Shown: piece by piece, positions 1-64,000 of the stretch
Numbering within the stretch: the first letter of the stretch is position 1
Layout: each line of letters begins with the position of its first letter
NCBI GenBank assembly: GCA_041648335.1
Contig: JBAZPG010000002.1
Coordinates: forward strand, 30,528 to 94,527
Length of the DNA: 64,000 nucleotides
Direction of reading: 5' to 3'
Source: Candidatus Micrarchaeia archaeon
Lineage (GTDB): Archaea; Micrarchaeota; Micrarchaeia; Norongarragalinales; Norongarragalinaceae
Translations under genes and position numbers: made by a program
Notes under the pieces: generated by a model
What the model saw: the letters and a program-made list of their open reading frames with translations, nothing else
The model's database searches: none
Told to the model about the DNA's origin: nothing

Positions 1-455
1 TGAGGAAGACCGCGCTGCAGTCCGTTTTCGTTGCCACGCTCGTGTTCGTGGCGTTCGCGGTGTTCGGGGACTCCGTGCTCAGCGTCTTGGGCGTTAACCT
101 CGAGAGCTTCCGCGCAGCCGGCGGAATCATATTGATACTCATGGGAATCCAGCTTTCGCTGGGCATCTCGTTCCCGAAGGAGAAGGAGGAGCCCGAGGAC
201 ATTGCGGTGGTCATCGGTACCCCGCTGATAAGCGGGCCCGCCACGATTACGACTACGATTATACTCGTGAAGGACTTCGGGTTGCACACCACCCTGCTCG
301 CGGGCGGCGCGTCCCTGCTCGTGGTGCTCGCGTCGCTGTTGCTCGCCGGGAACATCCGGAAGCTGATCGGGCGCGCGGGCTTGCGGGTGCTCTCCACCAT
401 GATGGGCATCGTGACGATGGCGTGGGGAATGCAGTTCCTGCTCGCGTCGTTCTAG
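1..455 (+). CDS. MarC-family (UPF0056) integral membrane protein, C-terminal part (5' end outside window)
   Basis: ORF runs to the window edge; multi-pass hydrophobic protein with a GIxLSLG..PLISGPATIT motif typical of the MarC family. Confidence 0.55.
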   Translation, partial: RKTALQSVFVATLVFVAFAVFGDSVLSVLGVNLESFRAAGGIILILMGIQLSLGISFPKEKEEPEDIAVVIGTPLISGPATITTTIILVKDFGLHTTLLAGGASLLVVLASLLLAGNIRKLIGRAGLRVLSTMMGIVTMAWGMQFLLASF

Positions 456-479
456 AGCGTTGCTAAAAAAAAGGTTGAG

Positions 480-550
480 CGCCTTAGTCGGGAGTTGAAC
501 CCGAGCCGCGGCCTCGACAGGGCCGAATGCTACCGTTACACTACCAAGGC
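480..550 (-). tRNA. tRNA-Asp (anticodon GTC)
   Basis: Reverse complement folds as a cloverleaf: acceptor GCCTTGG/CTAAGGC, anticodon stem GGCC/GGCC with loop CTGTCGA, T-arm TCGGG-TTCAACT-CCCGA; AT-rich TATA-like tract (ttatatatttt, 586-596) upstream. Confidence 0.7.
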
Positions 551-790
551 TTGTTGGGACGCGTAATGTTTACGCTGCCGCGCGGTTATATATTTTGGGG
601 GGGCGCGTTGAGTCCCGCAGGCCAGATTTGAACTGGCAACCCTCTGATTTCGGCTAAGCAACTGTTTCTTTTTTCCGCGAACGGAAAAAACGCCTGACTA
701 CAGTCAGATGCTCTGCCAAGTTGAGCTACTGCGGGGCGTCTGCGCATACCCCCCAAACACTTATAATGCCTCAAAGTTTTATTAAGCGTT

Positions 791-2347
791 ATGCAAGCCC
801 GCCCAAGCCTTTGTTTGACTATAATTCTGTTCGCCTGCCTGGCGTTCGCGAACACCGCGATGGAAGAAGGACGCCTGTACGCGGACGGCTTGGAGGAAGT
901 TTCCCTCGCCAGCGTGTCGGTTGGCGGGAACGACTACCACATCCTACTCTTCGACAACGTGGAGAGCGTTGTCCTGGACGCCGACTCGCTCGAGGCGGTC
1001 ACGGATTCCGCGAAAATCGAGGCTGTCGCCGTAGAATACCAGAAGGCGCAACTGCCGTTGCTGGACCCGGATTCCAAGTATGCGGCGGTCAACGCGTCGT
1101 TCGCGCCCGTGGACTCGGTTGCCGGCGACTGCGTTGAAGGTTTGCAGTTCTTCTTCTCGCGCCCGGGAAGCCAGCTCATAGTTTACACGCGGGGCGCACC
1201 GAATCAGTACCCGCGTTCGCACGACGTGCTCGAGGAGCCGGACAGCGAGTTCATCAACGTTTCATCGTTCAACGACACCTCCCAGCTGGGCGACGCGCAC
1301 TCGGACTTGTGGGACGCGTTCAATGCGATGCAGTCCTCGGTCGCGACCCTCGAGGCGGCGCGCGATTCGGACAGCATAGACGACGCGGTCACCGCGCTCC
1401 ACACCATCGTGGAGAACACGGATGCGCTCCTTTTGGCGTACAACGCCTCGTGGTTTTACATCAACGAGATTGAGGCGGAGTGGAACCAGAACTTCATGTA
1501 TATGTGGATTAACGGCCAGGAGAGGAACTGCGAAGCGTATACCGAGCTGGCGTCGGGCATTTCCGCGCTCGAGTCCGCGGCTAGCGCACCCGAGTTCGAG
1601 ACCACGGATGAATTGATTTCACGGATAATCAGCGAGACCGCCGAACGCGCCCCGATGGCAGCCCAACTCAAGGTGGTGGACGAGAAGCGCGACGCGTTGT
1701 CCGAGTTCAGCGTTCAAGCCAACGCGATAATCAGCGGGTTCGCGGCTTACAACGCGGGTTCCGCGTTCTTCGCCGGGGAATACGCGGCGTTGAACGCGTC
1801 GTTTGACGCCATGGCCGCGGAAGGCGCCGAGGACTCCCTTGAAGCGAACGCAGCCGCGTTCGACGCGAAATTCGCGGAGGTTAAGGCGCTCGCGGACTCG
1901 TATTCGCTCGCCTTGCAGGAGTATTCCGGGGCTAGGGACGTGCTCGCGAACGCTTCCACGCACCTCGCTGCCGCAGCCGAGAAGTACGGCGGCACGGACG
2001 AGCGCATCGTTTCCCTCCAGGCGACCGTCCAGCAGTTGAACTCGCGGCTCACCGTCGAGGAGCAGTTGCTCTCGAGCGGTGCCTACAACGGTTCGACCGC
2101 CGAGTTGGATTTGATTTACGTGAACGCAACGAGCGTGAACGCGGCGGCGTTCGGGATGCAGCCCCGCGAGAACGAACTGGATTGGGTAATGATAGGCGGG
2201 ATAATCGTGCTCTTGCTCACCCTCGTGGGCGGTTTCATTTACCTCAAGAAGTACAAGGACGAAGGCGGGTTCGGCGGAGGCCCGAGCGGACCCAAGTTCC
2301 ACGAGGAAGGCACTTCAAGTTCGCCCGGCACCATAGTCGAACGCTGA
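791..2347 (+). CDS. Ala-rich cell-surface protein with N-terminal signal peptide and C-terminal transmembrane anchor
   Basis: N-terminal hydrophobic signal (LCLTIILFACLAFA); C-terminal TM helix (IGGIIVLLLTLVGGFIY) followed by short Gly-rich tail; long helical Ala/Glu-rich body. Confidence 0.6.
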   Translation: MQARPSLCLTIILFACLAFANTAMEEGRLYADGLEEVSLASVSVGGNDYHILLFDNVESVVLDADSLEAVTDSAKIEAVAVEYQKAQLPLLDPDSKYAAVNASFAPVDSVAGDCVEGLQFFFSRPGSQLIVYTRGAPNQYPRSHDVLEEPDSEFINVSSFNDTSQLGDAHSDLWDAFNAMQSSVATLEAARDSDSIDDAVTALHTIVENTDALLLAYNASWFYINEIEAEWNQNFMYMWINGQERNCEAYTELASGISALESAASAPEFETTDELISRIISETAERAPMAAQLKVVDEKRDALSEFSVQANAIISGFAAYNAGSAFFAGEYAALNASFDAMAAEGAEDSLEANAAAFDAKFAEVKALADSYSLALQEYSGARDVLANASTHLAAAAEKYGGTDERIVSLQATVQQLNSRLTVEEQLLSSGAYNGSTAELDLIYVNATSVNAAAFGMQPRENELDWVMIGGIIVLLLTLVGGFIYLKKYKDEGGFGGGPSGPKFHEEGTSSSPGTIVER

Positions 2348-2475
2348 ACCGTGTTTCAGAACGAACCTTTTTCAAAAAAAGGTTCATCAAAAACCTGCTT
2401 ATGGGGGAACCGTGATTCAGAACGAACCTTTTCTTTACGAAAGAAAAGGTTCATCAAAAGAAAACTGGACGGCTT
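2347..2475. repeat. Two tandem partial copies of the tRNA-Pro 3' end, each followed by a perfect hairpin (gaacctttttcaaaaaaaggttc; gaaccttttctttacgaaagaaaaggttc)
   Basis: The motif (t)atgggggaaccgtgattcagaacgaacc at about 2348 and 2401 mirrors the 3' acceptor/T-arm of the adjacent tRNA-Pro (2476-2500); hairpins carry T/A runs. Confidence 0.55.
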
Positions 2476-2548
2476 ATGGGGGAACCGTGATTCGAACACG
2501 GGTCTCCAGCTCCCAAAGCTGGCAGGATGCCAAGCTACCCCATTCCCC
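2476..2548 (-). tRNA. tRNA-Pro (anticodon TGG)
   Basis: Reverse complement: acceptor GGGGGAA/TTCCCCC, D-arm, anticodon stem CCAGC/GCTGG with loop TTTGGGA, T-arm CCGTG-TTCGAAT-CACGG, discriminator A. Confidence 0.75.
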
Positions 2549-2579
2549 CTCTTACTTATTTTTACACCCACACGCGGTT

Positions 2580-2855
2580 TTAAGCAATGGGGAAACCCGC
2601 GAGCGAGGCGAGTATCAGCAAACCGACGCCCGCCAAGCCCAGGAGCCCGCACAACGCGACGGTTAAAAAGTTCACGGCCACGTTCACGCCGTAAGCAGCA
2701 CCCAGGTAGTTCACCGCGAACAACGCGATTACGCCGAGTGCAGCGTTCACTATGAACTTCTTCAACAGGAACACGATGACGAGCCCGGCGATTATCAACA
2801 CGACCGCGGCGATTGCGAACGGAATCAAGCTCAAGGCGAACCACTCGAAAATCAT
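2580..2855 (-). CDS. Small hydrophobic membrane protein (3 predicted TM helices), unknown function
   Basis: 91-aa ORF, almost entirely hydrophobic; lies immediately downstream of rad50 on the same strand. Confidence 0.45.
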   Translation of the reverse strand: MIFEWFALSLIPFAIAAVVLIIAGLVIVFLLKKFIVNAALGVIALFAVNYLGAAYGVNVAVNFLTVALCGLLGLAGVGLLILASLAGFPIA

Positions 2856-2886
2856 TCTTCCACCCTTTTCACTTGGTGCGTCCGGC

Positions 2887-4884
2887 TTATTTCTTCGTTA
2901 CGGTGGACGCCCCGCCCTTCTTCGAGACGAGCTGCACGTTGTCTGCGAACGCCTCGAGTTCGGGTTCGTGCGACACTAGTATCACCTGCCCCTCCTTCAG
3001 TTCGTCGAAGACTAGACGCATCCTCTCCAACTGCTCGCGGCTGAACCCATCCGTTGGCTCGTCCAAGATGAGCAGGTTCTCCTTCATAGCCGCGCACTCG
3101 CGCTTCACCAGCTCGTTCAACGCCAGGCGGTACGCCAATGCAACTGCGGTCTTCTCTCCGCCGCTCAACGCGTTCACATCCTGTTCATAACCATTCTGGG
3201 TGACGGTGGGCGCGAACGACTCGTCCAGCGATGCCTCCAAGTCCCCGCCCTCCAGCAGGGCTGCGGTCCACTTCGAGAAAAGCGAGTTGAACTCGCGGTT
3301 CAGGTAACGGAGCACGTGCTCTTCAATCGAATCAAGCGCAGGCGCGAAATACTCCTCGAGCCACGCCTTCTTCCCCGAGAGCGCGGTTGCCTCGGCTTCG
3401 AAGACGCGCGCCTCCTCTTCCCCGCGGCGCGCCTCGGCTAGGCTGCGTTCGTCGCGCTCCAGCGAGGCGTGCGCAGCTGCTGCGGCTTTTTCCGTGTTCC
3501 CGGATTCGAGGCGCAGCGAACGCACTCCCTTTTCCTTTTCCAAGCAGGCGGCCAGCGCGTCCTTCGCTTCCTCCAGGCGCTCCTTCTTCCCCTTGAGTTC
3601 GGCTTCCTCGCTGGCAATGTTTTTTTCCGTAACCGTAATTTTCACGGAGAGCGCTTTCGCGCGTTCCTCTGCGGCAGCGGCTTCGGCTTTCCGCTTCTCG
3701 GCTTCATTCCAAGCCGCCTCGGCTTTGATTGCCGCGTCTTTTTCCCTGCCCAACTCCTCGCAGCGCGCGTGCGCCCCTGCCGCTTGGCAGGCGAGCTTCC
3801 CTTCCTTCTCGTCGTTGTCCTCGATTTTCTTTTTGAAACCCTCGGCTGAGGTTTCCTGTCCGCAAGTCGGGCACGCGCCCTTCTCGACCAGGCGCGCCAA
3901 GTCCTCGCTCCTCGCCTGGAGGCGCGCCTTCTCCGACTCGAGGGTGCGCGCCTTCGCTTCGGCGTCACGCAGTTCCCCTGCGAGCGCAGCCGAGGATTTT
4001 GCGGGTTTCACAGCCGCGGTCATCTCAAATGTTTTTTTCGCGAGGCGTCCGGCTTCCGCGGCGTACTCGGCGAGCGCGGCGCGCGCCAATGCAACCGAGC
4101 GTTCGAGGCGGGGCACCTCGGCTGCGAGCGCGGCTGCCGCTGCCTTGCTTTTCCCGAGCGCTTCGAATTCGGCTTCCGCTGTTTCGAGCGCGGCGCGCTT
4201 GAGTCCGGCTTGCGTTTCGAGTTCAATTGTTTTCGCGCGCTCCTCCTCCACCGCCTCGGCGAGCGAAGCGATGCTCTCGCGCAACGCGGGCAAACCCCGC
4301 AACGCGCCCTCGAGGAAATTGGCGCGCAGGCGCATCGCCTGTAGCGCCGAGCGCGCGTTGTCCTTCGCGTTCTTGTATTCCTCTACCCCGAACGCCTTGC
4401 GGAGCGTCTGCAACCGCTCGTCGGGCTTCTGGGCGAGTATGAGCTTCATTTCCTCCTGGGGGGTGAAAACCGCGTAACGGTAGATCACGCTCGTGCTCTT
4501 CGCGTCCGGCGGCTCGTTGAACCCGAGTATCTTGAGCACCGCGGGCTTGATTTCCGAAGGCGCGAGCGTGCGGCGCACGCCGTCCGACTCGAGCCAGCCC
4601 TCCCCCTGCGTCACCGCCTTCCTGCGCTCGAGGGTGCGTTCGACCGCGTACCTGACGCCGTTCGCTTCGAAGTCCAGGCGCACCCTGCCGTTCTTGGCGC
4701 CGTGCCTCAACAAGTGGCTCGCCTTGATTTCACCGAGTCCGAACAACGCGAATTCCACAGCGTACAAGAGCGTGCTCTTTCCCGAACCGATGTCGCCCTC
4801 GAATAGCGTGACTCCATTCGCGAAGTCCACGACCGCGCTGGAGTAAGAGCGCACGTTCTCGAGTTCGAGGCGCAACAGTTTCAC
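2887..4884 (-). CDS. rad50: DNA double-strand break repair ATPase Rad50 (SbcC family), short coiled-coil variant
   Basis: Walker A GDIGSGKST near the N-terminus, zinc-hook CPTCG in the middle of the coiled coil, ABC signature LSGGEKTAVALAYRLAL, Walker B LLILDEPT, H-loop VILVSHE. Confidence 0.9.
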   Translation of the reverse strand: MKLLRLELENVRSYSSAVVDFANGVTLFEGDIGSGKSTLLYAVEFALFGLGEIKASHLLRHGAKNGRVRLDFEANGVRYAVERTLERRKAVTQGEGWLESDGVRRTLAPSEIKPAVLKILGFNEPPDAKSTSVIYRYAVFTPQEEMKLILAQKPDERLQTLRKAFGVEEYKNAKDNARSALQAMRLRANFLEGALRGLPALRESIASLAEAVEEERAKTIELETQAGLKRAALETAEAEFEALGKSKAAAAALAAEVPRLERSVALARAALAEYAAEAGRLAKKTFEMTAAVKPAKSSAALAGELRDAEAKARTLESEKARLQARSEDLARLVEKGACPTCGQETSAEGFKKKIEDNDEKEGKLACQAAGAHARCEELGREKDAAIKAEAAWNEAEKRKAEAAAAEERAKALSVKITVTEKNIASEEAELKGKKERLEEAKDALAACLEKEKGVRSLRLESGNTEKAAAAAHASLERDERSLAEARRGEEEARVFEAEATALSGKKAWLEEYFAPALDSIEEHVLRYLNREFNSLFSKWTAALLEGGDLEASLDESFAPTVTQNGYEQDVNALSGGEKTAVALAYRLALNELVKRECAAMKENLLILDEPTDGFSREQLERMRLVFDELKEGQVILVSHEPELEAFADNVQLVSKKGGASTVTKK

Positions 4885-6090
4885 TCAAAGCGCCTCCAAT
4901 GCCTTCGCCGCCTTTGCCGTAACACGCGCCTCGAAGTCAGTGCGCGTCTCCCCCTCGGGTTTCGCCTCTTTGAGCGCGTCAAGCAGGGGCAGGGCGGGTG
5001 CCGTGTTCCACTTCCCGCAAGAGAGTTCTTCGAACAGCTTCTCCTCGACTTCCCGCTTGTTCTCCCCTTCGACTTTGAACGCTGCTGATTCGGGCGACGA
5101 CAAGCCCGCGCGGTTCACTTTCACCGCCAGCGCACCAGTGAACGCCGCGGCAATTGAGTTGAACTCGATTTCCCCGGGATTCCCGGACGCGAGCGTCCCG
5201 TGCACCTTGAGCAGGACTATTTTGCCCGCGCACTTGCATGCACGCGCCTTTTCCAACAAGGCTTCGCGCACTTGCGCCGGACTCTTTTCGTTGGCGTCCG
5301 CCTCGACCGCAATTGCCTGCGCCGCGTTAACGGGTTTGAATTCAGTTGTTGTTTTTCCGTTGTTCACGCGCACCAGGTAGAACCCGTGCTCTTTTTTTGA
5401 GAGGTCCTCCAAGTCACGGTAATCCGCGGCGAACAACGGCCCCGGAAACACGATTTTTCCATAGTTTTTCTCGGTTGTTTCGATGCGTTCGTGCACGTGC
5501 CCGCCCGCGTAATAGTCGAAGCCCTTCGGGAACAGCGAGAGCGGCACGCCGTCCACTCCCTTCAGGAAGTCCGGCTTGTGTTCCTCTACCCCCGAGTGGA
5601 AAACGAATATCTTGTAACCAACACCCGCCTCGAGGGAAGCGCGGTCGAGCGCCTCGAAGTGCTCGCGTTCGATGCCGCGCTTTCGGGCATCCAAGCCCGT
5701 GAGGCGCGCCCCGGTTTCCTTGTCCTCGGCGAACGAGAGCTTCAAGCGTTCCCCCTCGTAATCTCCGAGGGACACCTTGGACAGGAGCCCCGCGCTCTCG
5801 AGCACGTCGATTAAGTTTTTCTCGGCGGGAGAATAGTCGTGCGAGCCGTACACCGCGTACACGCGCTTGCCTTGGTCGCGGAGGCGGCGGAGCGCGCGCA
5901 CCGCGCGGTTTGCCACCCCTAAGTCGGGTAACGGGGAGTCGAACAAGTCGCCCGCGATGATTACGAAGTCCGCTTCGCCGCACCCATCCAAGGCGAGCTC
6001 GAAGGCACGGCAGTTCAACTCGCGTAACTCGGGTTCCCGGAAAGCCCCGAGGTGGACGTCGCTGATGTGCGCGAAGCAGAAGTCCTTCAT
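4885..6090 (-). CDS. mre11: DNA double-strand break repair nuclease Mre11 (calcineurin-like phosphoesterase)
   Basis: N-terminal HISDVHLG and GDLFD phosphoesterase motifs; abuts rad50 (stop/start adjacent) in the canonical mre11-rad50 order. Confidence 0.9.
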   Translation of the reverse strand: MKDFCFAHISDVHLGAFREPELRELNCRAFELALDGCGEADFVIIAGDLFDSPLPDLGVANRAVRALRRLRDQGKRVYAVYGSHDYSPAEKNLIDVLESAGLLSKVSLGDYEGERLKLSFAEDKETGARLTGLDARKRGIEREHFEALDRASLEAGVGYKIFVFHSGVEEHKPDFLKGVDGVPLSLFPKGFDYYAGGHVHERIETTEKNYGKIVFPGPLFAADYRDLEDLSKKEHGFYLVRVNNGKTTTEFKPVNAAQAIAVEADANEKSPAQVREALLEKARACKCAGKIVLLKVHGTLASGNPGEIEFNSIAAAFTGALAVKVNRAGLSSPESAAFKVEGENKREVEEKLFEELSCGKWNTAPALPLLDALKEAKPEGETRTDFEARVTAKAAKALEAL

Positions 6091-6115
6091 AGCAGTTTTT
6101 TGGTCGCCAGCGAAT

Positions 6116-6412
6116 TTAAACGAAGCGAGGGGTGACTGCCGGTGTTAATTGCCCTTTATACCATCGCTCGTATTCCTTGTGGTTGCCCACGAAGACGACG
6201 CGCTTTTGTTTGAGGTCCGCACGCGTCTTGAACACGATTCTGTAACCGCCGACTTCCTCCACGAACACGGGCAAGCCGCGCCTCAAGTGCCTGGATTCGG
6301 CGTCCTCGCGCTCCAGCCACGCCAGCTTTTTGGCTATCTTGTCGCGCGCCGTCTTGTCCAACCGCGACAACTGCCTCGCGGCTTCCTCCTCGAGCGCTAC
6401 TTGAAACGCCAA
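6116..6412 (-). CDS. parE: Type II toxin, RelE/ParE family
   Basis: 98-aa protein with YRIVF...RVVFVGNHKEYERWYK C-terminal motif typical of RelE/ParE toxins; 4 nt downstream of an RHH antitoxin gene. Confidence 0.65.
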   Translation of the reverse strand: MAFQVALEEEAARQLSRLDKTARDKIAKKLAWLEREDAESRHLRRGLPVFVEEVGGYRIVFKTRADLKQKRVVFVGNHKEYERWYKGQLTPAVTPRFV

Positions 6413-6416
6413 TGAA

Positions 6417-6689
6417 TCACTTCCGCGCGTTCGCGCGCTTTACCGCCTCGCGCCAGGGCACGAGCTTGCGCTTGCCGGCGTCAATCTCGGCGTCAATCCG
6501 CTCGGTTTTGCGCGCCACGAGTTCAACCTCGATTTCCTTTGGGTCCATCAAGCAATACTCCCTGCCGAGTTCGAGCACGCCCGCGCGAATGGCTTCCGAA
6601 CGGGTTTGAAAATAACCCCGTTCAACGAGCTTATCCAGCACCACGGAAACCGCGCCCTCCAACCTAACCACTGCTTCCAAGCAAACCAC
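6417..6689 (-). CDS. parD: Type II antitoxin, ParD-like ribbon-helix-helix protein (GTG start)
   Basis: LDKLVERGYFQTRSEAIRAGVLEL matches the ParD/RHH consensus (sGrYasrSEvIRaaLR); operon partner of the ParE-like ORF. Confidence 0.65.
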   Translation of the reverse strand: MVCLEAVVRLEGAVSVVLDKLVERGYFQTRSEAIRAGVLELGREYCLMDPKEIEVELVARKTERIDAEIDAGKRKLVPWREAVKRANARK

Positions 6690-6790
6690 CTATAGAACAT
6701 ATACAAAACACCTATTATTATAGGTATTCTGTATTTTGCGGCGGGTTGCCCGGTAGCTGTTCCGCGGCCGGGTTAAAAAACGATTTCCAA
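6690..6790. promoter_or_regulatory. AT-rich divergent intergenic region with near-palindrome acctat-tatt-ataggt (6710-6725) and TATA-like tracts; candidate parDE promoter/operator
   Basis: Palindrome sits about 20-36 nt upstream of the parD start; GC drops sharply relative to flanks. Confidence 0.35.
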
Positions 6791-6887
6791 CCCGTGCCTG
6801 CCGGTGGAGATGCCTCGTTTTTGTTTCGAGTCCGCGCGTTTTGAGTGCCAGCCGAGGTTATAAGGCGGGCTTGCCAGTAATGTTTTT

Positions 6888-7556
6888 ATGCCTAGGCCTA
6901 TGCTTGAGAAGCCGGCGTTTAATCGTCGGGATTTGTCCCGGTTATCCGGAGAAGAGCGCAAAAACTATCTCGCTAACCTGCTTAGGTTGGTGCCAAGCCC
7001 GATCCATTCTAACACTAAACCCATAATCGCCGCGTTTATGAAAAATAGGTCACTTAATACTGCCGCGAAAGTGTTGAATGATACCGGCGTTGTTGTCAAC
7101 AAAATAGCACAAATATTTAGGGCGCACGGCGCTGATCACCGCGGAATTACTAATGGTTTGAATGCTGCGGGTTTTGGTAATGAGGATATTGCTCGTGGTT
7201 TGAAGTCTGCTGGTTTTGATTACGAGGATATTACTAGTGGTTTGAAGTCTGCTGGTTTTGGTCATGAGGATATTGCTCGTGGTTTGATTTCTGCGGGTTT
7301 TGGTGAGGATACTATTGCTAGTGGTTTGAAGTTTGCTGGTTTTGGTAATGAGGATATTGCGGTTGGTTTGTTTGCTGCTGGTTTTAGTCATGTGGGCGTT
7401 GCGAGTGGTTTGAAGGCTGTAGGGTATAATCATGTGGACGTTGCTCGCGGTTTGATTGCTGCTGGTTATGGTCCTAAGGATGTTGCCCGTGGTCTGATTG
7501 ATGCGGGGTTTAGTCCTGAGCGCGTTGTTCTTGGTTTGAAGTTTGCGGGGGTATAA
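6888..7556 (+). CDS. Tandem-repeat protein, N-terminal segment (18-residue GL(K/N)(S/A)AGF..EDIA repeats); terminated by a frameshift in a G5 run
   Basis: Non-repetitive N-terminal 75 aa, then 8 or more repeats of ..EDIARGLKSAGFGH..; stop created at the homopolymer gcggggg (7547-7551). Confidence 0.55.
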   Translation: MPRPMLEKPAFNRRDLSRLSGEERKNYLANLLRLVPSPIHSNTKPIIAAFMKNRSLNTAAKVLNDTGVVVNKIAQIFRAHGADHRGITNGLNAAGFGNEDIARGLKSAGFDYEDITSGLKSAGFGHEDIARGLISAGFGEDTIASGLKFAGFGNEDIAVGLFAAGFSHVGVASGLKAVGYNHVDVARGLIAAGYGPKDVARGLIDAGFSPERVVLGLKFAGV

Positions 7557-7870
7557 CCCTATGGCTGTTGCGATTGGTTTGAATGCTGCTGGTTTTAATC
7601 ATAAGGCTATTACCCGCGGTTTGAATGTTGCTGGTTTTGATCATAAGGCTATTGCCCGTGGTTTGAATGCTGCGGGTTTTGATTATGTGGATATTGTGGC
7701 TGGTTTGAAGTATGCGGGTTTTGGTCACGAGGATATTGCGGTTGGTTTGAAGTCTGCTGGGTATAGTCCGGCGGATGTTGCTCAGTGTTTGAAAGCGGTT
7801 GGTTCTAGGGATTACAACGAACTTGCTCGTGCTTTGAAAGCCGCTGGTTTTGATAACCTAGACATTGCCC
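7130..7870 (+). repeat. About 54-bp coding tandem repeats (ggtttgaa..gctggttttg..gaggatattgc..) underlying the repeat protein
   Basis: Direct repeats visible at nucleotide level; produce low-complexity shadow ORFs on the opposite strand. Confidence 0.6.
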
Positions 7871-7962
7871 GCTTTTTGAAGGCTTCCGGTTTGAGTACTG
7901 CCCGTTACCCCTATAATCCTGGACCTAGTCGGGCGGTTCTTAAAAAAGTTATAAAAAAATAG
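7543..7962 (+). CDS. Tandem-repeat protein, C-terminal segment (same repeat family, +1 frame relative to 6888-7556)
   Basis: Continues the identical repeat (GLNAAGFNHKAITRGLNVAGFDHKAIARGL...) and ends in a non-repetitive tail; removing one G at 7547-7551 fuses both ORFs into one ~357-aa protein. Confidence 0.55.
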   Translation: MRGYNPMAVAIGLNAAGFNHKAITRGLNVAGFDHKAIARGLNAAGFDYVDIVAGLKYAGFGHEDIAVGLKSAGYSPADVAQCLKAVGSRDYNELARALKAAGFDNLDIARFLKASGLSTARYPYNPGPSRAVLKKVIKK

Positions 7963-7980
7963 GTGCCGGCGGGTGTTGGT

Positions 7981-8397
7981 TCAGCGGAGTGATACGTGGT
8001 GGTGGCGGAAGCGCTGCCACACGCTCGGCTCCTTATTCGTGAGCGTCACCGTGCGGTCGTCGTGGATGCGCGCGTGCGCGTGCTTTGCGTGCAAGCCGTG
8101 TGCACGGAATGCCTCGCGCAAGGCGGCGCGTTCGCGTTCGACTATGCTGCGGCTGTAATACATTCCCGCGAGGATTACGAGCGCGAAGAACAGGGGCGCG
8201 TTCGACAGGACGAATTCCGTTAGCGGGTGGATTGCCGTGCGAAGTATTATGGGGTGTGCGGCGAGCGCGCTCAACGCCAGCGCGGTTAAGCCCAGGGCTT
8301 CGGCAGCGTAGTAACGCGCGCGTAACGCCACGAAGCGCGAGACGCGCGCGCGCAACGCCGCGGGTAACTCGGCGTGCGCGTAGTGCCGGTCCTTCAC
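7981..8397 (-). CDS. Hypothetical membrane protein, translationally coupled (ATGA overlap) to the herA stop
   Basis: 138-aa ORF with 2-3 hydrophobic helices; start overlaps herA stop by 4 nt. Confidence 0.45.
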
Positions 8398-9836
8398 GGG
8401 TAACTCCTCTTCGCCGCCTGGCTGGGGCGGATGTGTTCTTCGAACAACGGCACTGCCACGGGCAGGGCGAAGCGGGTGAAAACGCTCGTGACTATAGCCT
8501 CGCCCTTGTCGAGCGCGGCAATCGCCTTATCATCCGTGGACAAATCCTGGGAGGCGCTTGCTATGAGCGCGTCGCGCTCCTGTTTCATCTCGTTTCCGAG
8601 TATGATTTTCGTGTTCAGGTTCGCGAGCACCTCGCGGGGAATCAAGCTCGCGAGCTGGGTGACTGCTATCAAGCCGACGCCGAACTTGCGTCCCTCGCGC
8701 GCGATGCTCGAAAACACGTTCGCGCCCGCGGCTTCGCCGAGCACGCGGGGCGCCTCCTCGAGCACCACGCTAACTACGGGTTTGTTCTCTTGTGCTGCCT
8801 TGCGTTTGTTGAAGAGCGCGTTCGCGAAAACGCTCGCGACTAGGAGTTCGGCTTCGCTCGAGAGGCGCGAGGTATCCACGAGCACCTTGCGGGAGGCGAG
8901 CAGGTGGCTGGTGACATCGTCCACTATTGTCTTGCCGCCTTCCGCGGTGAAAACGCGTTCGTCGAGCACGATTCCGAGCTTGCGTTGGAGCACGTTGAGC
9001 GTAATGTCCTGGACTTTGTCGCCCAAGGTTTCGCCGGCGAGGAGTTTGGGCACCCACTCGTGGTCCCAGCTCTTGAACGCCAGGTGCATGGTTTGCTGTT
9101 GCGCTTCGGTGAACGGCATCACGCCGTTGAAGTGCCACGGCTTGAGCGACGCGTAGTTGATGCGGAGCGAGACCTGTCCGTTCTCGGGGTTCGGGGAATA
9201 CGATTTCAGCCACTCGCCCGCGTGCGGGTGGCTGCGTAGGGCGCGGTGGTACTCGTTGTGCGGGTCCATCACAAGACAGCCGCAGTAACCCTTGTCAAGC
9301 AAATCGTAGAGCATGACTTTCACGAGGTTGCTCTTGCCGCGTCCGGTGGTTGCGGGTATGAGGATGTGGTGGCTCAACACTTTCTCGCCGTCGAGCTCGA
9401 TGCGCTTGCCGGTTGTCTTGCTCCCGTTCCGTAAGTTACCAATGTACAACGGTTTCTCGGGTTTCTCGAGGAACGCCAAGTCCGAGTCGTTGATGCGTCG
9501 CAAACCCTTGAAGAAAGCGGGGAGGCGCTTCGTCGCGACTGCTTTCCCGTTCCGCAAGGTAACCAAGCCCTTGACCTTGGCTAGCACGTAGTTGCGTAAT
9601 TCTTCCTCGAAGAAAACCGATTTCTCCGCCTTGCCTTCGAGTTTGAGTCCGCTCATCAACTCGATTTGCTCGGGCGCGGTCTGGCTCCCGTACTCCAAAT
9701 CGTACACCTGGAGGAGCTGCGTGGAGTCGCCTTCCTCGCACGCGAGCAACTCGCCGATTTCGAGCGCTTCGCCGCTCTTCTGGCGCACGGCGATTTCCCC
9801 GAAAGCGCCCGAGACAATCTGGCTTACTATCTCCAT
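8394..9836 (-). CDS. herA: HerA-family DNA repair helicase (FtsK/HerA ATPase)
   Basis: Walker [17 protein letters not shown], FtsK-like ATPase core; preferred start is the internal ATG (MEIVSQ...) 10 nt after the nurA stop rather than the longer track ORF (to 9992). Confidence 0.8.
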
Positions 9837-9846
9837 TTGAAGCACC

Positions 9847-10833
9847 TCAAATCCTATCCAAGTAATCGTGAGCGTCCACGGTTGCGGAGTCGCGTTCGAT
9901 TTCCCGCCACGCTTCCACGCCGAGTTCCGCCGCGGCAACCGTGCGCAACTGCCTTGCCTCCTCGAAGGACACGCGGGCGCGCTTGTCTGCATCCACCAAG
10001 CCGTACGGGTAACCGAGGAACGCCAAGTCCGCGGACTGGAACGCGAGCGCAGGAAGAACGCTGAACGGGTCGCACCCGCGCTTGACTTCGAAGCGGAAGC
10101 AGTGCGTCGCGTTCTCGTGGAGTTTGGCGACGAACAAGTCCGCGTCGTGGTCGGGCTCCGCGTTCACGCAAAGCGGACCGTACACCCAGGGCGCCTTGCG
10201 GGCGCCGGCGAGGCGTGCGACCGCGGACACGAGCGGCAGTCCCGTTGTAGTGTAAAGCGAACTCGTCTTGGCGAGCGCCGAGAACACGCCTTTCGCTTGC
10301 GCGTACGCGCTTTTCGCGTAAGCCGCTTCGTTCGTCACGCTCGACTGGAGCGTGCCGTCCCGCACTGGGTTCTCGCACGCACCCGCCAGGATCCATTCGG
10401 CGTAACGCCGCGCAACGGCACCCAGGGCGCTCGGGGGTGCCTTGAACCCGCCTTGCGCGAGCGAAGGGTCAACCCAATCCAATGCAACGATGTCGTCGAG
10501 TAGCTTTTCGCCGCTCAACTGCAGCGTTTTTGCAGTCAAGAGCATCTTGCCGCCCGACGGTTCGACGCGCGTGATTACGAGGAACTCGGATTCGCGCGAG
10601 CCCGTGCGCGCGGCGCCGTCGAAAGTGTTCGCGTAAATGCGCACGAGCTGGATTGAGAGGTTCGGCGTGTTCACCACGCTCGCGTTGCCTCCGTCCACGC
10701 ACGACAGCAAGCCGGGTTCGGCGTCGAACGAGCGGAAGCGCGCCTCGTCGAACGCGAGCGAGCGGTAGCGCGGGTCCGTGAACAGCGGTTCGCCCAGCTC
10801 GGTTGCGTGCGGCTTCAAGTCAAGGGAGAACAT
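9847..10833 (-). CDS. nurA: NurA-family 5'-3' nuclease
   Basis: About 330 aa with N-terminal VDGGNASV (NurA D-G-S-type motif) directly upstream of herA, the canonical nurA-herA pairing. Confidence 0.65.
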
Positions 10834-10988
10834 GTTAACGACTCTTTGTTTTTCGATTCTTATTTAGGCTTTCGCGTTCGAAGCCGCGCGGGCGGACGGC
10901 GGGTTTTGCGTTTGGACTGCGGTTACCCGGTTTTTCGCGTGCAATCCGCTATCGAAAATGTTTTTAACGCAGCCATGGTGCGGCTTGC

Positions 10989-11627
10989 GTGGCGGAGCTT
11001 CTCAAGGAAATCGTGCAGCACAAGGGTCTCGCAATCGGCGGTTTCCTGCTTTTGCTGTTCGGATTTTTCCTCGCCGCCGCAGTCGACAACATAAGCCACG
11101 ACCTTGCGGCGAATGAACGGGTGCAACTGGAGAAAGGGATGCAGGATGCGGTGAGCCGGCACCAAGAGGACCGGTTGCAACAGCAAATCCAGTTTGATTC
11201 CAACAAGAAGGTGGAGCTCCAGAAGACCGTGGCGCAGTTCACGATGGCGCTGAATTACGATGTAGCCCAAATCGAAGCCTCCATCTCCGAATACGGTCCG
11301 GAGGACGTTTCGGACCTCAACCTAGCCAACAAGTCCGCCGCAGCCGAAAAATTCGCCTTGCAGGCAAACGAGCTTTTCTCGCATCTCGACGGTTTCATGG
11401 TTTTCATCAGCGACAACGAGGCGGAGTTCGAAAGGCTCGGGGACAACGACTTGAACCTGACCGAGGGTATAGAAAGCTTCTCCGCAGCCAAGACGGGTAT
11501 AATGGAATTGAAAAGCCAGATGGCTCTTGAACTGGAAACATTCGCGAAATCGAATACTTACAAGGAAAGCGAGCGAATGCGGGTCATCGGGGACGCGCTC
11601 GCGCTTCTCAGGAGTGAATCCCAATGA
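10989..11627 (+). CDS. Membrane-anchored protein (N-terminal TM, helical extracytoplasmic domain), paralogous to the next gene
   Basis: Single N-terminal TM (GGFLLLLFGFFLAAA); C-terminal region resembles that of 11624-12247 (LNLTEG..ELETFAKSN..ERM vs LNASLTQ..ELEEFAGSNPERM). Confidence 0.45.
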   Translation: MAELLKEIVQHKGLAIGGFLLLLFGFFLAAAVDNISHDLAANERVQLEKGMQDAVSRHQEDRLQQQIQFDSNKKVELQKTVAQFTMALNYDVAQIEASISEYGPEDVSDLNLANKSAAAEKFALQANELFSHLDGFMVFISDNEAEFERLGDNDLNLTEGIESFSAAKTGIMELKSQMALELETFAKSNTYKESERMRVIGDALALLRSESQ

Positions 11628-12247
11628 AATACTGTCCGGCATGCGGAAAGGCGCTCCCCCAGCCGAACCCGAAGCACTGCCCGGAATGCGGCGAGGCAAC
11701 GAGCGCGCGGTTTGCCGCAAAAGCCGTGGAGAAGAAGCCGAAGATGAGTATTGTCGGACGCCTGCGGGTACTCGGCATTGCAGCTCTCGTGTTGATTTTC
11801 CTTTTCGCGGCTGCAATGTGCGCGGCTGCGCCTTGGCAACGCGCGGCTGCGGCGGGAAACCAGTATTACGAATACCTGACAATGTTCAACAACGACTTGA
11901 ACGACCTCCAGCAACTCAACGAACAATACGACGAACTGCCGCTCGACGATTCGGCGTTCAATCGGAAGTCCGCGATTGCGGGCAGTTACGCCCTGCAGGC
12001 AAGCCAGGCGGTAACCACCTGGAGGTACTTCGATTCCTTCATAACCAAAAACCAGGCGTCGCTGGCGCGGTGGGATTTGAACGCCAGCCTGACGCAGGCG
12101 CGGATAACGGATAGTCGGGCGGTCGTACGGAACACCGCGAATAAAATGGCTTCGGAACTCGAGGAATTCGCGGGCTCGAACCCGGAGAGAATGGCTTCGA
12201 TTTCAAGGATGCTCGAAAAACTCAAGGAACTGGGGAACTTGCAATGA
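11624..12247 (+). CDS. Zinc-ribbon (CPACG..CPECG) membrane-anchored protein, paralog of the previous gene
   Basis: N-terminal C-P-x-C-G x2 zinc ribbon, one TM helix, helical extracytoplasmic domain; ATGA overlaps with both neighbours. Confidence 0.45.
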   Translation: MKYCPACGKALPQPNPKHCPECGEATSARFAAKAVEKKPKMSIVGRLRVLGIAALVLIFLFAAAMCAAAPWQRAAAAGNQYYEYLTMFNNDLNDLQQLNEQYDELPLDDSAFNRKSAIAGSYALQASQAVTTWRYFDSFITKNQASLARWDLNASLTQARITDSRAVVRNTANKMASELEEFAGSNPERMASISRMLEKLKELGNLQ

Positions 12248-13998
12248 AACTGATTGCCAACGGATACGGGTTGACTGCGCTGTTGCTTGCGGCGTTGTTG
12301 TTGGCTGCGCCCCTTGCAAGCGCTCAGGAGGAAGAAATGATTTCCGTGCCGTTCGTTTTCCAATTCTATTTCCTTTATGGAACGAGCGTAGGCGAATGCG
12401 ATGCCAATTGCGTGGGCTCGTGCATGTCCCCGTGCTATGCCGCTGCGGCAGCTGCAGGCGGGTTAAGTGGCACCTCCAACTGCGGTTCCGTGTGCCCGTC
12501 CAGGTGCGCCAGCGAATGCGCCGCGGTATTTTCAAACGCGTACCAGGCGGACGACGGGCTTCCCTCGACCCCATTCGAACCGGAATGCAGTTACGGCTCC
12601 TACACCGCTTGCGAAGTACCGCAACAATCCGTGTCGGAGATAGAACCGTCCTGGCCCGTTATTTCCGAGGGAACGCCCTCGCTCGATGGACCCGGGATGC
12701 TTGGCGGAGGCACGGAGAGCGACGGGGAATACGATGGTGGCGCGGGCATAACCGTCGAGCCGCAAACCTGTGCCGCAACAGCACCCGACGGCCACCCGCT
12801 GCGGTGGGACCAGATTTGGGGTTGCTATGACATTTTCTGGAAGAACGATTACTGCGCTGTCGCAACCGGCTGCAACACCGGCGTGCCGTGCACCGGAAGG
12901 CAGGGTTGCATATGGAATGGTGCCTCCTGCGTGCCGTGCAATGCGCCGACCTGCATATACTCGTGTCCTGGAACTGGTGGCGGACCCGCTGCGCCAGCCG
13001 ACCGGGTGACTGCGGTTCAAAATGAAATTCCCGCGCCCACTGCTGCACCGACGCGCCAGGCGGGCGGAACACCGACTCCCGTGCCAAGCGCAGCGCCAGC
13101 ACAGCCCACCCCAACAGCCATCCCTACTGCAACGCCCGCCCCGGTATGCGGCGCCTACGGGAACTGCAAGGCGTGCGTGAACGCGGCGAAAGAGGAGGGT
13201 GAAAGCGTTTGCGGGTGGTCCGAATTCCTAAACATTTGCATGGACGGCGACACCTGGCGCGCGGTGAACGCGAGCGGGCTCAAGGCCGGCTGGGCGGATG
13301 AGGAAAAGTACTGTCCGGTCCAAGCCGAGGTTTACTGTTTTGAATTCACCGACTGCTTTTCCTGTGCTGGCAATGCCGGCGTCAAACGCGAGTGCCTGTG
13401 GTCAACCACCCAGGAAAAATGCGAGCCCTACGACGCGTTCGGGGATTTCAAAACCGAGGACAACCCGAAGGGCAAGGACGTGATTCTTCCAACAATGTGC
13501 TCGGAGCGCGACTGCTCGGCGTATTCCGGGTGCGCGGAATGCGAGGGTAACGCCGCGTGCATTTGGCCGGAGGGCGGCGATGAGTGCTCGACGTTCAAAG
13601 GCGACGGCGAGGGCGCATACTTCTTCCCGAGCGCGTGCCCTGATGCAACAATTGAAGCGGTTGTGGCTGCGCCGACGTCCGTCCCCTGTCCGGCGGGCTG
13701 CAAGTGCAACTCGCAGGCGAAACCGGTTTCGTGCGGCGGCAAGAGCATTGATTCCGCGAGCCTGGTTTCAGTTGACCGCGCGGTTGTAAACGCGGGCGCT
13801 TCTCTCCAGCGGGTGAACGAGGTGGAGTTCAACCAGGCTGCTGCCGGCGGGAACGCATCCTACGCCGTGCGCGGTTCCCGGAGTGGAGTGGTATTCTTCG
13901 TGTTGCCCGTGAGCTTTGACGTTACCGCGGTTGTGAACGCGGAGACCGGCGAAGTCGAATCAGTCGAGCAGCCCTGGTGGAGCGTCCTAGTCGGCTGA
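12244..13998 (+). CDS. Secreted Cys-rich protein with repeated PSI-like (C..C..C..W..C) modules and a Pro/Thr/Ala-rich linker
   Basis: Signal peptide (LLAALLLAAPLASA); over 40 Cys in recurring CxxC..CxW..C patterns; PTAAPTRQAGGTPTPVPSAAPAQPTPTAIPTATPAP linker. Confidence 0.5.
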   Translation: MKLIANGYGLTALLLAALLLAAPLASAQEEEMISVPFVFQFYFLYGTSVGECDANCVGSCMSPCYAAAAAAGGLSGTSNCGSVCPSRCASECAAVFSNAYQADDGLPSTPFEPECSYGSYTACEVPQQSVSEIEPSWPVISEGTPSLDGPGMLGGGTESDGEYDGGAGITVEPQTCAATAPDGHPLRWDQIWGCYDIFWKNDYCAVATGCNTGVPCTGRQGCIWNGASCVPCNAPTCIYSCPGTGGGPAAPADRVTAVQNEIPAPTAAPTRQAGGTPTPVPSAAPAQPTPTAIPTATPAPVCGAYGNCKACVNAAKEEGESVCGWSEFLNICMDGDTWRAVNASGLKAGWADEEKYCPVQAEVYCFEFTDCFSCAGNAGVKRECLWSTTQEKCEPYDAFGDFKTEDNPKGKDVILPTMCSERDCSAYSGCAECEGNAACIWPEGGDECSTFKGDGEGAYFFPSACPDATIEAVVAAPTSVPCPAGCKCNSQAKPVSCGGKSIDSASLVSVDRAVVNAGASLQRVNEVEFNQAAAGGNASYAVRGSRSGVVFFVLPVSFDVTAVVNAETGEVESVEQPWWSVLVG

Positions 13999-14020
13999 AA
14001 GCAAGTTTTTTTAACCCATT

Positions 14021-14503
14021 TTGATTGACCAATTTATGAAAGACCGACAAGTCGGGTTGATGCTCGTCGCAGTGGCTGCGCTAGTTGGCTTCCTCATATG
14101 GTCGTACGACGGCGCGCTCACCACGATAGTGAACGCCACCTGTTCGCACGGGCCCACCTGCTCAATGTACGCCACGATTGATGCGCAGCGCAATGTGGCG
14201 TATGCGTTTGCAACGCTCGTCGCCTTGGCGGGTGTGTATTTTGTTTTCTTCAAGAAGGACGAGCCGCCCGTTGAGGGGAATAAACGCAATGCAGCGTCTG
14301 CGGACTTGTTGAAATTGGAGGGCGACGAGAAAACCGTTGCTTCCTACGTTCAAGAAGCTGGCGGCTCCCTCTATCAAAGCGACCTTGTTTCCAAAACTGG
14401 ATTCTCCAAAGTCCGCGTGACGCGCATTTTGGATAAGCTGGAGAACGACGGCGTGATAGAACGCAAGCGCCGCGGCATGACTAACATAGTCGTCCTCCGT
14501 TGA
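14021..14503 (+). CDS. Membrane-tethered winged-helix (MarR/TrmB-like) transcription regulator
   Basis: N-terminal TM helix plus second hydrophobic segment, C-terminal wHTH (SDLVSKTGFSKVRVTRILDKLENDGVIERKRRG). Confidence 0.5.
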   Translation: MIDQFMKDRQVGLMLVAVAALVGFLIWSYDGALTTIVNATCSHGPTCSMYATIDAQRNVAYAFATLVALAGVYFVFFKKDEPPVEGNKRNAASADLLKLEGDEKTVASYVQEAGGSLYQSDLVSKTGFSKVRVTRILDKLENDGVIERKRRGMTNIVVLR

Positions 14504-14518
14504 ACGCATGGAACCTTC

Positions 14519-14560
14519 CCTGAAACCAGTCTTAGACGGCGCCTGAAACCAGTTTCATCA
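14519..14560. promoter_or_regulatory. Direct repeat tgaaaccagt x2 with inverted half-site (tgaaac-ca-gtttca) between the regulator and the metal-transport genes; candidate operator
   Basis: Repeats at about 14521 and 14545 in the 90-nt intergenic region upstream of the HMA-like/CopA operon. Confidence 0.3.
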
Positions 14561-14595
14561 GCAGTAATACTAGCTGTTTCAAGCCAGTAAACTGC

Positions 14596-15297
14596 ATGAA
14601 AAATTTAATCGAGGCGCCCGCATCCTGTTGTGAGGTGCCAAAGGACAATGACGGACTGAAACGGAGCGTGCTTTACGGCTTGTTGCCGCACGCGGGCTGC
14701 ATCGCATTCATCGCCGCTTCCGTTCTGGGGGTCACCCTTCTGGCAGACCTTTTCAAGCCGCTATTGATGAGCCGGTACTTCTTTTACGGGCTGATAGCGC
14801 TCTCGCTCGGGTTGGCGGCGGTTTCCTCTGCGCTATACTTGAAGCGCAACGGCCAGCTTTCGGCTTGTGGCGCGCGCAAGCGGTGGAAGTACCTCACAGT
14901 CATGTTCGGCTCGACCATCGGCGTGAACCTGTTGTTCTTTTTCGTGCTGTTTCCCATGCTCGCCAACTTCACCGCAGCCCAGCCCGTTGCACTGGCAAAC
15001 GAGTCGTGTCCGTTTGGCAGTTCCGGACAAGCGGACTGCGCGCTTGCGGGTTTCAGCATCGTGCGGCAAGCTTTGCCGCAAACGGCTTCGCTGCAGCTAT
15101 CTGTTGACATCCCCTGTTCGGGGCACGCGGCGCTCATTTCCGGCGAGCTTAAGAAAGTCGACGGCGTGACTGCCGTGCGGTTCGACTCACCCAACCTGTT
15201 CGCGGTTTCCTACGATGCGTTGCGCACGAGCCCGCAGGGCATACTGTCGCTTGCGGTTTTCAAGGAGTATCCCGCAACGATTATCAACGGGACTTAA
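14596..15297 (+). CDS. Polytopic membrane protein with N-terminal Cys-Cys motif and a C-terminal HMA-like (ferredoxin-fold) domain carrying CxxH instead of CxxC
   Basis: ASCCEV and LPHAGC in or near the first TM; C-terminal LQLSVDIPCSGHAALISGELKKVDGVTAVRFD aligns to the heavy-metal-associated fold; immediately upstream of copA. Confidence 0.45.
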   Translation: MKNLIEAPASCCEVPKDNDGLKRSVLYGLLPHAGCIAFIAASVLGVTLLADLFKPLLMSRYFFYGLIALSLGLAAVSSALYLKRNGQLSACGARKRWKYLTVMFGSTIGVNLLFFFVLFPMLANFTAAQPVALANESCPFGSSGQADCALAGFSIVRQALPQTASLQLSVDIPCSGHAALISGELKKVDGVTAVRFDSPNLFAVSYDALRTSPQGILSLAVFKEYPATIINGT

Positions 15298-15319
15298 GTG
15301 ATTGCAGGAGGGCTGGCTG

Positions 15320-17446
15320 ATGAACAAGACAACGTTGCGTGTCACGGGAATGCACTGCGCTTCGTGCGCCGTCAACCTTGAGAAGGCGCTCAAGAAGACG
15401 CCGGGCGTTACCGGCGCGTCCGTCAATTTTGCCACGCAAAAGGCGACGGTGGAGCACGCCGAGCACGTGCATTCCGCGGAACTGGTGGCTGCGGTAAGCA
15501 AGGCGGGTTATACCGCGTTCGAGCAGGGAATCGCGCATGTGCCGGTCGAGGAGTCAACGGAAGTCAAGAATGATTTGCTCGTTGCCGTGCCGCTCGCTTT
15601 CCTCGTTTTCGTGCTTTCGTTCGTCGAAAGCGTTCCTTCGCTGCTCTTGTTTTTCCTTGCGCTGCCCGTGCAGTTCTGGGCGGGCCGCAGCTTTTACGCC
15701 CGCACGCTTGCAGCGTTGCGCCGCGGAAGCGCGGACATGGACGTACTCGTGGCAATCGGCACGAGCGCCGCGTTCTTCTACAGTGCGGCGGTAACTTTCG
15801 GCTTCCTCCAGGGTTCTCTGTACTACGACGGCGCGGCGGTCATAATCGCGTTCATCCTCCTCGGGCGCTACCTTGAGGCGCGTTCGCGCTCGCTTACCGG
15901 CGAAGCCGTGCGCAAGCTCATGGATTTGCAGCCAAAAAAAGCGCGCGTCCTGCGCAACGGACGCCTAGTCGAAGTGCCCGTTGAACTGTTGAAAGCCGGC
16001 GATGTTTTCCTCGTTAAGCCCGGCGAGCGCGTGGCAACTGACGGCATCGTGGTTTTTGGGGACTCGGCGGTGGACGAGTCCATGGTAACGGGCGAGTCCA
16101 TGCCCGTTGAAAAAAGAAAAGGCGACGCGGTGGTCGGCGGCACGGTTAACGGAAGCGGGGCGCTTCGCGTGCGCGCCACGCGCGTCGGTTCCGAGACGAT
16201 GCTCGCGCAGATAGTCAAGCTGGTCGAGGACGCACAGGCAACCAAGGCGCCCGTGCAGCTCCTCGCGGATCGTGTCGCAGCCGTGTTCGTGCCCGTGGTG
16301 ATAGTGATTGCCTTTGCAGCCGCAGGATACTGGTTGCTTCTCGCTCACGCGTCGTTCGACTTCGCGCTAACGGTTTTCGTTTCCGTGCTCATAGTCGCGT
16401 GCCCGTGCGCGCTGGGCTTGGCGATGCCCGTAGCCGTGCTCGTTGGAACGGGGAAGGGCGCGGAACAGGGCATACTAATCAAGGGCGGCGACGCGCTGGA
16501 AGCCGCGGGAAAAATAAATACTGTTGTTTTCGACAAGACGGGCACGCTCACCAACGGCAAGCCGAGTGTTACGGACGTGGTCGCGTTCGGGAAGGTTGAC
16601 GCGCTGCGCTTTGCCGCAATCGCGGAAAAGAATTCCGAACACCCGCTCGCGAAGGCGATTCTCGCCAAGGCGGGTCGCGTGCCGAACCCGACTGCATTCA
16701 AAAGCGTCACCGGCAAGGGCGTGAAGGCGCGCTATGCTGGGAAGGAAATCGCGGTTGGCAGCAGGAAGCTGGTGAAGTGCGGTGCGAAGGAGGATTCGGC
16801 TGCGAAAAAGCTGGAGGCGCAAGGTAAGACGGTCGTTTTCGTTGGTTTGGACGGCAAGTGCGTGGGCGTGATAGCGATTGCGGACACCATCAAGCCGCAC
16901 GCCGCCGAGGCGGTTGCCGCACTCAAGCGCAAGGGCTTCAACGTGGCGATGATTACGGGCGACAACGAGAGCACTGCGCGCGCGATTGCCACCGAAGCGG
17001 GCATTGACGAAGTGATAGCCGAAGTGCTTCCCGTGGAAAAGGAACGCGAAGTCGCGCGCATGCAAAAAGCCGGTCGCAGGGTTGCCTTCGTTGGCGACGG
17101 GGTGAACGACGCACCCGCCCTCGCCCGCGCTGAGCTGGGCATCGCGTTGGGCAGTGGTACGGATGTGGCTATGGAAACCGGTGGCATCGTTCTCGTGCGT
17201 AACGACTTGCGCGACGTCGCCGCGGCAATCGACTTGAGCTGTTACACGCTGCGCAAAATCAGGGAGAACCTGTTCTGGGCGTTCGCCTACAACGTCGCCG
17301 CGATTCCAGTCGCCGCGGGCGCGCTGTATTCGTACGGCGTGATGCTTGACCCCATGCTGGCAGGTGCTGCGATGGCGTTCTCAAGCGTTTCCGTGGTTGG
17401 CAACGCGTTGCTAATGCGCGGCTGGAAGCCGGAAGATCACGGGTAG
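15320..17446 (+). CDS. copA: Copper-translocating P1B-type ATPase
   Basis: N-terminal HMA GMHCASC, TM CPC motif (ACPCALG), DKTGTLT phosphorylation site, [10 protein letters not shown] hinge; ATG at 15320 with GGAGGG upstream is preferred over the TTG at 15302. Confidence 0.9.
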
Positions 17447-18714
17447 GCGCGGTTGATTACGCGCGGGAACGGCACCGCGTCCCGGATGTGCTCGAGGTTC
17501 AAGAGCCACTTCACGAGGCGCTCGATTCCCAACCCGAACCCGCTGTGTGGCACCGAGCCGTAACGCCGCAAGTCCAGGTACCACTCGTACTCCTTCAAGT
17601 CGAGCCCCTGCGCGCGCATCTTGTTCACGAGCGCGTCGTAATTCCACTCGCGCTGGGAGCCCCCGATTATTTCGCCGTGCCCCTCGGGTGCGAGGACGTC
17701 CGCGTTCAACGCGTACTTGCCGTCCGGCGTTGTCGCCATGTAGAACGGCTTGATTTCCGCCGGGAAGCGCGTCACGAACAACGGCTTCTCGAGGCCCTCG
17801 GTGAGCTTCTCTTCCTGGGGGACGCCGAAGTCGTCGCCCCACTCGATTCCGCACGTTTCCACTGCCTCGTCGTAAGTCATGTGGTGGAACGGCGGCTCGA
17901 TTGCGAACAACTCTTCCGTCTTGCGGTTGAAGTGCCTCAAAAACGGAGCGTCGTTTTCGGCGAGCTTGCGCGCCACGTACGAAACGAGTTCCTCCTGGAG
18001 GCGCATGTTGTCCTCGTTGTCGTAGTGCGCGGCTTCCTCCTCGAGGTGCCAGTACTCGGTCAAGTGCTTTACCGTCCGGCTTTTTTCGGCGCGGAACGAC
18101 GGCGCGAGAATGAATACTTTCTCGAGGGAGGTGATGAACGCCTCGTTGTAGAGCTGCCCGCTCTGGGACAGGTATGCCTTTTCGCCGAAGTAGTCGAGCT
18201 CGAATAGCGTGGAGCCGCCCTCGCACCCGCTCTTCGTGATTATCGGGGGTGAAACCTCCCAGAAGCCCTGCTGCTGGAAGTACTCGCGGAGATAACGCAC
18301 GATGTGGTCGCGCGCCTTCATGGCGTTCGTTAGCTTTTGCGAGCGCAACCACAAGTGCCTCTTGTCCAACAAGAGCTCGGGGCTCTGGTGCTCGGTAATC
18401 GGGAACGCCTCGCCGTGGTGCGTCAAACGGAACATTGTCGCACGGAGCTCCCACCCGCCCGGGGCGCGCTCGTCCCTGTGCACGGTGCCGCTAACCTCGG
18501 CTGCGGACTCGATGAAAACCTTGCGCGCATCCTCGAAGTCGTTCTCCGGCACGGAGTCCTTCTTGACTGCGCACTGGATCGTGCCCGTGGAGTCGCGCAT
18601 CACCACGAAAGCCAGGTTATTGCTCGCGCGCGCCCGGTGAACCCATCCGCGAAGCGAAACGCTTTCGCCTTCGGCAGCCTTCCCATCCAGGACGAACCCG
18701 ATTGGCGTGAACAT
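17437..18714 (-). CDS. asnS: Class IIb aminoacyl-tRNA synthetase, most likely asparaginyl-tRNA synthetase (AspRS not excluded)
   Basis: N-terminal OB anticodon-binding domain; motif 2 [21 protein letters not shown] resembles AsnRS ([21 protein letters not shown]) more than archaeal AspRS; motif 3 GFGLGIERL. Confidence 0.7.
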
Positions 18715-18800
18715 GGTTAAACCATTGTGCGCGAACCAATAAAAACATGGCTTTACGGCGCGGGCGAAAAGCAGTTATTAACGCGCGCAGTTCGCTCGTC

Positions 18801-19151
18801 ATGTTCAAGCAAGCCATAATCCTGCGTTCGGATTTGGGCATGGGAAAAGGCAAACTCGTGGCGCAAGGAGCACACTCCTCATTAGAAGCGTTCCACGAGG
18901 CGCAGAGGAACAACGCGCTCGCGGCAATCGCTTGGCGGCAGGGCGGCGCGAAGAAAATCACGTTAAAAGTGGATAGCGAAGCCGCGCTCCTCGAGTTGCA
19001 CGCGCAAGCGAAGCGGGCGAAGCTCCCGTGCGCCTTAATTCGGGACGCGGGGCACACCCAAGTCGAGGCGGGCACGATTACCGCGCTCGCCATCGGGCCC
19101 GCTTCGGACGGGGCAGTGGACAAGCTCACGGGCGACTTGAAGCTACTCTGA
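18801..19151 (+). CDS. pth2: Peptidyl-tRNA hydrolase, archaeal PTH2 type
   Basis: MFKQAIILRSDLGMGKGKLVAQGAHSS matches the PTH2 N-terminus; about 116 aa from the internal ATG at 18801. Confidence 0.8.
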   Translation: MFKQAIILRSDLGMGKGKLVAQGAHSSLEAFHEAQRNNALAAIAWRQGGAKKITLKVDSEAALLELHAQAKRAKLPCALIRDAGHTQVEAGTITALAIGPASDGAVDKLTGDLKLL

Positions 19152-20100
19152 TTGCTTTGCCTGAAACCGCTTTTTTCAAGAATTCTTTTGCACCTGGCGG
19201 AAGTGTTATGTTACGTATGCTGCGCGCTATCACCGCCCTGCGAGCTTTCTTCGTGCCCATTCCGGACACGAGGTTGCGTAAGTATTCGACTCCCCCGTTG
19301 GGCATATGTTCCTCCATTTGGTATGCTTCCCGTCCCAAAAACGTGCCCAGCCAGTATGCGTTTGATTTCTCGTTTTTTTCTACGTCTTCTTTTTCTTTTG
19401 GCTCCTCGGCAGCCATAATCTCTTCGTGAGTGTATTCCGGTTGGCTTTTCGCAGTCACAACTATTTTTGTGCCTGCAGGGTAATTGGTAACCATTGCGGT
19501 GTATTTTCCGATTGCATTCACTATTGCGTGTGGCAGTTCCAAGGCGTGCCCGGTTTCATGGGACATTACCTGCGCAACAAAGATTTCCGCGGACTTTGGA
19601 ATCCTTTGTTCTGTATATTTTTTGATTGGACCCACAGTTATTAATCGTAATCCATCTATTCTACCACATCCAGCGGATTCTTCTTCAAAGCGGGTTCCAG
19701 CCAATATAATCCGAGCTTTAAGGTTCGGTCTTTTTGCTTTTGCTACCCTGAGGGTGGTGAATATTCCCCGTATTGCCGCATTTTTTTGCGATGGTGTGAG
19801 CTGGTTCCAACGGCTTTCATTAGGCCAATCGTATTCTTCAGCAAGTTCTCTGGCGCGTTCCAGACTCTTTTCGGCGAGTTTCCTCAAACCTTTTTCAGCT
19901 TCACTCTTCAACAACGCTTCTTTCTCTTCCGGTGTTAGACTAAAACAATATCTTAAATCGTTTAAGATTTCCCGCGCTCTTTCTGGTTGATTGTGAATGG
20001 CGTCGGCTGCTTCGTGCAAGTTGTCTGCATTATCTATTTCCCGAGATAAGTGCAAACCCCGGCAGTTCATTTGCGATTCGGAGAATTTCTCTTCAGGCAT
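19126..20100 (-). CDS. HExxH zincin-like metallopeptidase of unknown family, in a low-GC (about 47%) segment
   Basis: HETGHALELPH motif; Lys/Glu-rich; GC clearly below flanks (eye estimate from AT-rich runs). Confidence 0.5.
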   Translation of the reverse strand: MPEEKFSESQMNCRGLHLSREIDNADNLHEAADAIHNQPERAREILNDLRYCFSLTPEEKEALLKSEAEKGLRKLAEKSLERARELAEEYDWPNESRWNQLTPSQKNAAIRGIFTTLRVAKAKRPNLKARIILAGTRFEEESAGCGRIDGLRLITVGPIKKYTEQRIPKSAEIFVAQVMSHETGHALELPHAIVNAIGKYTAMVTNYPAGTKIVVTAKSQPEYTHEEIMAAEEPKEKEDVEKNEKSNAYWLGTFLGREAYQMEEHMPNGGVEYLRNLVSGMGTKKARRAVIARSIRNITLPPGAKEFLKKAVSGKAIRVASSRP

Positions 20101-20472
20101 TCAAGCGACCTCCTCGAACGAGAGCCCCGAACTTGTTTCGCGCTTGTTGAGCGAGTGCCCCGCGGGCGTCTCGTTAAAGCATGCGAGCGGGAAGAAACGC
20201 CAGCCCTTCCGGCACTGCCTCCACGCCACGAACACGGGCACGCCCGTGGCACGCTCCCAGTCGCACATGATAGCAAACTTCCGTTTCTCGATGTAAAGGC
20301 TGTTCGCCCAGTACTTGCACTCTATCGCGAGACGCTTGGTTGTTTTCAACGCGAGCAAATCAGGGCTCGTGCCGTCCGCGCCGCTCCCGCCCGAGCGCAC
20401 CACGCGGTAACCGCGCGCTTCAAGGAGCTTCTTGAGTTCGCGTTCGGCAGCGGAACCCTTGTTGTAAGCCAT
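20101..20472 (-). CDS. hjc: Holliday junction resolvase Hjc
   Basis: KGSAAERELKKLLEARGYRVVRSGGSG...DLLALK...LAIECK with downstream GVPVFVAWR..GWRF matches the Hjc fold/catalytic motifs (E..D..ExK). Confidence 0.75.
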   Translation of the reverse strand: MAYNKGSAAERELKKLLEARGYRVVRSGGSGADGTSPDLLALKTTKRLAIECKYWANSLYIEKRKFAIMCDWERATGVPVFVAWRQCRKGWRFFPLACFNETPAGHSLNKRETSSGLSFEEVA

Positions 20473-20504
20473 TTAGAATAATTAGATTGTTTTCGGGCGT
20501 TTAA

Positions 20505-21209
20505 TTATGCGAGCTTGACGCGCTTCACTCCACCCCAGTTCTTGAGCGCGCTGATGACTTGACTCGCGTCGCCTTCAACCGCTTCAACTACCGGGTTGCG
20601 CCATCTAGAGAAGGTTATCCGCACCTTGTTTTGCCCGCGTTGGTTGCTTGGCGAAGTGTAGGTAACCGCGTTGCCGTTGATTTCAACCGCGTGGTATTTC
20701 CCGAAGTGCGCTTCCAGTATCTGCTTCGTGCGCTGGGCGCGTTCTTTCGGTCCGAACAAGCGGGACAGCCTGATTTTTGCCCGAGGCAAGTCATACAGCG
20801 AGTAGGTTTGGGGCATTGTCTCGTGAAACACGGGTTTTATGGCGCCGTCCTTGTAACCCGCGGTTTCCTCGAGTTTGCTCGCAAAATCTCTTACCGCCTG
20901 CATTCTCAAATAATTCCCGCTCGCGTGTATTACCGGCGTTTCTTCTCCCCTTTTGACTATCACAATGCCGTTCAGCCGGGTTGTCGGGGTAAGGCGGTAT
21001 ACTTGGGTGTGGACTCCGTCGCTTCCAGCCAGCAGTACGACTTGGTCCGCGGGCGGCAGGCTTACTTTCGACAACAGGGTTTTTCGTTTTTGCAGCTTTT
21101 CCAGCGCTTCACCAATCCGAGGGTGCAGGTACGCCTCGTTTTCGGGCGTTGATTCGAGCATCAACGTGCGTTTCATCCTCGCTTCGGGTGTTCGAACCAT
21201 TTCAATCAA
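20505..21209 (-). CDS. Hypothetical protein (234 aa)
   Basis: Long ORF with normal composition; no motif recognised by eye. Confidence 0.4.
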   Translation of the reverse strand: MIEMVRTPEARMKRTLMLESTPENEAYLHPRIGEALEKLQKRKTLLSKVSLPPADQVVLLAGSDGVHTQVYRLTPTTRLNGIVIVKRGEETPVIHASGNYLRMQAVRDFASKLEETAGYKDGAIKPVFHETMPQTYSLYDLPRAKIRLSRLFGPKERAQRTKQILEAHFGKYHAVEINGNAVTYTSPSNQRGQNKVRITFSRWRNPVVEAVEGDASQVISALKNWGGVKRVKLA

Positions 21210-21318
21210 GTTAACTCAGCAGGGGGATGCTTTTATTCGTTTTTACGCCCCCCAAGAATGTTCGCCGATTGCCGTATTCAAGTAGGTATTTAAAGTCGGA
21301 TTCAGAGTTTATTAGTGA

Positions 21319-21741
21319 ATGGAGACAGGAGTCAAGGTCGGAGATTGCATGACTACGACCCTCGTCACCGTCAGGGAAAGCGCATCCGTCGTTGAGGCGG
21401 CGCGCTTGATGAAGAAGTCACGAATTGGCAGTTTGCTGGTAACAGATGACGATGGAAAAATTTACGGGATTTTGACCGCTGATGACATCGTTGGAAAAGC
21501 AGTAGCATTCGAGAAGACGAACGAGCCCGTCAAGGCTTTCGCGAGCAAGCCGTTGTTGTGCGTCCCGATGGACGCGGACTTGAGCGAAGCCGCAGAGTTG
21601 ATGGGCAAGAAGAACGTGAAGCGCCTTATTGTGACGGGTCCTGGCGGACGGATTTCCGGGTTGATCTCGGATAGGGACATAGTCAAGATTTCTCCTTCTT
21701 TGTACGACCTGATAGCCGAAAGGGAACGGCTGAAGGCGTGA
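21319..21741 (+). CDS. CBS-domain pair protein
   Basis: Two CBS repeats (..CMTTTLVTVRESASVVEAARLM..IGSLLVTDDDGKIYGILT.. and ..LSEAAELMGKKNVKRLIVTG..GLISDRDIV). Confidence 0.8.
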   Translation: METGVKVGDCMTTTLVTVRESASVVEAARLMKKSRIGSLLVTDDDGKIYGILTADDIVGKAVAFEKTNEPVKAFASKPLLCVPMDADLSEAAELMGKKNVKRLIVTGPGGRISGLISDRDIVKISPSLYDLIAERERLKA

Positions 21742-21860
21742 AGTTTCCCGCGCGGACGCACTGCGCGTAGGATGGCTCCCGCACTCCCCCCGCCAAAAGC
21801 GGAAGGGGGCATGACCGGGCAGTTCAACATGCGCGCGCAAACGCGCCGGGAAACCCAAGG

Positions 21861-22280
21861 GTGAATGCGTTGGACGAACGGCTTGAAAGGCGTTTGGCTG
21901 CGCTAGACCGCGTTTTCAGTATTCTCGAAAAACGGGTGGTCCTCGTGGAAGGCAAGCGGGATGAAGCGGCGTTGCGCGCCATAGGCGCGTCGCCCGCACG
22001 CGTGCTCGAAGCGAATGGAAAACCCGAGGGAGTGGTCGCGCGCGCCTTGCAGGCGTGCGGTGCGAACCAACGCATTGCGTTGCTGTTCGACTGGGACACG
22101 GAAGGCGTTCGGAAAACGAGGTTTTTCGAGGAACGCTTCCGTGCGGAAGGCGCCTACGGGCTCCTGGACCGCGCCACCCCCAAGCGCTTGAAGGCGCTGC
22201 TCGGCTATTGCTTCGTCGAGGAAGCCTTGACAAAGCACTCCGAATTGTTAGATGGATTAAAGGTGAAGGAAAATGGGTAA
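21861..22280 (+). CDS. Small Toprim-domain protein
   Basis: VVLVEGKRDEAALRAIG (Toprim E motif) and LLFDWDTEG (DxD); overlaps the dnaG start by 8 nt. Confidence 0.55.
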   Translation: MNALDERLERRLAALDRVFSILEKRVVLVEGKRDEAALRAIGASPARVLEANGKPEGVVARALQACGANQRIALLFDWDTEGVRKTRFFEERFRAEGAYGLLDRATPKRLKALLGYCFVEEALTKHSELLDGLKVKENG

Positions 22281-23655
22281 AACGTATATTGACACGGTCA
22301 AGTACATGGTTCGCGCTAGCTTCGAAGTCGACGGTTTGGTTGAAAAGCCGGACATCGTGGGCGCGCTCTTCGGGCAGACCGAGGGGCTCCTAGGCGACGA
22401 ACTCGACTTGCGCGAGTTACAGAAGAACGGGCGCGTGGGACGCATCGAGGTTACCTCGAGCGCCCGCGGAGGCAAGAGTTACGGCACGATATTGCTGCCC
22501 TCGAGCCTGGACATGGTGGAGACGAGCATACTCGCGGCAGCCATCGAGATAGTGGACCGCGTGGGCCCGTGCGAGGCGCGCATCAACGTCGAGAAAATCG
22601 AGGACACGCGGAGCCTCAAGCGCAAGCAGGTGTTGAGCCGCGCCAAGCAACTCTTGAAGGCACTGTTAACCGAGGAGATTCCCGAAAGCAAGGAACTCAG
22701 CGAAATGGTGCGCGAGGACGCCAAGATAAGCGACGTCGAGTCCTACGGACCCGACCAACTGCCCGCGGGACCCGAGATGGCTTCGAGCGACTCCATAATC
22801 ATGGTGGAGGGACGCGCGGACGTCATCAACCTCTTGCGTAACGGCATCAAGAACGCCGTTGCAATCGGAGGGGCGAACGTGGGCGAGACAATCGCTAAGC
22901 TCGGCCGCGAGAAGGAAGTCACCGCGTTCCTGGACGGGGACCGCGGCGGGGACATCATCCTCAAGGAACTCATGGACGCCACCGACGTGGATTACGTCGC
23001 GCGCGCGCCCACGGGCAAGGAAGTCGAGGAGTTGACTCGCAAGGAGCTCATCCAAGCGCTCCGCCGCCGCGTCCCACTGGACCAAGGTGCGGGCGACCGC
23101 GGGCGCGGACGCCGCGACTTCCAGTCGCGCCGCGAACCCGAACCCCGCCGCGAGCCAACCGAACGCCGCGAACCCGAGCCCCGCCGCGAGGAAGGCGGCG
23201 AGGCGCAGCGGAGGGACGAGTTCAAGCGCGAGGAGTTCGTGCGCCGCGAGCCAACCGAACGCCGTGAAGAGGTAGTTGGCGAGGCGCCGCGCAGGGACGC
23301 GTTCAGGCGCGAGGAGTTCGTGCGCCGCGAACCCGAAGCGCCGGTTGCCGACATCATGACTCCCGAAGAGCTCGTGAAGGTCACCGAAGCCAAGCGCGTG
23401 CTAAAGGAACTCGAGGGCTCGCTCAAGGCGCGCCTCCTGTCCCAGGACAGCACCACGCTCTCCGAGGTGCCCATCCGCGAGATAATGAAGGTGCTCTCGG
23501 AAACCAAGGGCGTGGAAGCCGCGGTGCTCGACGGCATCGTGACCCAGCGCCTGGTTGACTTAGCCGAACAGAAGGGCGTGAAGTTCCTCGTGGGCATACG
23601 CTCGGGTAACCTCACCCGCAAGCCGCCCGGGCTCAAGATAATCCTGGGCAAGTAA
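22273..23655 (+). CDS. dnaG: Archaeal DnaG-type primase (exosome-associated), with an internal Arg/Glu/Pro-rich tandem-repeat insertion
   Basis: Conserved archaeal DnaG N-terminus (MGKTYIDTVKYMVRASFEVDG..), Toprim IMVEGRADVINL / FLDGDRGGD; RREPEPRREPTERREPEPRRE low-complexity segment. Confidence 0.85.
   Translation: MGKTYIDTVKYMVRASFEVDGLVEKPDIVGALFGQTEGLLGDELDLRELQKNGRVGRIEVTSSARGGKSYGTILLPSSLDMVETSILAAAIEIVDRVGPCEARINVEKIEDTRSLKRKQVLSRAKQLLKALLTEEIPESKELSEMVREDAKISDVESYGPDQLPAGPEMASSDSIIMVEGRADVINLLRNGIKNAVAIGGANVGETIAKLGREKEVTAFLDGDRGGDIILKELMDATDVDYVARAPTGKEVEELTRKELIQALRRRVPLDQGAGDRGRGRRDFQSRREPEPRREPTERREPEPRREEGGEAQRRDEFKREEFVRREPTERREEVVGEAPRRDAFRREEFVRREPEAPVADIMTPEELVKVTEAKRVLKELEGSLKARLLSQDSTTLSEVPIREIMKVLSETKGVEAAVLDGIVTQRLVDLAEQKGVKFLVGIRSGNLTRKPPGLKIILGK
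23190..23345 (+). repeat. In-frame tandem duplication (two approx. 75-90-bp units) inside dnaG
   Basis: Units encode GEAQRRDEFKREEFVRREPTERRE and GEAPRRDAFRREEFVRREPEAP. Confidence 0.55.
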
Positions 23656-23666
23656 GCGCTCGAACG

Positions 23667-23705
23667 GGGGTTAAACCCCCTAAACCTTTTTTTAATTTTT
23701 TTTCC
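23667..23705 (+). terminator. Hairpin gggggttaaaccccc followed by T7/T8 runs downstream of dnaG
   Basis: Perfect 5-bp GC stem plus oligo-T tracts, the usual archaeal termination signal. Confidence 0.5.
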
Positions 23706-23774
23706 CGTGCCACGACCGGAGGGCAATGCGTTTTTATTCACGGCAGCGTCCTTTTCTCGGAGGGGTTTTTCCAA

Positions 23775-24062
23775 ATGCACTCGATTGTCAAGCGCCTGAA
23801 GTCCAAAGTCCTCCAGGCGAAAGTCACGCCCGAAGGCGTTGGGATAATACAATTGCACCGCAAGGTGACCGAAGCCGAATTCGCGAAGGCGGCGAAAGCC
23901 GCGGGGCTCTCGACGGGTTTCCAGAAGTCCAAGAAGTACCTGGAGGCGCGCAGCGGGGAAAAACTCGTCGTGGTGCTCGTGGACCACAACCACCTCGTGA
24001 TTCCCAAGGACGCGCCCAAGCAAACCGCGCTCGAGTTCGCGGAAACCTTGTTGGGGCGTTGA
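23775..24062 (+). CDS. Hypothetical small protein (95 aa)
   Basis: ORF with plausible start directly upstream of the Lon-like ATPase gene; no recognisable motif. Confidence 0.35.
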   Translation: MHSIVKRLKSKVLQAKVTPEGVGIIQLHRKVTEAEFAKAAKAAGLSTGFQKSKKYLEARSGEKLVVVLVDHNHLVIPKDAPKQTALEFAETLLGR

Positions 24063-24063
24063 A

Positions 24064-25476
24064 TTGTTGAAGTCCACCGCGGAAGTGCGCGTGCCCAAGG
24101 ACCCGCTCGAGCAGGTCATCGGACAGGAGCACGCCGTGGAAATCGCGAAGGTCGCCGCCCGCCAGCGCCGCCACCTCCTCTTGGTTGCCGCGCCCGGCAC
24201 CGGGAAGTCCATGCTCGCCCAAGCCATTGCCTTCCACTTGCCCGAGCCCACCGAAGAGATATCCGTGCTCCACAATCCCGCGAACCCCGAACGCCCCACG
24301 GTCGAGGTACGCTCGCGCCAGCAAGCGTCGCGTGAAGAGAAGGCGCGCGAGAGCGTGAAGGGGCGCCTCGTGGATCCCGCGGACGTGCCCTCGTTCGTTG
24401 CCGAACGCCTGGGCTTCAGGTGCCCGCGCTGCGGACAGCTCGGACGCGCCTCCGAGGAGGCGTGCGCGAACTGCGGTGCTGACAAGTCGTTCTCGGTGAA
24501 CCCGTTTTCGAGCATCTACTTGGACAAGCGCGAGCGCCCGAACCAGGTATCAACAACGCGCCTCAAGGAGGACAACTCCGAGGAGGTAATCGTTTACGAG
24601 CGCCAAGGCGAACGCGTGCGCGTGCTCGACCAGAGCGCCCTGGAAAAGCTGGAGGAGCTCAGCAAGCGCCAGCCCCGCAAGATTATCGTGCCCTTCAACC
24701 GGAACGCGTTCGTTGTTGCAACGGGCGCCTCGGAAACCGAGCTCCTCGGGGACGTGAAGCACGACCCGTACGGCGGGCACCAGCAGATTGGGACGCTCGC
24801 TTATTTGCGCGTTGTCCCTGGAGCGGTGCACGAAGCCCACCAAGGCGTATTGTTCATTGACGAGTTGAGCGCGCTCGCGAGCGTCCAGCGCTTCCTGTTC
24901 ACCGCAATGCAAGAGAAGAAATACCCAATCGTGGGGCGCAACCCCCAGAGCGCGGGGGCGAGCGTGAAAGTCGAGGGCGTGCCCTGCGATTTCGTGCTCG
25001 TCGCGGCATCCAACATAAAGGACTTGCCGTCAATCCTGCCCCCGTTGCGGAGCCGCATAATCGGGAACGGTTACGAAGTGCTCCTAGATACCGTGATGCC
25101 GGACACCGCTGGAAACCGCGCCAAAATGTGGCAGTTCACCGCACAGGAGATACGCAAAGACGGGAAAATCCCACACGCCTCCCCCGAGGCTGTGGAGGAA
25201 ATAATCAATGTGTCGTGCGGGAAGGCGCGCGAGTACGACGACGCCGACGACTCCCTCACTTTGCGTTTCCGCGAGTTGAGCGGCATCGTGCGCATCGCCG
25301 GGGACTTGGCGGTTTCGCGCGGAGTTGACTTGATTGACGCGGAATGCGTGCGCGGCGCACTCAAGCTGGGAGCGCGCATCGAGCGCCAGATAGAGGACAA
25401 GTACGATTCGGTGTGGAAGGCGGAAGCCGCGGACTCCCTGCGTCCGGCGGCAAAACCGGACAAGTCGAACGCCTAA
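24064..25476 (+). CDS. LonB-like AAA+ ATPase lacking TM insert and protease domain, with a Zn-ribbon insert
   Basis: LonB-type N-terminus (DPLEQVIGQEHAVEIAKVAARQRRHLLLVAAPGTGKSML), CPRCG..CANCG insert, Walker B GVLFIDEL, sensor/arginine-finger region; ends about 120 aa after the AAA module without a Ser-Lys protease domain. Confidence 0.6.
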   Translation: MLKSTAEVRVPKDPLEQVIGQEHAVEIAKVAARQRRHLLLVAAPGTGKSMLAQAIAFHLPEPTEEISVLHNPANPERPTVEVRSRQQASREEKARESVKGRLVDPADVPSFVAERLGFRCPRCGQLGRASEEACANCGADKSFSVNPFSSIYLDKRERPNQVSTTRLKEDNSEEVIVYERQGERVRVLDQSALEKLEELSKRQPRKIIVPFNRNAFVVATGASETELLGDVKHDPYGGHQQIGTLAYLRVVPGAVHEAHQGVLFIDELSALASVQRFLFTAMQEKKYPIVGRNPQSAGASVKVEGVPCDFVLVAASNIKDLPSILPPLRSRIIGNGYEVLLDTVMPDTAGNRAKMWQFTAQEIRKDGKIPHASPEAVEEIINVSCGKAREYDDADDSLTLRFRELSGIVRIAGDLAVSRGVDLIDAECVRGALKLGARIERQIEDKYDSVWKAEAADSLRPAAKPDKSNA

Positions 25477-25958
25477 CCCGCGAGCGCCATGTTCACGAGC
25501 CCGCGCACCACCATGGACGCGTTGTACATGAACTCGGGCGAGCCCTCGATTACCATTGTCCCGCCGGTGAGCTGGAGGCAGTCGCATTCGCCCGGGCGGA
25601 TTATCACGCGGGGGTTCGCGCACAGCGTGGCGTTTTCACAGCCGATGAGCGTGCCGTCGTCCACCACCGCGTACACGAACGTTTCCCTCCCCGAGGTGGC
25701 GAGTGCGTAAACGATTTCCGTGCCCATCATCGCGATTCCGCTGTTCTGGGTGCTGTTCTCGGCGGTAACGCGTTCCTCCAGGACTACCGGGTTGCCGGAG
25801 AGCGCGTCGCGGATTCCCTGTTGGACGTCGCCGTCCGAGAGGATGCGCACCCCGTCCAGGTAAACCTCGCGTTGGGCGAGCGCCTGTGTTGCGAAATAAA
25901 ACGCGCCCGCCAGGAACGCGAGCGCCACGATTGCAAGAGCCAAAGAGTCCTTTTTCAA
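25473..25958 (-). CDS. Hypothetical membrane-anchored protein (N-terminal TM, Cys-containing extracytoplasmic domain)
   Basis: 161-aa ORF; N-terminal LALAIVALAFLAGAFYF helix. Confidence 0.4.
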   Translation of the reverse strand: MKKDSLALAIVALAFLAGAFYFATQALAQREVYLDGVRILSDGDVQQGIRDALSGNPVVLEERVTAENSTQNSGIAMMGTEIVYALATSGRETFVYAVVDDGTLIGCENATLCANPRVIIRPGECDCLQLTGGTMVIEGSPEFMYNASMVVRGLVNMALAG

Positions 25959-25976
25959 TTTAATTTCACCTTTTTT

Positions 25977-26864
25977 TCAAACTGCGAGCGTCACGCCCTC
26001 TTCCACCGCGAGCGAGTCCTTGAAGATGCGGCGCGCCTCCTCGAGGAGGGGCGCGCGGTTCTCGTAACGGTTGCTGAAGTGGGTTAACGCGAGCTTCTTC
26101 ACCTTCGCCTTGCACGCGAGTTCAGCGGCATCCGACGCCGTCGCATGCTTCTTCTCTTTTGCAAGCGCGGCATCCGCGCGCGAGAAGCACGAGTCGTGCA
26201 CGAGGAGGTCCGCGCCTTCCGCTGCTTTCGAGAGCGCGGGGCACGGTGCGGTATCCCCGCTGTAAACGATTTTCTTGCCCGCCTGCCGGTAGGTCACGTC
26301 CGCGAGCTTTATCGTCTTGTTCTTGACTTTCAACTTGCCTTTCTCGGTTATCTCGGCGAACATCCTGCCCTGGAGCCCGAGCTTCTTGGCTTTCTCCTCG
26401 TGGAACCGCGTCTTCTCCGGCTCCTCGATTGCATAGCCGAGTGCAGGGCAGCCGTGCTCGACCGGGAAACAGCGTACTGCGAACAATTCGGTGCGCAGGC
26501 ATTCGCCTTCCTCGCAGTCCCGCACCTCCACTGGAAAAGAAGCGCGCAAGTGCGGTAACGTGAGTAAGTCGTTCACGAACTTGCGGGTGCCTTTCGGGCC
26601 GAATACGAGGAGCGGCTCGGTGCGTGCGGCCATGTTAAGCGTTTGCACGAGTCCGGGCAAGCCGAGGAAGTGGTCGGCGTGCAAATGCGAGAGGAAAACG
26701 GCTTTGAGGCTCCCGTAGCCCGCGCCGTATTTCATCATCTGGCGTTGGATGCCCTCGCACGCGTCGAACAGGTAGACGCCCCCGCAGGTTACTGCGAAAC
26801 AGCTGGGGTGGTGCCTAGGCGAGGGTAGAGACGCGCTGGAACCCAGGAAAGTTACTTTGAACAT
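25977..26864 (-). CDS. rnz: Ribonuclease Z (tRNA 3' endonuclease, metallo-beta-lactamase fold)
   Basis: HLHADH zinc motif, N-terminal FLGSSAS..P and C-terminal H residues characteristic of the short-form RNase Z. Confidence 0.85.
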   Translation of the reverse strand: MFKVTFLGSSASLPSPRHHPSCFAVTCGGVYLFDACEGIQRQMMKYGAGYGSLKAVFLSHLHADHFLGLPGLVQTLNMAARTEPLLVFGPKGTRKFVNDLLTLPHLRASFPVEVRDCEEGECLRTELFAVRCFPVEHGCPALGYAIEEPEKTRFHEEKAKKLGLQGRMFAEITEKGKLKVKNKTIKLADVTYRQAGKKIVYSGDTAPCPALSKAAEGADLLVHDSCFSRADAALAKEKKHATASDAAELACKAKVKKLALTHFSNRYENRAPLLEEARRIFKDSLAVEEGVTLAV

Positions 26865-26921
26865 ACCAAGACATAGTTGGCTTCCAAAGCCCTTTTATTA
26901 CTTGCCTGAAAAACTCTTTTC

Positions 26922-27182
26922 ATGCCTCCCCTGTCGATTCGCCCGGGAATGCGCCCGAAGGAGCTGAAGGAGGAATTGAGCCGCCAAGGTTTCGGTTTCT
27001 CGAACGAAGCCAAGGGCGGACACGTTGCGTTGACTTGGGAGGGCGAACTGTTGCGCTCCGAAAGCGGGCGTCCGGTGGTAATACCCGTTCATGGCAGCAA
27101 AAACGCGTTGAGTTCGGGTGTTGCCTCGCAGTTGAGGCGTCAAGTAGCGCCTTATTTGGAGCAAATAAGAAAGAGAGCGTGA
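26922..27182 (+). CDS. HicA/YcfA-like small protein (candidate toxin); its stop overlaps a GTG start of the LonB fragment
   Basis: KGGHVAL...RPVVIPVHGSK.ALSSGVASQLRRQ resembles HicA (G-S/G-H ... vPvH ... ilrQag). Confidence 0.4.
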   Translation: MPPLSIRPGMRPKELKEELSRQGFGFSNEAKGGHVALTWEGELLRSESGRPVVIPVHGSKNALSSGVASQLRRQVAPYLEQIRKRA

Positions 27183-28198
27183 AGCAATTTTTGAAAAAGA
27201 AAAAGGAAAAGAAGAAGGAACTGTTGTTGCCCGAGTCCATCACTTCTACCAAGGAGCTGGCAGTGCCCAAGCGCCTCGTGGACCAGGTCATCGGGCAGGA
27301 GTCCAGCGTCGAGGTAATCAAGAAGGCGGCTTCCCAGAAGCGGAATGTCCTGCTCGTGGGCACGCCGGGCACCGGGAAGTCCATGCTCGCCCAAGCCATG
27401 GCTGAGCTGATGCCCATTGGAAAGCTAGAGGACGTGCTCGCTTACCCGAACCCCGAGAACGAGAACGCGCCAATAATCAAAGTCGTTCCCGCGGGTGAAG
27501 CCAAGAAAATCGTTGAAAAGGAGCGCGCGAAAGCAACGGTTCCCGGCGGAAGCCCGAACCTCGTGGTAATGCTCGTCATGCTCCTCTTCTCGTTCCTCCT
27601 ACTCACGTTCTGGCGCGAGAGCCTGGGCGACGTGATAACCGCCGCGCTCCTCCTCTGCCTGTTCTTCACCGCGGGCTTGTTCGCTCTCGGTTCCCAACTC
27701 GGACGCGGCGCCCGTTTGTTCGAGCCCGGCGAAACCGCCAAGATACTCGTGGACAACTCAACGCACACCCGCGCCCCGTTCATCGACGCCACGGGCGCGC
27801 GCGCCGGCGCCCTCCTCGGGGATTGCCGCCACGACCCGTTCCAGTCGTTCGAAGCCGGGCAGCGCCTTGAAGTCGATTACAACGGAAAGAAGACCGTGGT
27901 GTCGTTCGAAGATTTGTGGACGCGCGCCGCAACGGATTACCCCGAATCAATCGAACGCAACGAGGACGGGTACGAGGCGCTCGCCTTGCCCGCGGAATTG
28001 AAAGCGTACACCGTGGGTTTCAAGGACAACAAAAAAACACGGACGCGCATCCTCTCGTTGAACCGCCGCCCGTACGACGGCGAACTCGTGAGCGTGGAAG
28101 GCGTGACGGTGACGCCCGAGCACGAGTTGTTCCTAACGGACGGCTCCCGCAAGCCCGCCTCGAAAATCACGAAAAGCGACCGCCTAGTCGTTGAGTGA
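27179..28198 (+). pseudogene. lonB: Membrane LonB protease gene truncated after the AAA+ N-terminal half, ending in an intein N-terminal splicing region (blocks A and B) without intein C-terminus or downstream extein
   Basis: LonB signature VIGQESSVEVIKKAASQKRNVLLVGTPGTGKSML, two-helix TM insert, GDCRHDPFQS, then SFEAGQRLEVDYNGKKTVVSFEDLW (intein block A, Ser1) and GVTVTPEHELFL (block B TxxH); stop at 28198, no Walker B or protease domain follows. Confidence 0.5.
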
Positions 28199-28256
28199 AG
28201 TGCGTGGCATCCGCCGCCTGAAAACCTATTAAAACCCGCGCCCGTTAACTGCGTTC

Positions 28257-29339
28257 ATGAAACTCGACGACGTGCTGGTAAAGGGGAAGAAGAACGTAAT
28301 CCAAGTCGCGCCCGCGGTGCGCGTCACGCTCGGCGAACTCTACGGTTTGCCTGCGGGCACGCCGGCGACCGGGAAAGTCGTGGGCTGCCTCAAGGCGTTG
28401 GGTTTTGACTTCGTATTCGACACGAGCTTCGGCGCCGACGTCGTGGTGGCCGAGGAGAGCGCGGAGCTCGCCAAGCGCCTCAAGGACGGCGGTCCGTTCC
28501 CGATATTCAACTCGTGCTGTCCCGGTTCGGTGCTCTTCCTCGAACACGCCTACCCCGAGCTCGTGCCCAGCATAGTCACGGTGAAGAGCCCCATGGAAGT
28601 CACCGGCTCGCTAATCAAGTCGTATTTCGCGGAGAAGAAGAAAATCGCGCCCTCGAAAATAAATTCCGTGGCGTTGATGCCGTGCATGATAAAGAAAACC
28701 GAAGCCAGGAAGCCGGAGTTCGACTTCGAAGGCATCCGTCCCGTGGACTGCGTAATCACCACGGTCGAACTCGCCGCCCTGCTCGAAGAGGCGGGTGTGG
28801 ACTTCAAGAAGGTTAAGGAATGCGCGTTCGACGACTTGCTTGGTGTCGCGTCGGGTGCGGGACAGATTTTCGGTTCGAGCGGGGGCGTAAGCGAGGCATC
28901 GATACGCAACTACGCTTTCCTCAAGGGGTTGCCCCTCGAGAAGCTGGACTCGAAGCCGCTCCGCGGTTCGGAGGGCTTGCGCGAGGAAACGTTCGACTTG
29001 GGCGGCGAACGCGTGAGCGTCCTGGTAATCAACTGTTTGAAGAACGCGCCGGCTGCGCTCTCGGACAAGAAGCGCCTTGCGAAATACAATTTCGTGGAAA
29101 TGATGGCGTGCCTGGGCGGCTGCGTGGGCGGCGCCGGACAGCCGCCCTCGACGCTCGAGACGCTCGAGGCGCGCCGCAAGGGGCTTTACGGAATCGACGC
29201 CGGCGCGCGCGTTAAGGTCGCCGCCCAGAACCCCCAGATTAAGGCGCTTTACGATTCCTACCTCGGGGAACCGAGGAGCGAGAAGGCGATGCGTATCCTG
29301 CACACCCAGCACGACAAGGTGTGCCAGCACTGCGCTTGA
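28257..29339 (+). CDS. [FeFe]-hydrogenase catalytic H-cluster domain protein (HydA-like, no accessory FeS domain)
   Basis: L1 FNSCCPGS..YPELVPSIVTVKSPMEVTGSLIKSY, L2 VALMPCMIKKTEARKPE, L3 VEMMACLGGCVGGAGQP; N-terminus KGKKNVIQVAPAVRVTLGE..LGFDFVFDTSFGAD matches the start of the CpI H-domain. Confidence 0.8.
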   Translation: MKLDDVLVKGKKNVIQVAPAVRVTLGELYGLPAGTPATGKVVGCLKALGFDFVFDTSFGADVVVAEESAELAKRLKDGGPFPIFNSCCPGSVLFLEHAYPELVPSIVTVKSPMEVTGSLIKSYFAEKKKIAPSKINSVALMPCMIKKTEARKPEFDFEGIRPVDCVITTVELAALLEEAGVDFKKVKECAFDDLLGVASGAGQIFGSSGGVSEASIRNYAFLKGLPLEKLDSKPLRGSEGLREETFDLGGERVSVLVINCLKNAPAALSDKKRLAKYNFVEMMACLGGCVGGAGQPPSTLETLEARRKGLYGIDAGARVKVAAQNPQIKALYDSYLGEPRSEKAMRILHTQHDKVCQHCA

Positions 29340-29351
29340 AGGAGTTTTTGA

Positions 29352-30590
29352 ATGTCGAAACGGATTTTGAGCATATCGCGCGCCCCCGGGCAGTTGGCTT
29401 CCGCTAGGGCGGCGGGTTTCAACCGCGTCGAACTTTTTACCAAGGGCATTTCATCCGAGAACATGGAAGCGAAAATAGCTGAGGCGCAACGCCTGCTGAA
29501 AGAGCACTCGCTCTCTGTGGGTTCGGTGGTTATACCCAAATCATCCACGCTCGCGGATTTCAAAGAGAACGCGCGCCTCACGATTGCTTTTGCCTCGGGT
29601 GTTGGCGCGAAAATCGTGGTCGCCGACTACCCCGCTTTCCGCGGCGGCGAGTACCGCAAGAAAGAGCGCGAGGGCGCGGACATTGTTTCCCCCGCGGCGC
29701 TTGGCAACGTGCGCGGCTTGCTCAAGAGCGTGCCGCACCCGTTCGAAGTCGCCGAAGCGTTGTCCGAGTTGAAGAAGGACGCGGCGAGCAGTAAAGTCAA
29801 GATTTTGATTGAGTCGACGGGTGGTTCTGCTTTGCTTTACAAGCCGCTCGGCTTCAAGGCGTTCGAGCGCGTGGCGCGCGCCTCGCACGGACTCGTGCTT
29901 GATTTGGAGCACGTGGCGCAGGCAATGATAGCCCAGCCCGTGGAAGAGGTTTACAACCCCGCAACGCGTTTCCTATCCAACCGCGGCTCCGAGGAGGACG
30001 CGGTTCTGGTGCGCTCTTTCTATCAGGATTACGGCAATCACATGGATGCGCGTTCGAAGCGGGCGTTCCAGGACTTCCTGGAGGCGCACGGCAAACCGGG
30101 CGAAGAGGCGCGCTTCAGGAGTGCCTGCACGCGGTTGCTGGCGTTGACGAAACCCGGGTTACGCGGCTTCGGGAAAGAAGGCGCAACGCCAAAGGACTTG
30201 CAAGTCAAGCCGTCGAAATGGGTGTACGGGTTGTTCGTCAAGGCGTGGGGCTCGCTCCCGATAAAACACGTGCACCTGACCGGCGGGCACCTCGGGGAAC
30301 GCCTCGCGCCAAGCGAAACCGTGCGCACCTCGTTCGGTACCTCGGACTTGGCATTCGAGCACGCTTACGAAATCGAAACCCCGCGCGGCGAGCCGATAAT
30401 CTTGGGTTCGAAGCCCGGGCAATCGCTTTACGAATACCTGCACGCGAAAATGGGCGGCAGGCTTTACGCGAACAAGCCCTGGCACGAGTTCGCGCGCGAC
30501 TTGCTGGACGGCCGCAAGGCAACTGTGAATTTCGAGATAGAACCGAAACTCGTGCGCCCCGCGGACTTGAAGAACGCACGAAATTTGTGA
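29352..30590 (+). CDS. Hypothetical protein, possibly a xylose-isomerase-like TIM-barrel (sugar-phosphate isomerase/epimerase) fold
   Basis: N-terminal pattern AAGFNRVELF resembles this fold; otherwise unassigned; 12 nt downstream of the hydrogenase-like gene. Confidence 0.35.
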   Translation: MSKRILSISRAPGQLASARAAGFNRVELFTKGISSENMEAKIAEAQRLLKEHSLSVGSVVIPKSSTLADFKENARLTIAFASGVGAKIVVADYPAFRGGEYRKKEREGADIVSPAALGNVRGLLKSVPHPFEVAEALSELKKDAASSKVKILIESTGGSALLYKPLGFKAFERVARASHGLVLDLEHVAQAMIAQPVEEVYNPATRFLSNRGSEEDAVLVRSFYQDYGNHMDARSKRAFQDFLEAHGKPGEEARFRSACTRLLALTKPGLRGFGKEGATPKDLQVKPSKWVYGLFVKAWGSLPIKHVHLTGGHLGERLAPSETVRTSFGTSDLAFEHAYEIETPRGEPIILGSKPGQSLYEYLHAKMGGRLYANKPWHEFARDLLDGRKATVNFEIEPKLVRPADLKNARNL

Positions 30591-30663
30591 CGCGCACTTA
30601 TTTTATCGGGTTTTGAAGAATTAATGTAGTTTTAAAAACACGCAAACAAGTTGTTTCGGCGTT

Positions 30664-30903
30664 TTAAACGGGCATTGCAACCTGTAATGTGGTTACAAAT
30701 TTAGTTCCCTGTCGGTTCATAATTTCTTTCTTTTCGTTTGGGGTTAAACATTCTATGTGTAATTCTATTGCTTCCCGTAAATTAGCGGTTGCAGTAGGTA
30801 TGTCCTTACCTTGCGAGGCTACATCTAAATCTGGACACCAGGCGGTGTAGGTTGCACCATCTTTATAGGTTACTGCTGAAAAGCCCAAAACATTCGTTTT
30901 CAT
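30664..30903 (-). CDS. hicB: HicB-like antitoxin N-terminal domain (UPF0150 fold)
   Basis: TYTAWCPDLDVASQGKDIPTATANLREAIELHIECL matches HicB; the real start is the internal ATG at 30903, and the longer track ORF (to 31125) has an implausible N-terminus. Confidence 0.55.
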   Translation of the reverse strand: MKTNVLGFSAVTYKDGATYTAWCPDLDVASQGKDIPTATANLREAIELHIECLTPNEKKEIMNRQGTKFVTTLQVAMPV

Positions 30904-30976
30904 GTAATCTCTTTCGATGCGAGGGTATATAAATAGAGTTAAACAAAAACCATAACTGTAACTTAAGTGATGTTTT

Positions 30977-31636
30977 GTGAGTTTTGTTGAAACATTGACG
31001 GATGATGTTGATCCTCTTGACAGCCTATTTGTAAAGGGCGAATCTCTGAATCGTGAATTACTTAGGGACTTATTGTTTGATTTTATAAGATTAGACGAAA
31101 GCGGACGAATTTTTCCGCTTACCAATTTTTATTCAGAAACTAATCGTAATAAAGTTTTATTATTACTTCTTGCTAGTAAAGCTCTTTCATTGAAAACGAA
31201 CATTGTTGATGATGTTTCGCCAAAAGAGCTAGAAAAAACATCAGATATTCCTGCGGGGTCCATACGTCCAACTCTACGTCAACTTGCCGAAGAACGTTTA
31301 GTTGAGGAAAATGATGGACGGTATAAGATATTATCTGGTGCGTTACCCCGCTGTTCTCAAATTCTAAAATCTGGCAACCGAACCAGACGTGCTGTTTCTT
31401 TTTCTGGAATTTCAACTGAAAAAACTCAAAAGAGCATGGCGTCCGTTTTGAAAGATTTAGTTTCGGAGGGCGAATTAGATTCGGGTCAGGCTGCGTCTGA
31501 AGTTTTTTCTTTGGTTAATCAACGTCGACCTAACACGAAATATAATGCCCTTTACAAAGTGCTTAAGGATTTAGTTCATGATCGAATATTAGCCCGAGAA
31601 ATGAAGGGAGACGTTTGGAATTATAGGCGAATTTAA
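30977..31636 (+). CDS. Hypothetical protein with a central winged-helix-like segment
   Basis: 219-aa ORF in the low-GC island; SIRPTLRQLAEERLVEENDGRYKI looks wHTH-like; stop overlaps the hicA start (TAATG). Confidence 0.4.
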   Translation: MSFVETLTDDVDPLDSLFVKGESLNRELLRDLLFDFIRLDESGRIFPLTNFYSETNRNKVLLLLLASKALSLKTNIVDDVSPKELEKTSDIPAGSIRPTLRQLAEERLVEENDGRYKILSGALPRCSQILKSGNRTRRAVSFSGISTEKTQKSMASVLKDLVSEGELDSGQAASEVFSLVNQRRPNTKYNALYKVLKDLVHDRILAREMKGDVWNYRRI

Positions 31637-31854
31637 TGAAAACGCCGGTTGTAACTGGAAAAGAGGTTTTATCCGTTCTACAAAAAAACGGTTTTGCAGT
31701 AGTTAGGTGGAAAGGATCTCACGCGCATTTAACTAAGGGTAGCTTGCAGGTTACCGTGCCGGTACACAGTAATGATGAGATTAATCCGGGTGTTTTACGG
31801 TCTATTGCACGACAAGCAGGATTTGAACCAAATTCTTTCTTCAATTTGTTTTAG
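31636..31854 (+). CDS. hicA: HicA-family mRNA interferase toxin
   Basis: VLQKNGFAVVRWKGSHAHLTKGSLQVTVPVHSNDEINPGVLRSIARQAGF is a near-consensus HicA. Confidence 0.75.
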   Translation: MKTPVVTGKEVLSVLQKNGFAVVRWKGSHAHLTKGSLQVTVPVHSNDEINPGVLRSIARQAGFEPNSFFNLF

Positions 31855-31876
31855 TAATAATATGCGGATCCGCGCG

Positions 31877-32272
31877 TTAATTTCGCTTCTCGAACTCGTC
31901 GACCGCACCGTGGAAGTATTTGCTCAACTTTTTCCTGCACGTTTCGAGGGGAACCCACTCGCATTGCGAGTGTTCGCCGCCGCACGCCAGCACCCCGCCT
32001 TCCAGCGAGCAGGCGAAGACAATCATGGTTATGGACTGCCCGTCGTCGCGCGTGAAGTGGTGGACCTGCAGGGGCGCGCCCACGCGGGTTTCGAGTCCGG
32101 TTTCCTCGCGCACCTCGCGCTTCAAGCCGTCGAACGGGTTCTCTCCTTCTTCGAGTCGTCCGCCAGGTATCTCCCACAAGCCAGGGCAGTGCTCGTCGTC
32201 CTGGTTCCGCTTAATCAGTAGCACCCGGTTCGAGTCGACTATGAACGCCTTGACGGCGATTGCGTGCTTCAT
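31877..32272 (-). CDS. NUDIX hydrolase
   Basis: Nudix box GGRLEEGENPFDGLKREVREETGL. Confidence 0.8.
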   Translation of the reverse strand: MKHAIAVKAFIVDSNRVLLIKRNQDDEHCPGLWEIPGGRLEEGENPFDGLKREVREETGLETRVGAPLQVHHFTRDDGQSITMIVFACSLEGGVLACGGEHSQCEWVPLETCRKKLSKYFHGAVDEFEKRN

Positions 32273-32499
32273 TTTTTTAGTGCAGGGGAAGGGATTTTCA
32301 TCAAGCCTTTCTTTTCATCGAAGTTTTCTTTCGCGAAAGAAAAGTTCGTTTTTGAACCCTTGAACCCCTAAGGGATTGGCTCCTAAAGCCAACGCGTTTG
32401 ACCAGGCTCCGCCACCCCTGCACAATAATATTTTCGGGCGGCGGGTTAAAAACCGCTTGCGCAAGCAATTAAAAATCCGCGGCGCTTGTTTTCGTTCAG

Positions 32500-33435
32500 G
32501 TGATTCTCGGCATGGGCAAGGGTTCGGGTTACGGGAAAGTAATTTTGTTCGGCGAGCACTTCGTGGTCTACGGCTTGCCCGGCATCGCCTCCGCGGTCGG
32601 CTTGTCCACTGACGCGATTGTCAAGAAGGCGGGAGCGTTGACGGTGTGCGACGAACGCGCGGGAACCGAGGGTTATTCTGCCGCGAAGAAGGAACACCAG
32701 CGCGAGTCCTTCGAACGCATGTTCGACATGATGAACCTAGAGGAAAAAGGGTTCGACATTTGGCTCGGGGGCGCGCTCCCGGTGATGAGCGGGATAGGCG
32801 CGAGCGCCGCCTCGAGCGTTGCAATAGCGCGCGCGGTATCCGACGAGCTGGGTTTGGGTTACGACGACGCGAGAATCAATTCAACTGCCTACGAGATGGA
32901 GAAGGCGTTCGCCGGAAATCCGTCGGGGATAGACAACACCGTGGCGACTTACGGCGGGCTCATCTGGTTCAAGAAGAACATGGCGGGCGGCGCGAACGAC
33001 CTGGAGCCCATCAAAATTCCGCGTCCCGTGGAGATAGTCATGGGCAACTCGGGCGTCGTGGCTGACACCAAGGCAATGGTCGCGGGTGTCGCGGAGCGGA
33101 GGGCGCACGAACCCGAAAAATACGACGCGCTGTTCAAAGCGTACGCCGCGTTGGTTGTGAAGGCGCGCGCCGCGCTTGAAGCCGGGGACTTGTGTGCGGT
33201 CGGCGCGTTCATGGACGAGAACCACGCGTTGCTCCAGAAAGTCGGGACGTCCGGGGTAAAGCTCGACGAACTCGTTGCGCTCGCGAGGGCGAACGGTGCG
33301 TTCGGGGCGAAAGTCACGGGCGGCGGAGGCGGGGGTTGCATGGTCGCGCTCACGCCGGGCAAAGATTTACAGGAGCGCGTGGCGGATGCAATGGAGGCGA
33401 AAGGCTTCCGAGTGCTCCGCACGACTATCGGCTAG
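32500..33435 (+). CDS. mvk: Mevalonate kinase (GHMP kinase family)
   Basis: N-terminal GKVILFGEHFVVYG, GHMP ATP-binding loop PVMSGIGASAASSVA. Confidence 0.85.
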   Translation: MILGMGKGSGYGKVILFGEHFVVYGLPGIASAVGLSTDAIVKKAGALTVCDERAGTEGYSAAKKEHQRESFERMFDMMNLEEKGFDIWLGGALPVMSGIGASAASSVAIARAVSDELGLGYDDARINSTAYEMEKAFAGNPSGIDNTVATYGGLIWFKKNMAGGANDLEPIKIPRPVEIVMGNSGVVADTKAMVAGVAERRAHEPEKYDALFKAYAALVVKARAALEAGDLCAVGAFMDENHALLQKVGTSGVKLDELVALARANGAFGAKVTGGGGGGCMVALTPGKDLQERVADAMEAKGFRVLRTTIG

Positions 33436-33441
33436 CGCGCG

Positions 33442-34167
33442 TTACGAGTACATCGGGTTGGATTCGAGCTTCTTGTAGTCCGCGTGCAGGGCCTGCATCT
33501 TGTTCATTGCGCCCTTCATCTGGTATTCTATCTTCTTGCCTTCGCTGCGGAGTTCGCGCGTGTCCGCCGGGATGCCGGTAACCTGCGAGAGTTTCTCGAG
33601 GAGCGTCGCGGCAGCCGCGGGGTCCATCGCCTTGTTCGTCTCCGACAGGAGGTTCGCGGCGGGGAAGCCCTCGCTCGCGCACTCGGCGATGAGCAAGCCG
33701 CTCACGCCCTGGGTCGCGCCCTCCTTGATGAGTTCCACGCCGTTCTTCTTGAGCAGCTCGGCGATTGCGGGCGTGCTCGCTATCCCGCGTATCTTGCCGC
33801 CGGGAGTGGGCGAAGCGATGCCCGCCAACGAGTAGACAGCGCGCGCCTTCTTCTTTTTCGCGTAACCGTGGATCGCCTCGGCGAGGTGGTAGACCGCGTC
33901 CGCGGGGATGACGAACTCCGAGAAGAGGATTATCACGTCGTGCTTCTCGGACGCGTACACGCGCGCCGGGGAAACGGGCTTGTAATCGTGAATCGCCGAA
34001 ATGGGCGGGAAGCGAGGCGAGGCGATGTAACCCACGAGCTTGGCATCCAGCTTCTGGGCGAGGTAAGACGCGGAAATCGTGCCTATCATCCCGATTCCGG
34101 GGAAGCCCTCGATTATCACGGGCCTCTTGGTCTTTGCCTTGGCGGTCTCGATTATTTCGACTTTCAT
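33442..34167 (-). CDS. PAC2-family protein (proteasome assembly chaperone-like)
   Basis: KRPVIIEGFPGIGMIGTISASYL N-terminal motif typical of archaeal PAC2/COG1938 proteins. Confidence 0.65.
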   Translation of the reverse strand: MKVEIIETAKAKTKRPVIIEGFPGIGMIGTISASYLAQKLDAKLVGYIASPRFPPISAIHDYKPVSPARVYASEKHDVIILFSEFVIPADAVYHLAEAIHGYAKKKKARAVYSLAGIASPTPGGKIRGIASTPAIAELLKKNGVELIKEGATQGVSGLLIAECASEGFPAANLLSETNKAMDPAAAATLLEKLSQVTGIPADTRELRSEGKKIEYQMKGAMNKMQALHADYKKLESNPMYS

Positions 34168-34193
34168 GAATCCGGTTAACGCGCGCGGGTTTT

Positions 34194-35030
34194 TTAGAGT
34201 ATGCCCGCGGTCGAGAGGAACTCGAAAACGAGGAGGGCGAGCGGCACCGCGAGCGCAGCATAAACCACGGTCTTCTTCGGGTTTCCATCCACCGACGCCG
34301 CGTAATACGACGAAAGCAGGGCGAACAACGCCAGGTAAACCCGGCTGCCCAGCGCCACGGCGTCAACGAGGCGCGCCCGCTCCACCGCGGATAGAGAGGA
34401 GAACGAGCTCAAACCGTCCGTCAGCCCGGAGTTCAATTCGGCCGTGATGTTCAACAACAACGCGAGTATCACGGGCACGAGGAACGCCGAGGCGGCGAGC
34501 ACGGTGTACTTCTGCATCGCGAGCCCGGCCGCGGTCTCGCGCTCGAGCAACTGCATTTCCAGCAGGTCCTCCGCGGTTTCCTTGAACGCGTCGCGCTGGT
34601 CCCCGCCCGTCTCGCTCGCGTTCGCGAGCATCCCCGCCGCGCGCGAGAACAACACCGAACCGTTTTCAACCGCGGTTTTCTCGAGCGCCCGCGCGATTGG
34701 CGAACCGGCGCGCACCCGCCTTGCGGCGCGGTCGAACTCCTCGCTCAACGCGCCGTAACCGCTCCCGGCTATGGACTCCATCACGTCTTCCACGCCGTGG
34801 CTGCGCGGCTGCGAGGCGGCCTGGAGCAGGGCGTCGGGGAGTGCGTCCTCGATTTCGCGGATGCGCGCCGAAGCGCGGTAGTCCCAGTAGGCATAGGCGA
34901 GCGCGGACGGAACGAAGAGAGTGGCAAGGAACGCGAGCGCGCCAGCCGCGAGCGGCAAGTCGAGGAAGGCGAGCTCGAGCAAGGCGAGCGCGGTGGAGGC
35001 GGCGGCAACGCGCGCGAGTTTTTCACGCAT
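34194..35030 (-). CDS. Type IV pilus/Tad-system inner-membrane platform protein (T2SSF-domain, TadC/FlaJ-like)
   Basis: TM helices flanking a cytoplasmic T2SSF-like helical domain (LPDALLQAAS...GSGYGALSEEFDRAARRVRAGSPIARALE). Confidence 0.6.
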   Translation of the reverse strand: MREKLARVAAASTALALLELAFLDLPLAAGALAFLATLFVPSALAYAYWDYRASARIREIEDALPDALLQAASQPRSHGVEDVMESIAGSGYGALSEEFDRAARRVRAGSPIARALEKTAVENGSVLFSRAAGMLANASETGGDQRDAFKETAEDLLEMQLLERETAAGLAMQKYTVLAASAFLVPVILALLLNITAELNSGLTDGLSSFSSLSAVERARLVDAVALGSRVYLALFALLSSYYAASVDGNPKKTVVYAALAVPLALLVFEFLSTAGIL

Positions 35031-35829
35031 TCCCTTTCACCTTCGGGCTCGACTTCTTCAGGTAATAGAGTATCGCGGCATCCGCGAGCGGGAACACGGC
35101 GAAGTAAGCAAGGAGTATCTGTTCGGGGGTGAACGCCGCCTCGAGGAACGCGGAGCCGATTACCGCGTACGCCCCGAAGAACGCCGGGACTATGCCGCCC
35201 ACGGTGACGAACACCAGCCCGAGCACGCTTTGCTTGGCCGCGTGCTTCCTCATTTTTTCGCGTTGAAGGGAAGTCAACTGGTCCGCAAGGCGGCGGAGCC
35301 CCTCGGTTTTCCCGCGCTCGAAGGCGAACGACAGGTGCGCCGCAGCGCGCCGCACGTGCACCGAGTCGATTCGTTCGCCCATCGAGGCCAGGGCGCGCGG
35401 AAACGAATGCCCGCGCTTGACGTCCGCGAGCACGCGCGAGAATTCGCGTCCCGCCTCACCGTAACCCGCCGCGCTCTCGAGGGCGCGCTCGAAAGGCGCG
35501 TTCAACGAGAGCTCGGTCGCGAGGGTGCGCAACGCAAAAGGCAAGTCGGCTTCCACGAGTTCGGCGCGCTTGCGTGCCTTTCGGGCGGGATAGGTTGATA
35601 GGCGGGCGAATGCAAGCGCGAACGAAGCTGCTGCCGCTGCAGCTGACAAAGCGATGCCCGCGTTCAGCGCCAACGCCGTTGCGAGCGCCGCGAGCGCGCA
35701 GGCAACCGAGGCAACGAGTGAGAAGCCGAGCCATTCGCCCGCACCAGTTTTCATCCCCGCCTTGCGTAGCGCCTCCGCGGTAGTGCGGTTGGCGCGCCCG
35801 TCGAAGAGTTTGCCCGCGTCGAATTCCAT
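35023..35829 (-). CDS. Type IV pilus/Tad-system inner-membrane platform protein (T2SSF-domain, TadB/FlaJ-like)
   Basis: LPFALRTLATELSLNAPFERALESAAGYGEAGREFSRVLADVKRGHSFPRALASMGE T2SSF pattern; overlaps the next gene by 8 nt. Confidence 0.6.
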   Translation of the reverse strand: MEFDAGKLFDGRANRTTAEALRKAGMKTGAGEWLGFSLVASVACALAALATALALNAGIALSAAAAAASFALAFARLSTYPARKARKRAELVEADLPFALRTLATELSLNAPFERALESAAGYGEAGREFSRVLADVKRGHSFPRALASMGERIDSVHVRRAAAHLSFAFERGKTEGLRRLADQLTSLQREKMRKHAAKQSVLGLVFVTVGGIVPAFFGAYAVIGSAFLEAAFTPEQILLAYFAVFPLADAAILYYLKKSSPKVKGNA

Positions 35830-35859
35830 CCTGCGTGCGGTTTGGTCTAGCGTTCGATT

Positions 35860-37290
35860 TCACCCGTACAAGTAGTCGTTCACCGCTTGCGTGAACCCGG
35901 CGTTATCCTTCCAATTGTTTTTCGAGAGGAGGACGGCGCGTTTGGCGTGCTCGGCTTGAAAGCCGCGGCGGTCGAAACCATAATTCTTCGAGAGTTCAGC
36001 GAACACCGCGTTGCTGGAGTAGTTCGCGGTGCGTTCGAGCGAATCCGTTTCCGGAACGTAAGCATACAGGGGCCGCGCCTTCCCGCATTTGACTTCAGAT
36101 ATTTCGGTGACGCGGCGTTTCTCGCTTTGGGTGCGCGTCGCCTTGTCATAGGATAGGAAGCGGCGTTGGACGAGCACGAGGTCGATTGCGTTCACTTCGT
36201 CCTCGCGTCCGCCGAGGGTCTTGAGGCGGGCGAGTGCCTCGTCCCCGGTGGAAGCGTGCATTGTCGCGTAAGAGCCGCGCGCCTGCCCCGAGAGCAGGGA
36301 GTCGAACAACGCGGCGGCCTCGGGCGCGTCGCGTATTTCCCCGATGATTACGCGGTCGGGGCGCATGCGCAGCGAATCCTTCACCAAATCCTTGAGCCCG
36401 ATGCCCAACTCCTCGTTCGCCACCAGGCACACCTTGTGCTTGTGCGGCACGTTTATCTCGGGGGTCTCCTCGGTGATTACCACGCGGTCGTTGAGCGGGA
36501 CGAACGAGAAGAGCGCGTTTAACGTCGTGGTTTTCCCGGAGCCGGTGGAGCCGGCGACCACGAGGCTCGTCTCGCCGTAGAGTGCGAGCCAGAGGAAGGC
36601 AGCGGCATCCGCGGAAAGCGTGCGGTTCTCCACGAGTTCGGGAACCGTGAACGGCTTCTCCCGAAACTTGCGGATGGTTAGTTCCACGCCGTTCAAGGCG
36701 AGCGGCTTTATGGTGGCGTGGAGGCGCGAACCGTTCGGGAGCACCGCATTCAAGCGCGGGCTCTGGAGGGTGAGCCGCCTGCCCAGCGAGCGCGCCATCC
36801 TGTTCGCGGCGTTCACGCAATAATCCCTGCTTGTAATCGTGCAATTCGTCTCGAGCCAGCCGCGCGAGCGGTGGAACACGCGCACGGGTTCGTTCACGCC
36901 CGTCACCGCGATTTCCTCGAGTTCGTCGTCCGCCAGCATTTCCCCGAACGGGCCGTAACCCGCGCTTTCCGTTGCGGCGCGGAGCACGCGTTCCGCGGAT
37001 TCTTTCCCGAGCAGTAGGCTGTGGCGGGCGCACATCTTCTTGAGGAGGGCGCGCAACGCGCCTTCGTCCGGCTCTTGCTCTTCCTCGAAAGCGTCCAGCA
37101 GCGCAACGAGCAGGCGCTCTTCCTCGGGGTTCAAGTCGAGTTCGGGGAGCGCGTACTCTGCCTTGCCCGCGATTTTCCAACCCAGCGAGTCGGCTTTCAC
37201 CATGAGAGTTCGTCGCCCGCTTTCACGCCGTTGGACGAGGGCGCTTCGATTAAGTAACGCGCGTTCGGGCAGGAAACCCAAATGCGCCAC
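35860..37290 (-). CDS. Secretion/pilus assembly ATPase of the VirB11/CpaF/TadA (FlaI-like) family
   Basis: Walker A AGSTGSGKTTTLNAL, Asp box, Walker B VIIGEIRD, His box GSYATMHAS. Confidence 0.8.
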   Translation of the reverse strand: MAHLGFLPERALLNRSALVQRRESGRRTLMVKADSLGWKIAGKAEYALPELDLNPEEERLLVALLDAFEEEQEPDEGALRALLKKMCARHSLLLGKESAERVLRAATESAGYGPFGEMLADDELEEIAVTGVNEPVRVFHRSRGWLETNCTITSRDYCVNAANRMARSLGRRLTLQSPRLNAVLPNGSRLHATIKPLALNGVELTIRKFREKPFTVPELVENRTLSADAAAFLWLALYGETSLVVAGSTGSGKTTTLNALFSFVPLNDRVVITEETPEINVPHKHKVCLVANEELGIGLKDLVKDSLRMRPDRVIIGEIRDAPEAAALFDSLLSGQARGSYATMHASTGDEALARLKTLGGREDEVNAIDLVLVQRRFLSYDKATRTQSEKRRVTEISEVKCGKARPLYAYVPETDSLERTANYSSNAVFAELSKNYGFDRRGFQAEHAKRAVLLSKNNWKDNAGFTQAVNDYLYG

Positions 37291-37556
37291 GGCGCGACGC
37301 GGTCCACGCGGAGCACGCGCTTTCGGTTGTCAAGCCATACGGCGGTGAATGGGGGACAGAAGAAAGAGTGGATTGCGTTCGGGCGTGCCCCGAAGTCGAA
37401 CAGGAGCGGCTTGAATTGCGGGGAAGAAAGCATTATACCCTTGAATTTTAGCCAATGCGAACCAGCGGTTCGGCAGTCGAACGCGGGACGCTTGCGCTTG
37501 TAGACCTTCACGGAACGCATTACTGCGGGAGGTATTAAAAGCCGTTCGCGGCGTAA

Positions 37557-38243
37557 TTGTTGCTTATGCGTTCACTCGACTGCCTTGCCGTGATTCCGGA
37601 CGGCAACCGGCGTTACGCCAAAAAACGCGGGCTCCCGTACCCGGAGGCTTACGCGTGCGGGTTCGCGAAGTCCGCGGAAGTCCTCGAGTGGTGCCGCGAA
37701 GCGGGTGTGAAGGACGTGATTTTCTGGGCGTTGAGCCTGGACAATTATTCCAAGCGCGAGCAAACCGAGCTCGCGTTGATTTACTCACTCTTCAAGAGCA
37801 AGCTCGAGGAGGCGCTTTCGGACGGCAGGCTCGGGGAGGCGCGCGTGCGCTTCTTCGGACGCCTCGAGCTCCTCCCGAAGGATTTGCAGGATTTGATGAA
37901 GCGCATCGAAGAACGCACCCGCAACAACAAGGGAATCGGGGTGCACTTCGCAGTCGCGTACAGCGGGCGTGACGAGATACTCGAAGCGTGCAGGCGTTAC
38001 GCTGCCGAAGGCAAGGCAGGCAAACTCGACGAGTCGGCTTTCAGGAAATACCTTTACTCCCCGCTTTACCCGGACCTAGTCATCCGCACGGGCTCCACCC
38101 ACCGTTTGAGCGGATTCATGCCCTGGCAATCCGATTACTCCGAAATATTCGTTTCCGACGCGTTGTGGCCCGAGTTCTCCCGCGGTGACTTCGACGCCGC
38201 AGTCGCATTTTTCAAGGAAACCGAAGCGCGCCGCGGACGCTAA
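37557..38243 (+). CDS. uppS: Undecaprenyl-diphosphate synthase (cis-prenyltransferase)
   Basis: LAVIPDGNRRYAKKRGLP..GF and RTGSTHRLSGFMPWQSDYSE motifs. Confidence 0.85.
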   Translation: MLLMRSLDCLAVIPDGNRRYAKKRGLPYPEAYACGFAKSAEVLEWCREAGVKDVIFWALSLDNYSKREQTELALIYSLFKSKLEEALSDGRLGEARVRFFGRLELLPKDLQDLMKRIEERTRNNKGIGVHFAVAYSGRDEILEACRRYAAEGKAGKLDESAFRKYLYSPLYPDLVIRTGSTHRLSGFMPWQSDYSEIFVSDALWPEFSRGDFDAAVAFFKETEARRGR

Positions 38244-38878
38244 CGCAGCTCGCGCAACAGCGCCGCCCTTTTTACCGGGTTTTTTTCCGCGTCCACCACG
38301 AACAATAGCAAGTCGAGTATGCCCGGCTCGAGCCCAAGGCGCGACGCGATTTTCACCACTTCCCTTTCGAGACGCAAATACTCCTTATTCGTAATCGTTT
38401 TCGGAACGCGGCACCCCTGCGCGCCGAGGACGTGAATCACGTGGCGGTCGATTATCGCAACGTCCAGGCGCCCCGTGTTCCGCAGGAAGTGCGACGCCTC
38501 CTTGTAACCGATTCCCTTGATGTTCGCAACGAGCCACTCGCGCTTCGCGTGCGAGCCCTTGATGCGCGCGAGCGCGCGGGCGTCGAATTTTTTCCGGGCT
38601 TCAAAAAGCCAGCGCGCCTTGTTGTTGTGGAACCGCGTCCTCCCGCGCAGGCAACGCGATATTTCCTTGGTGCCGCCGCGCGCGAGCAACCCCTCCTTTT
38701 CTAGCGCGCGCACCGCGTCCTTGCACTTCTTCATGCTGGACTGCGGCGTGAGCAGGCAAAAAACAAGTTCCCGCAGGGACGGCGGGGTGCGGCGGAACGC
38801 GCGTTTTTTCGCCGCGAGTACGGAAGCGTTGTCGCGCGCCAGCCTGCGGAGTTCCGCGAGTTTCAAACCTTGTCCCAC
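38240..38878 (-). CDS. ogg: 8-oxoguanine DNA glycosylase/AP lyase, archaeal Ogg2 (HhH-GPD) type
   Basis: IKGIGYKEASHFLRNTGRLDVAIIDRHVIHVL helix-hairpin-helix/GPD motif with catalytic K and D; about 210 aa as in Ogg2. Confidence 0.7.
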   Translation of the reverse strand: MGQGLKLAELRRLARDNASVLAAKKRAFRRTPPSLRELVFCLLTPQSSMKKCKDAVRALEKEGLLARGGTKEISRCLRGRTRFHNNKARWLFEARKKFDARALARIKGSHAKREWLVANIKGIGYKEASHFLRNTGRLDVAIIDRHVIHVLGAQGCRVPKTITNKEYLRLEREVVKIASRLGLEPGILDLLLFVVDAEKNPVKRAALLRELR

Positions 38879-39306
38879 ACGGTTTTCTTCTCGGTTTTCT
38901 TGTCTTCGATTGCGTTCAACAGGTCGGTTACGAGCTCCCCGCGGAGTTCGGCGTCAGGGTGGTGGAACAAAAGTTCGCACGCTATCTTGAGTGCCTTGAC
39001 TTCGTTCTGCTTGTTCGCCCCGCCGTTGTTGAATTCGAAGAGCTTCTCGCAGCCCTCGCCAGCGAACTTGAAGCTGTAAGTGTTCGTCTCCGCGCCCGAG
39101 TCCACGCTCAGGTTGAACACCTTCTCGCGGCCGGACTCTTTCTCGTACAGGAAGACTTCGCCGTGCTCGACGCCGTTGTAAGGCCCCTTCTTGAACAGGC
39201 GGTGCCCCAAGTCAAGGCTCCACCACGCCACGCCCTCGTTAGCGTTCGACTTCCAGATGGACGGCTCGAGTTCCACGTTTATGAATGGTGTCTTGGGTTT
39301 CTCCAT
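38863..39306 (-). CDS. Hypothetical protein (147 aa)
   Basis: ORF overlaps the ogg start by 16 nt; no motif recognised. Confidence 0.4.
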   Translation of the reverse strand: MEKPKTPFINVELEPSIWKSNANEGVAWWSLDLGHRLFKKGPYNGVEHGEVFLYEKESGREKVFNLSVDSGAETNTYSFKFAGEGCEKLFEFNNGGANKQNEVKALKIACELLFHHPDAELRGELVTDLLNAIEDKKTEKKTVWDKV

Positions 39307-39360
39307 GTTTTAGCACTGCAAACGAGTTAAGCGGAATTAAAAGGAAAGCGCAACTGGTTT

Positions 39361-40440
39361 TTATCTTTTGCTGAAAACGTAATCCATGTCCCCGAAGCGC
39401 GCGAGCAGCCCAGCGAGTCCGAGGTGTCCGCCCGCTGCAAGTAGGAACTCGGTTTCCTTCGGGCTCAAGAGGTCCAATGCGAAACGCAACGACGAGTGAA
39501 TCTTGAGCGCGCCGGCCTCGCGCCGCCACGCATTTTCGTATTCGCGCGGTTCGCCCCGCGCGACGCACGCGGCGAGAACGCGCGCGCACTTCGCGCCGAA
39601 CACCACGCCCCCGCCCGTAGTCGCTTTCACCTGTCCCGCCGCGTCCCCCACGAGCAAGGCGTTTCCTTTCACGGTGGCGGCGCGGGCGGACAGCGGAATG
39701 AGGGCGTTGAACTCGCGTTCGAGCTTGGCACCCGCCAGGATTTTTTTCACGCGCCCGTTGGAGAGGAACGCGCGCTTGCTCTTGTTTAACGAGGAGTGCT
39801 CGGTGGTGCCGAAACCCACGCGCACCCGGCTCGCGGAAACCGGCACCGCCCAACCGAAGAAGCCCTTGAACAACGAGGGCTCGAGGAACACGCCCGCGAG
39901 CCCGACGTCCGGGACTCGTGCGCGCGAGTACTCCGCCTGCCAGGCGAGCGCGTGGCTGGCTGCGGGAATCGCGGGGAATCCGAGCGAACGCGCGGTGAAC
40001 GACGCGGCCCCGTCCGCGCCCACCAGGTAATCTGCGTTGAATGCGCGCCGCCCCGCAAACACTTTCGTTCCCTTGAATCGCTCGGCGCGCGTCTTGTAGT
40101 AGAACTCGGCGGCGTGCGCCTCGCGACAGCACTCCTCGTCGAATTTTTGGCGGTCGAGCACGAACGCCACGCAGCGCCCGGAGTCCACGGTCATCTCCGC
40201 GTCCCCCGAAAAGATGCTGCAGCCGCGCACCTCGTTTAACACGCTTCCCGAATAATCAACTCTTGTTTCGTCGAGCCCGCGCTTGGAAATTATTCCAGTG
40301 CACCGGTTTTTTTTTCCGGGGTTCGCGTCCTCTTCGAGCACGGCTACCGAGAGTCCGCGTTCGCAGCACTCTCGCGCCGCAATGCAGCCGATTGCCCCGC
40401 CGCCCACCACCACCACGTCCCGTGAAGCCATGCGAAGCAT
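39361..40440 (-). CDS. Geranylgeranyl reductase family FAD-dependent oxidoreductase
   Basis: N-terminal dinucleotide fold VVVVGGGAIGCIAARE..GLSVAVLEE, CTGIIS motif. Confidence 0.8.
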   Translation of the reverse strand: MLRMASRDVVVVGGGAIGCIAARECCERGLSVAVLEEDANPGKKNRCTGIISKRGLDETRVDYSGSVLNEVRGCSIFSGDAEMTVDSGRCVAFVLDRQKFDEECCREAHAAEFYYKTRAERFKGTKVFAGRRAFNADYLVGADGAASFTARSLGFPAIPAASHALAWQAEYSRARVPDVGLAGVFLEPSLFKGFFGWAVPVSASRVRVGFGTTEHSSLNKSKRAFLSNGRVKKILAGAKLEREFNALIPLSARAATVKGNALLVGDAAGQVKATTGGGVVFGAKCARVLAACVARGEPREYENAWRREAGALKIHSSLRFALDLLSPKETEFLLAAGGHLGLAGLLARFGDMDYVFSKR

Positions 40441-40468
40441 TTAATCCGCTTTTACTTTAACCCTTTTC

Positions 40469-40738
40469 ATGTTGCAGGCGTTGTTGGGTGCGGCGTTCTT
40501 CCTATTCGCGGGTTACGTGGCGTCCCTCGCGTTCTTCCGGGATGCGGACGGGGTAGAGCGCGTTGCGTACTCGCTTTTCCTGGCGTTCACTGTGCCGGCT
40601 TTCGTTCTCGTTGCGTTGAACCTGTTCGCGGGCGTGAAACTCGACGCGTTCGTAGTTTACGCGGTGCTCTTTGTTTTCTCGGTTGCCTGCCTCGCGTACT
40701 CAAAGACGCGCGAGGCGAAGATGCACAAGCGCGCTTAG
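40469..40738 (+). CDS. Small membrane protein (3 TM helices)
   Basis: 89-aa hydrophobic ORF; convergent with and overlapping the 3' end of the GT2 gene. Confidence 0.35.
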   Translation: MLQALLGAAFFLFAGYVASLAFFRDADGVERVAYSLFLAFTVPAFVLVALNLFAGVKLDAFVVYAVLFVFSVACLAYSKTREAKMHKRA

Positions 40739-41398
40739 CATCCGCCAAGCCGTGCGCGCCACGCCCGCCGCTCCACCGGACGCAACCGGCCCGCCCGCCA
40801 CGTGCTTCCAACGCACGGGCACCTGGACAACCCGCAAACCCTTTTTCTTGGCGAGCCAGAGGAATTCCACATCCCACACCAAGTGTTTTTCGATGAATTT
40901 GTCGAGGAGGGGCAGGATTTTCGCGCGCTTGGCTGCCTTGAACCCGCACTGCGTGTCCTTGAACGGCAGGAGGAATAGCAGGCGCACCGCGAGGTTGAAT
41001 GCTTTTCCGATGATGCGGCGCACTCCCGGCATTTCGGCTCGCGAGCCCGCACAGTAACGGCAGCCTATCGCGACGTCCGCGCTTTCGAGCGCCTTCAAGA
41101 GCTTCGGAATCTCCGAGGGGGGCGTCGCAGCGTCCGCGTCATACATTAAAACCGCCGGCGCGCGCGCCTTGCGGATTCCCTCCATTACCGCGCCGCCTTT
41201 ACCCAAACGCTTCGGGTGGTGGAAAACGCGCACCCCCGGGAACCGTCGCGCCTTCGCAGCCGTGGAGTCGCGTCCGTCGTCCACCACGATGATTTCCCAA
41301 TCGCCCCGCTTCGCCTCGGGGCGCGCCGAGAGCTTCGCCAGCGTGGACGCGATGCGCTTACCCTCGTCGTGGGTGGGAATGATTATGGATAGTTTCAC
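40700..41398 (-). CDS. Family 2 glycosyltransferase (dolichyl/polyprenyl-phosphate sugar synthase-like)
   Basis: LSIIIPTHDEGKRIASTL..IIVVDDGRDST..MYDADAATP DxD-type GT-A motifs. Confidence 0.8.
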   Translation of the reverse strand: MKLSIIIPTHDEGKRIASTLAKLSARPEAKRGDWEIIVVDDGRDSTAAKARRFPGVRVFHHPKRLGKGGAVMEGIRKARAPAVLMYDADAATPPSEIPKLLKALESADVAIGCRYCAGSRAEMPGVRRIIGKAFNLAVRLLFLLPFKDTQCGFKAAKRAKILPLLDKFIEKHLVWDVEFLWLAKKKGLRVVQVPVRWKHVAGGPVASGGAAGVARTAWRMLSALVHLRLARL

Positions 41399-41940
41399 GG
41401 TTTTTTTCCCGCCAGTTTACGCAATTGTTCGAGTGTGGGCGTACTGCCGAAAAAGTATGTCGTGAATAACCCGGGGTCGATTAGGTAGGTTTTGGTTCCG
41501 TCCGAGCGAAAATTGCGTCCAACATCATATTTGGCGCCAATAGTGATGTCCCCTATTAGCTCCGGAAGCCCGTGTTTTTTTACAAATGATTCCAAGGTTT
41601 GCCTTATTTTTTCCGTTTGCGCTTGTTCCGGCGCTTCGTTCAAACGAGGGGTAATCATGGCTAGCGCGATATTCTGCCCTTTGGCGTAAACCGCGAAGCG
41701 GGTTTCCGGATGGAACACGCCGGCTTCCTTGAGTCGCGCGTACATTTTCGCGGTCAACAATGCGCGCTCCTTCGCGTGTTCCCCGACAAAGCTTAACTCC
41801 CTTTCGTGTGTACCCTCCATTCCTAAGTGCACGAAAAAATCTTGGTTGCTTCGTATGTGGGGTTTGCCCGCCTGCCCTTGCAGGCCCTCATTGAACGGTT
41901 CTCCGTAGCCCGCTTCTCTTTTTGACCTGATTTTTGGCAT
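41395..41940 (-). CDS. Hypothetical protein (181 aa)
   Basis: Translationally coupled (ATGA) upstream of the GT2 gene. Confidence 0.4.
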   Translation of the reverse strand: MPKIRSKREAGYGEPFNEGLQGQAGKPHIRSNQDFFVHLGMEGTHERELSFVGEHAKERALLTAKMYARLKEAGVFHPETRFAVYAKGQNIALAMITPRLNEAPEQAQTEKIRQTLESFVKKHGLPELIGDITIGAKYDVGRNFRSDGTKTYLIDPGLFTTYFFGSTPTLEQLRKLAGKKP

Positions 41941-42047
41941 GATTTAACCCAGTATCGGTTTGCGCGGCGGGCTTTATTGGTTTTTCCCAGCGGCAAGGGT
42001 TTTATACTTGTTCATACAAGTTCATACTTCGTGGGAAGTGGTATGAT

Positions 42048-42779
42048 TTGTCTCTCGAACGCGTAACGGTAACGCTGGACAAGCCGCTCTTGTCGCGCAT
42101 CGACGCGCGCGTGGACGGCTTGCGCCTCAAGAACCGCTCGCATGCGGTGAACCATTTGTTGCGGAGGGCGTTGAGTGCGGAGGACCTGTCAAAGGCGCTC
42201 GTGCTCGCGGGGAGCGCGCCGAACCTGAAGAGCTTGGAGCTCGTGCTCTTGCGCCTCAAGGCATTCGGGATTTTCGAGGTCTACCTCGCGTTGTCCAAGG
42301 GCGGGGAAGCCGCGGTTTCGCGTTTCCACGACGGCGCGGCATTGGGAATGGAACTCAACTACCTGTGGGACGAGGGGAAAGGGAGCGCGCTGGCGTTGAG
42401 GAACGCGGCGCACCTGTTCCGCGAGGAGTTCGTGTTGAGTTATGCGGACGTGCTTTACCCGGGGCTCGACTTGGAGGATTTGCACCGCTTCCACGAATTG
42501 CACGGGGGCGCGTGCACCCTCGCGCTGGCGAGCGTGAGCGACCCGCACAATTACGGTGTTGCGAAGCTCTCGGGCTCGCGCATAATCGACTTCCAAGAGA
42601 AGCCCAAGCGCACGTCGAGTTATTTGATAAACGCGGGCATTGCGGTGTGTGACCCGCGTGTCTTCTCGTTTATTTCCCCGGGAATGAAGCGCCTCGAGGA
42701 GGACTTGCTGCCCGTGCTCGCTTCACGCGGGGAACTTTACGGTTACGCGTACTCGGGCGAATGGAAGCATTTGGGTTGA
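42048..42779 (+). CDS. Ribbon-helix-helix (CopG-like) domain fused to a sugar-phosphate nucleotidyltransferase-like domain
   Basis: N-terminal RVTVTLDKPLLSRIDARV (RHH beta-strand/helix); C-terminal NTP_transferase-like core ending GEWKHLG. Confidence 0.5.
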   Translation: MSLERVTVTLDKPLLSRIDARVDGLRLKNRSHAVNHLLRRALSAEDLSKALVLAGSAPNLKSLELVLLRLKAFGIFEVYLALSKGGEAAVSRFHDGAALGMELNYLWDEGKGSALALRNAAHLFREEFVLSYADVLYPGLDLEDLHRFHELHGGACTLALASVSDPHNYGVAKLSGSRIIDFQEKPKRTSSYLINAGIAVCDPRVFSFISPGMKRLEEDLLPVLASRGELYGYAYSGEWKHLG

Positions 42780-42788
42780 TTTGACACT

Positions 42789-43745
42789 ATGGATTTCAAT
42801 CTCGCGTTGGAATTGGTTCGGGCGACCGAGGCGGGCGCGCTAGGGAGCGCGCGCCTCATGGGGCGCGGGGACAAGCACGCGGCGGACGCGGCTGCAGTGG
42901 ACTTGATGCGGAAGGCGTTGAACTCCATCGAATTCGCGGGAACCGTGGTGATAGGCGAGGGCGAGCGCGACGAGGCGCCCATGCTCTACATCGGCGAGAA
43001 GGTGGGCACCGGACGCGGATTTGAAACCGATTTGGCAATCGACCCGCTCGAGTGCACGAACAGCGTTGCGAAGGGCTGGTCGAACGCCCTGTCCGTGCTC
43101 GCTGCTGGACCCAAGGGTTCGCTGTTCGGGGCGCCCGACACTTACATGGACAAGATTGCGGTGGGTCCCGAGGTGGGCAACCGGGTGAGCTTGGACGCGT
43201 CCGTGAAGGACAACATCCACGCGGTTGCGGACGCGCTCGACAAGGACCCCTCGGACGTTACCGTAGTAATACTCGAGCGCCCGCGCCACGACAAGCTCGT
43301 GGAGGAAGTGCGCAAGGTGGGCGCGCGCATCCAGCTCATAACGGACGGCGACGTTTCCGGCGCGATAGCAACGTGCATGAACGATTCGGGAATCGACTTG
43401 CTGTTAGGGGTTGGCGCCGCGCCCGAAGGAGTGATTTCCTCTGCCGCGGTGAAGTGCCTCGGGGGCTTCATGCAGGGCAGACTCTCGTTCCGCAACGAGT
43501 CCGAGAAGGAGCGCGCGCTTGGGATGGGCGTGACTGACCCGGAGGCGCTCTTGAATATCGAGGATTTAGCCAAGGGGGATAATGTAATGTTCGCTGCCAC
43601 GGGGGTCACGGACGGCTCCTGGCTCGAGGGCGTGCGTTTCACGAGCCGGGGCGCGGAGACGCACTCGGTAGTTATGCGCTGCAGCAGCGGCACCATCAGG
43701 TTCATCAAGGCGTTACACAAGTTCGACAAGGCGCCGAAATATTAA
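42789..43745 (+). CDS. glpX: Fructose-1,6-bisphosphatase class II (GlpX type)
   Basis: N-terminal LVRATEAGALGSARLMGRGDKHAADAAAVDLM and GEGERDEAPMLYIGE..GTG..D.AIDPLE GlpX motifs. Confidence 0.85.
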   Translation: MDFNLALELVRATEAGALGSARLMGRGDKHAADAAAVDLMRKALNSIEFAGTVVIGEGERDEAPMLYIGEKVGTGRGFETDLAIDPLECTNSVAKGWSNALSVLAAGPKGSLFGAPDTYMDKIAVGPEVGNRVSLDASVKDNIHAVADALDKDPSDVTVVILERPRHDKLVEEVRKVGARIQLITDGDVSGAIATCMNDSGIDLLLGVGAAPEGVISSAAVKCLGGFMQGRLSFRNESEKERALGMGVTDPEALLNIEDLAKGDNVMFAATGVTDGSWLEGVRFTSRGAETHSVVMRCSSGTIRFIKALHKFDKAPKY

Positions 43746-43753
43746 CGGAGGGG

Positions 43754-44899
43754 ATGAGGGTTATGGAAGCTTTGGGCGGAGCGCACATGTTCAACGCGTT
43801 GAACCAGGAGAATTGCATCATACTCGCGGCGAACGTCAGGATAGTGCCCGGCGTTTTGAAGGGGATGCTGCGGGCGGCGAAGGACGCGGATTCCGCGGTC
43901 ATCTTCGAGCTCGCGAAGTCCGAGTGCAACCTCGAGGGCGGTTACACCGGGATGACTCCCGCTTCGTTCGCCTCCCAGGTGAAGCGCGTTGCGGGCGAAG
44001 TCGGGTTCAGGGAGTGGGTGCTCCACGCGGACCACTTGACCGTGAAGAAGGGTACTGCCGACGAGCTCAAGGGAGTTAAGGAATTGATTGACGCGCAGGT
44101 GGACGCGGGTTTTTCCTCGTTCGCCATCGACGCCTCGTTCCTTTTCGATTCGAGCAAGGACGATTTGAAGGAGGCGCTCGCGCCCAACGCCGCCGCAACC
44201 GTTGAATTGTTCGAGCACATCGAGAGCAGCGCGCCGCGCGGCTTCGGGCTTGAAGTGGAAGTCGGGGAAATCGGGAAGAAGAACGCCGAGGGGCTCGTGC
44301 TCACCTCGCCCGAAGAGGCGACTGCCTATCTCGAGATGCTGCGTGGACGCGGCGTCTACCCGCACCTGCTCGCGATTGCGAACGGCTCGAGCCACGGGGA
44401 CACTTACGTGGACGGCAAGCGCGTGGACCAGGTTAGCATTGACATTCCGCTCACCAAGCGCGTGGCTGCGGCGTTGCGCGCGGACGGTTTCGGCACCCGG
44501 CTCGCCCAGCACGGAATCACGGGCACGCCCATTCATCTGATTGCCGAGCACTTCCCGAAGGGCGACATACTCAAAGGGAACGTGGGCACGCACTGGATGA
44601 CCCTCACTTGGGACGTGCTCCGCGAAACCGAACCCGCACTCTACAAGCGCATTTGGGATTGGACGCTCGCAAAATACAAGGCGGACGCGCCAGCGCGCGG
44701 GGAGAAGAGCGACGAGGAGATTTTTGGGAAGCACTCCAAGCAGGGCATCGGGTTCTTCAAGAAGGACTTGGACGCGTTGCCCGCGAAGTCGCTCGCGCTC
44801 GTCGAGGAGAAGGCGTACGCCACTGCGACGGATTACTTCAAGGCGTTCAACTCGTTCGGCACGGCAGCCAAGGTGCGCGGCGGGGGTGCCCGTTCGTGA
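43754..44899 (+). CDS. fba: Class II (metal-dependent) fructose-bisphosphate aldolase family protein
   Basis: Class II aldolase pattern incl. HADH and LLAIANGSSHG metal ligands, TIM-barrel length. Confidence 0.75.
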   Translation: MRVMEALGGAHMFNALNQENCIILAANVRIVPGVLKGMLRAAKDADSAVIFELAKSECNLEGGYTGMTPASFASQVKRVAGEVGFREWVLHADHLTVKKGTADELKGVKELIDAQVDAGFSSFAIDASFLFDSSKDDLKEALAPNAAATVELFEHIESSAPRGFGLEVEVGEIGKKNAEGLVLTSPEEATAYLEMLRGRGVYPHLLAIANGSSHGDTYVDGKRVDQVSIDIPLTKRVAAALRADGFGTRLAQHGITGTPIHLIAEHFPKGDILKGNVGTHWMTLTWDVLRETEPALYKRIWDWTLAKYKADAPARGEKSDEEIFGKHSKQGIGFFKKDLDALPAKSLALVEEKAYATATDYFKAFNSFGTAAKVRGGGARS

Positions 44900-46053
44900 A
44901 GGCAATCGTGCTTGCGGGCGGCTACGCGACGCGCCTCCAGCCGTTGAGTTCGCGCGTCCCCAAGCTCCTCCTGCCCGTTGCGGGGAAACCAGTGGTACAC
45001 CACCTCGCCGAGATGTTCAAGGCGGCGGGCGTAACCGAAATCGTGTTCTCGCTGAACGAGACCCAGCGCGCAATCGAGCGCGAACTCGGAAGCGAGTTGA
45101 TGGGCATGCGCCTGTCCTATATCTTCGAAGGAACGCGGAGCGAGGAAGAGAAGCTGGGCGCGGTGGGCGCGATACAATACGTTGCCGAACGCACGCGCAT
45201 CGACTCGGACTGCCTAGTGGTGGGAAGCGACAACTTCGTGCACGGGCTCGACTTGCGGAGGATGGTTCGCGAGCACTCCGAACGCGCGCCTTACGCGACC
45301 ATCGCGTTGTTCGACTTGGAGGACCCGCGGGACGTGGAACACTTCGGCGTCGCGTTACTCGACGAACGGAGGATAACGCGCTTCCAAGAAAAGCCGCGCC
45401 AGGCGGAGGCGGTGAGCAAGCTTGCGAGCACTGCGATTTACCACGTTTCCCCCGCATTCTTCGAACGCATCCCCTTTTTCGTGAAGGAGAAGAAGGCCGC
45501 GGGGCTCAAGGCGGACAAGCCCGGCGATTACTGGGAGCACCTTGTTTCCGCGGGCGAGCAAATCGAGGGTTTCGTGTTCAACGGCGCGTGGGGCGACATC
45601 GGCAACCCGGAAACTTACGTGGAGACGAACAAGCGCGCGCTCGCGTTGCCCGAATTCAAGGCGGGACGCGTTTCGCCAAGCGCCCGCGTCGAAGCGGGAG
45701 CCGTGGTGCGCGGAGCGTGCGTGATAGACGAAGGCGTTGTGATAGAATCGGGTGCCGTAGTCGGTCCGTTCGTGCACTTGATGGCGGGCTGCCGCGTGGG
45801 CGCCGGGGCGTGTGTGGAATCGTCCATCCTGTTCGAGGGCTGCGTTGTCGAGGCGAAGGCGAGCGTGCTCGACTCGGTAATCGACCGCAACTGCGTGCTC
45901 GGCGAATCGTCGAGCGTGGAAGGTTACTCGCTCTTGGGCGAGGAGTGCGTAATCGGAGAAGGCGCGCGTGTGTTCGGGAAGTCGAGGGTGTGGCCGCGCA
46001 TGGAATTGGACGCGAAGGCAACGCTCGCCGGTTCGGTGCGCACCCGCTCTTAA
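44896..46053 (+). CDS. Bifunctional-type sugar-1-phosphate nucleotidyltransferase with C-terminal left-handed beta-helix domain
   Basis: GTG start overlapping the fba stop (GTGA); KAIVLAGGYATRLQPLSSRVPKLLLPVAGKP NTP-transferase motif; C-terminal hexapeptide repeats. Confidence 0.75.
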   Translation: MKAIVLAGGYATRLQPLSSRVPKLLLPVAGKPVVHHLAEMFKAAGVTEIVFSLNETQRAIERELGSELMGMRLSYIFEGTRSEEEKLGAVGAIQYVAERTRIDSDCLVVGSDNFVHGLDLRRMVREHSERAPYATIALFDLEDPRDVEHFGVALLDERRITRFQEKPRQAEAVSKLASTAIYHVSPAFFERIPFFVKEKKAAGLKADKPGDYWEHLVSAGEQIEGFVFNGAWGDIGNPETYVETNKRALALPEFKAGRVSPSARVEAGAVVRGACVIDEGVVIESGAVVGPFVHLMAGCRVGAGACVESSILFEGCVVEAKASVLDSVIDRNCVLGESSSVEGYSLLGEECVIGEGARVFGKSRVWPRMELDAKATLAGSVRTRS

Positions 46054-46056
46054 ATT

Positions 46057-48828
46057 TCACTCGAACTGCAACGCGGGCTTCAACGGCAACGCCCGGCTGG
46101 CTTTCGCGTTCCCGCTTTCCTCTTCTTTTTCGAGCGCCACTGCGACGTTGAGTTCGCGCTCCAGGAACGCCTTCGCCTGGGCGAGGACAAGCGCCTCGTC
46201 GGGATAGTGCTTGCGTTCCTTGAAAGCGTAAAAGTTCTTCGCCGCGTACTCCCCGAGAGCGCCCTCCAGGTGCGTTTCCTCGGGTTTCGCGGCGCGAGAA
46301 AGGCCTTGCTTGAATTCCTCGGTTTTCTTCTTGGACGCGGTTATTATGATAAGCTTCTTGGGCTTTGCCTTCAGGCGCTTGGCTATGGTGCGCGCGTCCT
46401 CGAGCACGCCCGACAGGTAGTCCTCGCCCGCCTCGGCTTCGGGGTTTATGCGCGACTCGTCGGCTTCAGGCCAGGGGGCGTTGCTCGCGAAGCCCTTGCC
46501 CCCGAGCGTCTCCCAGAGTTCCTCGCAGGCATGCGGGGTAACGGGCGTCATCAAACGCACCCACTTCTCGGCGACGCGGTGCCCCACGAACGCCACCTCT
46601 TCGGGAGAGGCGCGGCGTTTGAGGTGCTCGAACAGGTTGAGCGTCTTGTAGACCGCGGTTTGGGCGTAGTCGCGCACGCGCAGCCCCTCCAGGGCGGCGC
46701 CCGCGTCGCGTACGCTGGACTCGAACTTGCTTAACGCCCAGCGTGCGAGCGGCGAGTCCCTCTCGGCGTGCGGCGAGGCGAACTCCTCGCACAACGCGGT
46801 TATCTTCTCGAGCGTCTTGCGCGAGGCGAGCAGTTCCTTCCTGCGGAAGTCGAGGGTGCTCCCGAAGTCGGCTGCCCCCGCGATGTAGAGGCGGAACAGG
46901 TCGGCGCCGTACTCGCGGCTCACGTCGCTCAACAGCACCACGTTGCCTTTGCTCTTGCTCATCTTGGTGCCCTCGCTGATGAGCATCTCGTTGAGTGAGA
47001 TGCCGCGCGGCCAGTGGCGCTCCTCGAAGATTGCGGTGTGCGCGAAGATGTAGAAACTCAAGTGGTTCGTGACGTGGGCGACGCCCGTGTGCCTCAAGTC
47101 GTTCGGGTACCAGTAGAGGAACTCGCGGCGGCACGATTTCGCGGATTCGTTGCCCGCACCCAGCCCCAGGAAAACGAAGTCGAAGAATTCCTCAGTCAAG
47201 TCCTGCGGCTTCAAGCCGAGCTCGCGGATTTTCTTGATTACGGTGTAGAACGCCATGTACGCGGTGGAGTCGCTGAGGGACTCGATTATCCAGTCGCGGT
47301 TGAACGGCAGCGGCGTGCCCAGTCCGCGGCGGCGGGCGCACGGGCGCTTGTCCAGCCACTCGAACACGTCCTCGAACTGCTTGCGGTAAGCCTCGGGGTA
47401 GATGAGCATGGAGTCAAGGCAGCGGCGCGCGTCGTCCTTCCAGCCCGGCGAGTTGAAGTCGATGAACCACTGGTCGCCCATCACGGCCCCCACTATCTTC
47501 CCGCCGCACCTGCATTGCGCGTGTCTGTTCGTCTCGTAGAATGGCGTTGCCTTGCCTTGCGCCTTGAGCCACGCACCCACCGCCGTCTTCGCTTCCGCGA
47601 CCTTGAGTCCCGCGAATTCGGGGACCACGGGCTTCATCACGCCCCCGTAATACTCCGCCTTGTAGAGCTCGTTCGTGGCTTTCTCGAGTTTGCCGTGCTC
47701 CTTGAGGTTCGCTATCTTCATGCGTTCGCTGACTTCCTTTGCCGGGAACTCGCCGTAACCCTCGAGCGAGATTAAGCTCACCATTTTGATGGCTTCGACT
47801 GCGGCGCGCCACTCGTCCTTCTTACGGAGCTCTTCGAGCGCAACATAATCGTAAGGCGCGTGCGCGGGCACCGAGTGCACGAAACCAGTCGCGTTGTCCG
47901 CGTCCACGAAAGCAGCGGGGAAAATCAATATCTCGCGCCCGAGCGGCGTGACGCACTTCTTGCCCGCGAAGAAAACCCCTTTTTGTTTTTCCTCCACAAC
48001 GTGCTTCCTGCCCTGTAAAGCGATTTTCTCAGCCGCCTCGCGGGAAACCCACCATTTCTCGCCGTCGTCGAAGCGTATCTTGACGTAGTCCGCGTCCGGG
48101 TTAACGAACTCGTTGGTAATCCCGAACACGGTCTCGGGGCGCAGGGTGCACGACACGATGAACGCGTCCCCGAAAGGAAACTTCACGGCGGTGAACTCCA
48201 TCAATTCCACGGGGTCGGTGTCGCCGTCGCGTATGTCGTCCTCGCCCGCAGCGTTCCTGCATTGCGTGCAATACAATAGCGGGTAATCCGCCTGGCGCAG
48301 GTATCCCCGTTCGCGGTATTTCCTGAACTGCCAGTCCACGAACGCGTTGTATTCCGGGTCGCCCGTGGTGAAGCGTCGCGTGTAGTCGAGCGAGAAACCT
48401 ATTGACTTGAAGTCCTGGATGAGCTTGCCCGCGAAATAATTTACAAGGTTCCAGGGCTCCTTGAACGACGCGACTATTTTTTCAATTGCCTGCGCGTCCG
48501 CCTCGTAGTGCGAGACGTACTCGGTGTAAAGCGCGAGCGTCTCAGGGTCGCCAGCCGCAACCTTCGCGCTCACCGCGAGCACGGGTGTCCCGGTGATGTG
48601 GAACGCCATGGGCCACAACACGTTGTAGCCCTTCATGCGCTTGTAACGCGCGATTGCGTCCCCGCTCACGTACGTCCTCCCGTGTCCCACGTGAAGGCAA
48701 CCCGAAACGTACGGGTAGGGAACCGTGAAGAACCACTTCTCGCGTGACTCGTCCGCGCGCGGCTCGAAGGCGCGCTCGTGCTCCCAGGCAGCCTGCCACT
48801 TTTTCTCGACTACGCTGAAGTCCTGCAC
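46057..48828 (-). CDS. leuS: Leucyl-tRNA synthetase (archaeal/eukaryal type)
   Basis: HIGH motif HVGHGRTY, KMSKS motif KMSKSKGN, CP1 editing domain; start placed at in-frame GTG 48828 because the longer track ORF (to 48876) runs into the tRNA-Ser gene. Confidence 0.9.
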   Translation of the reverse strand: MQDFSVVEKKWQAAWEHERAFEPRADESREKWFFTVPYPYVSGCLHVGHGRTYVSGDAIARYKRMKGYNVLWPMAFHITGTPVLAVSAKVAAGDPETLALYTEYVSHYEADAQAIEKIVASFKEPWNLVNYFAGKLIQDFKSIGFSLDYTRRFTTGDPEYNAFVDWQFRKYRERGYLRQADYPLLYCTQCRNAAGEDDIRDGDTDPVELMEFTAVKFPFGDAFIVSCTLRPETVFGITNEFVNPDADYVKIRFDDGEKWWVSREAAEKIALQGRKHVVEEKQKGVFFAGKKCVTPLGREILIFPAAFVDADNATGFVHSVPAHAPYDYVALEELRKKDEWRAAVEAIKMVSLISLEGYGEFPAKEVSERMKIANLKEHGKLEKATNELYKAEYYGGVMKPVVPEFAGLKVAEAKTAVGAWLKAQGKATPFYETNRHAQCRCGGKIVGAVMGDQWFIDFNSPGWKDDARRCLDSMLIYPEAYRKQFEDVFEWLDKRPCARRRGLGTPLPFNRDWIIESLSDSTAYMAFYTVIKKIRELGLKPQDLTEEFFDFVFLGLGAGNESAKSCRREFLYWYPNDLRHTGVAHVTNHLSFYIFAHTAIFEERHWPRGISLNEMLISEGTKMSKSKGNVVLLSDVSREYGADLFRLYIAGAADFGSTLDFRRKELLASRKTLEKITALCEEFASPHAERDSPLARWALSKFESSVRDAGAALEGLRVRDYAQTAVYKTLNLFEHLKRRASPEEVAFVGHRVAEKWVRLMTPVTPHACEELWETLGGKGFASNAPWPEADESRINPEAEAGEDYLSGVLEDARTIAKRLKAKPKKLIIITASKKKTEEFKQGLSRAAKPEETHLEGALGEYAAKNFYAFKERKHYPDEALVLAQAKAFLERELNVAVALEKEEESGNAKASRALPLKPALQFE

Positions 48829-48849
48829 TAGCTTTTCGCCTTTTTGGAA

Positions 48850-48954
48850 CGCCGAGGACGAGATTCGAACTCGCACAGGTCAAAGACCCACCAGATTCCT
48901 CGCCCTTTCTCGGGGCTTCGAGTCTGGCGCGTTACCGGGTTCCGCCACCTCGGC
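48850..48954 (-). tRNA. tRNA-Ser (anticodon CGA) with long variable arm and a putative approx. 20-nt intron after position 37
   Basis: Reverse complement: acceptor GCCGAGG/CCTCGGC, discriminator G; anticodon stem CCAGA/TCTGG enclosing CTCGAA + intron (gccccgagaaagggcgagg; intron CGAG can pair with anticodon CTCG as in BHB motifs); variable arm GGGTC-TTT-GACC; T-arm GCGAG-TTCGAAT-CTCGT. Confidence 0.55.
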
Positions 48955-48991
48955 TTTAACAATAGCTAATTAGGGTTCCAAGCGCGTTTTA

Positions 48992-49621
48992 TTAGTTTCG
49001 CCCGCGCCCGCCCCTGCGGTCGCGGAAGCCGCCGCGGCGTTCCCCGCCCCTTCCACCCTCGAAGCGCCTTCCTTCGTCGCGCTCCTGGTTTTCCTCGCGG
49101 CGTCCCGCCCACTTCACGCGGTGCCTGCGCCCGCACTTCGGGCACACTCCGTCGGGGGAGAGTTCGCTCCGGTCGCGCGAACAGAACGCCTTGATTACCC
49201 CGAGTTCCTCGTCCACGATTGTCAGGTAGATTCCGGTTTCCTTCACGAGCTTCACGCGCGCCTTTATCACGTCGCCCACGCGGAGGTAGTCGCGGAAGTC
49301 GCGGGCGTAACCCCGGCTCAACTCGGAAATGCGGATGTAACAGAAGGTGCGGCTCGCCCCGATGCGCGGGTTCACGAGTTGGAAGCGCACGAGCGCCATC
49401 TGGTCGTAAATCGTGTCGATTATCCCGTACACGGGATCGCCTTCCCTGACGTAGTGGGCGACGCGCGGGTTCCGCACGCCCACACTGTGCTTTTCCCCGT
49501 TCTTCTCCACGACTCCCATTGTGACTGCGCACACTGCGTCGCCGTCCTCGATGGTGTTCGCGTCGCCAGCGGTTTCCTCTATGAACGCGAGGGTTTCCCC
49601 GGGATAAGCGATTTCAACCAT
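48992..49621 (-). CDS. csl4: Exosome cap subunit Csl4 (S1 + Zn-ribbon) with an Arg/Gly-rich C-terminal tail
   Basis: S1 domain followed by CPKCG Zn ribbon; tail GRREENQERDEGRRFEGGRGGERRGGFRDRRGGRGRN. Confidence 0.7.
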   Translation of the reverse strand: MVEIAYPGETLAFIEETAGDANTIEDGDAVCAVTMGVVEKNGEKHSVGVRNPRVAHYVREGDPVYGIIDTIYDQMALVRFQLVNPRIGASRTFCYIRISELSRGYARDFRDYLRVGDVIKARVKLVKETGIYLTIVDEELGVIKAFCSRDRSELSPDGVCPKCGRRHRVKWAGRREENQERDEGRRFEGGRGGERRGGFRDRRGGRGRN

Positions 49622-49742
49622 TATTCAATAACACCTTTTTCTCGCGGGGCGCGCGAAAAGCGCCCGCAACAACAAAACCGTTTTTTTCCTTGTTTTGTTT
49701 TGCGCGGACGGGTTTTTATTAGGTTTCCCCCAAAAATTGTTC

Positions 49743-50594
49743 ATGGTACTCGAGTCCCTGCTTGACCCGGAGAGTGCGCGCAGGAGCCCGTTGAAGATAA
49801 CGGTTTTGAGTTTCGTTTTCGTGTCGCTCGCCGTATTCGCCACCCTCTTCCTTGCGAGCAGGGAGTCCAGCTTCCTCCTCGTGCTCTTCGTTGTAGTCCC
49901 GTCAATTCCGTTCGTGCTTAACCTGTTCAGCCTCGAGGAATCCAGGTTCTACAAGCCTAACCCGCCGCGCGTGGTCGGGAGCCGCACCCTAGCCCACCAC
50001 CTGCCCACCATAGTCGTCCTCTTGGCGTACTTCGCGGGAATCACCGCGGGTTTCACGTTCTGGTTCCTCGTGCTCCCGTCCGGCGACTCCGCGAGCCTGT
50101 TCTCGCTCCAGGTGACCGAGCTGGAGAGCGTGCGCTCGGTTTTCCAGGGCAAGTTCGTGGACGAGCCGCTCTTTTTCAACCTCGCGGCGTTCGAGCTGAT
50201 TTTCACCCACAACCTCCAGGTCCTCGCCCTCGTGGTGGCGCTCTCGCTCCTGTACGGTGCCGGGGCGGTGTTCGTGCTCGTGTGGAACTCCTCGGTGATA
50301 TCCGTTTTCCTGGGGTTGATTGCAGCCGCGGCGTTGAAGCTCGACCCCGCGAACGGGCTTTTGTCCGGGCTGGGTTACGGCGTGTTCGGGATACTCCCGC
50401 ACGGTGTTTTTGAGTTGCTCGCTTACCTGTCCACCGCGTTGGCGTGCGGGATACTCAGCCAGGCGCTGGTGCGCAGGGAGTACTCGAAGCCCGCGTTCGT
50501 GCAAGTCGCGTACGATTCCGTCAAGCTCCTCGCCTGGGCTATTCTGTTCTTGGCGCTCGGCGCGCTCATAGAGTGCACTGGCGTGCCAGCTTGA
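49743..50594 (+). CDS. DUF95/SpoIIM-like polytopic membrane protein
   Basis: 6 TM helices with ILPHGVFELLAY motif; ATG at 49743 preferred over the longer track ORF. Confidence 0.45.
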   Translation: MVLESLLDPESARRSPLKITVLSFVFVSLAVFATLFLASRESSFLLVLFVVVPSIPFVLNLFSLEESRFYKPNPPRVVGSRTLAHHLPTIVVLLAYFAGITAGFTFWFLVLPSGDSASLFSLQVTELESVRSVFQGKFVDEPLFFNLAAFELIFTHNLQVLALVVALSLLYGAGAVFVLVWNSSVISVFLGLIAAAALKLDPANGLLSGLGYGVFGILPHGVFELLAYLSTALACGILSQALVRREYSKPAFVQVAYDSVKLLAWAILFLALGALIECTGVPA

Positions 50595-50752
50595 ATTGCG
50601 TCAGACGCTATCAGTCGTCGTCACAGCGCGAAGCGCTCGGAGGTTGTTCAACATCATCAACCGCGTTAACCCTTGTGAAGCACCCTCATTTTAACCCATT
50701 CGCGCGGGTTTTCACAACAATAATAACCGCACGGGGCGCAATTTCTTTGCGA

Positions 50753-50829
50753 GGGCCCGTAGCTCAGCTTGGATTCAGAGCGATTGCCTCCTAAGCAATA
50801 GGTCATGGGTTCAAATCCCATCGGGCCCG
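50753..50829 (+). tRNA. tRNA-Arg (anticodon CCT)
   Basis: GGGCCCG acceptor / CGGGCCC, D-arm GCTC..GAGC, anticodon stem ATTGC/GCAAT with loop CTCCTAA, T-arm ATGGG-TTCAAAT-CCCAT, discriminator G. Confidence 0.8.
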
Positions 50830-50836
50830 CTCAATC

Positions 50837-51259
50837 ATGAAAAAGGCGCAGGTTAGCGTGGAGTTCTTCCTATTGCTTACTCTCATGCTCGCGCTCGCGG
50901 TGCTCTTGTACGCTGGCACGGGCGCCGAACAGGGCCGCGCCCGTTCGCTCGACCGCGCCGCCGAGACGCGCGCCTTCCTCGAGCGCGCCTCGCTCGCGTT
51001 GCGCGAGTCGTGGTTCGAGGGGAACGCCTCGACGCGCGTGTTCTCCGCGTTCGTGCCCGGGGAAACGAACTGCTTCTACTGGAACGCGACTTCTTCGGCG
51101 TTGTATTGCGCGTCGATTGCTGACGGAGCTTTCGTTGCAGCCGCAGCGCCCGGCTTGCCCGAGCCCCAGACGAATTGCACGCTCCCGCTTGCCGCGGGCT
51201 GGCGCGAGTTCAAGGCGTGGCGGGACAACGCCGCGTCGCGCCTGGACTGCCTCGGCTGA
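50837..51259 (+). CDS. Class III signal-peptide (type IV pilin-like) secreted protein
   Basis: MKKAQVSVEF followed by a hydrophobic helix; starts 8 nt after tRNA-Arg; heads the pilus gene cluster. Confidence 0.5.
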   Translation: MKKAQVSVEFFLLLTLMLALAVLLYAGTGAEQGRARSLDRAAETRAFLERASLALRESWFEGNASTRVFSAFVPGETNCFYWNATSSALYCASIADGAFVAAAAPGLPEPQTNCTLPLAAGWREFKAWRDNAASRLDCLG

Positions 51260-51271
51260 CTGGGTTTTTTA

Positions 51272-52597
51272 ATGCCCGACGGATTACTAAGATGCTATAT
51301 GAACAAGCGCATTTTCGCGTTGCTGTTTTTGTGCCAGTTCGCGGCTGCCGGCGGCTCGCCCTTGATTTGCACTAATTACGATGTCACTACCGAGCTTACC
51401 TTGTCGGGCGCGGTTAGTGCTTGCTACCTGTACGTCCACCCGGGCGCTAGCCTGACTATACGCGATGCGGCAGTCAATGTTTTCGAGGACGGCAACATCA
51501 CGGTTGATGCGGGCGGCTCGTTCGCGGCGCGCAACTCCAGCTTCGCCGGCGGAACGCAGACGTTCGCGTTGTTTTCGCCGGGCTCCGCGGTGCTCTTGGA
51601 GTCCGTGGACGCGCACGGTTTCGGGGTGCCCGCCGCGGGCAAGACCGGCTGGACGATTGCCACTGGAACCGCGCAATTGGATAACTTCAGCGTCCACCAC
51701 GGCTTGGACGGGCTCGTGCTCGAACACGCTTCCGGCGCCTCGGTGCGGGGCGGCTCGTTTTACTCGAACTCGCAGTCCGGCTTGCTCGTCTCGATTTCCG
51801 ACGGCGTTTCGTTTTCCCAGGTGAACTCGTCGTACAACCCGTCGCGGTTGGAGTATTCGCGGGTGCGTTGGCTGGACGGCTTCTTCGAGGAAATGGTTTT
51901 CGCGGACGAGGTCTCGCGCCTCGAGCGCGCGTGGAGCGTGCGCTTCGAGTTCAGCGAGGGCGGCGAGCCGGCTGAGGCTATGCTGTCCGTGAGCGATTAT
52001 TTTGGCGATGTTGTTTATTCGTCCTCCGCACCGGAAGAGTACGCGGAGTTCGAGGCGGTTCAGGCGGTTTACGGGCAGGGCTTTTCGGGCGTCCCGTTGA
52101 ACCTCGGGGACGAGTGGACCGAAGGCGCGCGCACCCCCCATTCTTATTCCGCAGTTTCGCCCGGAGGCGTGGTGGTGAGCGGCAAGTTCGAGGCGGGTGC
52201 TGGCGAAGTCGGCGTGTCATTCGCCCAGGAAACCGCGCCGTCTGCTTACCCCGGCTCGCTGTTCACGATACAGGCGCCCTCGAACATCATCGTGAACCCC
52301 CAGGTGACTATTTACGTTGACCTCGTGTTGAACGGCAAGGGTGCCTGCGGGGCCGCGTTGTCCGTGGGCGCCGCATTAATTGCTTTGGAATCCTGCGATT
52401 CCACGACCGGCAGACACGCGTTCCTGCTCTCGCTCACCGAACCCGGAACCTATGAGTTGATTGCGTCTTACGCGGGGCAGACTGCCAAAGCAACGCTGAA
52501 CGTGGTGGGGCAGCCGCCCCTCGCGTTGCCCGACCACTCGGTTTGGAGTGTTTTGTTTTTGTTAGCCGTCGCGCTGTTCGCTTTGAGGAAGAATTGA
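51272..52597 (+). CDS. Secreted surface protein (Ser/Gly/Ala-rich, possible beta-helix) with C-terminal TM anchor
   Basis: Signal peptide IFALLFLCQFAAAG; C-terminal WSVLFLLAVALFAL helix. Confidence 0.45.
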   Translation: MPDGLLRCYMNKRIFALLFLCQFAAAGGSPLICTNYDVTTELTLSGAVSACYLYVHPGASLTIRDAAVNVFEDGNITVDAGGSFAARNSSFAGGTQTFALFSPGSAVLLESVDAHGFGVPAAGKTGWTIATGTAQLDNFSVHHGLDGLVLEHASGASVRGGSFYSNSQSGLLVSISDGVSFSQVNSSYNPSRLEYSRVRWLDGFFEEMVFADEVSRLERAWSVRFEFSEGGEPAEAMLSVSDYFGDVVYSSSAPEEYAEFEAVQAVYGQGFSGVPLNLGDEWTEGARTPHSYSAVSPGGVVVSGKFEAGAGEVGVSFAQETAPSAYPGSLFTIQAPSNIIVNPQVTIYVDLVLNGKGACGAALSVGAALIALESCDSTTGRHAFLLSLTEPGTYELIASYAGQTAKATLNVVGQPPLALPDHSVWSVLFLLAVALFALRKN

Positions 52598-52598
52598 A

Positions 52599-53696
52599 AT
52601 GTCCCGTAATTTGGCTTTACTCAAGAAAGCCGTGACCGCCCACGACGAGCGCGCCGAACTCGAAGTCATCGTGCGCCGACTCAAGGGCGGCGCGGATGAG
52701 CGCGTCAAGCACGAGCCCAGCTCCCGCGTGGCTGCGATAGCCCGCAACTTCCGCGGCGACTCCGAAATCCACGCCGAGTCCCCGGACTTGGAGAAGGCGG
52801 ACGTGCGCGCCATCAAGACCGGACCGCTCTCGCTTCCCGCCGCGTTTTACCGTGCGTTTGCCTCGCCGTTGAACGCGTTCGCCCGCGTCCTTGCCGGCAC
52901 GCCGTGGTTCCAGGACGCGCGCGTCAACTTGGATTGCGCGGGCGTGGTGCTTTCCGTCGAGGCTTACCTGGCGTTGTCGGCGTCGGCTGCCGTGCTTTTG
53001 GGACTCACTGTTTTTGCGTTGTTCGCAGTCCTCGGCTTCGCGCTCGGCGACTTGACGCTCGTGGCGTTCGCGCCCGTCCTCGGTTTGCTCGGGCTGGGGA
53101 GCGCGGTGGCGTTCGCTGCGGTTTACCCTTCCAGCAAGGCGGAGGGCAGGGCGCGCGAAGTCGACCGCGTGCTCCCGTTCGCGTTGCGCCAGCTCGCCAC
53201 CCAAATCAAGGCGGGCGTTAGTTTTTACAGCGCGCTCCGTTCGGTCGCCCAGACGGATTACGGCGTGCTCAGCGACGAGTTCAAGCGCGTGCTCAGCGAT
53301 ATGGCTAACGGGGTGAGCACGGACGAGGCGCTCGCGCGCCTCCTCAAGCGCACGCGTTCGAAGGGGCTGCGCACCGCGCTCACGCAAGTCATCCGCGCGC
53401 TCAAGACGGGCGGCAGTCTGTCCCAGATAATCACGGATATAGCGGACGACGTGTCGTTCGAGTCCCGCATGCGCATCCGCGATTTCACCGAGCGCCTGAA
53501 TTTCATCAACATAATCTACATCATGGTTGCGGTAGTCGCCCCCGTCGGGGCGGCGATCCTGTCGGCGGTGATGCAGATACCAATGTTCTCGGGCGGGCTG
53601 CCGCCGTTCTTCGTTTACTTCGCGTTCGCGGGCGTGACCGTGGCGATGCTGTTGATACTCTACATAACAAAACGCTTGGAGCCGGTGGCATGGTGA
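52599..53696 (+). CDS. Tad/type IV pilus platform protein (T2SSF domain), TadB-like
   Basis: LPFALRQLATQIKAGVSFYSALRSVAQTDYGVLSDEFKRVLSDMANGVSTDEAL. Confidence 0.6.
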   Translation: MSRNLALLKKAVTAHDERAELEVIVRRLKGGADERVKHEPSSRVAAIARNFRGDSEIHAESPDLEKADVRAIKTGPLSLPAAFYRAFASPLNAFARVLAGTPWFQDARVNLDCAGVVLSVEAYLALSASAAVLLGLTVFALFAVLGFALGDLTLVAFAPVLGLLGLGSAVAFAAVYPSSKAEGRAREVDRVLPFALRQLATQIKAGVSFYSALRSVAQTDYGVLSDEFKRVLSDMANGVSTDEALARLLKRTRSKGLRTALTQVIRALKTGGSLSQIITDIADDVSFESRMRIRDFTERLNFINIIYIMVAVVAPVGAAILSAVMQIPMFSGGLPPFFVYFAFAGVTVAMLLILYITKRLEPVAW

Positions 53697-54607
53697 GCTT
53701 TTTAGAATCGCTTTCCACGCGTTACCGCCTCTTGCGCAGGTATTACGCCGCGAGCGGCTTCAAGTATTCCTTCGAATTGTTCGCGCTCGGCTTCGTGCTC
53801 ATTGCATTAACCGTGGCGCTCGCGTTGAACGCGCTCAAGGTGGGCCCCGCGGTTTCTGTGGTTGCCTTCGCTGCGGTCTCGAGCCTCATAATCGCGCTCC
53901 CAATCAGCTCGCGTAACGCGCGCATCGCGGAAATCGAGAAGAACCTGCCGGACGCGTTGAAGCACATGTCGCTCGTGCTCAAGGCTGGCGGCACGGTCGA
54001 GGGTGCGTTACAGGAAGCCGCGGGCGGGGATTACGGTCCGTTGAGCGCCGAATTCGCGCGCGCACTCAGGCAGCTCAAGGAAGGCAAGAGCTTCGAGGAA
54101 GTACTTGTCGGGGCGGCGCGGGACAGCGGTTCGCTCCTGTTCGTGCGCACCGCAACCATAATCGTGGACGCCAAGCGCGCGGGCGCGGGGATGGCGGGCG
54201 TAATCGCGGAGATAGCCGAGGACGCGCGCGATGTTCTCCGCATCAAGCGCGAACGCTACTCGCGCACCACGATGCACGTGCTCTTCCTGGGCGTATCCGC
54301 GATACTGTTGTCGCCGTTCATCTTCGGGTTCACGATAACCATAGTGAATTACATCAGCGTCGGGATTACGAGCGCGATGCCCGGCTCGAAGAGCGGGGTG
54401 GCGTTGTGCGACTTGAACCTCCTGCTCACGGTGTTCATCGCAGTCGAATCCGTCATCTCGGCGTTCGCGATAGGCATAATCCGCGAGGGAAAGATAGCAA
54501 AGTATATATTATACGCGCCGTTCATGATCTTGTTCGCCCTCATCGTCTTCGAACTCGGGAAGTACGCGAGCTCGCTGATCGTCGGGGGCGCGCCGATGGT
54601 GTGTTGA
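53690..54607 (+). CDS. Tad/type IV pilus platform protein (T2SSF domain), TadC-like
   Basis: LPDALKHMSLVLKAGGTVEGALQEAAGGDYGPLSAEFARALRQLKEGKSFEEVL; overlaps neighbours by a few nt. Confidence 0.6.
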   Translation: MVSFLESLSTRYRLLRRYYAASGFKYSFELFALGFVLIALTVALALNALKVGPAVSVVAFAAVSSLIIALPISSRNARIAEIEKNLPDALKHMSLVLKAGGTVEGALQEAAGGDYGPLSAEFARALRQLKEGKSFEEVLVGAARDSGSLLFVRTATIIVDAKRAGAGMAGVIAEIAEDARDVLRIKRERYSRTTMHVLFLGVSAILLSPFIFGFTITIVNYISVGITSAMPGSKSGVALCDLNLLLTVFIAVESVISAFAIGIIREGKIAKYILYAPFMILFALIVFELGKYASSLIVGGAPMVC

Positions 54608-54708
54608 ATGAAGGGGCAATCTAGCGTTGAATACGCTCTGCTGGTTGGCGGTGCGGTCGTTTTCGTGACCGTCATAGCCTATGTCATCAAATCGAACATT
54701 ATTTCGTG
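54607..54708 (+). CDS. Flp-type/class III pilin (33 aa; not in ORF track because shorter than 60 aa)
   Basis: MKGQSSVEYALLVGGAVVFVTVIAYVI: G-x4-EY Flp motif followed by a single hydrophobic helix. Confidence 0.5.
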
Positions 54709-54722
54709 AGGCGGCTGCAGCA

Positions 54723-54914
54723 ATGAAAGCGCAGTCGTCCATGGAATTTTTGATGATGGTAGTCGGCATCATACTGTTCGTCTCGCTCGTTTTCCTCCTT
54801 GTCAACGGCACCCTTTTGCCGCAGGCTGAGGGGCAGATAATCGACCAGAGCGAAATCCTCGCCTCCCTCAAGGCGGGTTTGTTTGCCACGCCGTCGCCTT
54901 CCCCGACTCCGTGA
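54723..54914 (+). CDS. Second Flp-type/class III pilin, with Ser/Pro/Thr tail
   Basis: MKAQSSMEFLMMVVGIILFVSLVFLLV from the internal ATG at 54723. Confidence 0.5.
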   Translation: MKAQSSMEFLMMVVGIILFVSLVFLLVNGTLLPQAEGQIIDQSEILASLKAGLFATPSPSPTP

Positions 54915-54956
54915 ACGCCTGCGTTTTTATTCCCCGCGCGCTTTAGCGTTTTAATC

Positions 54957-56183
54957 ATGACGCGTGCAATCATTTTGTTCGCCCTTTTGTCCGCCTGCCT
55001 GGCGTACGCGGAGGTGTCGAGCACCGAGGCGGCGCAAGCCGCTTCCACCTACGCTTCGCTCGATTCACTCAAGTCGCTCTCGCGTCCCCTCGAGGCGGGT
55101 TCGGACGCGTACTGGGTGTATTATACTCCGTTGACCTCGTCGAACAAGCTCGTGCTCGCCGTGGGGCAGTTCTATGGTTCCGTGCTCGAGGACGAGGAGG
55201 AACTCGCGCGGGTTGCGGGTGCGGTTTACGATTACGAAACGGCTTACACCACGATTACGGGGGAGGGTTATTCTTTCGACGCGCTCGCCCCCGCGTTTGG
55301 CGCGATTGCGACTGCGTTGCAACGGAACGAGGCGAACCTCTACGACCTCGAAGCGGTGACGCAGTCGAAGTACCCGTTCCTCGACTACTCGGGAATACAG
55401 GAGAACATCTCGCTCTTGCTGGTGGCGTCCGACGACTTGAACGTCGCGTTCCAGGAGGGCGCGACCCAACAGCGTATTTTCGAGGAGGAATACTCGGGTT
55501 CCTCGCTCGCAGTCCTAATCAACTATTATGACTCGGGTTTCGAGGGGCTCGCGGGCTTCCTCGCGGTTTACGAGGACTACCTCGACGCCGTAGCCACGAT
55601 GCAGTCCCAGGTGTACAAGTCGAGCATTCCCTCGAATGACCGCACGAGCATTTACGACAGCCTCGAGAACCTCAAGGAAATCGGCGTTTCCGACATATAC
55701 TCGCAGTTCATCGCCTCGAACCCCCAGGCGCTCCTGGCGACGAAGCGCGCGCTCCGCGATTCGTGGGTCAACGACTCCGTCTCCTCGTTCTCTTACTTGA
55801 AGACGCGCACGAACGCCCTAGCGGCGTACGCCCAACAGAAGCCGCGCTTCGATTACGTTTCCTCTGGTAAAGCGGCGCTCGAAAACTGCGGTTTGGGGGA
55901 CGAAGCCGCCAAGTCGGACGGCTATTACGCGGAACTCGAATACTACAAGAACAAGGGCACCGCCGCATCGTACGCCGAGATGATTACCATACTCGACGAG
56001 GCGGTTCCACTGTTGAACGGGATTTACGCGGATTACTCGAACTGCGTCGCGGCGCCCACCGCCCCGGCGTCGCCCGCTAAGGCGCAGGACAACTCGTGGG
56101 CGCTCTACGCCGCCCTCGCCTTGCTCGCCGCTGCTGGCGCGTACACGTGGTGGAAGAAGAAGCAGGAAGAACAGAACGAGTAG
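54957..56183 (+). CDS. Secreted surface protein with signal peptide and C-terminal TM anchor plus KKKQEEQNE tail
   Basis: IILFALLSACLAYA signal; WALYAALALLAAAGAYTWW anchor. Confidence 0.45.
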   Translation: MTRAIILFALLSACLAYAEVSSTEAAQAASTYASLDSLKSLSRPLEAGSDAYWVYYTPLTSSNKLVLAVGQFYGSVLEDEEELARVAGAVYDYETAYTTITGEGYSFDALAPAFGAIATALQRNEANLYDLEAVTQSKYPFLDYSGIQENISLLLVASDDLNVAFQEGATQQRIFEEEYSGSSLAVLINYYDSGFEGLAGFLAVYEDYLDAVATMQSQVYKSSIPSNDRTSIYDSLENLKEIGVSDIYSQFIASNPQALLATKRALRDSWVNDSVSSFSYLKTRTNALAAYAQQKPRFDYVSSGKAALENCGLGDEAAKSDGYYAELEYYKNKGTAASYAEMITILDEAVPLLNGIYADYSNCVAAPTAPASPAKAQDNSWALYAALALLAAAGAYTWWKKKQEEQNE

Positions 56184-56188
56184 AAAGA

Positions 56189-56935
56189 TTACAAGCCGGT
56201 TGGCGCGTCCAGGAAAACGGTTTCAACCCCGAACTTCTTCTCGAGCGCGCGTCCCAGCGCCTTGACGCCCAACGCTTCGGTGGCGTAGTGCCCGCCCGCG
56301 AGCACGCTCACCCCAGCCTCTTTTGCGTAATGGTAGTTACCGTGGTTGAACTCGCCCGTTAGCAGAACGTCGATGCCTTCGGACCCCGCGGCGAACCCGC
56401 CGCCTCCCGAGCAAACGCCTATCCTGCGCACGCGTTCGGGACCGAAATCGAAAACGCGGACTTTGCTTCCGAGGAATTTTCCGTAATCCGAAGCCAATTG
56501 TTTTATTGTCGTGTTCTTGCTTCCAATGCAGCCGATTTTCACGCCGCGGTACTCAAGGCCTCGGCGCACCTTTTTCAAACCCATTCCGCGCGCGATTTCC
56601 GCGTTGTTCCCGTAAACGGAATGCGTGTCGAGCGGGAGGTGCGACGCATACAAGTTCAAGTCGGAATCGAAGCACTCCTTCAAGCGGGCGCGCCAAGCGC
56701 GGTTCACGCGCGCCGGGAGCTTGTCGCGCCAGAACAAGCCGTGGTGCACGAGCAACAACTGGCACATTTTCCTGCCCGCCATCGAGAACGACTCGAGCGA
56801 GGCATCCACTGCGAGCCCGATGCGGCTCACGCGTTCCGCGCCCTCCACCTGCAACCCGTTGCAAGAGGAGTCCTCGCCCGCGTAGGCGAGCGTGGAATCC
56901 AGCCAATCCACTATTTCACGCCTTGACCGCATCAT
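56189..56935 (-). CDS. Nif3/YqfO-family dinuclear-metal protein
   Basis: MMRSRREIVDWLDSTLAYAGEDSSCNGLQVEG..HHGLFW and C-terminal GHYATE motifs; the Arg-rich extension of the track ORF (to 57076) is rejected. Confidence 0.65.
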   Translation of the reverse strand: MMRSRREIVDWLDSTLAYAGEDSSCNGLQVEGAERVSRIGLAVDASLESFSMAGRKMCQLLLVHHGLFWRDKLPARVNRAWRARLKECFDSDLNLYASHLPLDTHSVYGNNAEIARGMGLKKVRRGLEYRGVKIGCIGSKNTTIKQLASDYGKFLGSKVRVFDFGPERVRRIGVCSGGGGFAAGSEGIDVLLTGEFNHGNYHYAKEAGVSVLAGGHYATEALGVKALGRALEKKFGVETVFLDAPTGL

Positions 56936-57440
56936 AACAGGCACGCAGCGCTTTCGCGTTCTTCTCAGCCATTCCCGCCTTGTGCGAGAACTGCTGTTCA
57001 ACCGCCTTCTCGAGGGACTCGATGGACACGATGCCCGTGACTTTCGCGAACGCCCCGAGCACCGGAATGTTGACAAGCGGGCGACCCAGCTCGCGTTTCG
57101 CTATCTCAACCGCGTCCACCACGAACGCGCCTTCAACCGGCTTGTTCGAGGCGACGATTAGTTTCCCGTTCTTCTTCAAGCCCTTGCGTACGTCCACCTG
57201 CGCGAGGAGCGAGTCGTCGAGTACGACAACATAGTCCGGCTCGTAAACCTGCTGGTGTAACTTGATTTTCTTGTCGCTTATCCTGCAGTAAGCCTCGAGG
57301 GGCGCGCCCGTGCGTTCGACCCCGAAGAACGGGAACGCCTGCGCCTCCTTGCCGTCGTGGAACGCCGCGGTGGCGAGCACGCTCGCCGCCGTGACAACCC
57401 CCTGCCCTCCCCGTCCGTGGAACCTTATTTCAACCAACAT
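56916..57440 (-). CDS. 2-oxoacid:ferredoxin oxidoreductase gamma-type subunit
   Basis: LVEIRFHGRGGQGVVTAASVLATAAFHDGKEAQAFPFFGVERTGAP is the PorG/KorC signature. Confidence 0.65.
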   Translation of the reverse strand: MLVEIRFHGRGGQGVVTAASVLATAAFHDGKEAQAFPFFGVERTGAPLEAYCRISDKKIKLHQQVYEPDYVVVLDDSLLAQVDVRKGLKKNGKLIVASNKPVEGAFVVDAVEIAKRELGRPLVNIPVLGAFAKVTGIVSIESLEKAVEQQFSHKAGMAEKNAKALRACYDAVKA

Positions 57441-57443
57441 TTT

Positions 57444-58964
57444 TCAAACCACATCGATTACGACGCGTTCCACGCTCACGATTTCCTCCGCGATTTTCGC
57501 GGCGCGAGCGAGCTTCGCCTTGTCGTTAGCGTAAACTTCGAGCAACGGCTCCCCCGCGTTTACCCTGTCGCCCTTGAGCACTGCGAGCACGAGTCCGGCC
57601 GCCTTATCCTCGGGAGCCCCGGCCGCGCGGCACGCCCGCGAAATCGCGCGGTTGTCCACGTGCCCGATGCGCCCGCCTTTCGCGCTTGCCACCGACTGCT
57701 TGTACTTCCCGAGCTTGAAGTCCCCGGGCGCCACGCGCGGGTTACCGCCCTGCGCCTTCACTATCTCGAGGAACTTCTGCAACGCCTTCCCGGATTGGAG
57801 TTGCTGGCGCGCGAGGCGCGTCCCCTCGTCCTGGCTCACCCCACGGAGCATGGCGAGCATTATCCCACTCATCACGCACGCCTTATCACGCAACTCACTA
57901 CTCCCCCCACCGCGCAATGTCTCCAGTACTGTGCGCGCCTCGAGGTTCGGCCCGATCGTCTTGAGGAGCGGTTCGCTGCCGTCCGTGATGCTGCACTGCA
58001 CGCGCATGCCGAGCATCCTGCCGAGCGCCTCGAAGTCCTTAGCCAGGTCGCGCGCCTGTTCGAGGTTCTCAAGCTTGGCACCCAAACCAATGGGCAAATC
58101 GAGTAAAACGTATTCCGCGCCCTCCGCCTTCTTCTTCGCGAGTATGCTCGTGAGCAAGAGCGCCTTGGGGTCAAGGCACAACGGTTTCCTTATGTGTATT
58201 AGCTTGTCGTCGGCAGCCGCGAGGTTCACCGCGCCCCCCCAGATTATGAACGCGTTCACGTCGTCCACCACGCGCTGCGCCTGCTTGATGTCCAACGCAA
58301 CCGGGCAGAACGCCTCCATCACGTCCGCGGTGCCGGCTGCGCTGCTTATGGCGCGGCTGCATGTTTTTGGAATGCAGATGCCGAGCGAGGCGATTATCGG
58401 CACAAGTAACATCGCGGTGCGGTCACCTGCAACGCCGCCGATGCTGTGCTCGCTGACGACTATCTTCGCGTGCGGCTTGAGGGTGCCGCCGGAAGCGTAC
58501 ATAGCCTTGGTCAACGCAACCGTTTCGTCCGAAGACAACCCGCGGGTGTAAACGCCGCTCACGAATGCGGCGAGCTCGGCGGACGAGAGGCGTTCAGCCA
58601 TCAAGTCGTCTATTATCCCGTTTATTTCCGCTGCCGTGAGTATGTTGCCGTCCAGCTTCTTGCGTATCGCGTCCAAACTGTGCGGGCGTTCGGCCGGCTC
58701 GACGCGCACCTTCTGTCCTGTCTTTAGTTTGAGTTTTTCCGCGGCTTCCCCGAACAAGCCGATTTCGCCGTACTTGATGAACTTGTCCGAGTGGTCCGCA
58801 ATCGCGGTGACGCTCTTCCCGTTTGCAGTGAGTTGGATGCGGTCGAGTAACGCGATGTTCGCTTCGCGCGCCTGAGCGGAGTTCAGCACTGCCTCGTTCT
58901 GCCCTTGTTTCACGTCGAACAAGCGCGCCTTCAAGTCCATGAAAACAATTACCTGCCTTGTCAT
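57444..58964 (-). CDS. AMP/thymidine phosphorylase family (archaeal AMP phosphorylase-like)
   Basis: About 507 aa from the internal ATG (MTRQVIVF..); pyrimidine-nucleoside phosphorylase core (HSIGGVAGDRT, glycosyltransferase family 3 fold) with the extra N-terminal domain typical of AMP phosphorylase. Confidence 0.65.
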   Translation of the reverse strand: MTRQVIVFMDLKARLFDVKQGQNEAVLNSAQAREANIALLDRIQLTANGKSVTAIADHSDKFIKYGEIGLFGEAAEKLKLKTGQKVRVEPAERPHSLDAIRKKLDGNILTAAEINGIIDDLMAERLSSAELAAFVSGVYTRGLSSDETVALTKAMYASGGTLKPHAKIVVSEHSIGGVAGDRTAMLLVPIIASLGICIPKTCSRAISSAAGTADVMEAFCPVALDIKQAQRVVDDVNAFIIWGGAVNLAAADDKLIHIRKPLCLDPKALLLTSILAKKKAEGAEYVLLDLPIGLGAKLENLEQARDLAKDFEALGRMLGMRVQCSITDGSEPLLKTIGPNLEARTVLETLRGGGSSELRDKACVMSGIMLAMLRGVSQDEGTRLARQQLQSGKALQKFLEIVKAQGGNPRVAPGDFKLGKYKQSVASAKGGRIGHVDNRAISRACRAAGAPEDKAAGLVLAVLKGDRVNAGEPLLEVYANDKAKLARAAKIAEEIVSVERVVIDVV

Positions 58965-58965
58965 T

Positions 58966-59538
58966 TTAAAGCATTCCAACGACTTCCCGACGGCGCACGC
59001 TGGGCTCGAATCGTTCGCGTTCGTCGCGTCGCATGAGGACGCACTTGAATCCGAGTTTCCTCGCGGCTTCCAGGTTGCGCGCGTGGTCGTCCACGAACAG
59101 CACTTCCTCGGGCTTCGCGCCGGTAACGCGCAGCACTTCATCGAAAATGCGCTTTTCGGGTTTTGACGACTTCAGTGTGTCGCTTACCACCGAATAGTCA
59201 AGGTCTATTTTGAACCTGTTCAACAAATAATCCGCCCATCGCGTAAGGTGGTTGGTTAACACGCAAGTCGCGATTCCTTTTTCCCTTGCTGCGTCAACCA
59301 ACGCTTTCGCGTCAGGATCCAAGTCCACGGAATCGAGCGCCGCCCGTACGGCGTCTTCGTCCACGCCGAGGGCTTCAATCAATTCGCTTTCGCTGATAGT
59401 TCCTTTGCAGGCTGCGCGAAGTATGTTTATTTTTAGTTGCCTCCATTCTTCGTCAATCTTATCCGCACCTTGTTTTGGAAATGAAACATATTGCTGTACG
59501 GTTATTACGCCCATCAAGTCGAGTGCGAGCACTTTCAT
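58966..59538 (-). CDS. HAD-superfamily hydrolase
   Basis: Motif I LALDLMGVI, motif III/IV KPEKRIF..VDDHARN. Confidence 0.65.
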   Translation of the reverse strand: MKVLALDLMGVITVQQYVSFPKQGADKIDEEWRQLKINILRAACKGTISESELIEALGVDEDAVRAALDSVDLDPDAKALVDAAREKGIATCVLTNHLTRWADYLLNRFKIDLDYSVVSDTLKSSKPEKRIFDEVLRVTGAKPEEVLFVDDHARNLEAARKLGFKCVLMRRDERERFEPSVRRREVVGML

Positions 59539-59629
59539 TTCGAAACGGTTAATAATGCAGTCAATTAAGAATCTTTTGTTGTTTTACCCCCCTAGTCGCG
59601 GGATTAAGGGGGCGCGGTGGTTTCAAGAA

Positions 59630-60724
59630 ATGAGCGACCCTGAATTCGATAAGATGTTCGGTTCCAAACACGAGGTAATCTCCAATCCCGGCCAACCCCT
59701 CTCACCGGAGGACGCGGAGCTCGTCAAATTCCTCGAGGACAGCGCCCCCAAGATTTTCGTCATCGGAACCGGCGGTTCGGGTTGCAACACGATCAACCGC
59801 ATGTCGCAGGTGGGCATAACGGGCGCGACGCTCGTCGCGATGAACACGGACGCCCAGCACCTCCTCGGCGTGAAGGCTTACCGCAAACTCCTCCTAGGAA
59901 AGAAGAAAACCAAGGGGATGGGCGCGGGAAGCAACCCTGTGGTGGGCGAGGCAGCCGCGCAGGAGTCCGAACAGGAAATCAAGACGCTCCTCGCGGACGC
60001 GGACCTGGTTTTCGTGACGTGCGGGATGGGTGGAGGCACGGGCACGGGGAGCGCCCCGATAATCGCGAAGGCAGCGAAGGATTCCGGCGCGCTCGTCGTC
60101 GGCATAGTCACCATACCTTTCTCGTCCGAGGGCGCCAAGCGCATGCGGAACGCCATGGAGGGCGTCGAAAAGCTGAAGCGCGAGGCGGACACCACCATAG
60201 TCGTGCCCAACGACAAACTGTTGTATTTCGTAGCGGACTTGCCGATTGACGAGGCGTTCAAGGCGAGCGACTCCGTGCTCTCGAACGCCGTGAAAGGCAT
60301 CGCCGAACTGATTACGAAACCCGGGTTAATCAACCTGGATTTCGCGGACATGCGCACGATACTCCAGGAGAGCGGTACTGCCATGATAGGGCTCGGGGAA
60401 GCGAGCACAATCGACCAGCGGAACCGCGTCATCGAGGCAGCTGAGAAGGCGTTGACGTCGCCCCTGCTGGATTTGGATTTGTCGCAGGCGAACAAGGCGC
60501 TCATAAACATCACGGGCGGGCACGACATGACGCTCGGCGAGGCCGAGGCGGCTGTGCAGGCGGTGAGTTCGGCTATGGCGAAGGATTCGCATGTCATCTG
60601 GGGCGCCCGCATAGACGACACCCTTGAGAAGAGCAAGGTGCGCGTGCTCGCGGTGGTCACGGGACTCAAGGAGGCGCCCAAGAGCGAAACGGGTGCCGAG
60701 ATGGAATTGGATTTCATAAGTTGA
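59630..60724 (+). CDS. ftsZ: Cell division GTPase FtsZ
   Basis: GTGGSGCN (G-box), NTDAQHL, GMGGGTGTGSAPIIA tubulin/FtsZ signature; start at MSDPEF (alternative upstream ATG about 59555). Confidence 0.85.
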   Translation: MSDPEFDKMFGSKHEVISNPGQPLSPEDAELVKFLEDSAPKIFVIGTGGSGCNTINRMSQVGITGATLVAMNTDAQHLLGVKAYRKLLLGKKKTKGMGAGSNPVVGEAAAQESEQEIKTLLADADLVFVTCGMGGGTGTGSAPIIAKAAKDSGALVVGIVTIPFSSEGAKRMRNAMEGVEKLKREADTTIVVPNDKLLYFVADLPIDEAFKASDSVLSNAVKGIAELITKPGLINLDFADMRTILQESGTAMIGLGEASTIDQRNRVIEAAEKALTSPLLDLDLSQANKALINITGGHDMTLGEAEAAVQAVSSAMAKDSHVIWGARIDDTLEKSKVRVLAVVTGLKEAPKSETGAEMELDFIS

Positions 60725-60731
60725 TGCAAAA

Positions 60732-60910
60732 ATGAACATAATTGAAACACTAAAGGACTTCGTGAAGCAAAGCGAGCGCGTGCTCACCATAACCCACAAG
60801 CCGCGCGACTTCGAGTTCCGCCAAATGGCGTTGACTACCGGCGTGGGGATGGCTATCGTGGGACTCGTGGGCTTCGCCATCGCGATGGTAGCGTATTTCT
60901 TGAAAGGGTG
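60732..60910 (+). CDS. secE: Protein translocase subunit SecE/Sec61-gamma (59 aa)
   Basis: VLTITHKPRDFEFRQMALTTGVGMAIVGLVGFAIAMVAYF; conserved position between ftsZ and spt5. Confidence 0.6.
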
Positions 60911-60915
60911 AAAAA

Positions 60916-61350
60916 ATGTTATTCGCTTACCGCGTTACCGCGGGACAAGAGAGCATCGTGGCTGACTTGCTGCACGAGAAGGCCCGCAAGAAGAAAGTCC
61001 CAATAAACGCGTTCCTCATCTCGCCGCGCCTCAAGGGCTACCTCATCGTCGAGAGCACGAGCGAAGTCGAGGCGAAACAGCTGATTACGAACGTACCGCA
61101 CGTGAAGAGCGTTTTACCGCAGCCGATTCCTTTCGTGGAAATCAAGAGCTTGCTCGAATCCAAGCCCGCGGTGGTGAACTTCAACAAGGGCGATTTGGTC
61201 GAGGTGACGAACGGGCCGTTCAAGGGCGAGCGCGCGAAAGTAGTGCGCATCGACCCCGAGAAGGACGATGTTACGGTGGAACTCGTCGAGGTTGCGGTGC
61301 CGATTCCGGTCACCATCAAGACGGACGCGATAAAGCTCCTGCCGCAGTAA
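60916..61350 (+). CDS. spt5: Transcription elongation factor Spt5 (NGN + KOW)
   Basis: NGN domain N-terminus (FAYRVTAGQESIVADLL), KOW motif FNKGDLVEVTNGPFKGERAKVVRID. Confidence 0.85.
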   Translation: MLFAYRVTAGQESIVADLLHEKARKKKVPINAFLISPRLKGYLIVESTSEVEAKQLITNVPHVKSVLPQPIPFVEIKSLLESKPAVVNFNKGDLVEVTNGPFKGERAKVVRIDPEKDDVTVELVEVAVPIPVTIKTDAIKLLPQ

Positions 61351-61355
61351 CGCGT

Positions 61356-63683
61356 TCAACCGAGCCAGGAGCCGCCCGCATCAACGCACGCCTGCTTGTA
61401 AAACTCGAGAACCCTTTCCGGATAGCGCGCGCCCAAGCCTTCGCCCGTGTCTGGTACTCCATAGTGCGTCCCCGGGCGTCCACAGCAAGCGTTCTGGTCG
61501 TAATTCGAACAGTCGCTTCCACCCGAATAGTATGCCCTACACGCTTCGAGCATTGCGTCCTCGAACAACATGCCACCGTTAATTTTTTGTATTGCCAATT
61601 CCGCGGTGCCCATGCCGCGATTGTAACCAAAAAGCACCATTTGGAACTGCTCCGTCTTGCTTGTGCCAGGCAAATCCGCTTGGACATTATCTAAATCCGT
61701 TGCCAACTTTTCCGTACCGCGGTCTATGTTCTCTTCAACCTCGCAGCCGCCCTCGTTGCCGCAAGTGACTACCTGCATCAAACCCTGGTTGTTATCTTGT
61801 TCGTGGACGCACGAACTCTCAGTCATGATTAAAGCTTCCACCAAACCCAAGTCGAACCCCCGCGAATACAACCCGTTCCGGTACATCGCCGCCTCCAACT
61901 CGGTTTCGTATTTCGTGCAACCTGCGAACGCAGCCGGCGTTTCCGTGACGCTCTGCGAGCACCCGAAAGACGCGCGGTAGGCGCCCGAGTTTATGCGCGA
62001 GTAACCGTAATACTCTGCGATGCCGTCGAATATCGCCTTCGCTGCGGTTCCAGCGAAATCCGCTTGTTCGTAAGCCGGGTCGTCAATTCGCGTCACTTCC
62101 ACTAGAATCGAGGGCGCGCCCGAGTAGAGTACGCCTAACTTGTTGAGATATGACTCGGAGTCTGGAAACAAGCCCCGGTTATCCTCGACCAACGGTGCCA
62201 AGCGGGCGTTAACCGTGGCGGCAACGCGCTTGGATTCGCCGAGCACGCCCGCAGTTGCCTGAATCGGGTAGTAAACCATTCCTATACCTTCGTCACAGGA
62301 GTCGTGGTGAATGCTAACCATCAAATCCGCGTCCCAATCGCGCGCCTTGTTCGCGCGGTCCGTTACTGTCAAGTCTTTTTCGCAGTTTGCGTCAAACAAA
62401 TAAACCTCTGCGCCAGCCGATTTGAGCCAATCTGCAAGTTTTTCACCCACCGCCTTGTTGCGGGAGTATTCCTCGATTCCATTCGTACAAGCCGCGCCGA
62501 AGTCACAGGCTTGCGCATCTGGAAGAACTGCGTGATGTCCTATGTCAACGAATATTTTCTTTCCCGTGAGTGAGTCCGTTATCAATCCCGCACTTGGAAT
62601 TTCCTCGGGCTGTTCGGCTTCCTCTAATTCGGCTTCGAGTTCCTCGCTTTTTTCCAAGTCCGCTACGCGCGAGTGCTCGATCGTGACTTTCACAATTATT
62701 TCCTTTTCCAGTACGAGCGTCTTCAAGCCAATCGTGAGCTTGCCGTCGTAAGCGTCTTCCTTGAACAAGCCATCCGAATCCGTGGGCGCGTCCTCCAAGT
62801 CCACGCGCACGACTCCGTAATACGTTTCGCCGAGCTTCTCGAATTCCACGCTCGCGTACTCTGCGACTCCGCCCGTGAAACGCGTCAACGGCTCCTCATC
62901 CAGCGCGTAAGTAAACGAAAGTTCGCTGTTCGCGGAAGGCTCCAATTCGGATACCTTCAACTCGATTTCGTCAGGCAAGTCGTCAAGCGGGTTTGCAAAC
63001 GGCGTTGGTGTGGGTATTGACTTCACTAGCTCGAGCGCCTCAATCTCGTTTGCCACATCATAGTCCGGGTTGATTATCTTCGCAGTGCGCACCGCGCCCA
63101 CGAACTCGCGCGCGTCCTCCACGATTTCAGCCGACAGTTCTTCCTCGGGCGCGAGCGCCTCGTTCAGCTTCCCCTGTAGCGCAGCAGCCTCGTCCTCGCT
63201 CAAGTCCAGCGAAGCGATATCGCGGAGCAACCCATCGAACGCTACGGCTTGAGCCGCTGCGGCGCCCGGCTTGGTTACCAAATAAATGGGTGCGCTTCCC
63301 TCATCCGCGTATTCTATTGTCTTCTCCTGCGTTTGGTTGGGTGCCAGCGTCACGGACTCCCGCGTTGCAGTCTCGGTGACTTGTTCTTCCAACGGAATCG
63401 GCGGAGTATCCGTTTCTTCTTCCACCGCGCTCGACTCCGGGTTCACGGTGTACAGGTTGAATGAAACGGTTTCGTCGGACGGGTTGTTTATGCTGATGCC
63501 CGCCTTTGTCCCGGCGGCACCGTAGCTCAAGACGAGCGCGGGCTCCGCCAAATACTCGGTTTCCCCTAGAGCGGTCTCCACGCCCACTTGCTCGGCAGTC
63601 GGAGGCACGGGTTGCGAGAAGTAGAGCGCGGCTATGACTAGTAATAGGATGCCCGCGGCGATTGCGATTGTTTTGTCGTCCAT
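61356..63683 (-). CDS. Large exported peptidoglycan hydrolase: N-acetylmuramoyl-L-alanine amidase (Amidase_3) plus lysozyme-like lytic transglycosylase (SLT) domains
   Basis: N-terminal signal/anchor; Amidase_3 pattern IGHHAV..E..N..LVSIHHDS; SLT motif LIMTESSCVHEQDNNQGLMQV ... FGYNRG; Glu/Pro-rich linkers. Confidence 0.7.
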   Translation of the reverse strand: MDDKTIAIAAGILLLVIAALYFSQPVPPTAEQVGVETALGETEYLAEPALVLSYGAAGTKAGISINNPSDETVSFNLYTVNPESSAVEEETDTPPIPLEEQVTETATRESVTLAPNQTQEKTIEYADEGSAPIYLVTKPGAAAAQAVAFDGLLRDIASLDLSEDEAAALQGKLNEALAPEEELSAEIVEDAREFVGAVRTAKIINPDYDVANEIEALELVKSIPTPTPFANPLDDLPDEIELKVSELEPSANSELSFTYALDEEPLTRFTGGVAEYASVEFEKLGETYYGVVRVDLEDAPTDSDGLFKEDAYDGKLTIGLKTLVLEKEIIVKVTIEHSRVADLEKSEELEAELEEAEQPEEIPSAGLITDSLTGKKIFVDIGHHAVLPDAQACDFGAACTNGIEEYSRNKAVGEKLADWLKSAGAEVYLFDANCEKDLTVTDRANKARDWDADLMVSIHHDSCDEGIGMVYYPIQATAGVLGESKRVAATVNARLAPLVEDNRGLFPDSESYLNKLGVLYSGAPSILVEVTRIDDPAYEQADFAGTAAKAIFDGIAEYYGYSRINSGAYRASFGCSQSVTETPAAFAGCTKYETELEAAMYRNGLYSRGFDLGLVEALIMTESSCVHEQDNNQGLMQVVTCGNEGGCEVEENIDRGTEKLATDLDNVQADLPGTSKTEQFQMVLFGYNRGMGTAELAIQKINGGMLFEDAMLEACRAYYSGGSDCSNYDQNACCGRPGTHYGVPDTGEGLGARYPERVLEFYKQACVDAGGSWLG

Positions 63684-63801
63684 TTCGTCTAGTGTTGGTT
63701 AGCAAGGCGTTTTTAATTAGGTTTCTTGCGGGGGGTGCGGAAAGGGTTAAATATGTGCGGGAGGCATTCTCGTTCTTAGCCGTTTGTTATGGTGGGTTTT
63801 C

Positions 63802-64000
63802 ATGGTTGTATCGAAGAAGTTGAAGCCGGTTACGGATGCGTTGGAGTCCCTGATAGGGGACGCGAGCGTGCCCAGGAACGTGCGCACCTCGCTTTCGAAC
63901 GCGAAAGCCAAGCTCACGGACTCGGTTGACCCGGTAGCCGGGATGTCGAGCGCGATTTACGATTTGGATTCCGTGAGCAACGACATCAACCTCCCGATGC
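63802..64000 (+). CDS. UPF0147-family small archaeal protein (3' end outside window)
   Basis: SVPRNVRTSLSNAKAKL...IYDLDSVSNDINLPM matches the UPF0147 pattern (PRNIRR..L.DE.SNDPNLP). Confidence 0.55.
   Translation, partial: MVVSKKLKPVTDALESLIGDASVPRNVRTSLSNAKAKLTDSVDPVAGMSSAIYDLDSVSNDINLPM

Follow-up and report, generated by a model that had tools for sequence, protein, structure and literature searches.

Archaeal Epd-like and bacterial Tad systems have in common short pilins and a pair of platform genes with one domain each, and it has been inferred that the bacterial kind arose from the archaeal one (PMC6668835). Clade 1 systems possess two TadC genes, and their major pilins measure about 70 aa (Makarova et al. 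2016, PMC4858521), and 'System 1', with a split platform, is found in methanogens and DPANN (Sivabalasarma & Albers 2026, bioRxiv 10.64898/2026.04.22.720090). In the 64-kb stretch of DNA analyzed here (hereafter the window), which comes from a metagenome-assembled genome (MAG) of Candidatus Micrarchaeia, the genes at 50753-56183 are, as read from their sequence, a type IV pilus cluster of this archaeal, Epd-like and Tad-related kind on the chromosome of a DPANN archaeon. Although the cluster is real and well conserved, its system class and the occurrence of that class in DPANN have already been described, so that the current picture of type IV filaments is unchanged; the platform genes and the mini-pilin already bear NCBI labels. 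Two things about the cluster are unusual, a mini-pilin of 30 residues and the location of the genes for the motor ATPase and the signal peptidase outside it. Overall, the patterns detected are best explained, with good though not full confidence, as the platform-and-pilin part of an archaeal Epd-like/Tad-related type IV pilus machine whose motor lies elsewhere.

Seven intact open reading frames (ORFs), g1 to g7, all on the forward strand, follow a tRNA-Arg(CCT) gene (50753..50830, +) in the order, at the coordinates and with the domains and signals that an initial annotation of this DNA had described. Among them, g3 (52599..53696) and g4 (53690..54607, overlapping g3 by 7 nt) each matched a single T2SSF domain (PF00482; 82 bits, E 4.7e-23, and 56.5 bits, E 3.5e-15, respectively, with a cut-off of 25.2), which agrees with their earlier designation as T2SSF platform proteins. 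On the 555 positions of ArlJ/FlaJ, g3 covers 8-248 and g4 covers 280-549, and by this similarity the two are adjacent single-T2SSF genes that correspond to the two halves of an archaeal two-domain platform, g3 being of the N-half type (TadC-like sensu Denise et al. 2019) and g4 of the C-half type. An alignment (A1) of 18 g3 homologues, the window protein included, had 35 invariant columns, and the 89 homologues among the matches listed were almost all from Micrarchaeota or Iainarchaeota, followed by bacterial TadB fusions.

Three of the seven genes encode putative pilins: g1 (50837..51259), a 140-aa pilin-like protein with four Cys and the class III signal MKKA/QVSVEFFLLL, predicted to be a minor pilin; g5 (54608..54709), a 33-aa prepilin (MKG/QSSVEY) with a mature mini-pilin of 30 aa (QSSVEYALLVGGAVVFVTVIAYVIKSNIIS); and g6 (54723..54914), a 63-aa prepilin (MKA/QSSMEF) with a mature length of 60 aa. 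In all three a short basic leader with G/A at -1 is followed by Glu at +5 and a hydrophobic helix, in keeping with the class III signals ascribed to the small ORFs from the start. When the whole window was scanned in six frames for [GAS]-Q-x-[STAGV]-x-E-[aromatic/aliphatic] with a hydrophobic stretch after it, no other such ORF with a hydrophobic helix was found, which argues that their clustering is not due to chance. Against Pfam Class_IIIsignal (PF04021, cut-off 23.7), g1 scored 19.9 bits (E 7e-4), below the cut-off, and g5 23.4 bits, just below it, while the orthologous mini-pilin of a related locus (L013) reached 31.8 bits; g6 had no match in the Pfam search. Both g5 and g6 are predicted to lack a globular C-terminal domain, a pattern that holds across relatives. 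They had been called Flp-type pilins, of which the very short, helix-only form stands but the Flp type does not, given Gln at +1 and no match to Flp_Fap (PF04964) in the Pfam search of the locus, which returned only a weak match to DUF4244 (E 0.0028).

Although the gene caller of the Logan contig missed g5, it is a real gene because its ATG abuts the g4 stop codon TGA, because comparison with its L002 orthologue gave 21 synonymous and 1 nonsynonymous codon changes, and because NCBI has a record of it, MFA4946197.1, under the name 'class III signal peptide-containing protein'; the codon changes point to purifying selection. Of 76 related loci, 38 have a first pilin after g4 that is 30-32 aa long when mature, and positions Q1, E5, Y6 and K25 are invariant across 33 distinct mini-pilin sequences. 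Mean pairwise identity across relatives is 0.54 for g5, 0.51 for g4 and 0.47 for g3. Only about five residues of g5 extend past the hydrophobic helix, and a mature protein of 30 residues that is almost all hydrophobic may be no fibre subunit at all. By comparison the single helix of g6 is followed by about 35 aa of tail with PSPSPTP at its end. Most related loci have a second pilin of 50-80 aa at this position, and g6 is likely the best candidate for the major filament subunit. Pilins like g1, of 140-220 aa, sit downstream in many related loci, and in L083 a g1-like pilin is fused to the C-terminal module of g2.

The remaining two genes encode anchored surface proteins. The product of g2 (51299..52597; 432 aa, or 441 aa if the ATG at 51272 is used) combines an N-terminal Sec-type signal peptide with a right-handed beta-helix region (Pfam Beta_helix, E 0.0037; weak matches among PDB sequences to mannuronan C5-epimerases, E 0.018) and an Ig-like C-terminal domain, and is anchored by a C-terminal TM helix with RKN behind it. 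Close relatives differ in whether they have this protein and in how long it is; it is a candidate adhesin. The product of g7 (54957..56183; 408 aa), from an uncharacterised family, likewise has a signal peptide and a C-terminal TM anchor, the latter followed by KKK, and it also contains a small beta domain and a long helical bundle. Since both carry ordinary signal peptides and C-terminal anchors and have no class III signals, they are not pilin-like substrates. The initial annotation had drawn these genes together with a murein hydrolase into one adhesion apparatus; an adhesion role is plausible, but nothing was found to tie in the Amidase_3 protein (61356-63683), which five housekeeping genes separate from the pilus locus.

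Relatives of the platform gene occurred at 340 places in one genome-per-species collection, the hosts among the matches listed being Micrarchaeota, Norongarragalinales, Iainarchaeum or unclassified-archaeon MAGs. Their usual layout comprises a CpaF-like ATPase, two platform genes, a mini-pilin of 30-32 aa when mature, further pilins, an A24 prepilin peptidase and a g1-like pilin. An ATPase gene is directly upstream of g3 in 66 of the 72 informative loci, and an A24 peptidase (Peptidase_A24, 43.8 bits, with Arc_PepC, 28.1 bits) lies inside about 31 of 80, gene fragments counted. Compared with these, the window locus is missing the ATPase, the peptidase, a TctA-like membrane protein and most pilins. 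No Peptidase_A24 prepilin peptidase was found in the 64-kb window, where no multi-TM ORF matched and tblastn with a relative's peptidase gave E > 5. Absence of the ATPase and peptidase genes from the locus is a feature of the window's subclade, in which the reduced layout is common to at least six loci at 51-71% g3 identity (L002, L003, L005, L006, L083/84), and because neither is present in cis, function depends on genes elsewhere. In GCA_002792915.1, a member of the same subclade, the ATPase gene is unlinked to the pilus locus and has unrelated genes after it. A stand-alone CpaF-family ATPase, MFA4946860.1 (P0157), lies between dcd and map; its accession is in the same series as the window proteins MFA4946175-198, and the tetranucleotide correlation of its contig with the window is 0.980, compared with 0.978 between the two halves of the window. 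By accession order and sequence composition, not a shared contig, it very probably comes from the same MAG. The stand-alone orthologue is 61-77% identical to the cognate ATPases of relatives, which NCBI names 'CpaF family' and which, against solved structures, score 266 bits with CpaF, 257 with A. fulgidus GspE and 219 with FlaI. The platform and pilin genes here offer a natural case of separation from motor and peptidase.

The locus is alike to the Epd pilus of Methanococcus maripaludis, clade 1 and 'System 1' in its archaeal host, in a platform of two genes with one T2SSF each, in class III signals with Gln at +1 (QxSxExxxL), in very short major-type pilins without a globular domain accompanied by several larger minor pilins and, in its relatives, in a dedicated A24 peptidase inside the locus; such systems have already been reported from some DPANN. 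It differs in having neither ATPase nor peptidase, in a strictly 30-32-residue mature mini-pilin right after the second platform gene, whereas the major pilins in the literature have precursors of about 70 aa, and in g2 and g7, which are without described counterparts. Epd means EppA-dependent, and the likeness rests on similarity and not on orthology by phylogeny. Calling the locus a split-platform type IV pilus of the Epd-like 'System 1' kind is thus a placement by similarity, not proven against other two-platform archaeal systems because CpaF is only slightly ahead of A. fulgidus GspE in the scores above.

With the bacterial Tad/Flp system (type IVc; Caulobacter CpaF/CpaG/CpaH/PilA) the locus shares a TadB/TadC-like pair of single-domain platform proteins, a cognate ATPase in relatives that is most similar to CpaF among solved structures, helix-only pilins with conserved Glu5-Tyr6 and, probably, an adhesion function. 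In contrast, the window has no secretin (RcpA), TadD, TadZ or TadE/F/G, the signals are not of the bacterial Flp/TadV type, the mature pilins begin with Gln, the peptidase of relatives has an archaeal Arc_PepC C-terminal domain, and the gene order is N-half then C-half. No TadZ/FleN/MinD-type ATPase (arCOG00589/05608) was found among the Pfam-scanned window ORFs, but since in archaea this gene is usually stand-alone, its absence from 64 kb says little. A bacterial Tad system is ruled out by the host, a Candidatus Micrarchaeia MAG, and also by the lack of Flp_Fap matches and of secretin and Tad accessory genes in the window; the Tad/Flp-like pilus first proposed holds as a type IV filament of the Tad/Epd lineage, with split platform and helix-only short pilins, but on its archaeal side. 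The archaellum has a homologous T2SSF platform and FlaI-superfamily ATPase and likewise uses class III signal substrates. It had been named as the identity that would overturn the pilus reading, and is ruled out by the split platform of the window locus, by scores of 33-62 bits for g3 and g4 against ArlJ/FlaJ profiles with cut-offs of 400-550 and of 185-321 bits for the ATPases against an ArlI/FlaI cut-off of 550, and by the absence of archaellin and FlaF/G/H genes from locus and window.

We propose that g1, g5 and g6 would enter the membrane as prepilins and that an EppA/PibD-type class III signal peptidase, encoded outside the window, would cleave them before the conserved Gln to leave 136, 30 and 60 residues, respectively. 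The products of g3 and g4, halves of a split PilC/FlaJ-type protein, would together form the membrane platform, driven by a hexameric CpaF/TadA-type ATPase whose gene would have moved off the locus in this subclade and is very probably MFA4946860.1. The platform would pull pilins from the membrane and stack them into a thin, helix-only fibre with g6 as the likely main subunit, while g5, translationally coupled to g4, could either co-polymerise as a core subunit or serve as a primer bound to the platform. As a minor pilin g1 may carry or dock the beta-helix protein g2 as adhesin, g7 may be an accessory, membrane-anchored helical stalk protein, and the apparatus would likely serve to attach the cell to a surface or to a host cell.

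DPANN archaea presumably live on hosts to which they attach by means that, to our knowledge, are largely unknown, and a pilus family widespread in Micrarchaeota and Iainarchaeota is a reasonable candidate attachment organelle. A conserved 30-residue pilin with little beyond its N-terminal helix also tests the lower size limit of a type IV pilin. It is possible, although we regard this as doubtful, that the mini-pilin of 30-32 residues is an undescribed minimal pilin, acting as the smallest fibre subunit (the core of a two-component g5/g6 filament) or as an obligatory platform-bound primer, and that together with the unlinked motor it marks a DPANN-specific Epd/Tad-like branch for host attachment.

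Several alternative explanations bear on the motor and on the product. A second set on the reverse strand, which the initial annotation had correctly recognized at 34194-37290 and joined to the pilus locus, consists of a DUF192-like ORF (37197-37520), a T2SSE ATPase (35860-37290; 126.6 bits) and two T2SSF proteins (35023-35829 and 34194-35030). If both loci formed one machine, this ATPase, the sole T4P-type ATPase in the 64 kb, would power g3 and g4, with the second platform pair redundant or regulatory, and the complementary gaps of the two loci, one with no pilins nearby in the window and one with no ATPase, would be accounted for. However, the second set has its own platform pair, 30-32% identical to g3/g4, and its ATPase is 33-37% identical to the cognate pilus ATPases, well short of the stand-alone orthologue apparently from the same MAG. 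Its gene order is kept in L086, L087 (archaeon AR10) and L089, so that a three- or four-gene module persists without pilins in other DPANN (no class III ORF within 6 kb in L087, which has full flanks; L086 and L089 are short contigs), and the closed AR10 genome carries it alongside a complete CpaF-type pilus locus (L075). By these comparisons it is a separate, older paralogous ATPase-plus-platform set without pilins and probably not the partner motor that completes g1-g7; a single machine is quite unlikely. Another explanation, which we hold to be unlikely, is that no extended pilus is made and a short pseudopilus or bindosome-like assembly displays or positions g2 and g7, with g5 staying in the membrane with the platform complex. 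This would suit the shortness of g5 beyond its helix and its higher identity than g3 and g4, the two anchored surface proteins embedded in the operon, the loss here of the multi-pilin set of relatives, and the proposal that class-III-signal proteins functionalise TFF machines (bioRxiv 10.64898/2026.04.22.720090), but g6 matches Epd/Flp major pilins in size and shape, the signals of g2 and g7 are of the ordinary type, and close homologues with full pilin sets resemble true pili. The genes missing relative to related loci could also mean that the cluster is a decaying remnant, non-functional after loss of ATPase and peptidase; this is very unlikely with all seven ORFs intact, the reduced layout retained across the subclade, strong purifying selection on g5, every invariant column of g3 kept and a cognate ATPase retained elsewhere.

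The preferred reading, a pilus locus with an unlinked motor, has likewise to be set against insertion of the locus as a genomic island at the tRNA-Arg gene, as the initial annotation had suspected. By ARAGORN and sequence reading the tRNA does abut g1, 6-7 nt before its ATG and not exactly the 8 nt first given, and this proximity, with a scar-like repeat in L083, would favor insertion. Against it, locus GC (0.59-0.62) equals the background of the window (0.594), no integrase is present, the window has no att-like copy of the tRNA 3' end bordering the locus, and the comparative synteny found locus, tRNA and flanks (SpoIIM...NIF3-POR-AMP phosphorylase-FtsZ) conserved among relatives. With GC normal and both the flanks and the position next to the tRNA conserved, nothing points to an island, and we consider insertion highly improbable. 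A tRNA-Arg is also found upstream of g1 in L002, across a T-rich spacer of about 32 nt, and in L083, at about 195 nt. In L083 the 3' end of the tRNA recurs as an exact direct repeat of 18 nt, 111 nt downstream, with the pilus genes outside the repeat pair; the resemblance of this repeat to an old integration scar suggests that tRNA-Arg has served as an attachment site in this lineage.

The tRNA-Arg(CCT) gene (50753-50830, +) is followed on the plus strand by seven genes, g1 to g7, flanked by housekeeping genes (leucyl/isoleucyl-type tRNA synthetase, SpoIIM-like, NIF3, POR gamma, AMP phosphorylase and FtsZ). Platform proteins are encoded by g3 (52599-53696, +; Pfam T2SSF 82 bits) and g4 (53690-54607, +; 56.5 bits), and three short genes have the appearance of prepilins: g1 (50837-51259, +; 140 aa, N-terminus MKKA/QVSVEFFLLL, predicted cleavage at the slash), g5 (54608-54709, +; 33 aa, MKG/QSSVEYALLVGG...), the ATG of which directly abuts the TGA of g4, and g6 (54723-54914, +; 63 aa, MKA/QSSMEFLMMVVG...). 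When all six frames of the window were scanned, the class III cleavage motif with a hydrophobic helix turned up in these three only, and the Pfam Class_IIIsignal scores of g5 (23.4 bits) and g1 (19.9 bits) were both slightly below the 23.7 cut-off. The two remaining genes encode anchored surface proteins, g2 (51299-52597, +, or from an alternative ATG at 51272; 432 or 441 aa) and g7 (54957-56183, +; 408 aa). Both begin with a signal peptide, of Sec type in g2, and have a TM helix near the C-terminus, after which g2 carries RKN and g7 KKK. The gene set that the initial annotation placed at 50753-56183 is confirmed; as a pilus locus it has its platform and pilins but is incomplete, with neither ATPase nor peptidase.

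The split platform is consistent with an archaeal, Epd-like system, an assignment made on architecture and similarity. The NCBIfam ArlJ/FlaJ models align in their N half to g3 and in their C half to g4. Two tandem single-T2SSF genes, derived by fission of a two-domain platform and accompanied by short pilins, are described for the Epd-like/Tad clade (Denise et al., PMC6668835), with which the focal locus agrees, as its architecture does with Makarova's clade 1 (PMC4858521) and with 'System 1' of Sivabalasarma & Albers, a type found in methanogens, Thermococcales and DPANN (bioRxiv 10.64898/2026.04.22.720090). No PDB sequence matched a profile of the g3 homologues. An archaellum, in which the platform would be FlaJ with flagellins nearby, was rejected on scores and gene content. 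The ArlJ/FlaJ alignments score 33-62 bits where the cut-offs are 400-550, the ATPases fall far under the ArlI cut-off, and neither archaellins nor ArlH/F/G are present. The other candidate was a strictly bacterial Tad system. The best matches to g3 are archaeal: it is identical to an NCBI protein of a 'Candidatus Micrarchaeia archaeon' MAG, and with few exceptions its homologues belong to Micrarchaeota, Norongarragalinales and Diapherotrites/Iainarchaeum, the next-best being bacterial TadB fusions (E ~1e-11). Because of these homologues and of archaeal markers within the window (PAC2, mevalonate kinase, archaeal-type Ogg), the host is a DPANN archaeon, and a strict-sense Tad system is therefore impossible; missing components also count against it, and no TadZ/MinD-type ATPase was found among the window ORFs scanned. 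The original label of Tad/Flp-like was right as to family lineage, though not as to a bacterial Tad, and adhesion, as first proposed, is the likely role. Two Micrarchaeota genome papers (PMC12892359, PMC8975820) do not mention pili.

Relatives of g3 are encoded at 340 places in a scan with one genome per species; 80 of these were retrieved and all their ORFs searched by phmmer with the window's proteins, followed by motif listing. Typically a CpaF-like ATPase comes first, then the two platform genes g3 and g4 and the mini-pilin. Next are a pilin of 50-80 aa, two or three larger ones of 100-160 aa and one with a mature length of 51 aa, and the series closes with a prepilin peptidase, a g1-like pilin and a TctA-like membrane protein. 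The ATPase ends at most 400 nt from g3 in 65 loci and is frameshift-split in one further locus (L023), and it adjoins g3 in 66 of the 72 loci with enough upstream sequence. NCBI names these ATPases 'CpaF family', and among solved structures they are closest to CpaF, the Tad motor, at 266 bits, ahead of A. fulgidus GspE at 257 and FlaI at 219. Clustering of polytopic ORFs gave 31 peptidase ORFs over the 80 loci, fragments included; one of them (in L029) matches Peptidase_A24 at 43.8 bits and Arc_PepC at 28.1 bits.

The focal locus belongs to a subclade (the window, L002, L003, L005, L006 and L083/84; g3 identity 51-71%) in which this layout is reduced and rearranged, running SpoIIM, tRNA-Arg in some, g1, g2 in some, g3, g4, g5, g6, g7 and NIF3, with no ATPase and no peptidase. 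Within the window no prepilin peptidase was found by Pfam on all multi-TM ORFs or by tblastn with a relative's peptidase, and tblastn with that peptidase, a TctA-like protein and two CpaF-like ATPases returned a sole match, the ATPase at 35860-37290 (33-37% identity). There is strong suggestion that the cognate motor is instead encoded in trans in the same genome. In a close relative, GCA_002792915.1, the cognate ATPase lies on a separate contig, with unrelated genes after it. A CpaF-family ATPase 77% identical to it (P0157, MFA4946860.1; 8001-9506 of L085, ENA ERZ27249422 k141_523322) stands alone on a 210-kb contig between dcd and a methionine aminopeptidase gene, the same context as in the relative (L082). 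Its accession falls within the same series as the window's proteins (MFA4946175-198), and the tetranucleotide correlation of its contig with the window is 0.980, compared with 0.978 between the two halves of the window and at most 0.96 for other relatives. It very probably comes from the same MAG, and the accession series, the tetranucleotide correlation and the stand-alone gene in the relative together point to a motor in trans.

An alternative source of the motor could be a second set of genes in the window, here called module B (34194-37520, -), which comprises a DUF192-like ORF (weak, 17.3 bits) preceding a divergent T2SSE ATPase (126.6 bits) and two single-domain T2SSF genes. The initial annotation listed this second platform set at 34194-37290, and its ATPase and two T2SSF proteins were confirmed by Pfam, but it appears to be an independent paralogue and not part of the same system. 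The platform genes, likewise arranged with the N half first, encode proteins sharing 30-32% identity with g3 and g4, and the ATPase, with best structure matches to 2OAP (162 bits) and CpaF (154), is further than the CpaF-like ATPases from every solved homologue. The module recurs in other DPANN contigs from Micrarchaeota and AR10 (L086 638-3872, L087 6004-9058, L088 29-298), and here the DUF192-like ORF is kept in L086 and L088, while PAC2 follows the module in L086 and L087. In L087 the 6 kb around it are free of class III ORFs; this is the closed genome of archaeon GW2011_AR10, where a complete CpaF-type pilus locus (L075) is present as well. This divergence, the conserved pilin-free layout and the coexistence in AR10 identify module B, as judged from sequence comparison, as an old paralogous ATPase-plus-platform module with no pilins in cis. 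The motor that the focal locus lacks is probably a different one, and some cross-talk between the two systems is conceivable.

The unlinked motor and a 30-residue mini-pilin are the features most worth remembering. Of 76 related loci, 38 have a first class III ORF 3' of g4 that matures to 30-32 residues (exactly 30 in 26 of these), and all of them are Micrarchaeota-type; Iainarchaeum loci mostly have 40-57 residues in the equivalent product. In a comparison of 33 distinct sequences Q1, E5, Y6 and K25 are invariant, and mean pairwise identity is slightly higher for the mini-pilin (0.54) than for the g3 (0.47) and g4 (0.51) of these loci. Compared with its L002 counterpart, g5 of the window shows 21 synonymous codon differences and 1 non-synonymous, so the gene, which the initial annotation had proposed outside the ORF track, is genuine and under constraint. 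It already carries the NCBI annotation of a class III signal peptide-containing protein. In mature g5 the 18 residues between E5 and K25 make up a hydrophobic core and only five follow K25, and mature g6, at 60 residues, is the size of Epd/Flp major pilins. It may be that g5 co-polymerises with g6 in the fibre core, or alternatively that it would remain at the platform as a primer. We found no description of a 30-residue pilin in the literature searched, in a search that was not exhaustive.

The position of g1 beside a tRNA had been read as possible island insertion. The two do abut, with a gap of 6-7 nt (spacer 50831-50836) rather than 8, and the same tRNA precedes g1 in L002 (~32 nt, T-rich spacer) and L083 (~195 nt). 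In L083 an exact 18-nt direct repeat of the tRNA-Arg(CCT) 3' end (8988-9005 and 9099-9116, 111 nt downstream) is likely the scar of a past integration or excision at the tRNA; the pilus genes lie outside the repeat pair. At the focal locus a genomic island was rejected on composition (GC 0.59-0.62, matching the window's 0.594), on the comparative synteny check, in which tRNA and both flanks were conserved in relatives, and on the absence of att repeats, since the tRNA 3' end does not recur in the window downstream of the pilus genes. There is no evidence that the locus is a mobile island. The spacer is too short to hold an archaeal promoter for g1 alone, and g1 could possibly be co-transcribed with the tRNA and then processed, or be served by a promoter inside the tRNA. 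Two matches came from a scan for the tRNA-Arg 3' end, where chance would give 0.02, and one of them is the tRNA. The other, a 16/19 match at 12062-12080 (-), is inside a coding region on the opposite strand 39 kb away, an orientation unlike an att pair, and is probably due to chance or a tRNA-derived remnant.

Among the accessory proteins, g2 has weak right-handed beta-helix signals (Pfam Beta_helix E 0.0037; mannuronan C5-epimerases E 0.018), and its presence and length vary between close relatives. A single 278-aa protein in L083 combines g1 (44% identity, residues 2-134) with the g2 Ig-like domain and TM anchor (31% identity). This fusion is indirect evidence for joint action of the two, such as the display of an adhesin by a minor pilin. 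The g7 family is small (45 representatives among 1.84 billion proteins, all ~400-440 aa), with no Pfam match in any of 36 members, an AlphaFold model from 36 sequences at pLDDT 93, and a position downstream of the pilins in 6 of 6 related loci. The Amidase_3 protein at 61356-63683 (-; 775 aa, N-terminal TM helix, N-acetylmuramoyl-L-alanine amidase domain 73 bits) is by its predicted domain a murein hydrolase in an archaeon. Its proposed membership of the apparatus was not upheld: five housekeeping genes intervene, and no evidence of a functional link with the pilus locus was found.

Elsewhere in the window, a 360-aa protein (28257-29339, +) matches the [FeFe]-hydrogenase large-subunit C-terminal domain at 262 bits and small-subunit domains at 56.6 bits; it may be a true hydrogenase or a Nar1-like protein, and is unexpected in a Micrarchaeon. 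A DNA-repair cluster (2887-10833, -) includes HerA (DUF87, 85.8 bits) and a weak Pfam match to NurA, with neighbouring Rad50- and Mre11-like ORFs (2887-4884, 4885-6090) assigned by reading of the sequence only. Two low-GC patches, 6000-8000 (0.51) and 30000-32000 (0.46) against 0.59, may be acquired DNA; the latter contains, again on reading of the sequence only, HicA/HicB-type toxin-antitoxin-like small ORFs (31636-31854, +; 30664-31125, -) and a winged-helix protein.

What the first reader, a model, noticed from the sequence alone, without database searches (positions are those of the whole stretch)
61356..63683. Two-domain murein hydrolase (MurNAc-L-Ala amidase + lytic transglycosylase) in an archaeal genome
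Archaea lack peptidoglycan, yet this 775-aa exported protein combines an Amidase_3-like zinc amidase (IGHHAV...VSIHHDS) with a lysozyme-like SLT module (TESS...GLMQV...YNRG). It sits right next to core archaeal genes (ftsZ-secE-spt5) and has host-like GC, so it looks resident rather than contamination. It would let the cell digest bacterial cell walls, as proposed for DPANN-type episymbionts/predators, or help it compete in biofilms. Two pilus loci and many surface proteins in the same window fit a contact-dependent lifestyle.
Basis: partly seen in the sequence, partly recalled or inferred. Interest (0 to 1): 0.85.

Follow-up and report, generated by a model that had tools for sequence, protein, structure and literature searches.

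The report
Surface-tethered bifunctional murein hydrolase, Micrarchaeon
A tiny DPANN archaeon (Micrarchaeia) carries, among its core chromosomal genes, a membrane-anchored enzyme with two modules that cut bacterial cell wall (a peptide-stripping amidase and a lysozyme-like glycan cutter); the finding is real, but it belongs to a kind of archaeal anti-bacterial-wall enzyme that has already been described.

Summary
ORF 61356..63683(-) encodes 775 aa in four parts:
- One N-terminal membrane anchor.
- An orphan acidic N-domain of about 340 aa.
- An Amidase_3 domain (Pfam 73 bits, cutoff 27) with zinc ligands and catalytic Glu intact.
- A Cys-rich C-terminal domain.

The gene is resident. It lies mid-way along a 533-kb Micrarchaeia contig, between PolD/PolB and Spt5-SecE-FtsZ, and the synteny is kept in two related genomes. 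GC3 is somewhat low (0.66 against about 0.80).

The GH23 domain is rare (87 cluster representatives in 1.84 billion), and every named member is DPANN. It is fused interchangeably to Amidase_3, M23, NlpC/P60, M15 or LysM. At the orthologous locus of one relative, M23 replaces the amidase. This points to bacterial murein as the substrate.

DPANN murein hydrolases are already published (2013-2025), including a Micrarchaeal M23B. This is a new variant of a known kind, of moderate interest. Enzyme activity and biological role are untested.

The parts
61356..63683 (-). Complete gene (775 codons plus stop) for the bifunctional murein hydrolase
   Evidence: ORF listing. Identical protein P0001 is on record as 'MAG: N-acetylmuramoyl-L-alanine amidase [Candidatus Micrarchaeia archaeon]'. 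Full-length homologs with the same architecture are P0002 (53% identity) and P0005.
63615..63674 (-). N-terminal hydrophobic segment (aa 4-23, KTIAIAAGILLLVIAALYFS). Inferred to be an uncleaved signal-anchor with N-terminus inside and C-terminus outside.
   Evidence: It is the only Kyte-Doolittle 19-residue window above 1.6 in the protein. The equivalent segment is conserved in P0002, P0003 and P0005. There is no AXA-type cleavage motif. Topology is inferred, not tested.
62586..63614 (-). Orphan N-domain (aa 24-366). It is acidic (22% D+E) and has no Cys. Inferred to be a stalk, spacer or targeting module.
   Evidence: No Pfam or PDB match as a single sequence or as a profile, and no database hit. 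It is shared end to end only with P0002, P0003 and P0005, and in part with P0026, P0046 and P0050. It is the fastest-evolving part, 49% identical to P0002.
62016..62555 (-). Amidase_3 domain (aa 377-556), a zinc MurNAc-L-Ala amidase module. Zn ligands are H383 (62535-62537), E405 (62469-62471) and H459 (62307-62309). The catalytic Glu is E529 (62097-62099).
   Evidence: Pfam PF01520 E=3.1e-20, 73.4 bits. The profile against PDB gives endolysin 9jzo at 2.7e-14, and CwlD-type 7rag, 4rn7 and CwlV 1jwq at 1e-9 to 1e-10. The GH.., E, SIH and LVE positions are aligned. All four residues are invariant in P0001, P0002 and P0005.
61359..61961 (-). Cys-rich GH23 (SLT / goose-lysozyme-like) domain (aa 575-775). 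The catalytic Glu is E622 (61818-61820). Motifs are GLMQ 634-637 and YNRG 687-690. It contains 10 Cys.
63710..63754 (-). A/T-rich promoter-like elements upstream of the start codon: TAATTAAAAA at -36..-27 and ATATTTAA at -71..-64. Inferred to be an archaeal TATA box.
   Evidence: Read directly from the sequence. The ATAT(A/T)TAACCCTTT element is conserved upstream of the orthologs in L001 and L003. This is suggestive only. No transcription start data were available.

Best explanation
The gene encodes an ecto-enzyme of a Micrarchaeia (DPANN) archaeon that degrades bacterial peptidoglycan.

Anatomy:
- An N-terminal transmembrane segment tethers the protein to the archaeal membrane (inferred).
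- An acidic, lineage-specific domain of about 340 aa acts as a stalk or targeting module (inferred).
- Two catalytic modules sit at the distal end.

Chemistry, which follows from the families and was not assayed:
- The zinc Amidase_3 module cuts the MurNAc-L-Ala amide bond and strips stem peptides from the glycan.
- The Cys-rich GH23 module cuts the beta-1,4 MurNAc-GlcNAc backbone. It has a single invariant Glu (E622) and no conserved second carboxylate, so it probably works as a lytic transglycosylase.
- Cutting both kinds of bond dissolves the sacculus locally. Bifunctional endolysins, autolysins and T6SS effectors work the same way.

Role (inferred): the enzyme is tethered and the cell has type IV pili. 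It most likely acts on the wall of a bacterium the archaeon touches, opening it for attachment, killing or nutrient extraction.

Relatives at the orthologous locus carry a different peptide-cutting module (M23) in place of the amidase. This suggests tuning to different target wall chemistries.
For: Shown:
- Both catalytic modules are present with intact active-site residues.
- There is a single N-terminal hydrophobic segment.
- There are 14 Cys, all in the two catalytic modules and none in the N-domain. This fits an extracytoplasmic enzyme.
- The gene is resident and vertically kept. It lies mid-contig between archaeal hallmark genes. Synteny holds in L001 and in L003, where Spt5 is 87% and FtsZ 82% identical.
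- The GH23 module is 69.5% identical between two genomes whose core genes are 66-85% identical, which indicates purifying selection.

Substrate argument:
- The same rare GH23 domain has 87 representatives in 1.84 billion.
- In 20 members scanned it is fused to Amidase_3 (4), Peptidase_M23 (2), NlpC/P60 (3), Peptidase_M15_4 (1) and LysM (1), in either order.
- P0014 lies next to a protein with two Amidase_3 domains and a YkuD domain.
- All these partners are murein-specific and target bonds of D-amino-acid-containing stem peptides.
- At the orthologous locus, P0003 has M23 in place of Amidase_3 between the same N- and C-domains.

Distribution and context:
- Named members are all DPANN: Micrarchaeota/Micrarchaeia, Diapherotrites, Pacearchaeota, Nanoarchaeota.
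- Two type IV pilus loci lie in the window.

Literature proposing the same role for related DPANN proteins: PMC8204110, PMC9723730, and PMC8561730 (extracellular M23B in a 57.5%-GC Micrarchaeon). PMC12352652 shows experimental killing of a bacterium by haloarchaeal M23 hydrolases.
Against: - No enzymatic, expression or localisation data exist for this protein.
- Pfam SLT does not detect the query's C-terminal domain, and structural similarity is moderate (Foldseek TM about 0.5).
- No recognised wall-binding domain is present.
- To my knowledge, all cultivated Micrarchaeota have wall-less Thermoplasmatales archaea as hosts, and no DPANN-bacterium pair has been cultured.
- Only 84 kb of the 533-kb contig was inspected, so an endogenous murein-like polymer or a purely nutritional recycling pathway is not excluded.
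- Whether the N-terminal segment is cleaved (released enzyme) or retained (tethered enzyme) is untested.
Confidence: 0.55

Rival explanations
1. Same enzyme, nutritional role. It digests free peptidoglycan debris (necromass, shed muropeptides) at the cell surface to supply amino sugars and amino acids to an auxotrophic, genome-reduced archaeon. It does not attack living bacteria.
For: - The genome is tiny (contigs of 528-534 kb).
- A related Micrarchaeon is described as auxotrophic for most amino acids (PMC8561730).
- Tethering would keep products near the cell.
- No toxin, immunity or secretion-system genes lie next to the gene.
Against: - Swapping between chemotype-agnostic (Amidase_3) and cross-bridge or stem-specific (M23, NlpC/P60, M15) modules at a conserved locus resembles target-specific adaptation more than bulk scavenging.
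- No muropeptide uptake or catabolic genes (such as NagZ, AnmK or MurQ-like) were seen in the 84 kb inspected.
- D-amino-acid stem peptides are poor nutrients without racemases.
Confidence: 0.2
2. It is a specialised 'hole-puncher', analogous to VirB1, FlgJ or EtgA. It clears a path through a partner cell's wall so that a pilus or secretion conduit of the archaeon can pass. Killing or feeding is not the purpose.
For: - A family member (P0020) lies inside a T4SS-like cluster on a contig with archaeosine TGT. The cluster has TraC-like and VirB4/TraG-like ATPases, three T4SS_pilin genes and a 3D domain.
- Two type IV pilus loci lie in the window, the nearer about 7 kb away.
Against: - This gene is not adjacent to any pilus or T4SS gene. 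Its conserved neighbours are Spt5/SecE/FtsZ and UPF0147/PolD.
- A two-enzyme protein on a stalk of about 340 aa is larger than typical dedicated secretion-system transglycosylases.
Confidence: 0.1
3. The substrate is not bacterial murein. It could be pseudomurein of a methanogen host, chitin, or the archaeon's own surface glycan or an endogenous murein-like layer (an autolysin role).
For: - Known Micrarchaeota hosts are archaea (my own knowledge).
- Only part of the genome was inspected.
Against: - Amidase_3, M23, NlpC/P60, M15_4 and LysM partners are all murein-directed.
- By established knowledge, pseudomurein has beta-1,3 linkages, has no MurNAc lactyl-L-Ala bond, contains only L-amino acids and resists lysozymes.
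- No mur, ddl or pbp genes are in the 84 kb examined.
Confidence: 0.07
4. It is an artefact: a bacterial or phage fragment mis-assembled or mis-binned into an archaeal contig, or a prophage endolysin.
For: - GC3 is lower than in neighbouring core genes (0.66 against 0.79-0.84).
- The closest solved amidase is a phage endolysin (9jzo).
Against: - The gene is internal to a 533,585-bp contig with archaeal hallmark genes directly on both sides.
- The identical protein is recorded on contigs in several size classes: one of 20-50 kb, two of 50-200 kb and one of 0.2-1 Mb.
- Neighbouring genes of the same window were also found in another sample, SRR8449827.
- Orthologs occupy the same position in two further genomes from different studies.
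- There is no tblastn match in 50,697 phage records.
- No viral genes are nearby.
Confidence: 0.02

Closest known systems
DPANN 'murein-like lytic transglycosylase' proteins (Rinke 2013 and Castelle 2015 as cited in PMC8204110; fam00969 of Woese-/Pacearchaeota; GH23 of Woesearchaeota in PMC9723730)
   Same: - It is an extracellular GH23/SLT-type domain in genome-reduced DPANN archaea, proposed to bind or degrade bacterial walls.
- The Cys-rich GH23 domain found here also occurs in Pacearchaeota, Nanoarchaeota and Diapherotrites MAG proteins. Some are 1.3-2.7 kaa long.
   Different: - This protein is from Micrarchaeia and has 775 aa.
- It carries a second catalytic module (Amidase_3) and an orphan N-domain.
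- Its GH23 module escapes Pfam SLT.
- Identity of the family with fam00969 could not be tested.
Modular archaeal peptidoglycan hydrolases of Strock et al. 2025 (PMC12352652), e.g. Halogranum M23 + PG_binding_1 'Woldo'; three Micrarchaeota entries in their S2 table (LysM+SLT, PG_binding_3+GH108)
   Same: These are archaeal, exported, bacterial-type murein-cleaving domains. They show domain shuffling and are proposed, and for Halogranum shown, to act against bacteria.
   Different: - Their definition requires a Pfam wall-binding domain. This protein has none, so it falls outside their catalogue.
- Theirs are patchy and plasmid- or small-contig-biased. This one sits at a conserved chromosomal locus among core genes.
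- This one has two catalytic modules and a membrane tether.
Extracellular M23B (lysostaphin-like) peptidase of 'Ca. Norongarragalina meridionalis' LFW-144_1 and extracellular GH23 of LFW-156_1 (Micrarchaeia; PMC8561730)
   Same: - Same phylum-level lineage, similar GC (57.5%), very small genome and type IV pili, with the same proposed use against bacterial walls.
- The M23 variant P0003, at the locus orthologous to this gene, probably corresponds to this kind of protein.
   Different: - That paper reports 'no extracellular CAZymes' for LFW-144_1. If its M23B is the ortholog, the fused GH23 module was missed.
- Here the peptide-cutter is Amidase_3.
- Orthology to LFW-144_1 was not tested.
Bacterial and mobile-element bifunctional wall hydrolases: Tn916-like CTn1-Orf17 (SLT + NlpC/P60, PDB 4hpe), T6SS dual effector TseP (8xcl), bifunctional endolysins and autolysins
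   Same: - A glycan-cutting lysozyme-like module is combined with a peptide or amide-cutting module in one polypeptide.
- The amidase module is closest to endolysin/CwlV-type short Amidase_3 domains.
   Different: - The producer has no murein of its own.
- The N-terminal anchor and the orphan stalk have no bacterial counterpart found.
- The GH23 module carries about 10 Cys in a DPANN-restricted subfamily.
- There is no association with phage, conjugation or T6SS genes at this locus.
Goose-type lysozyme (GEWL) / family-1 lytic transglycosylases (Slt70, MltC, MltE, MltF), CAZy GH23
   Same: The fold, the catalytic Glu in an E-S motif, and the GLMQ and (A/G)YN-G motifs are shared.
   Different: - Sequence identity is 15-25%.
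- There is an extra Cys-rich C-terminal extension (CC..GLGARYPEK..AC).
- The GEWL Asp97 position is Val in this protein, and the Asp86 loop is absent (alignment read against the GEWL sequence from my own knowledge). This is LT-like, but the chemistry is unproven.

Membership tests
Amidase_3 (PF01520), zinc N-acetylmuramoyl-L-alanine amidase | Sequence matches the family HMM above the curated threshold over the full domain | tested here: met
   73.4 bits against a gathering score of 27, E=3.1e-20. aa 377-556 cover profile positions 1-173 of 174.
Amidase_3 (PF01520), zinc N-acetylmuramoyl-L-alanine amidase | Zn-binding His/Glu/His triad and catalytic Glu | tested here: met
   H383, E405, H459 and E529 align with the GH, E, (S)IH and (L)xE positions of CwlV 1jwq, 4rn7, 7rag and 9jzo. 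They are invariant in three orthologs. The assignment of these columns as ligands rests on my knowledge of CwlV/PlyPSA-type structures.
Amidase_3 (PF01520), zinc N-acetylmuramoyl-L-alanine amidase | Constitutively open active site (no AmiA/B/C-type autoinhibitory helix insertion) | tested here: inconclusive
   The domain (about 180 aa) aligns nearly end to end with the short 173-188-aa endolysin/CwlV-type chains. It aligns only in pieces with AmiA/AmiB/AmiC chains. No confident structure of this module was obtained, because the single-sequence AF2 run failed.
Amidase_3 (PF01520), zinc N-acetylmuramoyl-L-alanine amidase | Hydrolysis of the MurNAc-L-Ala bond in peptidoglycan | not testable with these tools
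   This needs a biochemical assay.
GH23 / SLT domain (PF01464; family-1 lytic transglycosylases and goose-type lysozymes) | Query matches the Pfam SLT HMM above threshold | tested here: not met
   No SLT or Lysozyme_like hit for the whole protein, or for aa 563-775 alone even at E<=10.
GH23 / SLT domain (PF01464; family-1 lytic transglycosylases and goose-type lysozymes) | Homology demonstrable at family level (transitive or profile) | tested here: met
   31 of 37 aligned family members match SLT, best E 1.2e-11. The family profile against PDB gives goose-type lysozymes at E 1.4e-6 to 6e-6, MltC at 1.3e-5, and MltF and Slt70.
GH23 / SLT domain (PF01464; family-1 lytic transglycosylases and goose-type lysozymes) | Lysozyme-like alpha-helical fold | tested here: met
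GH23 / SLT domain (PF01464; family-1 lytic transglycosylases and goose-type lysozymes) | Catalytic Glu in the E-S motif, plus the GLMQ and AYN-G motifs | tested here: met
   E622 is invariant. S623 is at least 90% conserved, G634 at least 90% conserved, and Y687-N-R-G690 invariant in 37 members. E622 aligns with the Glu of the goose-lysozyme RES motif, which is E73 by my own knowledge of GEWL numbering.
GH23 / SLT domain (PF01464; family-1 lytic transglycosylases and goose-type lysozymes) | Reaction type: lytic transglycosylase (1,6-anhydroMurNAc product) versus hydrolase (lysozyme) | not testable with these tools
   There is only an indirect hint. No second conserved carboxylate is present: the GEWL D97 column is Val in the query, and the D86 loop is absent. 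LC-MS of products is needed.
Modular archaeal peptidoglycan hydrolase sensu Strock et al. 2025 | At least one Pfam catalytic PG-cleaving domain | tested here: met
   Amidase_3. The definition was read.
Modular archaeal peptidoglycan hydrolase sensu Strock et al. 2025 | [quoted passage not shown] | tested here: not met
   No LysM, SH3, PG_binding, SPOR or similar domain in any part of the protein or in its three orthologs' N-domains.
Phage or prophage endolysin | Encoded in a viral or prophage gene context, with similarity to phage lysins | tested here: not met
   The gene is flanked by PolD/PolB/UPF0147 and Spt5/SecE/FtsZ. Synteny is conserved in three genomes. There is no tblastn hit in the phage collection. 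Only the amidase fold class resembles endolysins.
DPANN large LT-domain family (fam00969, Castelle et al. 2021) | Membership in that protein cluster (Woese-/Pacearchaeota, up to about 3000 aa) | not testable with these tools
Overlap is plausible because the same GH23 subfamily includes a Pacearchaeota protein (P0012) and proteins of 2.6-2.7 kaa (P0051, P0056).

The most novel reading that the evidence does not exclude
The conserved chromosomal locus next to Spt5-SecE-FtsZ may encode a host-range determinant of a Micrarchaeia lineage that lives on bacteria, not on archaea. In this reading the protein is a membrane-tethered 'wall opener'. Its peptide-cutting cassette (Amidase_3, M23, NlpC/P60 or M15) is exchanged to match the peptidoglycan chemotype of the bacterial partner, on a constant scaffold of stalk domain plus DPANN-specific Cys-rich GH23 domain. 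This would imply cross-domain episymbiosis or predation by Micrarchaeota, whose only known hosts are wall-less Thermoplasmatales. It would also give a sequence-based way to predict bacterial hosts of uncultured DPANN.
Probability: 0.25. Interest if true: 0.75.

Novelty: new variant of a known kind. Interest (0 to 1): 0.5.

Why it matters
Murein hydrolases are among the few genomic clues to who uncultured DPANN archaea interact with. This case adds four points.

1. A hidden GH23 clade. It is Cys-rich, has about 87 clusters, and all named members are DPANN. Standard Pfam-type searches miss it in its closest members, so published counts of 'extracellular CAZymes' or PG hydrolases in Micrarchaeota are probably underestimates.
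2. A bifunctional, membrane-tethered architecture without any known wall-binding domain. It falls outside the definition used in the largest survey of archaeal PG hydrolases.
3. Direct evidence for cassette exchange. Amidase_3 and M23 alternate at an orthologous, vertically inherited locus. This is the pattern expected if the enzyme tracks the wall chemistry of particular bacterial partners.
4. Possible practical use. If active, such enzymes are candidate antibacterial lysins from an untapped source. Their cassette type could be used to predict bacterial targets or hosts of Micrarchaeia.

Tried and rejected
- AF2 on aa 366-775 without an alignment gave pLDDT 36 and was unusable. One structure prediction failed on a frame error.
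- Pfam on the C-terminal and N-terminal parts alone found nothing.
- The word-indexed homology search with the family alignment returned one irrelevant eukaryotic SLT protein. With the N-domain it returned nothing, not even the query itself. Both were uninformative.
A 5-sequence alignment worked, but it is biased towards close relatives.
- A profile of the N-domain against PDB and Pfam gave only noise, with E >= 0.25.
- tblastn of the catalytic half against 50,697 phage records found no match.
- The AFDB Foldseek library was unavailable.
- Two contig look-ups failed because the longest-ORF starts differed from the called genes.

Rejected ideas:
- Halophily as the explanation for the acidic protein. 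Cytoplasmic proteins in the window have ordinary pI values of 5-9.6.
- Contamination or chimerism.
- A prophage endolysin.
- A type-IV-pilin-like class III signal peptide. No G/A/S at the expected cleavage position is conserved among the orthologs (inspection).
Full report
OBSERVATION. The ORF is exactly as described: 61356..63683 on the minus strand, ATG start, 775 aa. The quoted motifs are at aa 381 (IGHHAV), about 457-462 (SIHHDS), 621-624 (TESS, with the catalytic Glu at E622), 634 (GLMQV) and 687 (YNRG). Pfam Amidase_3 (PF01520) matches aa 377-556 over the full profile at E=3.1e-20 and 73.4 bits, against a cutoff of 27. NCBIfam gives only sub-threshold hits to specific amidase equivalogs such as Rv3717, CwlD and AmiA/B. 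The protein is therefore a generic Amidase_3 and not an ortholog of a named bacterial enzyme. Pfam SLT does not match the protein, even when aa 563-775 are scanned alone at E<=10. The only direct hint was a goose-lysozyme hit at E=0.69 in PDB.

THE AMIDASE DOMAIN. A three-sequence profile hits endolysin 9jzo at 2.7e-14. It hits the germination-type amidase 7rag, 4rn7 and CwlV 1jwq at 1e-9 to 1e-10, and LytH and Rv3717 more weakly. In these alignments H383, E405, H459 and E529 fall on the conserved GH / E / (S)IH / (L)xE columns. From my own knowledge of CwlV-type structures, these are the zinc ligands and the catalytic Glu. All four are invariant in the three Amidase_3-bearing orthologs. The domain aligns end to end with the short endolysin/CwlV type, not with the AmiA/B/C type that carries an autoinhibitory insertion.

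THE REST OF THE PROTEIN. There is one hydrophobic segment, aa 4-23, and no other. It is conserved in the orthologs and lacks an obvious signal-peptidase site. I infer an uncleaved signal-anchor with the bulk of the protein outside. The 14 Cys are all in the two catalytic modules, 4 and 10 respectively, and the N-domain has none. This fits extracytoplasmic, disulfide-stabilised enzymes. The N-domain (aa 24-366) has 22% D+E and no detectable relatives in Pfam or PDB, as a single sequence or as a profile. The database search also found nothing. Locally it is shared end to end only with P0002, P0003 and P0005, and in part with three other family members. Its function as stalk, spacer or targeting module is inferred from position only.

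IS IT RESIDENT IN AN ARCHAEON? Yes.
- The identical protein is recorded as a 'Candidatus Micrarchaeia archaeon' MAG protein on a 533,585-bp contig.
- The gene is at about 313 kb on that contig. UPF0147, PolD DP1 and DP2, and an intein-containing PolB lie on one side. Spt5 (NGN+KOW), a 59-aa SecE-like protein (PF00584, 22.2 bits against cutoff 22.7), FtsZ, a HAD hydrolase and AMP phosphorylase lie on the other.
- The rest of the window is ordinary archaeal chromosome. It holds Rad50, Mre11, HerA, Hjc, a Toprim primase, aminoacyl-tRNA synthetases, a Cu-ATPase and two T2SSE/T2SSF pilus loci.
- The identical protein is on record on contigs of several size classes. Neighbouring genes of the window were also found in another sample.
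- A 53%-identical ortholog (P0002) lies on a 527,582-bp contig from another study with the same neighbours on both sides.
- A third genome (L003, Micrarchaeota MAG) has the ortholog directly next to Spt5 (87% identical) and FtsZ (82%).
Chimerism, contamination and prophage origin are thereby excluded. There is also no tblastn hit among 50,697 phage records.

The gene's GC3 is 0.66, and 0.60 in the amidase module. FtsZ, Spt5, AMP phosphorylase and most other genes have 0.79-0.84. Composition is therefore mildly atypical, as expected for an old, partly ameliorated acquisition or for cassette exchange. An A/T-rich element conserved upstream of three orthologs fits a native archaeal promoter but is only suggestive.

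WHAT THE FAMILY SAYS ABOUT SUBSTRATE. Twenty full-length family members were scanned with Pfam. The Cys-rich GH23 domain is fused to the following partners:
- Amidase_3 in four (P0001, P0002, P0005 and, in reverse order, P0014).
- Peptidase_M23 in two (P0003 and, reversed, P0025).
- NlpC/P60 in three (P0011, P0016, P0021).
- Peptidase_M15_4 in one (P0007).
- LysM in one (P0017).
- TSP3 repeats plus a T4SS-pilin-like segment in one (P0020).
- Unknown regions in the rest.
P0014 lies next to a 980-aa protein with two Amidase_3 domains and a YkuD domain. P0020 lies inside a T4SS-like cluster on a contig that also carries an archaeosine-type TGT. All the identified catalytic partners are enzymes specific for bonds of bacterial murein stem peptides. 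That makes murein by far the most likely substrate. It argues against pseudomurein, which by established knowledge has beta-1,3 links, no lactyl-L-Ala bond and only L-amino acids, and it argues against chitin.

The most telling case is P0003. It shares the N-domain (44% identity) and the GH23 domain (50%) with this protein and sits at the orthologous locus. Yet it has an M23 module where this protein has Amidase_3. This is cassette replacement inside a vertically inherited gene.

Between the window genome and the L001 genome, core proteins are 66-85% identical. The GH23 module is 69.5% identical, the amidase 54.6% and the N-domain 48.7%. The catalytic modules are under constraint and the N-domain evolves faster.

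WHO HAS IT. Every family member that carries a source name is from a DPANN MAG. These include Micrarchaeota/Micrarchaeia (P0001, P0005, P0026, P0091, P0096, L003-L005), Diapherotrites (P0009, P0056), Pacearchaeota (P0012) and Nanoarchaeota (L006). Most members are unnamed, so bacterial members, for example from CPR bacteria, are not excluded.

MECHANISM.
- Shown: two intact catalytic modules of murein-specific families, one N-terminal hydrophobic segment, residence in an archaeal chromosome, and conservation.
- From established knowledge of the families: Amidase_3 removes stem peptides at MurNAc-L-Ala, and GH23 cleaves MurNAc-beta-1,4-GlcNAc. Together they dismantle the sacculus locally.
- Inferred: the enzyme is displayed on the archaeal surface on an acidic stalk and acts on the wall of a bacterium in contact. 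The two pilus loci in the window may help, the nearer being about 7 kb away.
I put 0.55 on contact-dependent action on living bacteria, for attachment, killing or feeding. I put 0.2 on scavenging of wall debris, 0.1 on a VirB1-like conduit-clearing role, 0.07 on a non-murein substrate and 0.02 on artefact.

COMPARISON WITH WHAT IS KNOWN. The idea is not new.
- Large extracellular LT-domain proteins in Woese-/Pacearchaeota were reported and interpreted in this way in PMC8204110, which cites Rinke 2013 and Castelle 2015.
- GH23 plus pore-forming toxins in 'vampiristic' Woesearchaeota are described in PMC9723730.
- A survey found modular PG hydrolases in about 5% of archaeal genomes and showed bacterial killing by two haloarchaeal M23 enzymes (PMC12352652). 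Its S2 table lists three Micrarchaeota entries, such as LysM+SLT and PG_binding_3+GH108.
- An extracellular M23B in the 57.5%-GC Micrarchaeon 'Ca. Norongarragalina meridionalis', and a GH23 in a relative, were noted with the same interpretation in PMC8561730.
- NCBI's pipeline already labels this protein an N-acetylmuramoyl-L-alanine amidase.

As far as these sources show, four things are new here:
1. The second, Pfam-invisible GH23 module, and the recognition that it defines a small Cys-rich clade whose named members are all DPANN.
2. The tethered architecture of anchor, orphan stalk and two catalytic modules, with no wall-binding domain. It falls outside the survey's definition.
3. Its location at a conserved core-gene locus, in contrast to the patchy, plasmid-biased pattern reported.
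4. Cassette exchange at that locus.

VERDICT. It is a new variant of a known kind, not a surprise. Interest is about 0.5. The most novel reading that remains open is that this locus is a cassette-tunable host-range determinant of bacteria-associated Micrarchaeia. That reading deserves testing but is unproven (probability about 0.25).

Noticed in passing
window 34194-37290 (-) and window 51272-54607 (+): There are two archaeal type-IV-pilus-like assembly loci. One has two T2SSF genes, a T2SSE ATPase and a small upstream gene. The other has a 441-aa (432 as called) acidic protein with a weak beta-helix hit, followed by two T2SSF genes and then a 408-aa acidic protein without any Pfam match. The second locus is also conserved next to the hydrolase locus in L001.
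   Followed up: partly
L002 1182-4739 (just beyond the window's high end; record ~320.7-324.3 kb): The family-B DNA polymerase next to PolD carries an intein with a LAGLIDADG homing-endonuclease domain. The same is seen in the relative's contig (L001 1207-4767).
   Followed up: no
window 28257-29339 (+): A 360-aa protein matches the [FeFe]-hydrogenase large-subunit C-terminal domain and the small-subunit domain (Fe_hyd_lg_C + Fe_hyd_SSU). This is unusual in an archaeon with a genome of about 0.53 Mb. It could be a Nar1-like or sensory/truncated hydrogenase.
   Followed up: no
window 19126-20100 (-), and low-GC stretches at about 6-8 kb, 19-21 kb and 30-33 kb: There are compositional islands with GC 0.46-0.52, against about 0.60 elsewhere. 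The 324-aa ORF at 19126-20100 has GC3 0.44 and no annotation. These may be recently acquired DNA.
   Followed up: no
L009 1-18037 (contig jgi:3300022556 Ga0212121_10000036): A distant member of the same Cys-rich GH23 family (P0020, with TSP3 repeats) sits in a T4SS-like cluster on a contig with archaeal-type TGT+PUA (archaeosine) and CBS genes. The cluster has a TraC-like protein, a VirB4/TraG-like ATPase, three T4SS_pilin proteins and a 3D domain. It looks like a conjugation or T4SS-like apparatus in a probable DPANN archaeon.
   Followed up: partly
L010 3241-6183: Next to family member P0014 (GH23-like + Amidase_3) lies a 980-aa protein with two Amidase_3 domains flanking a YkuD (L,D-transpeptidase fold) domain. 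Together they form a small cluster of murein-directed enzymes on a short metagenomic contig of unknown taxon.
   Followed up: no
window 2887-9992 (-): This is an archaeal DNA-end-processing cluster: Rad50-like SMC ATPase (665 aa), Mre11-like phosphoesterase (401 aa) and HerA helicase (532 aa). It is further evidence of an ordinary archaeal chromosome. The gap at 6.1-8.4 kb, which is low in GC, was not examined for NurA.
   Followed up: no
window 61350-61356: The hydrolase gene and spt5 converge. Only 5 bp separate the last base of the spt5 ORF (61350) from the first base of the hydrolase stop codon (61356). In L001 and L003 the two ORFs overlap by about 14 bp. No terminator was looked for.
   Followed up: no
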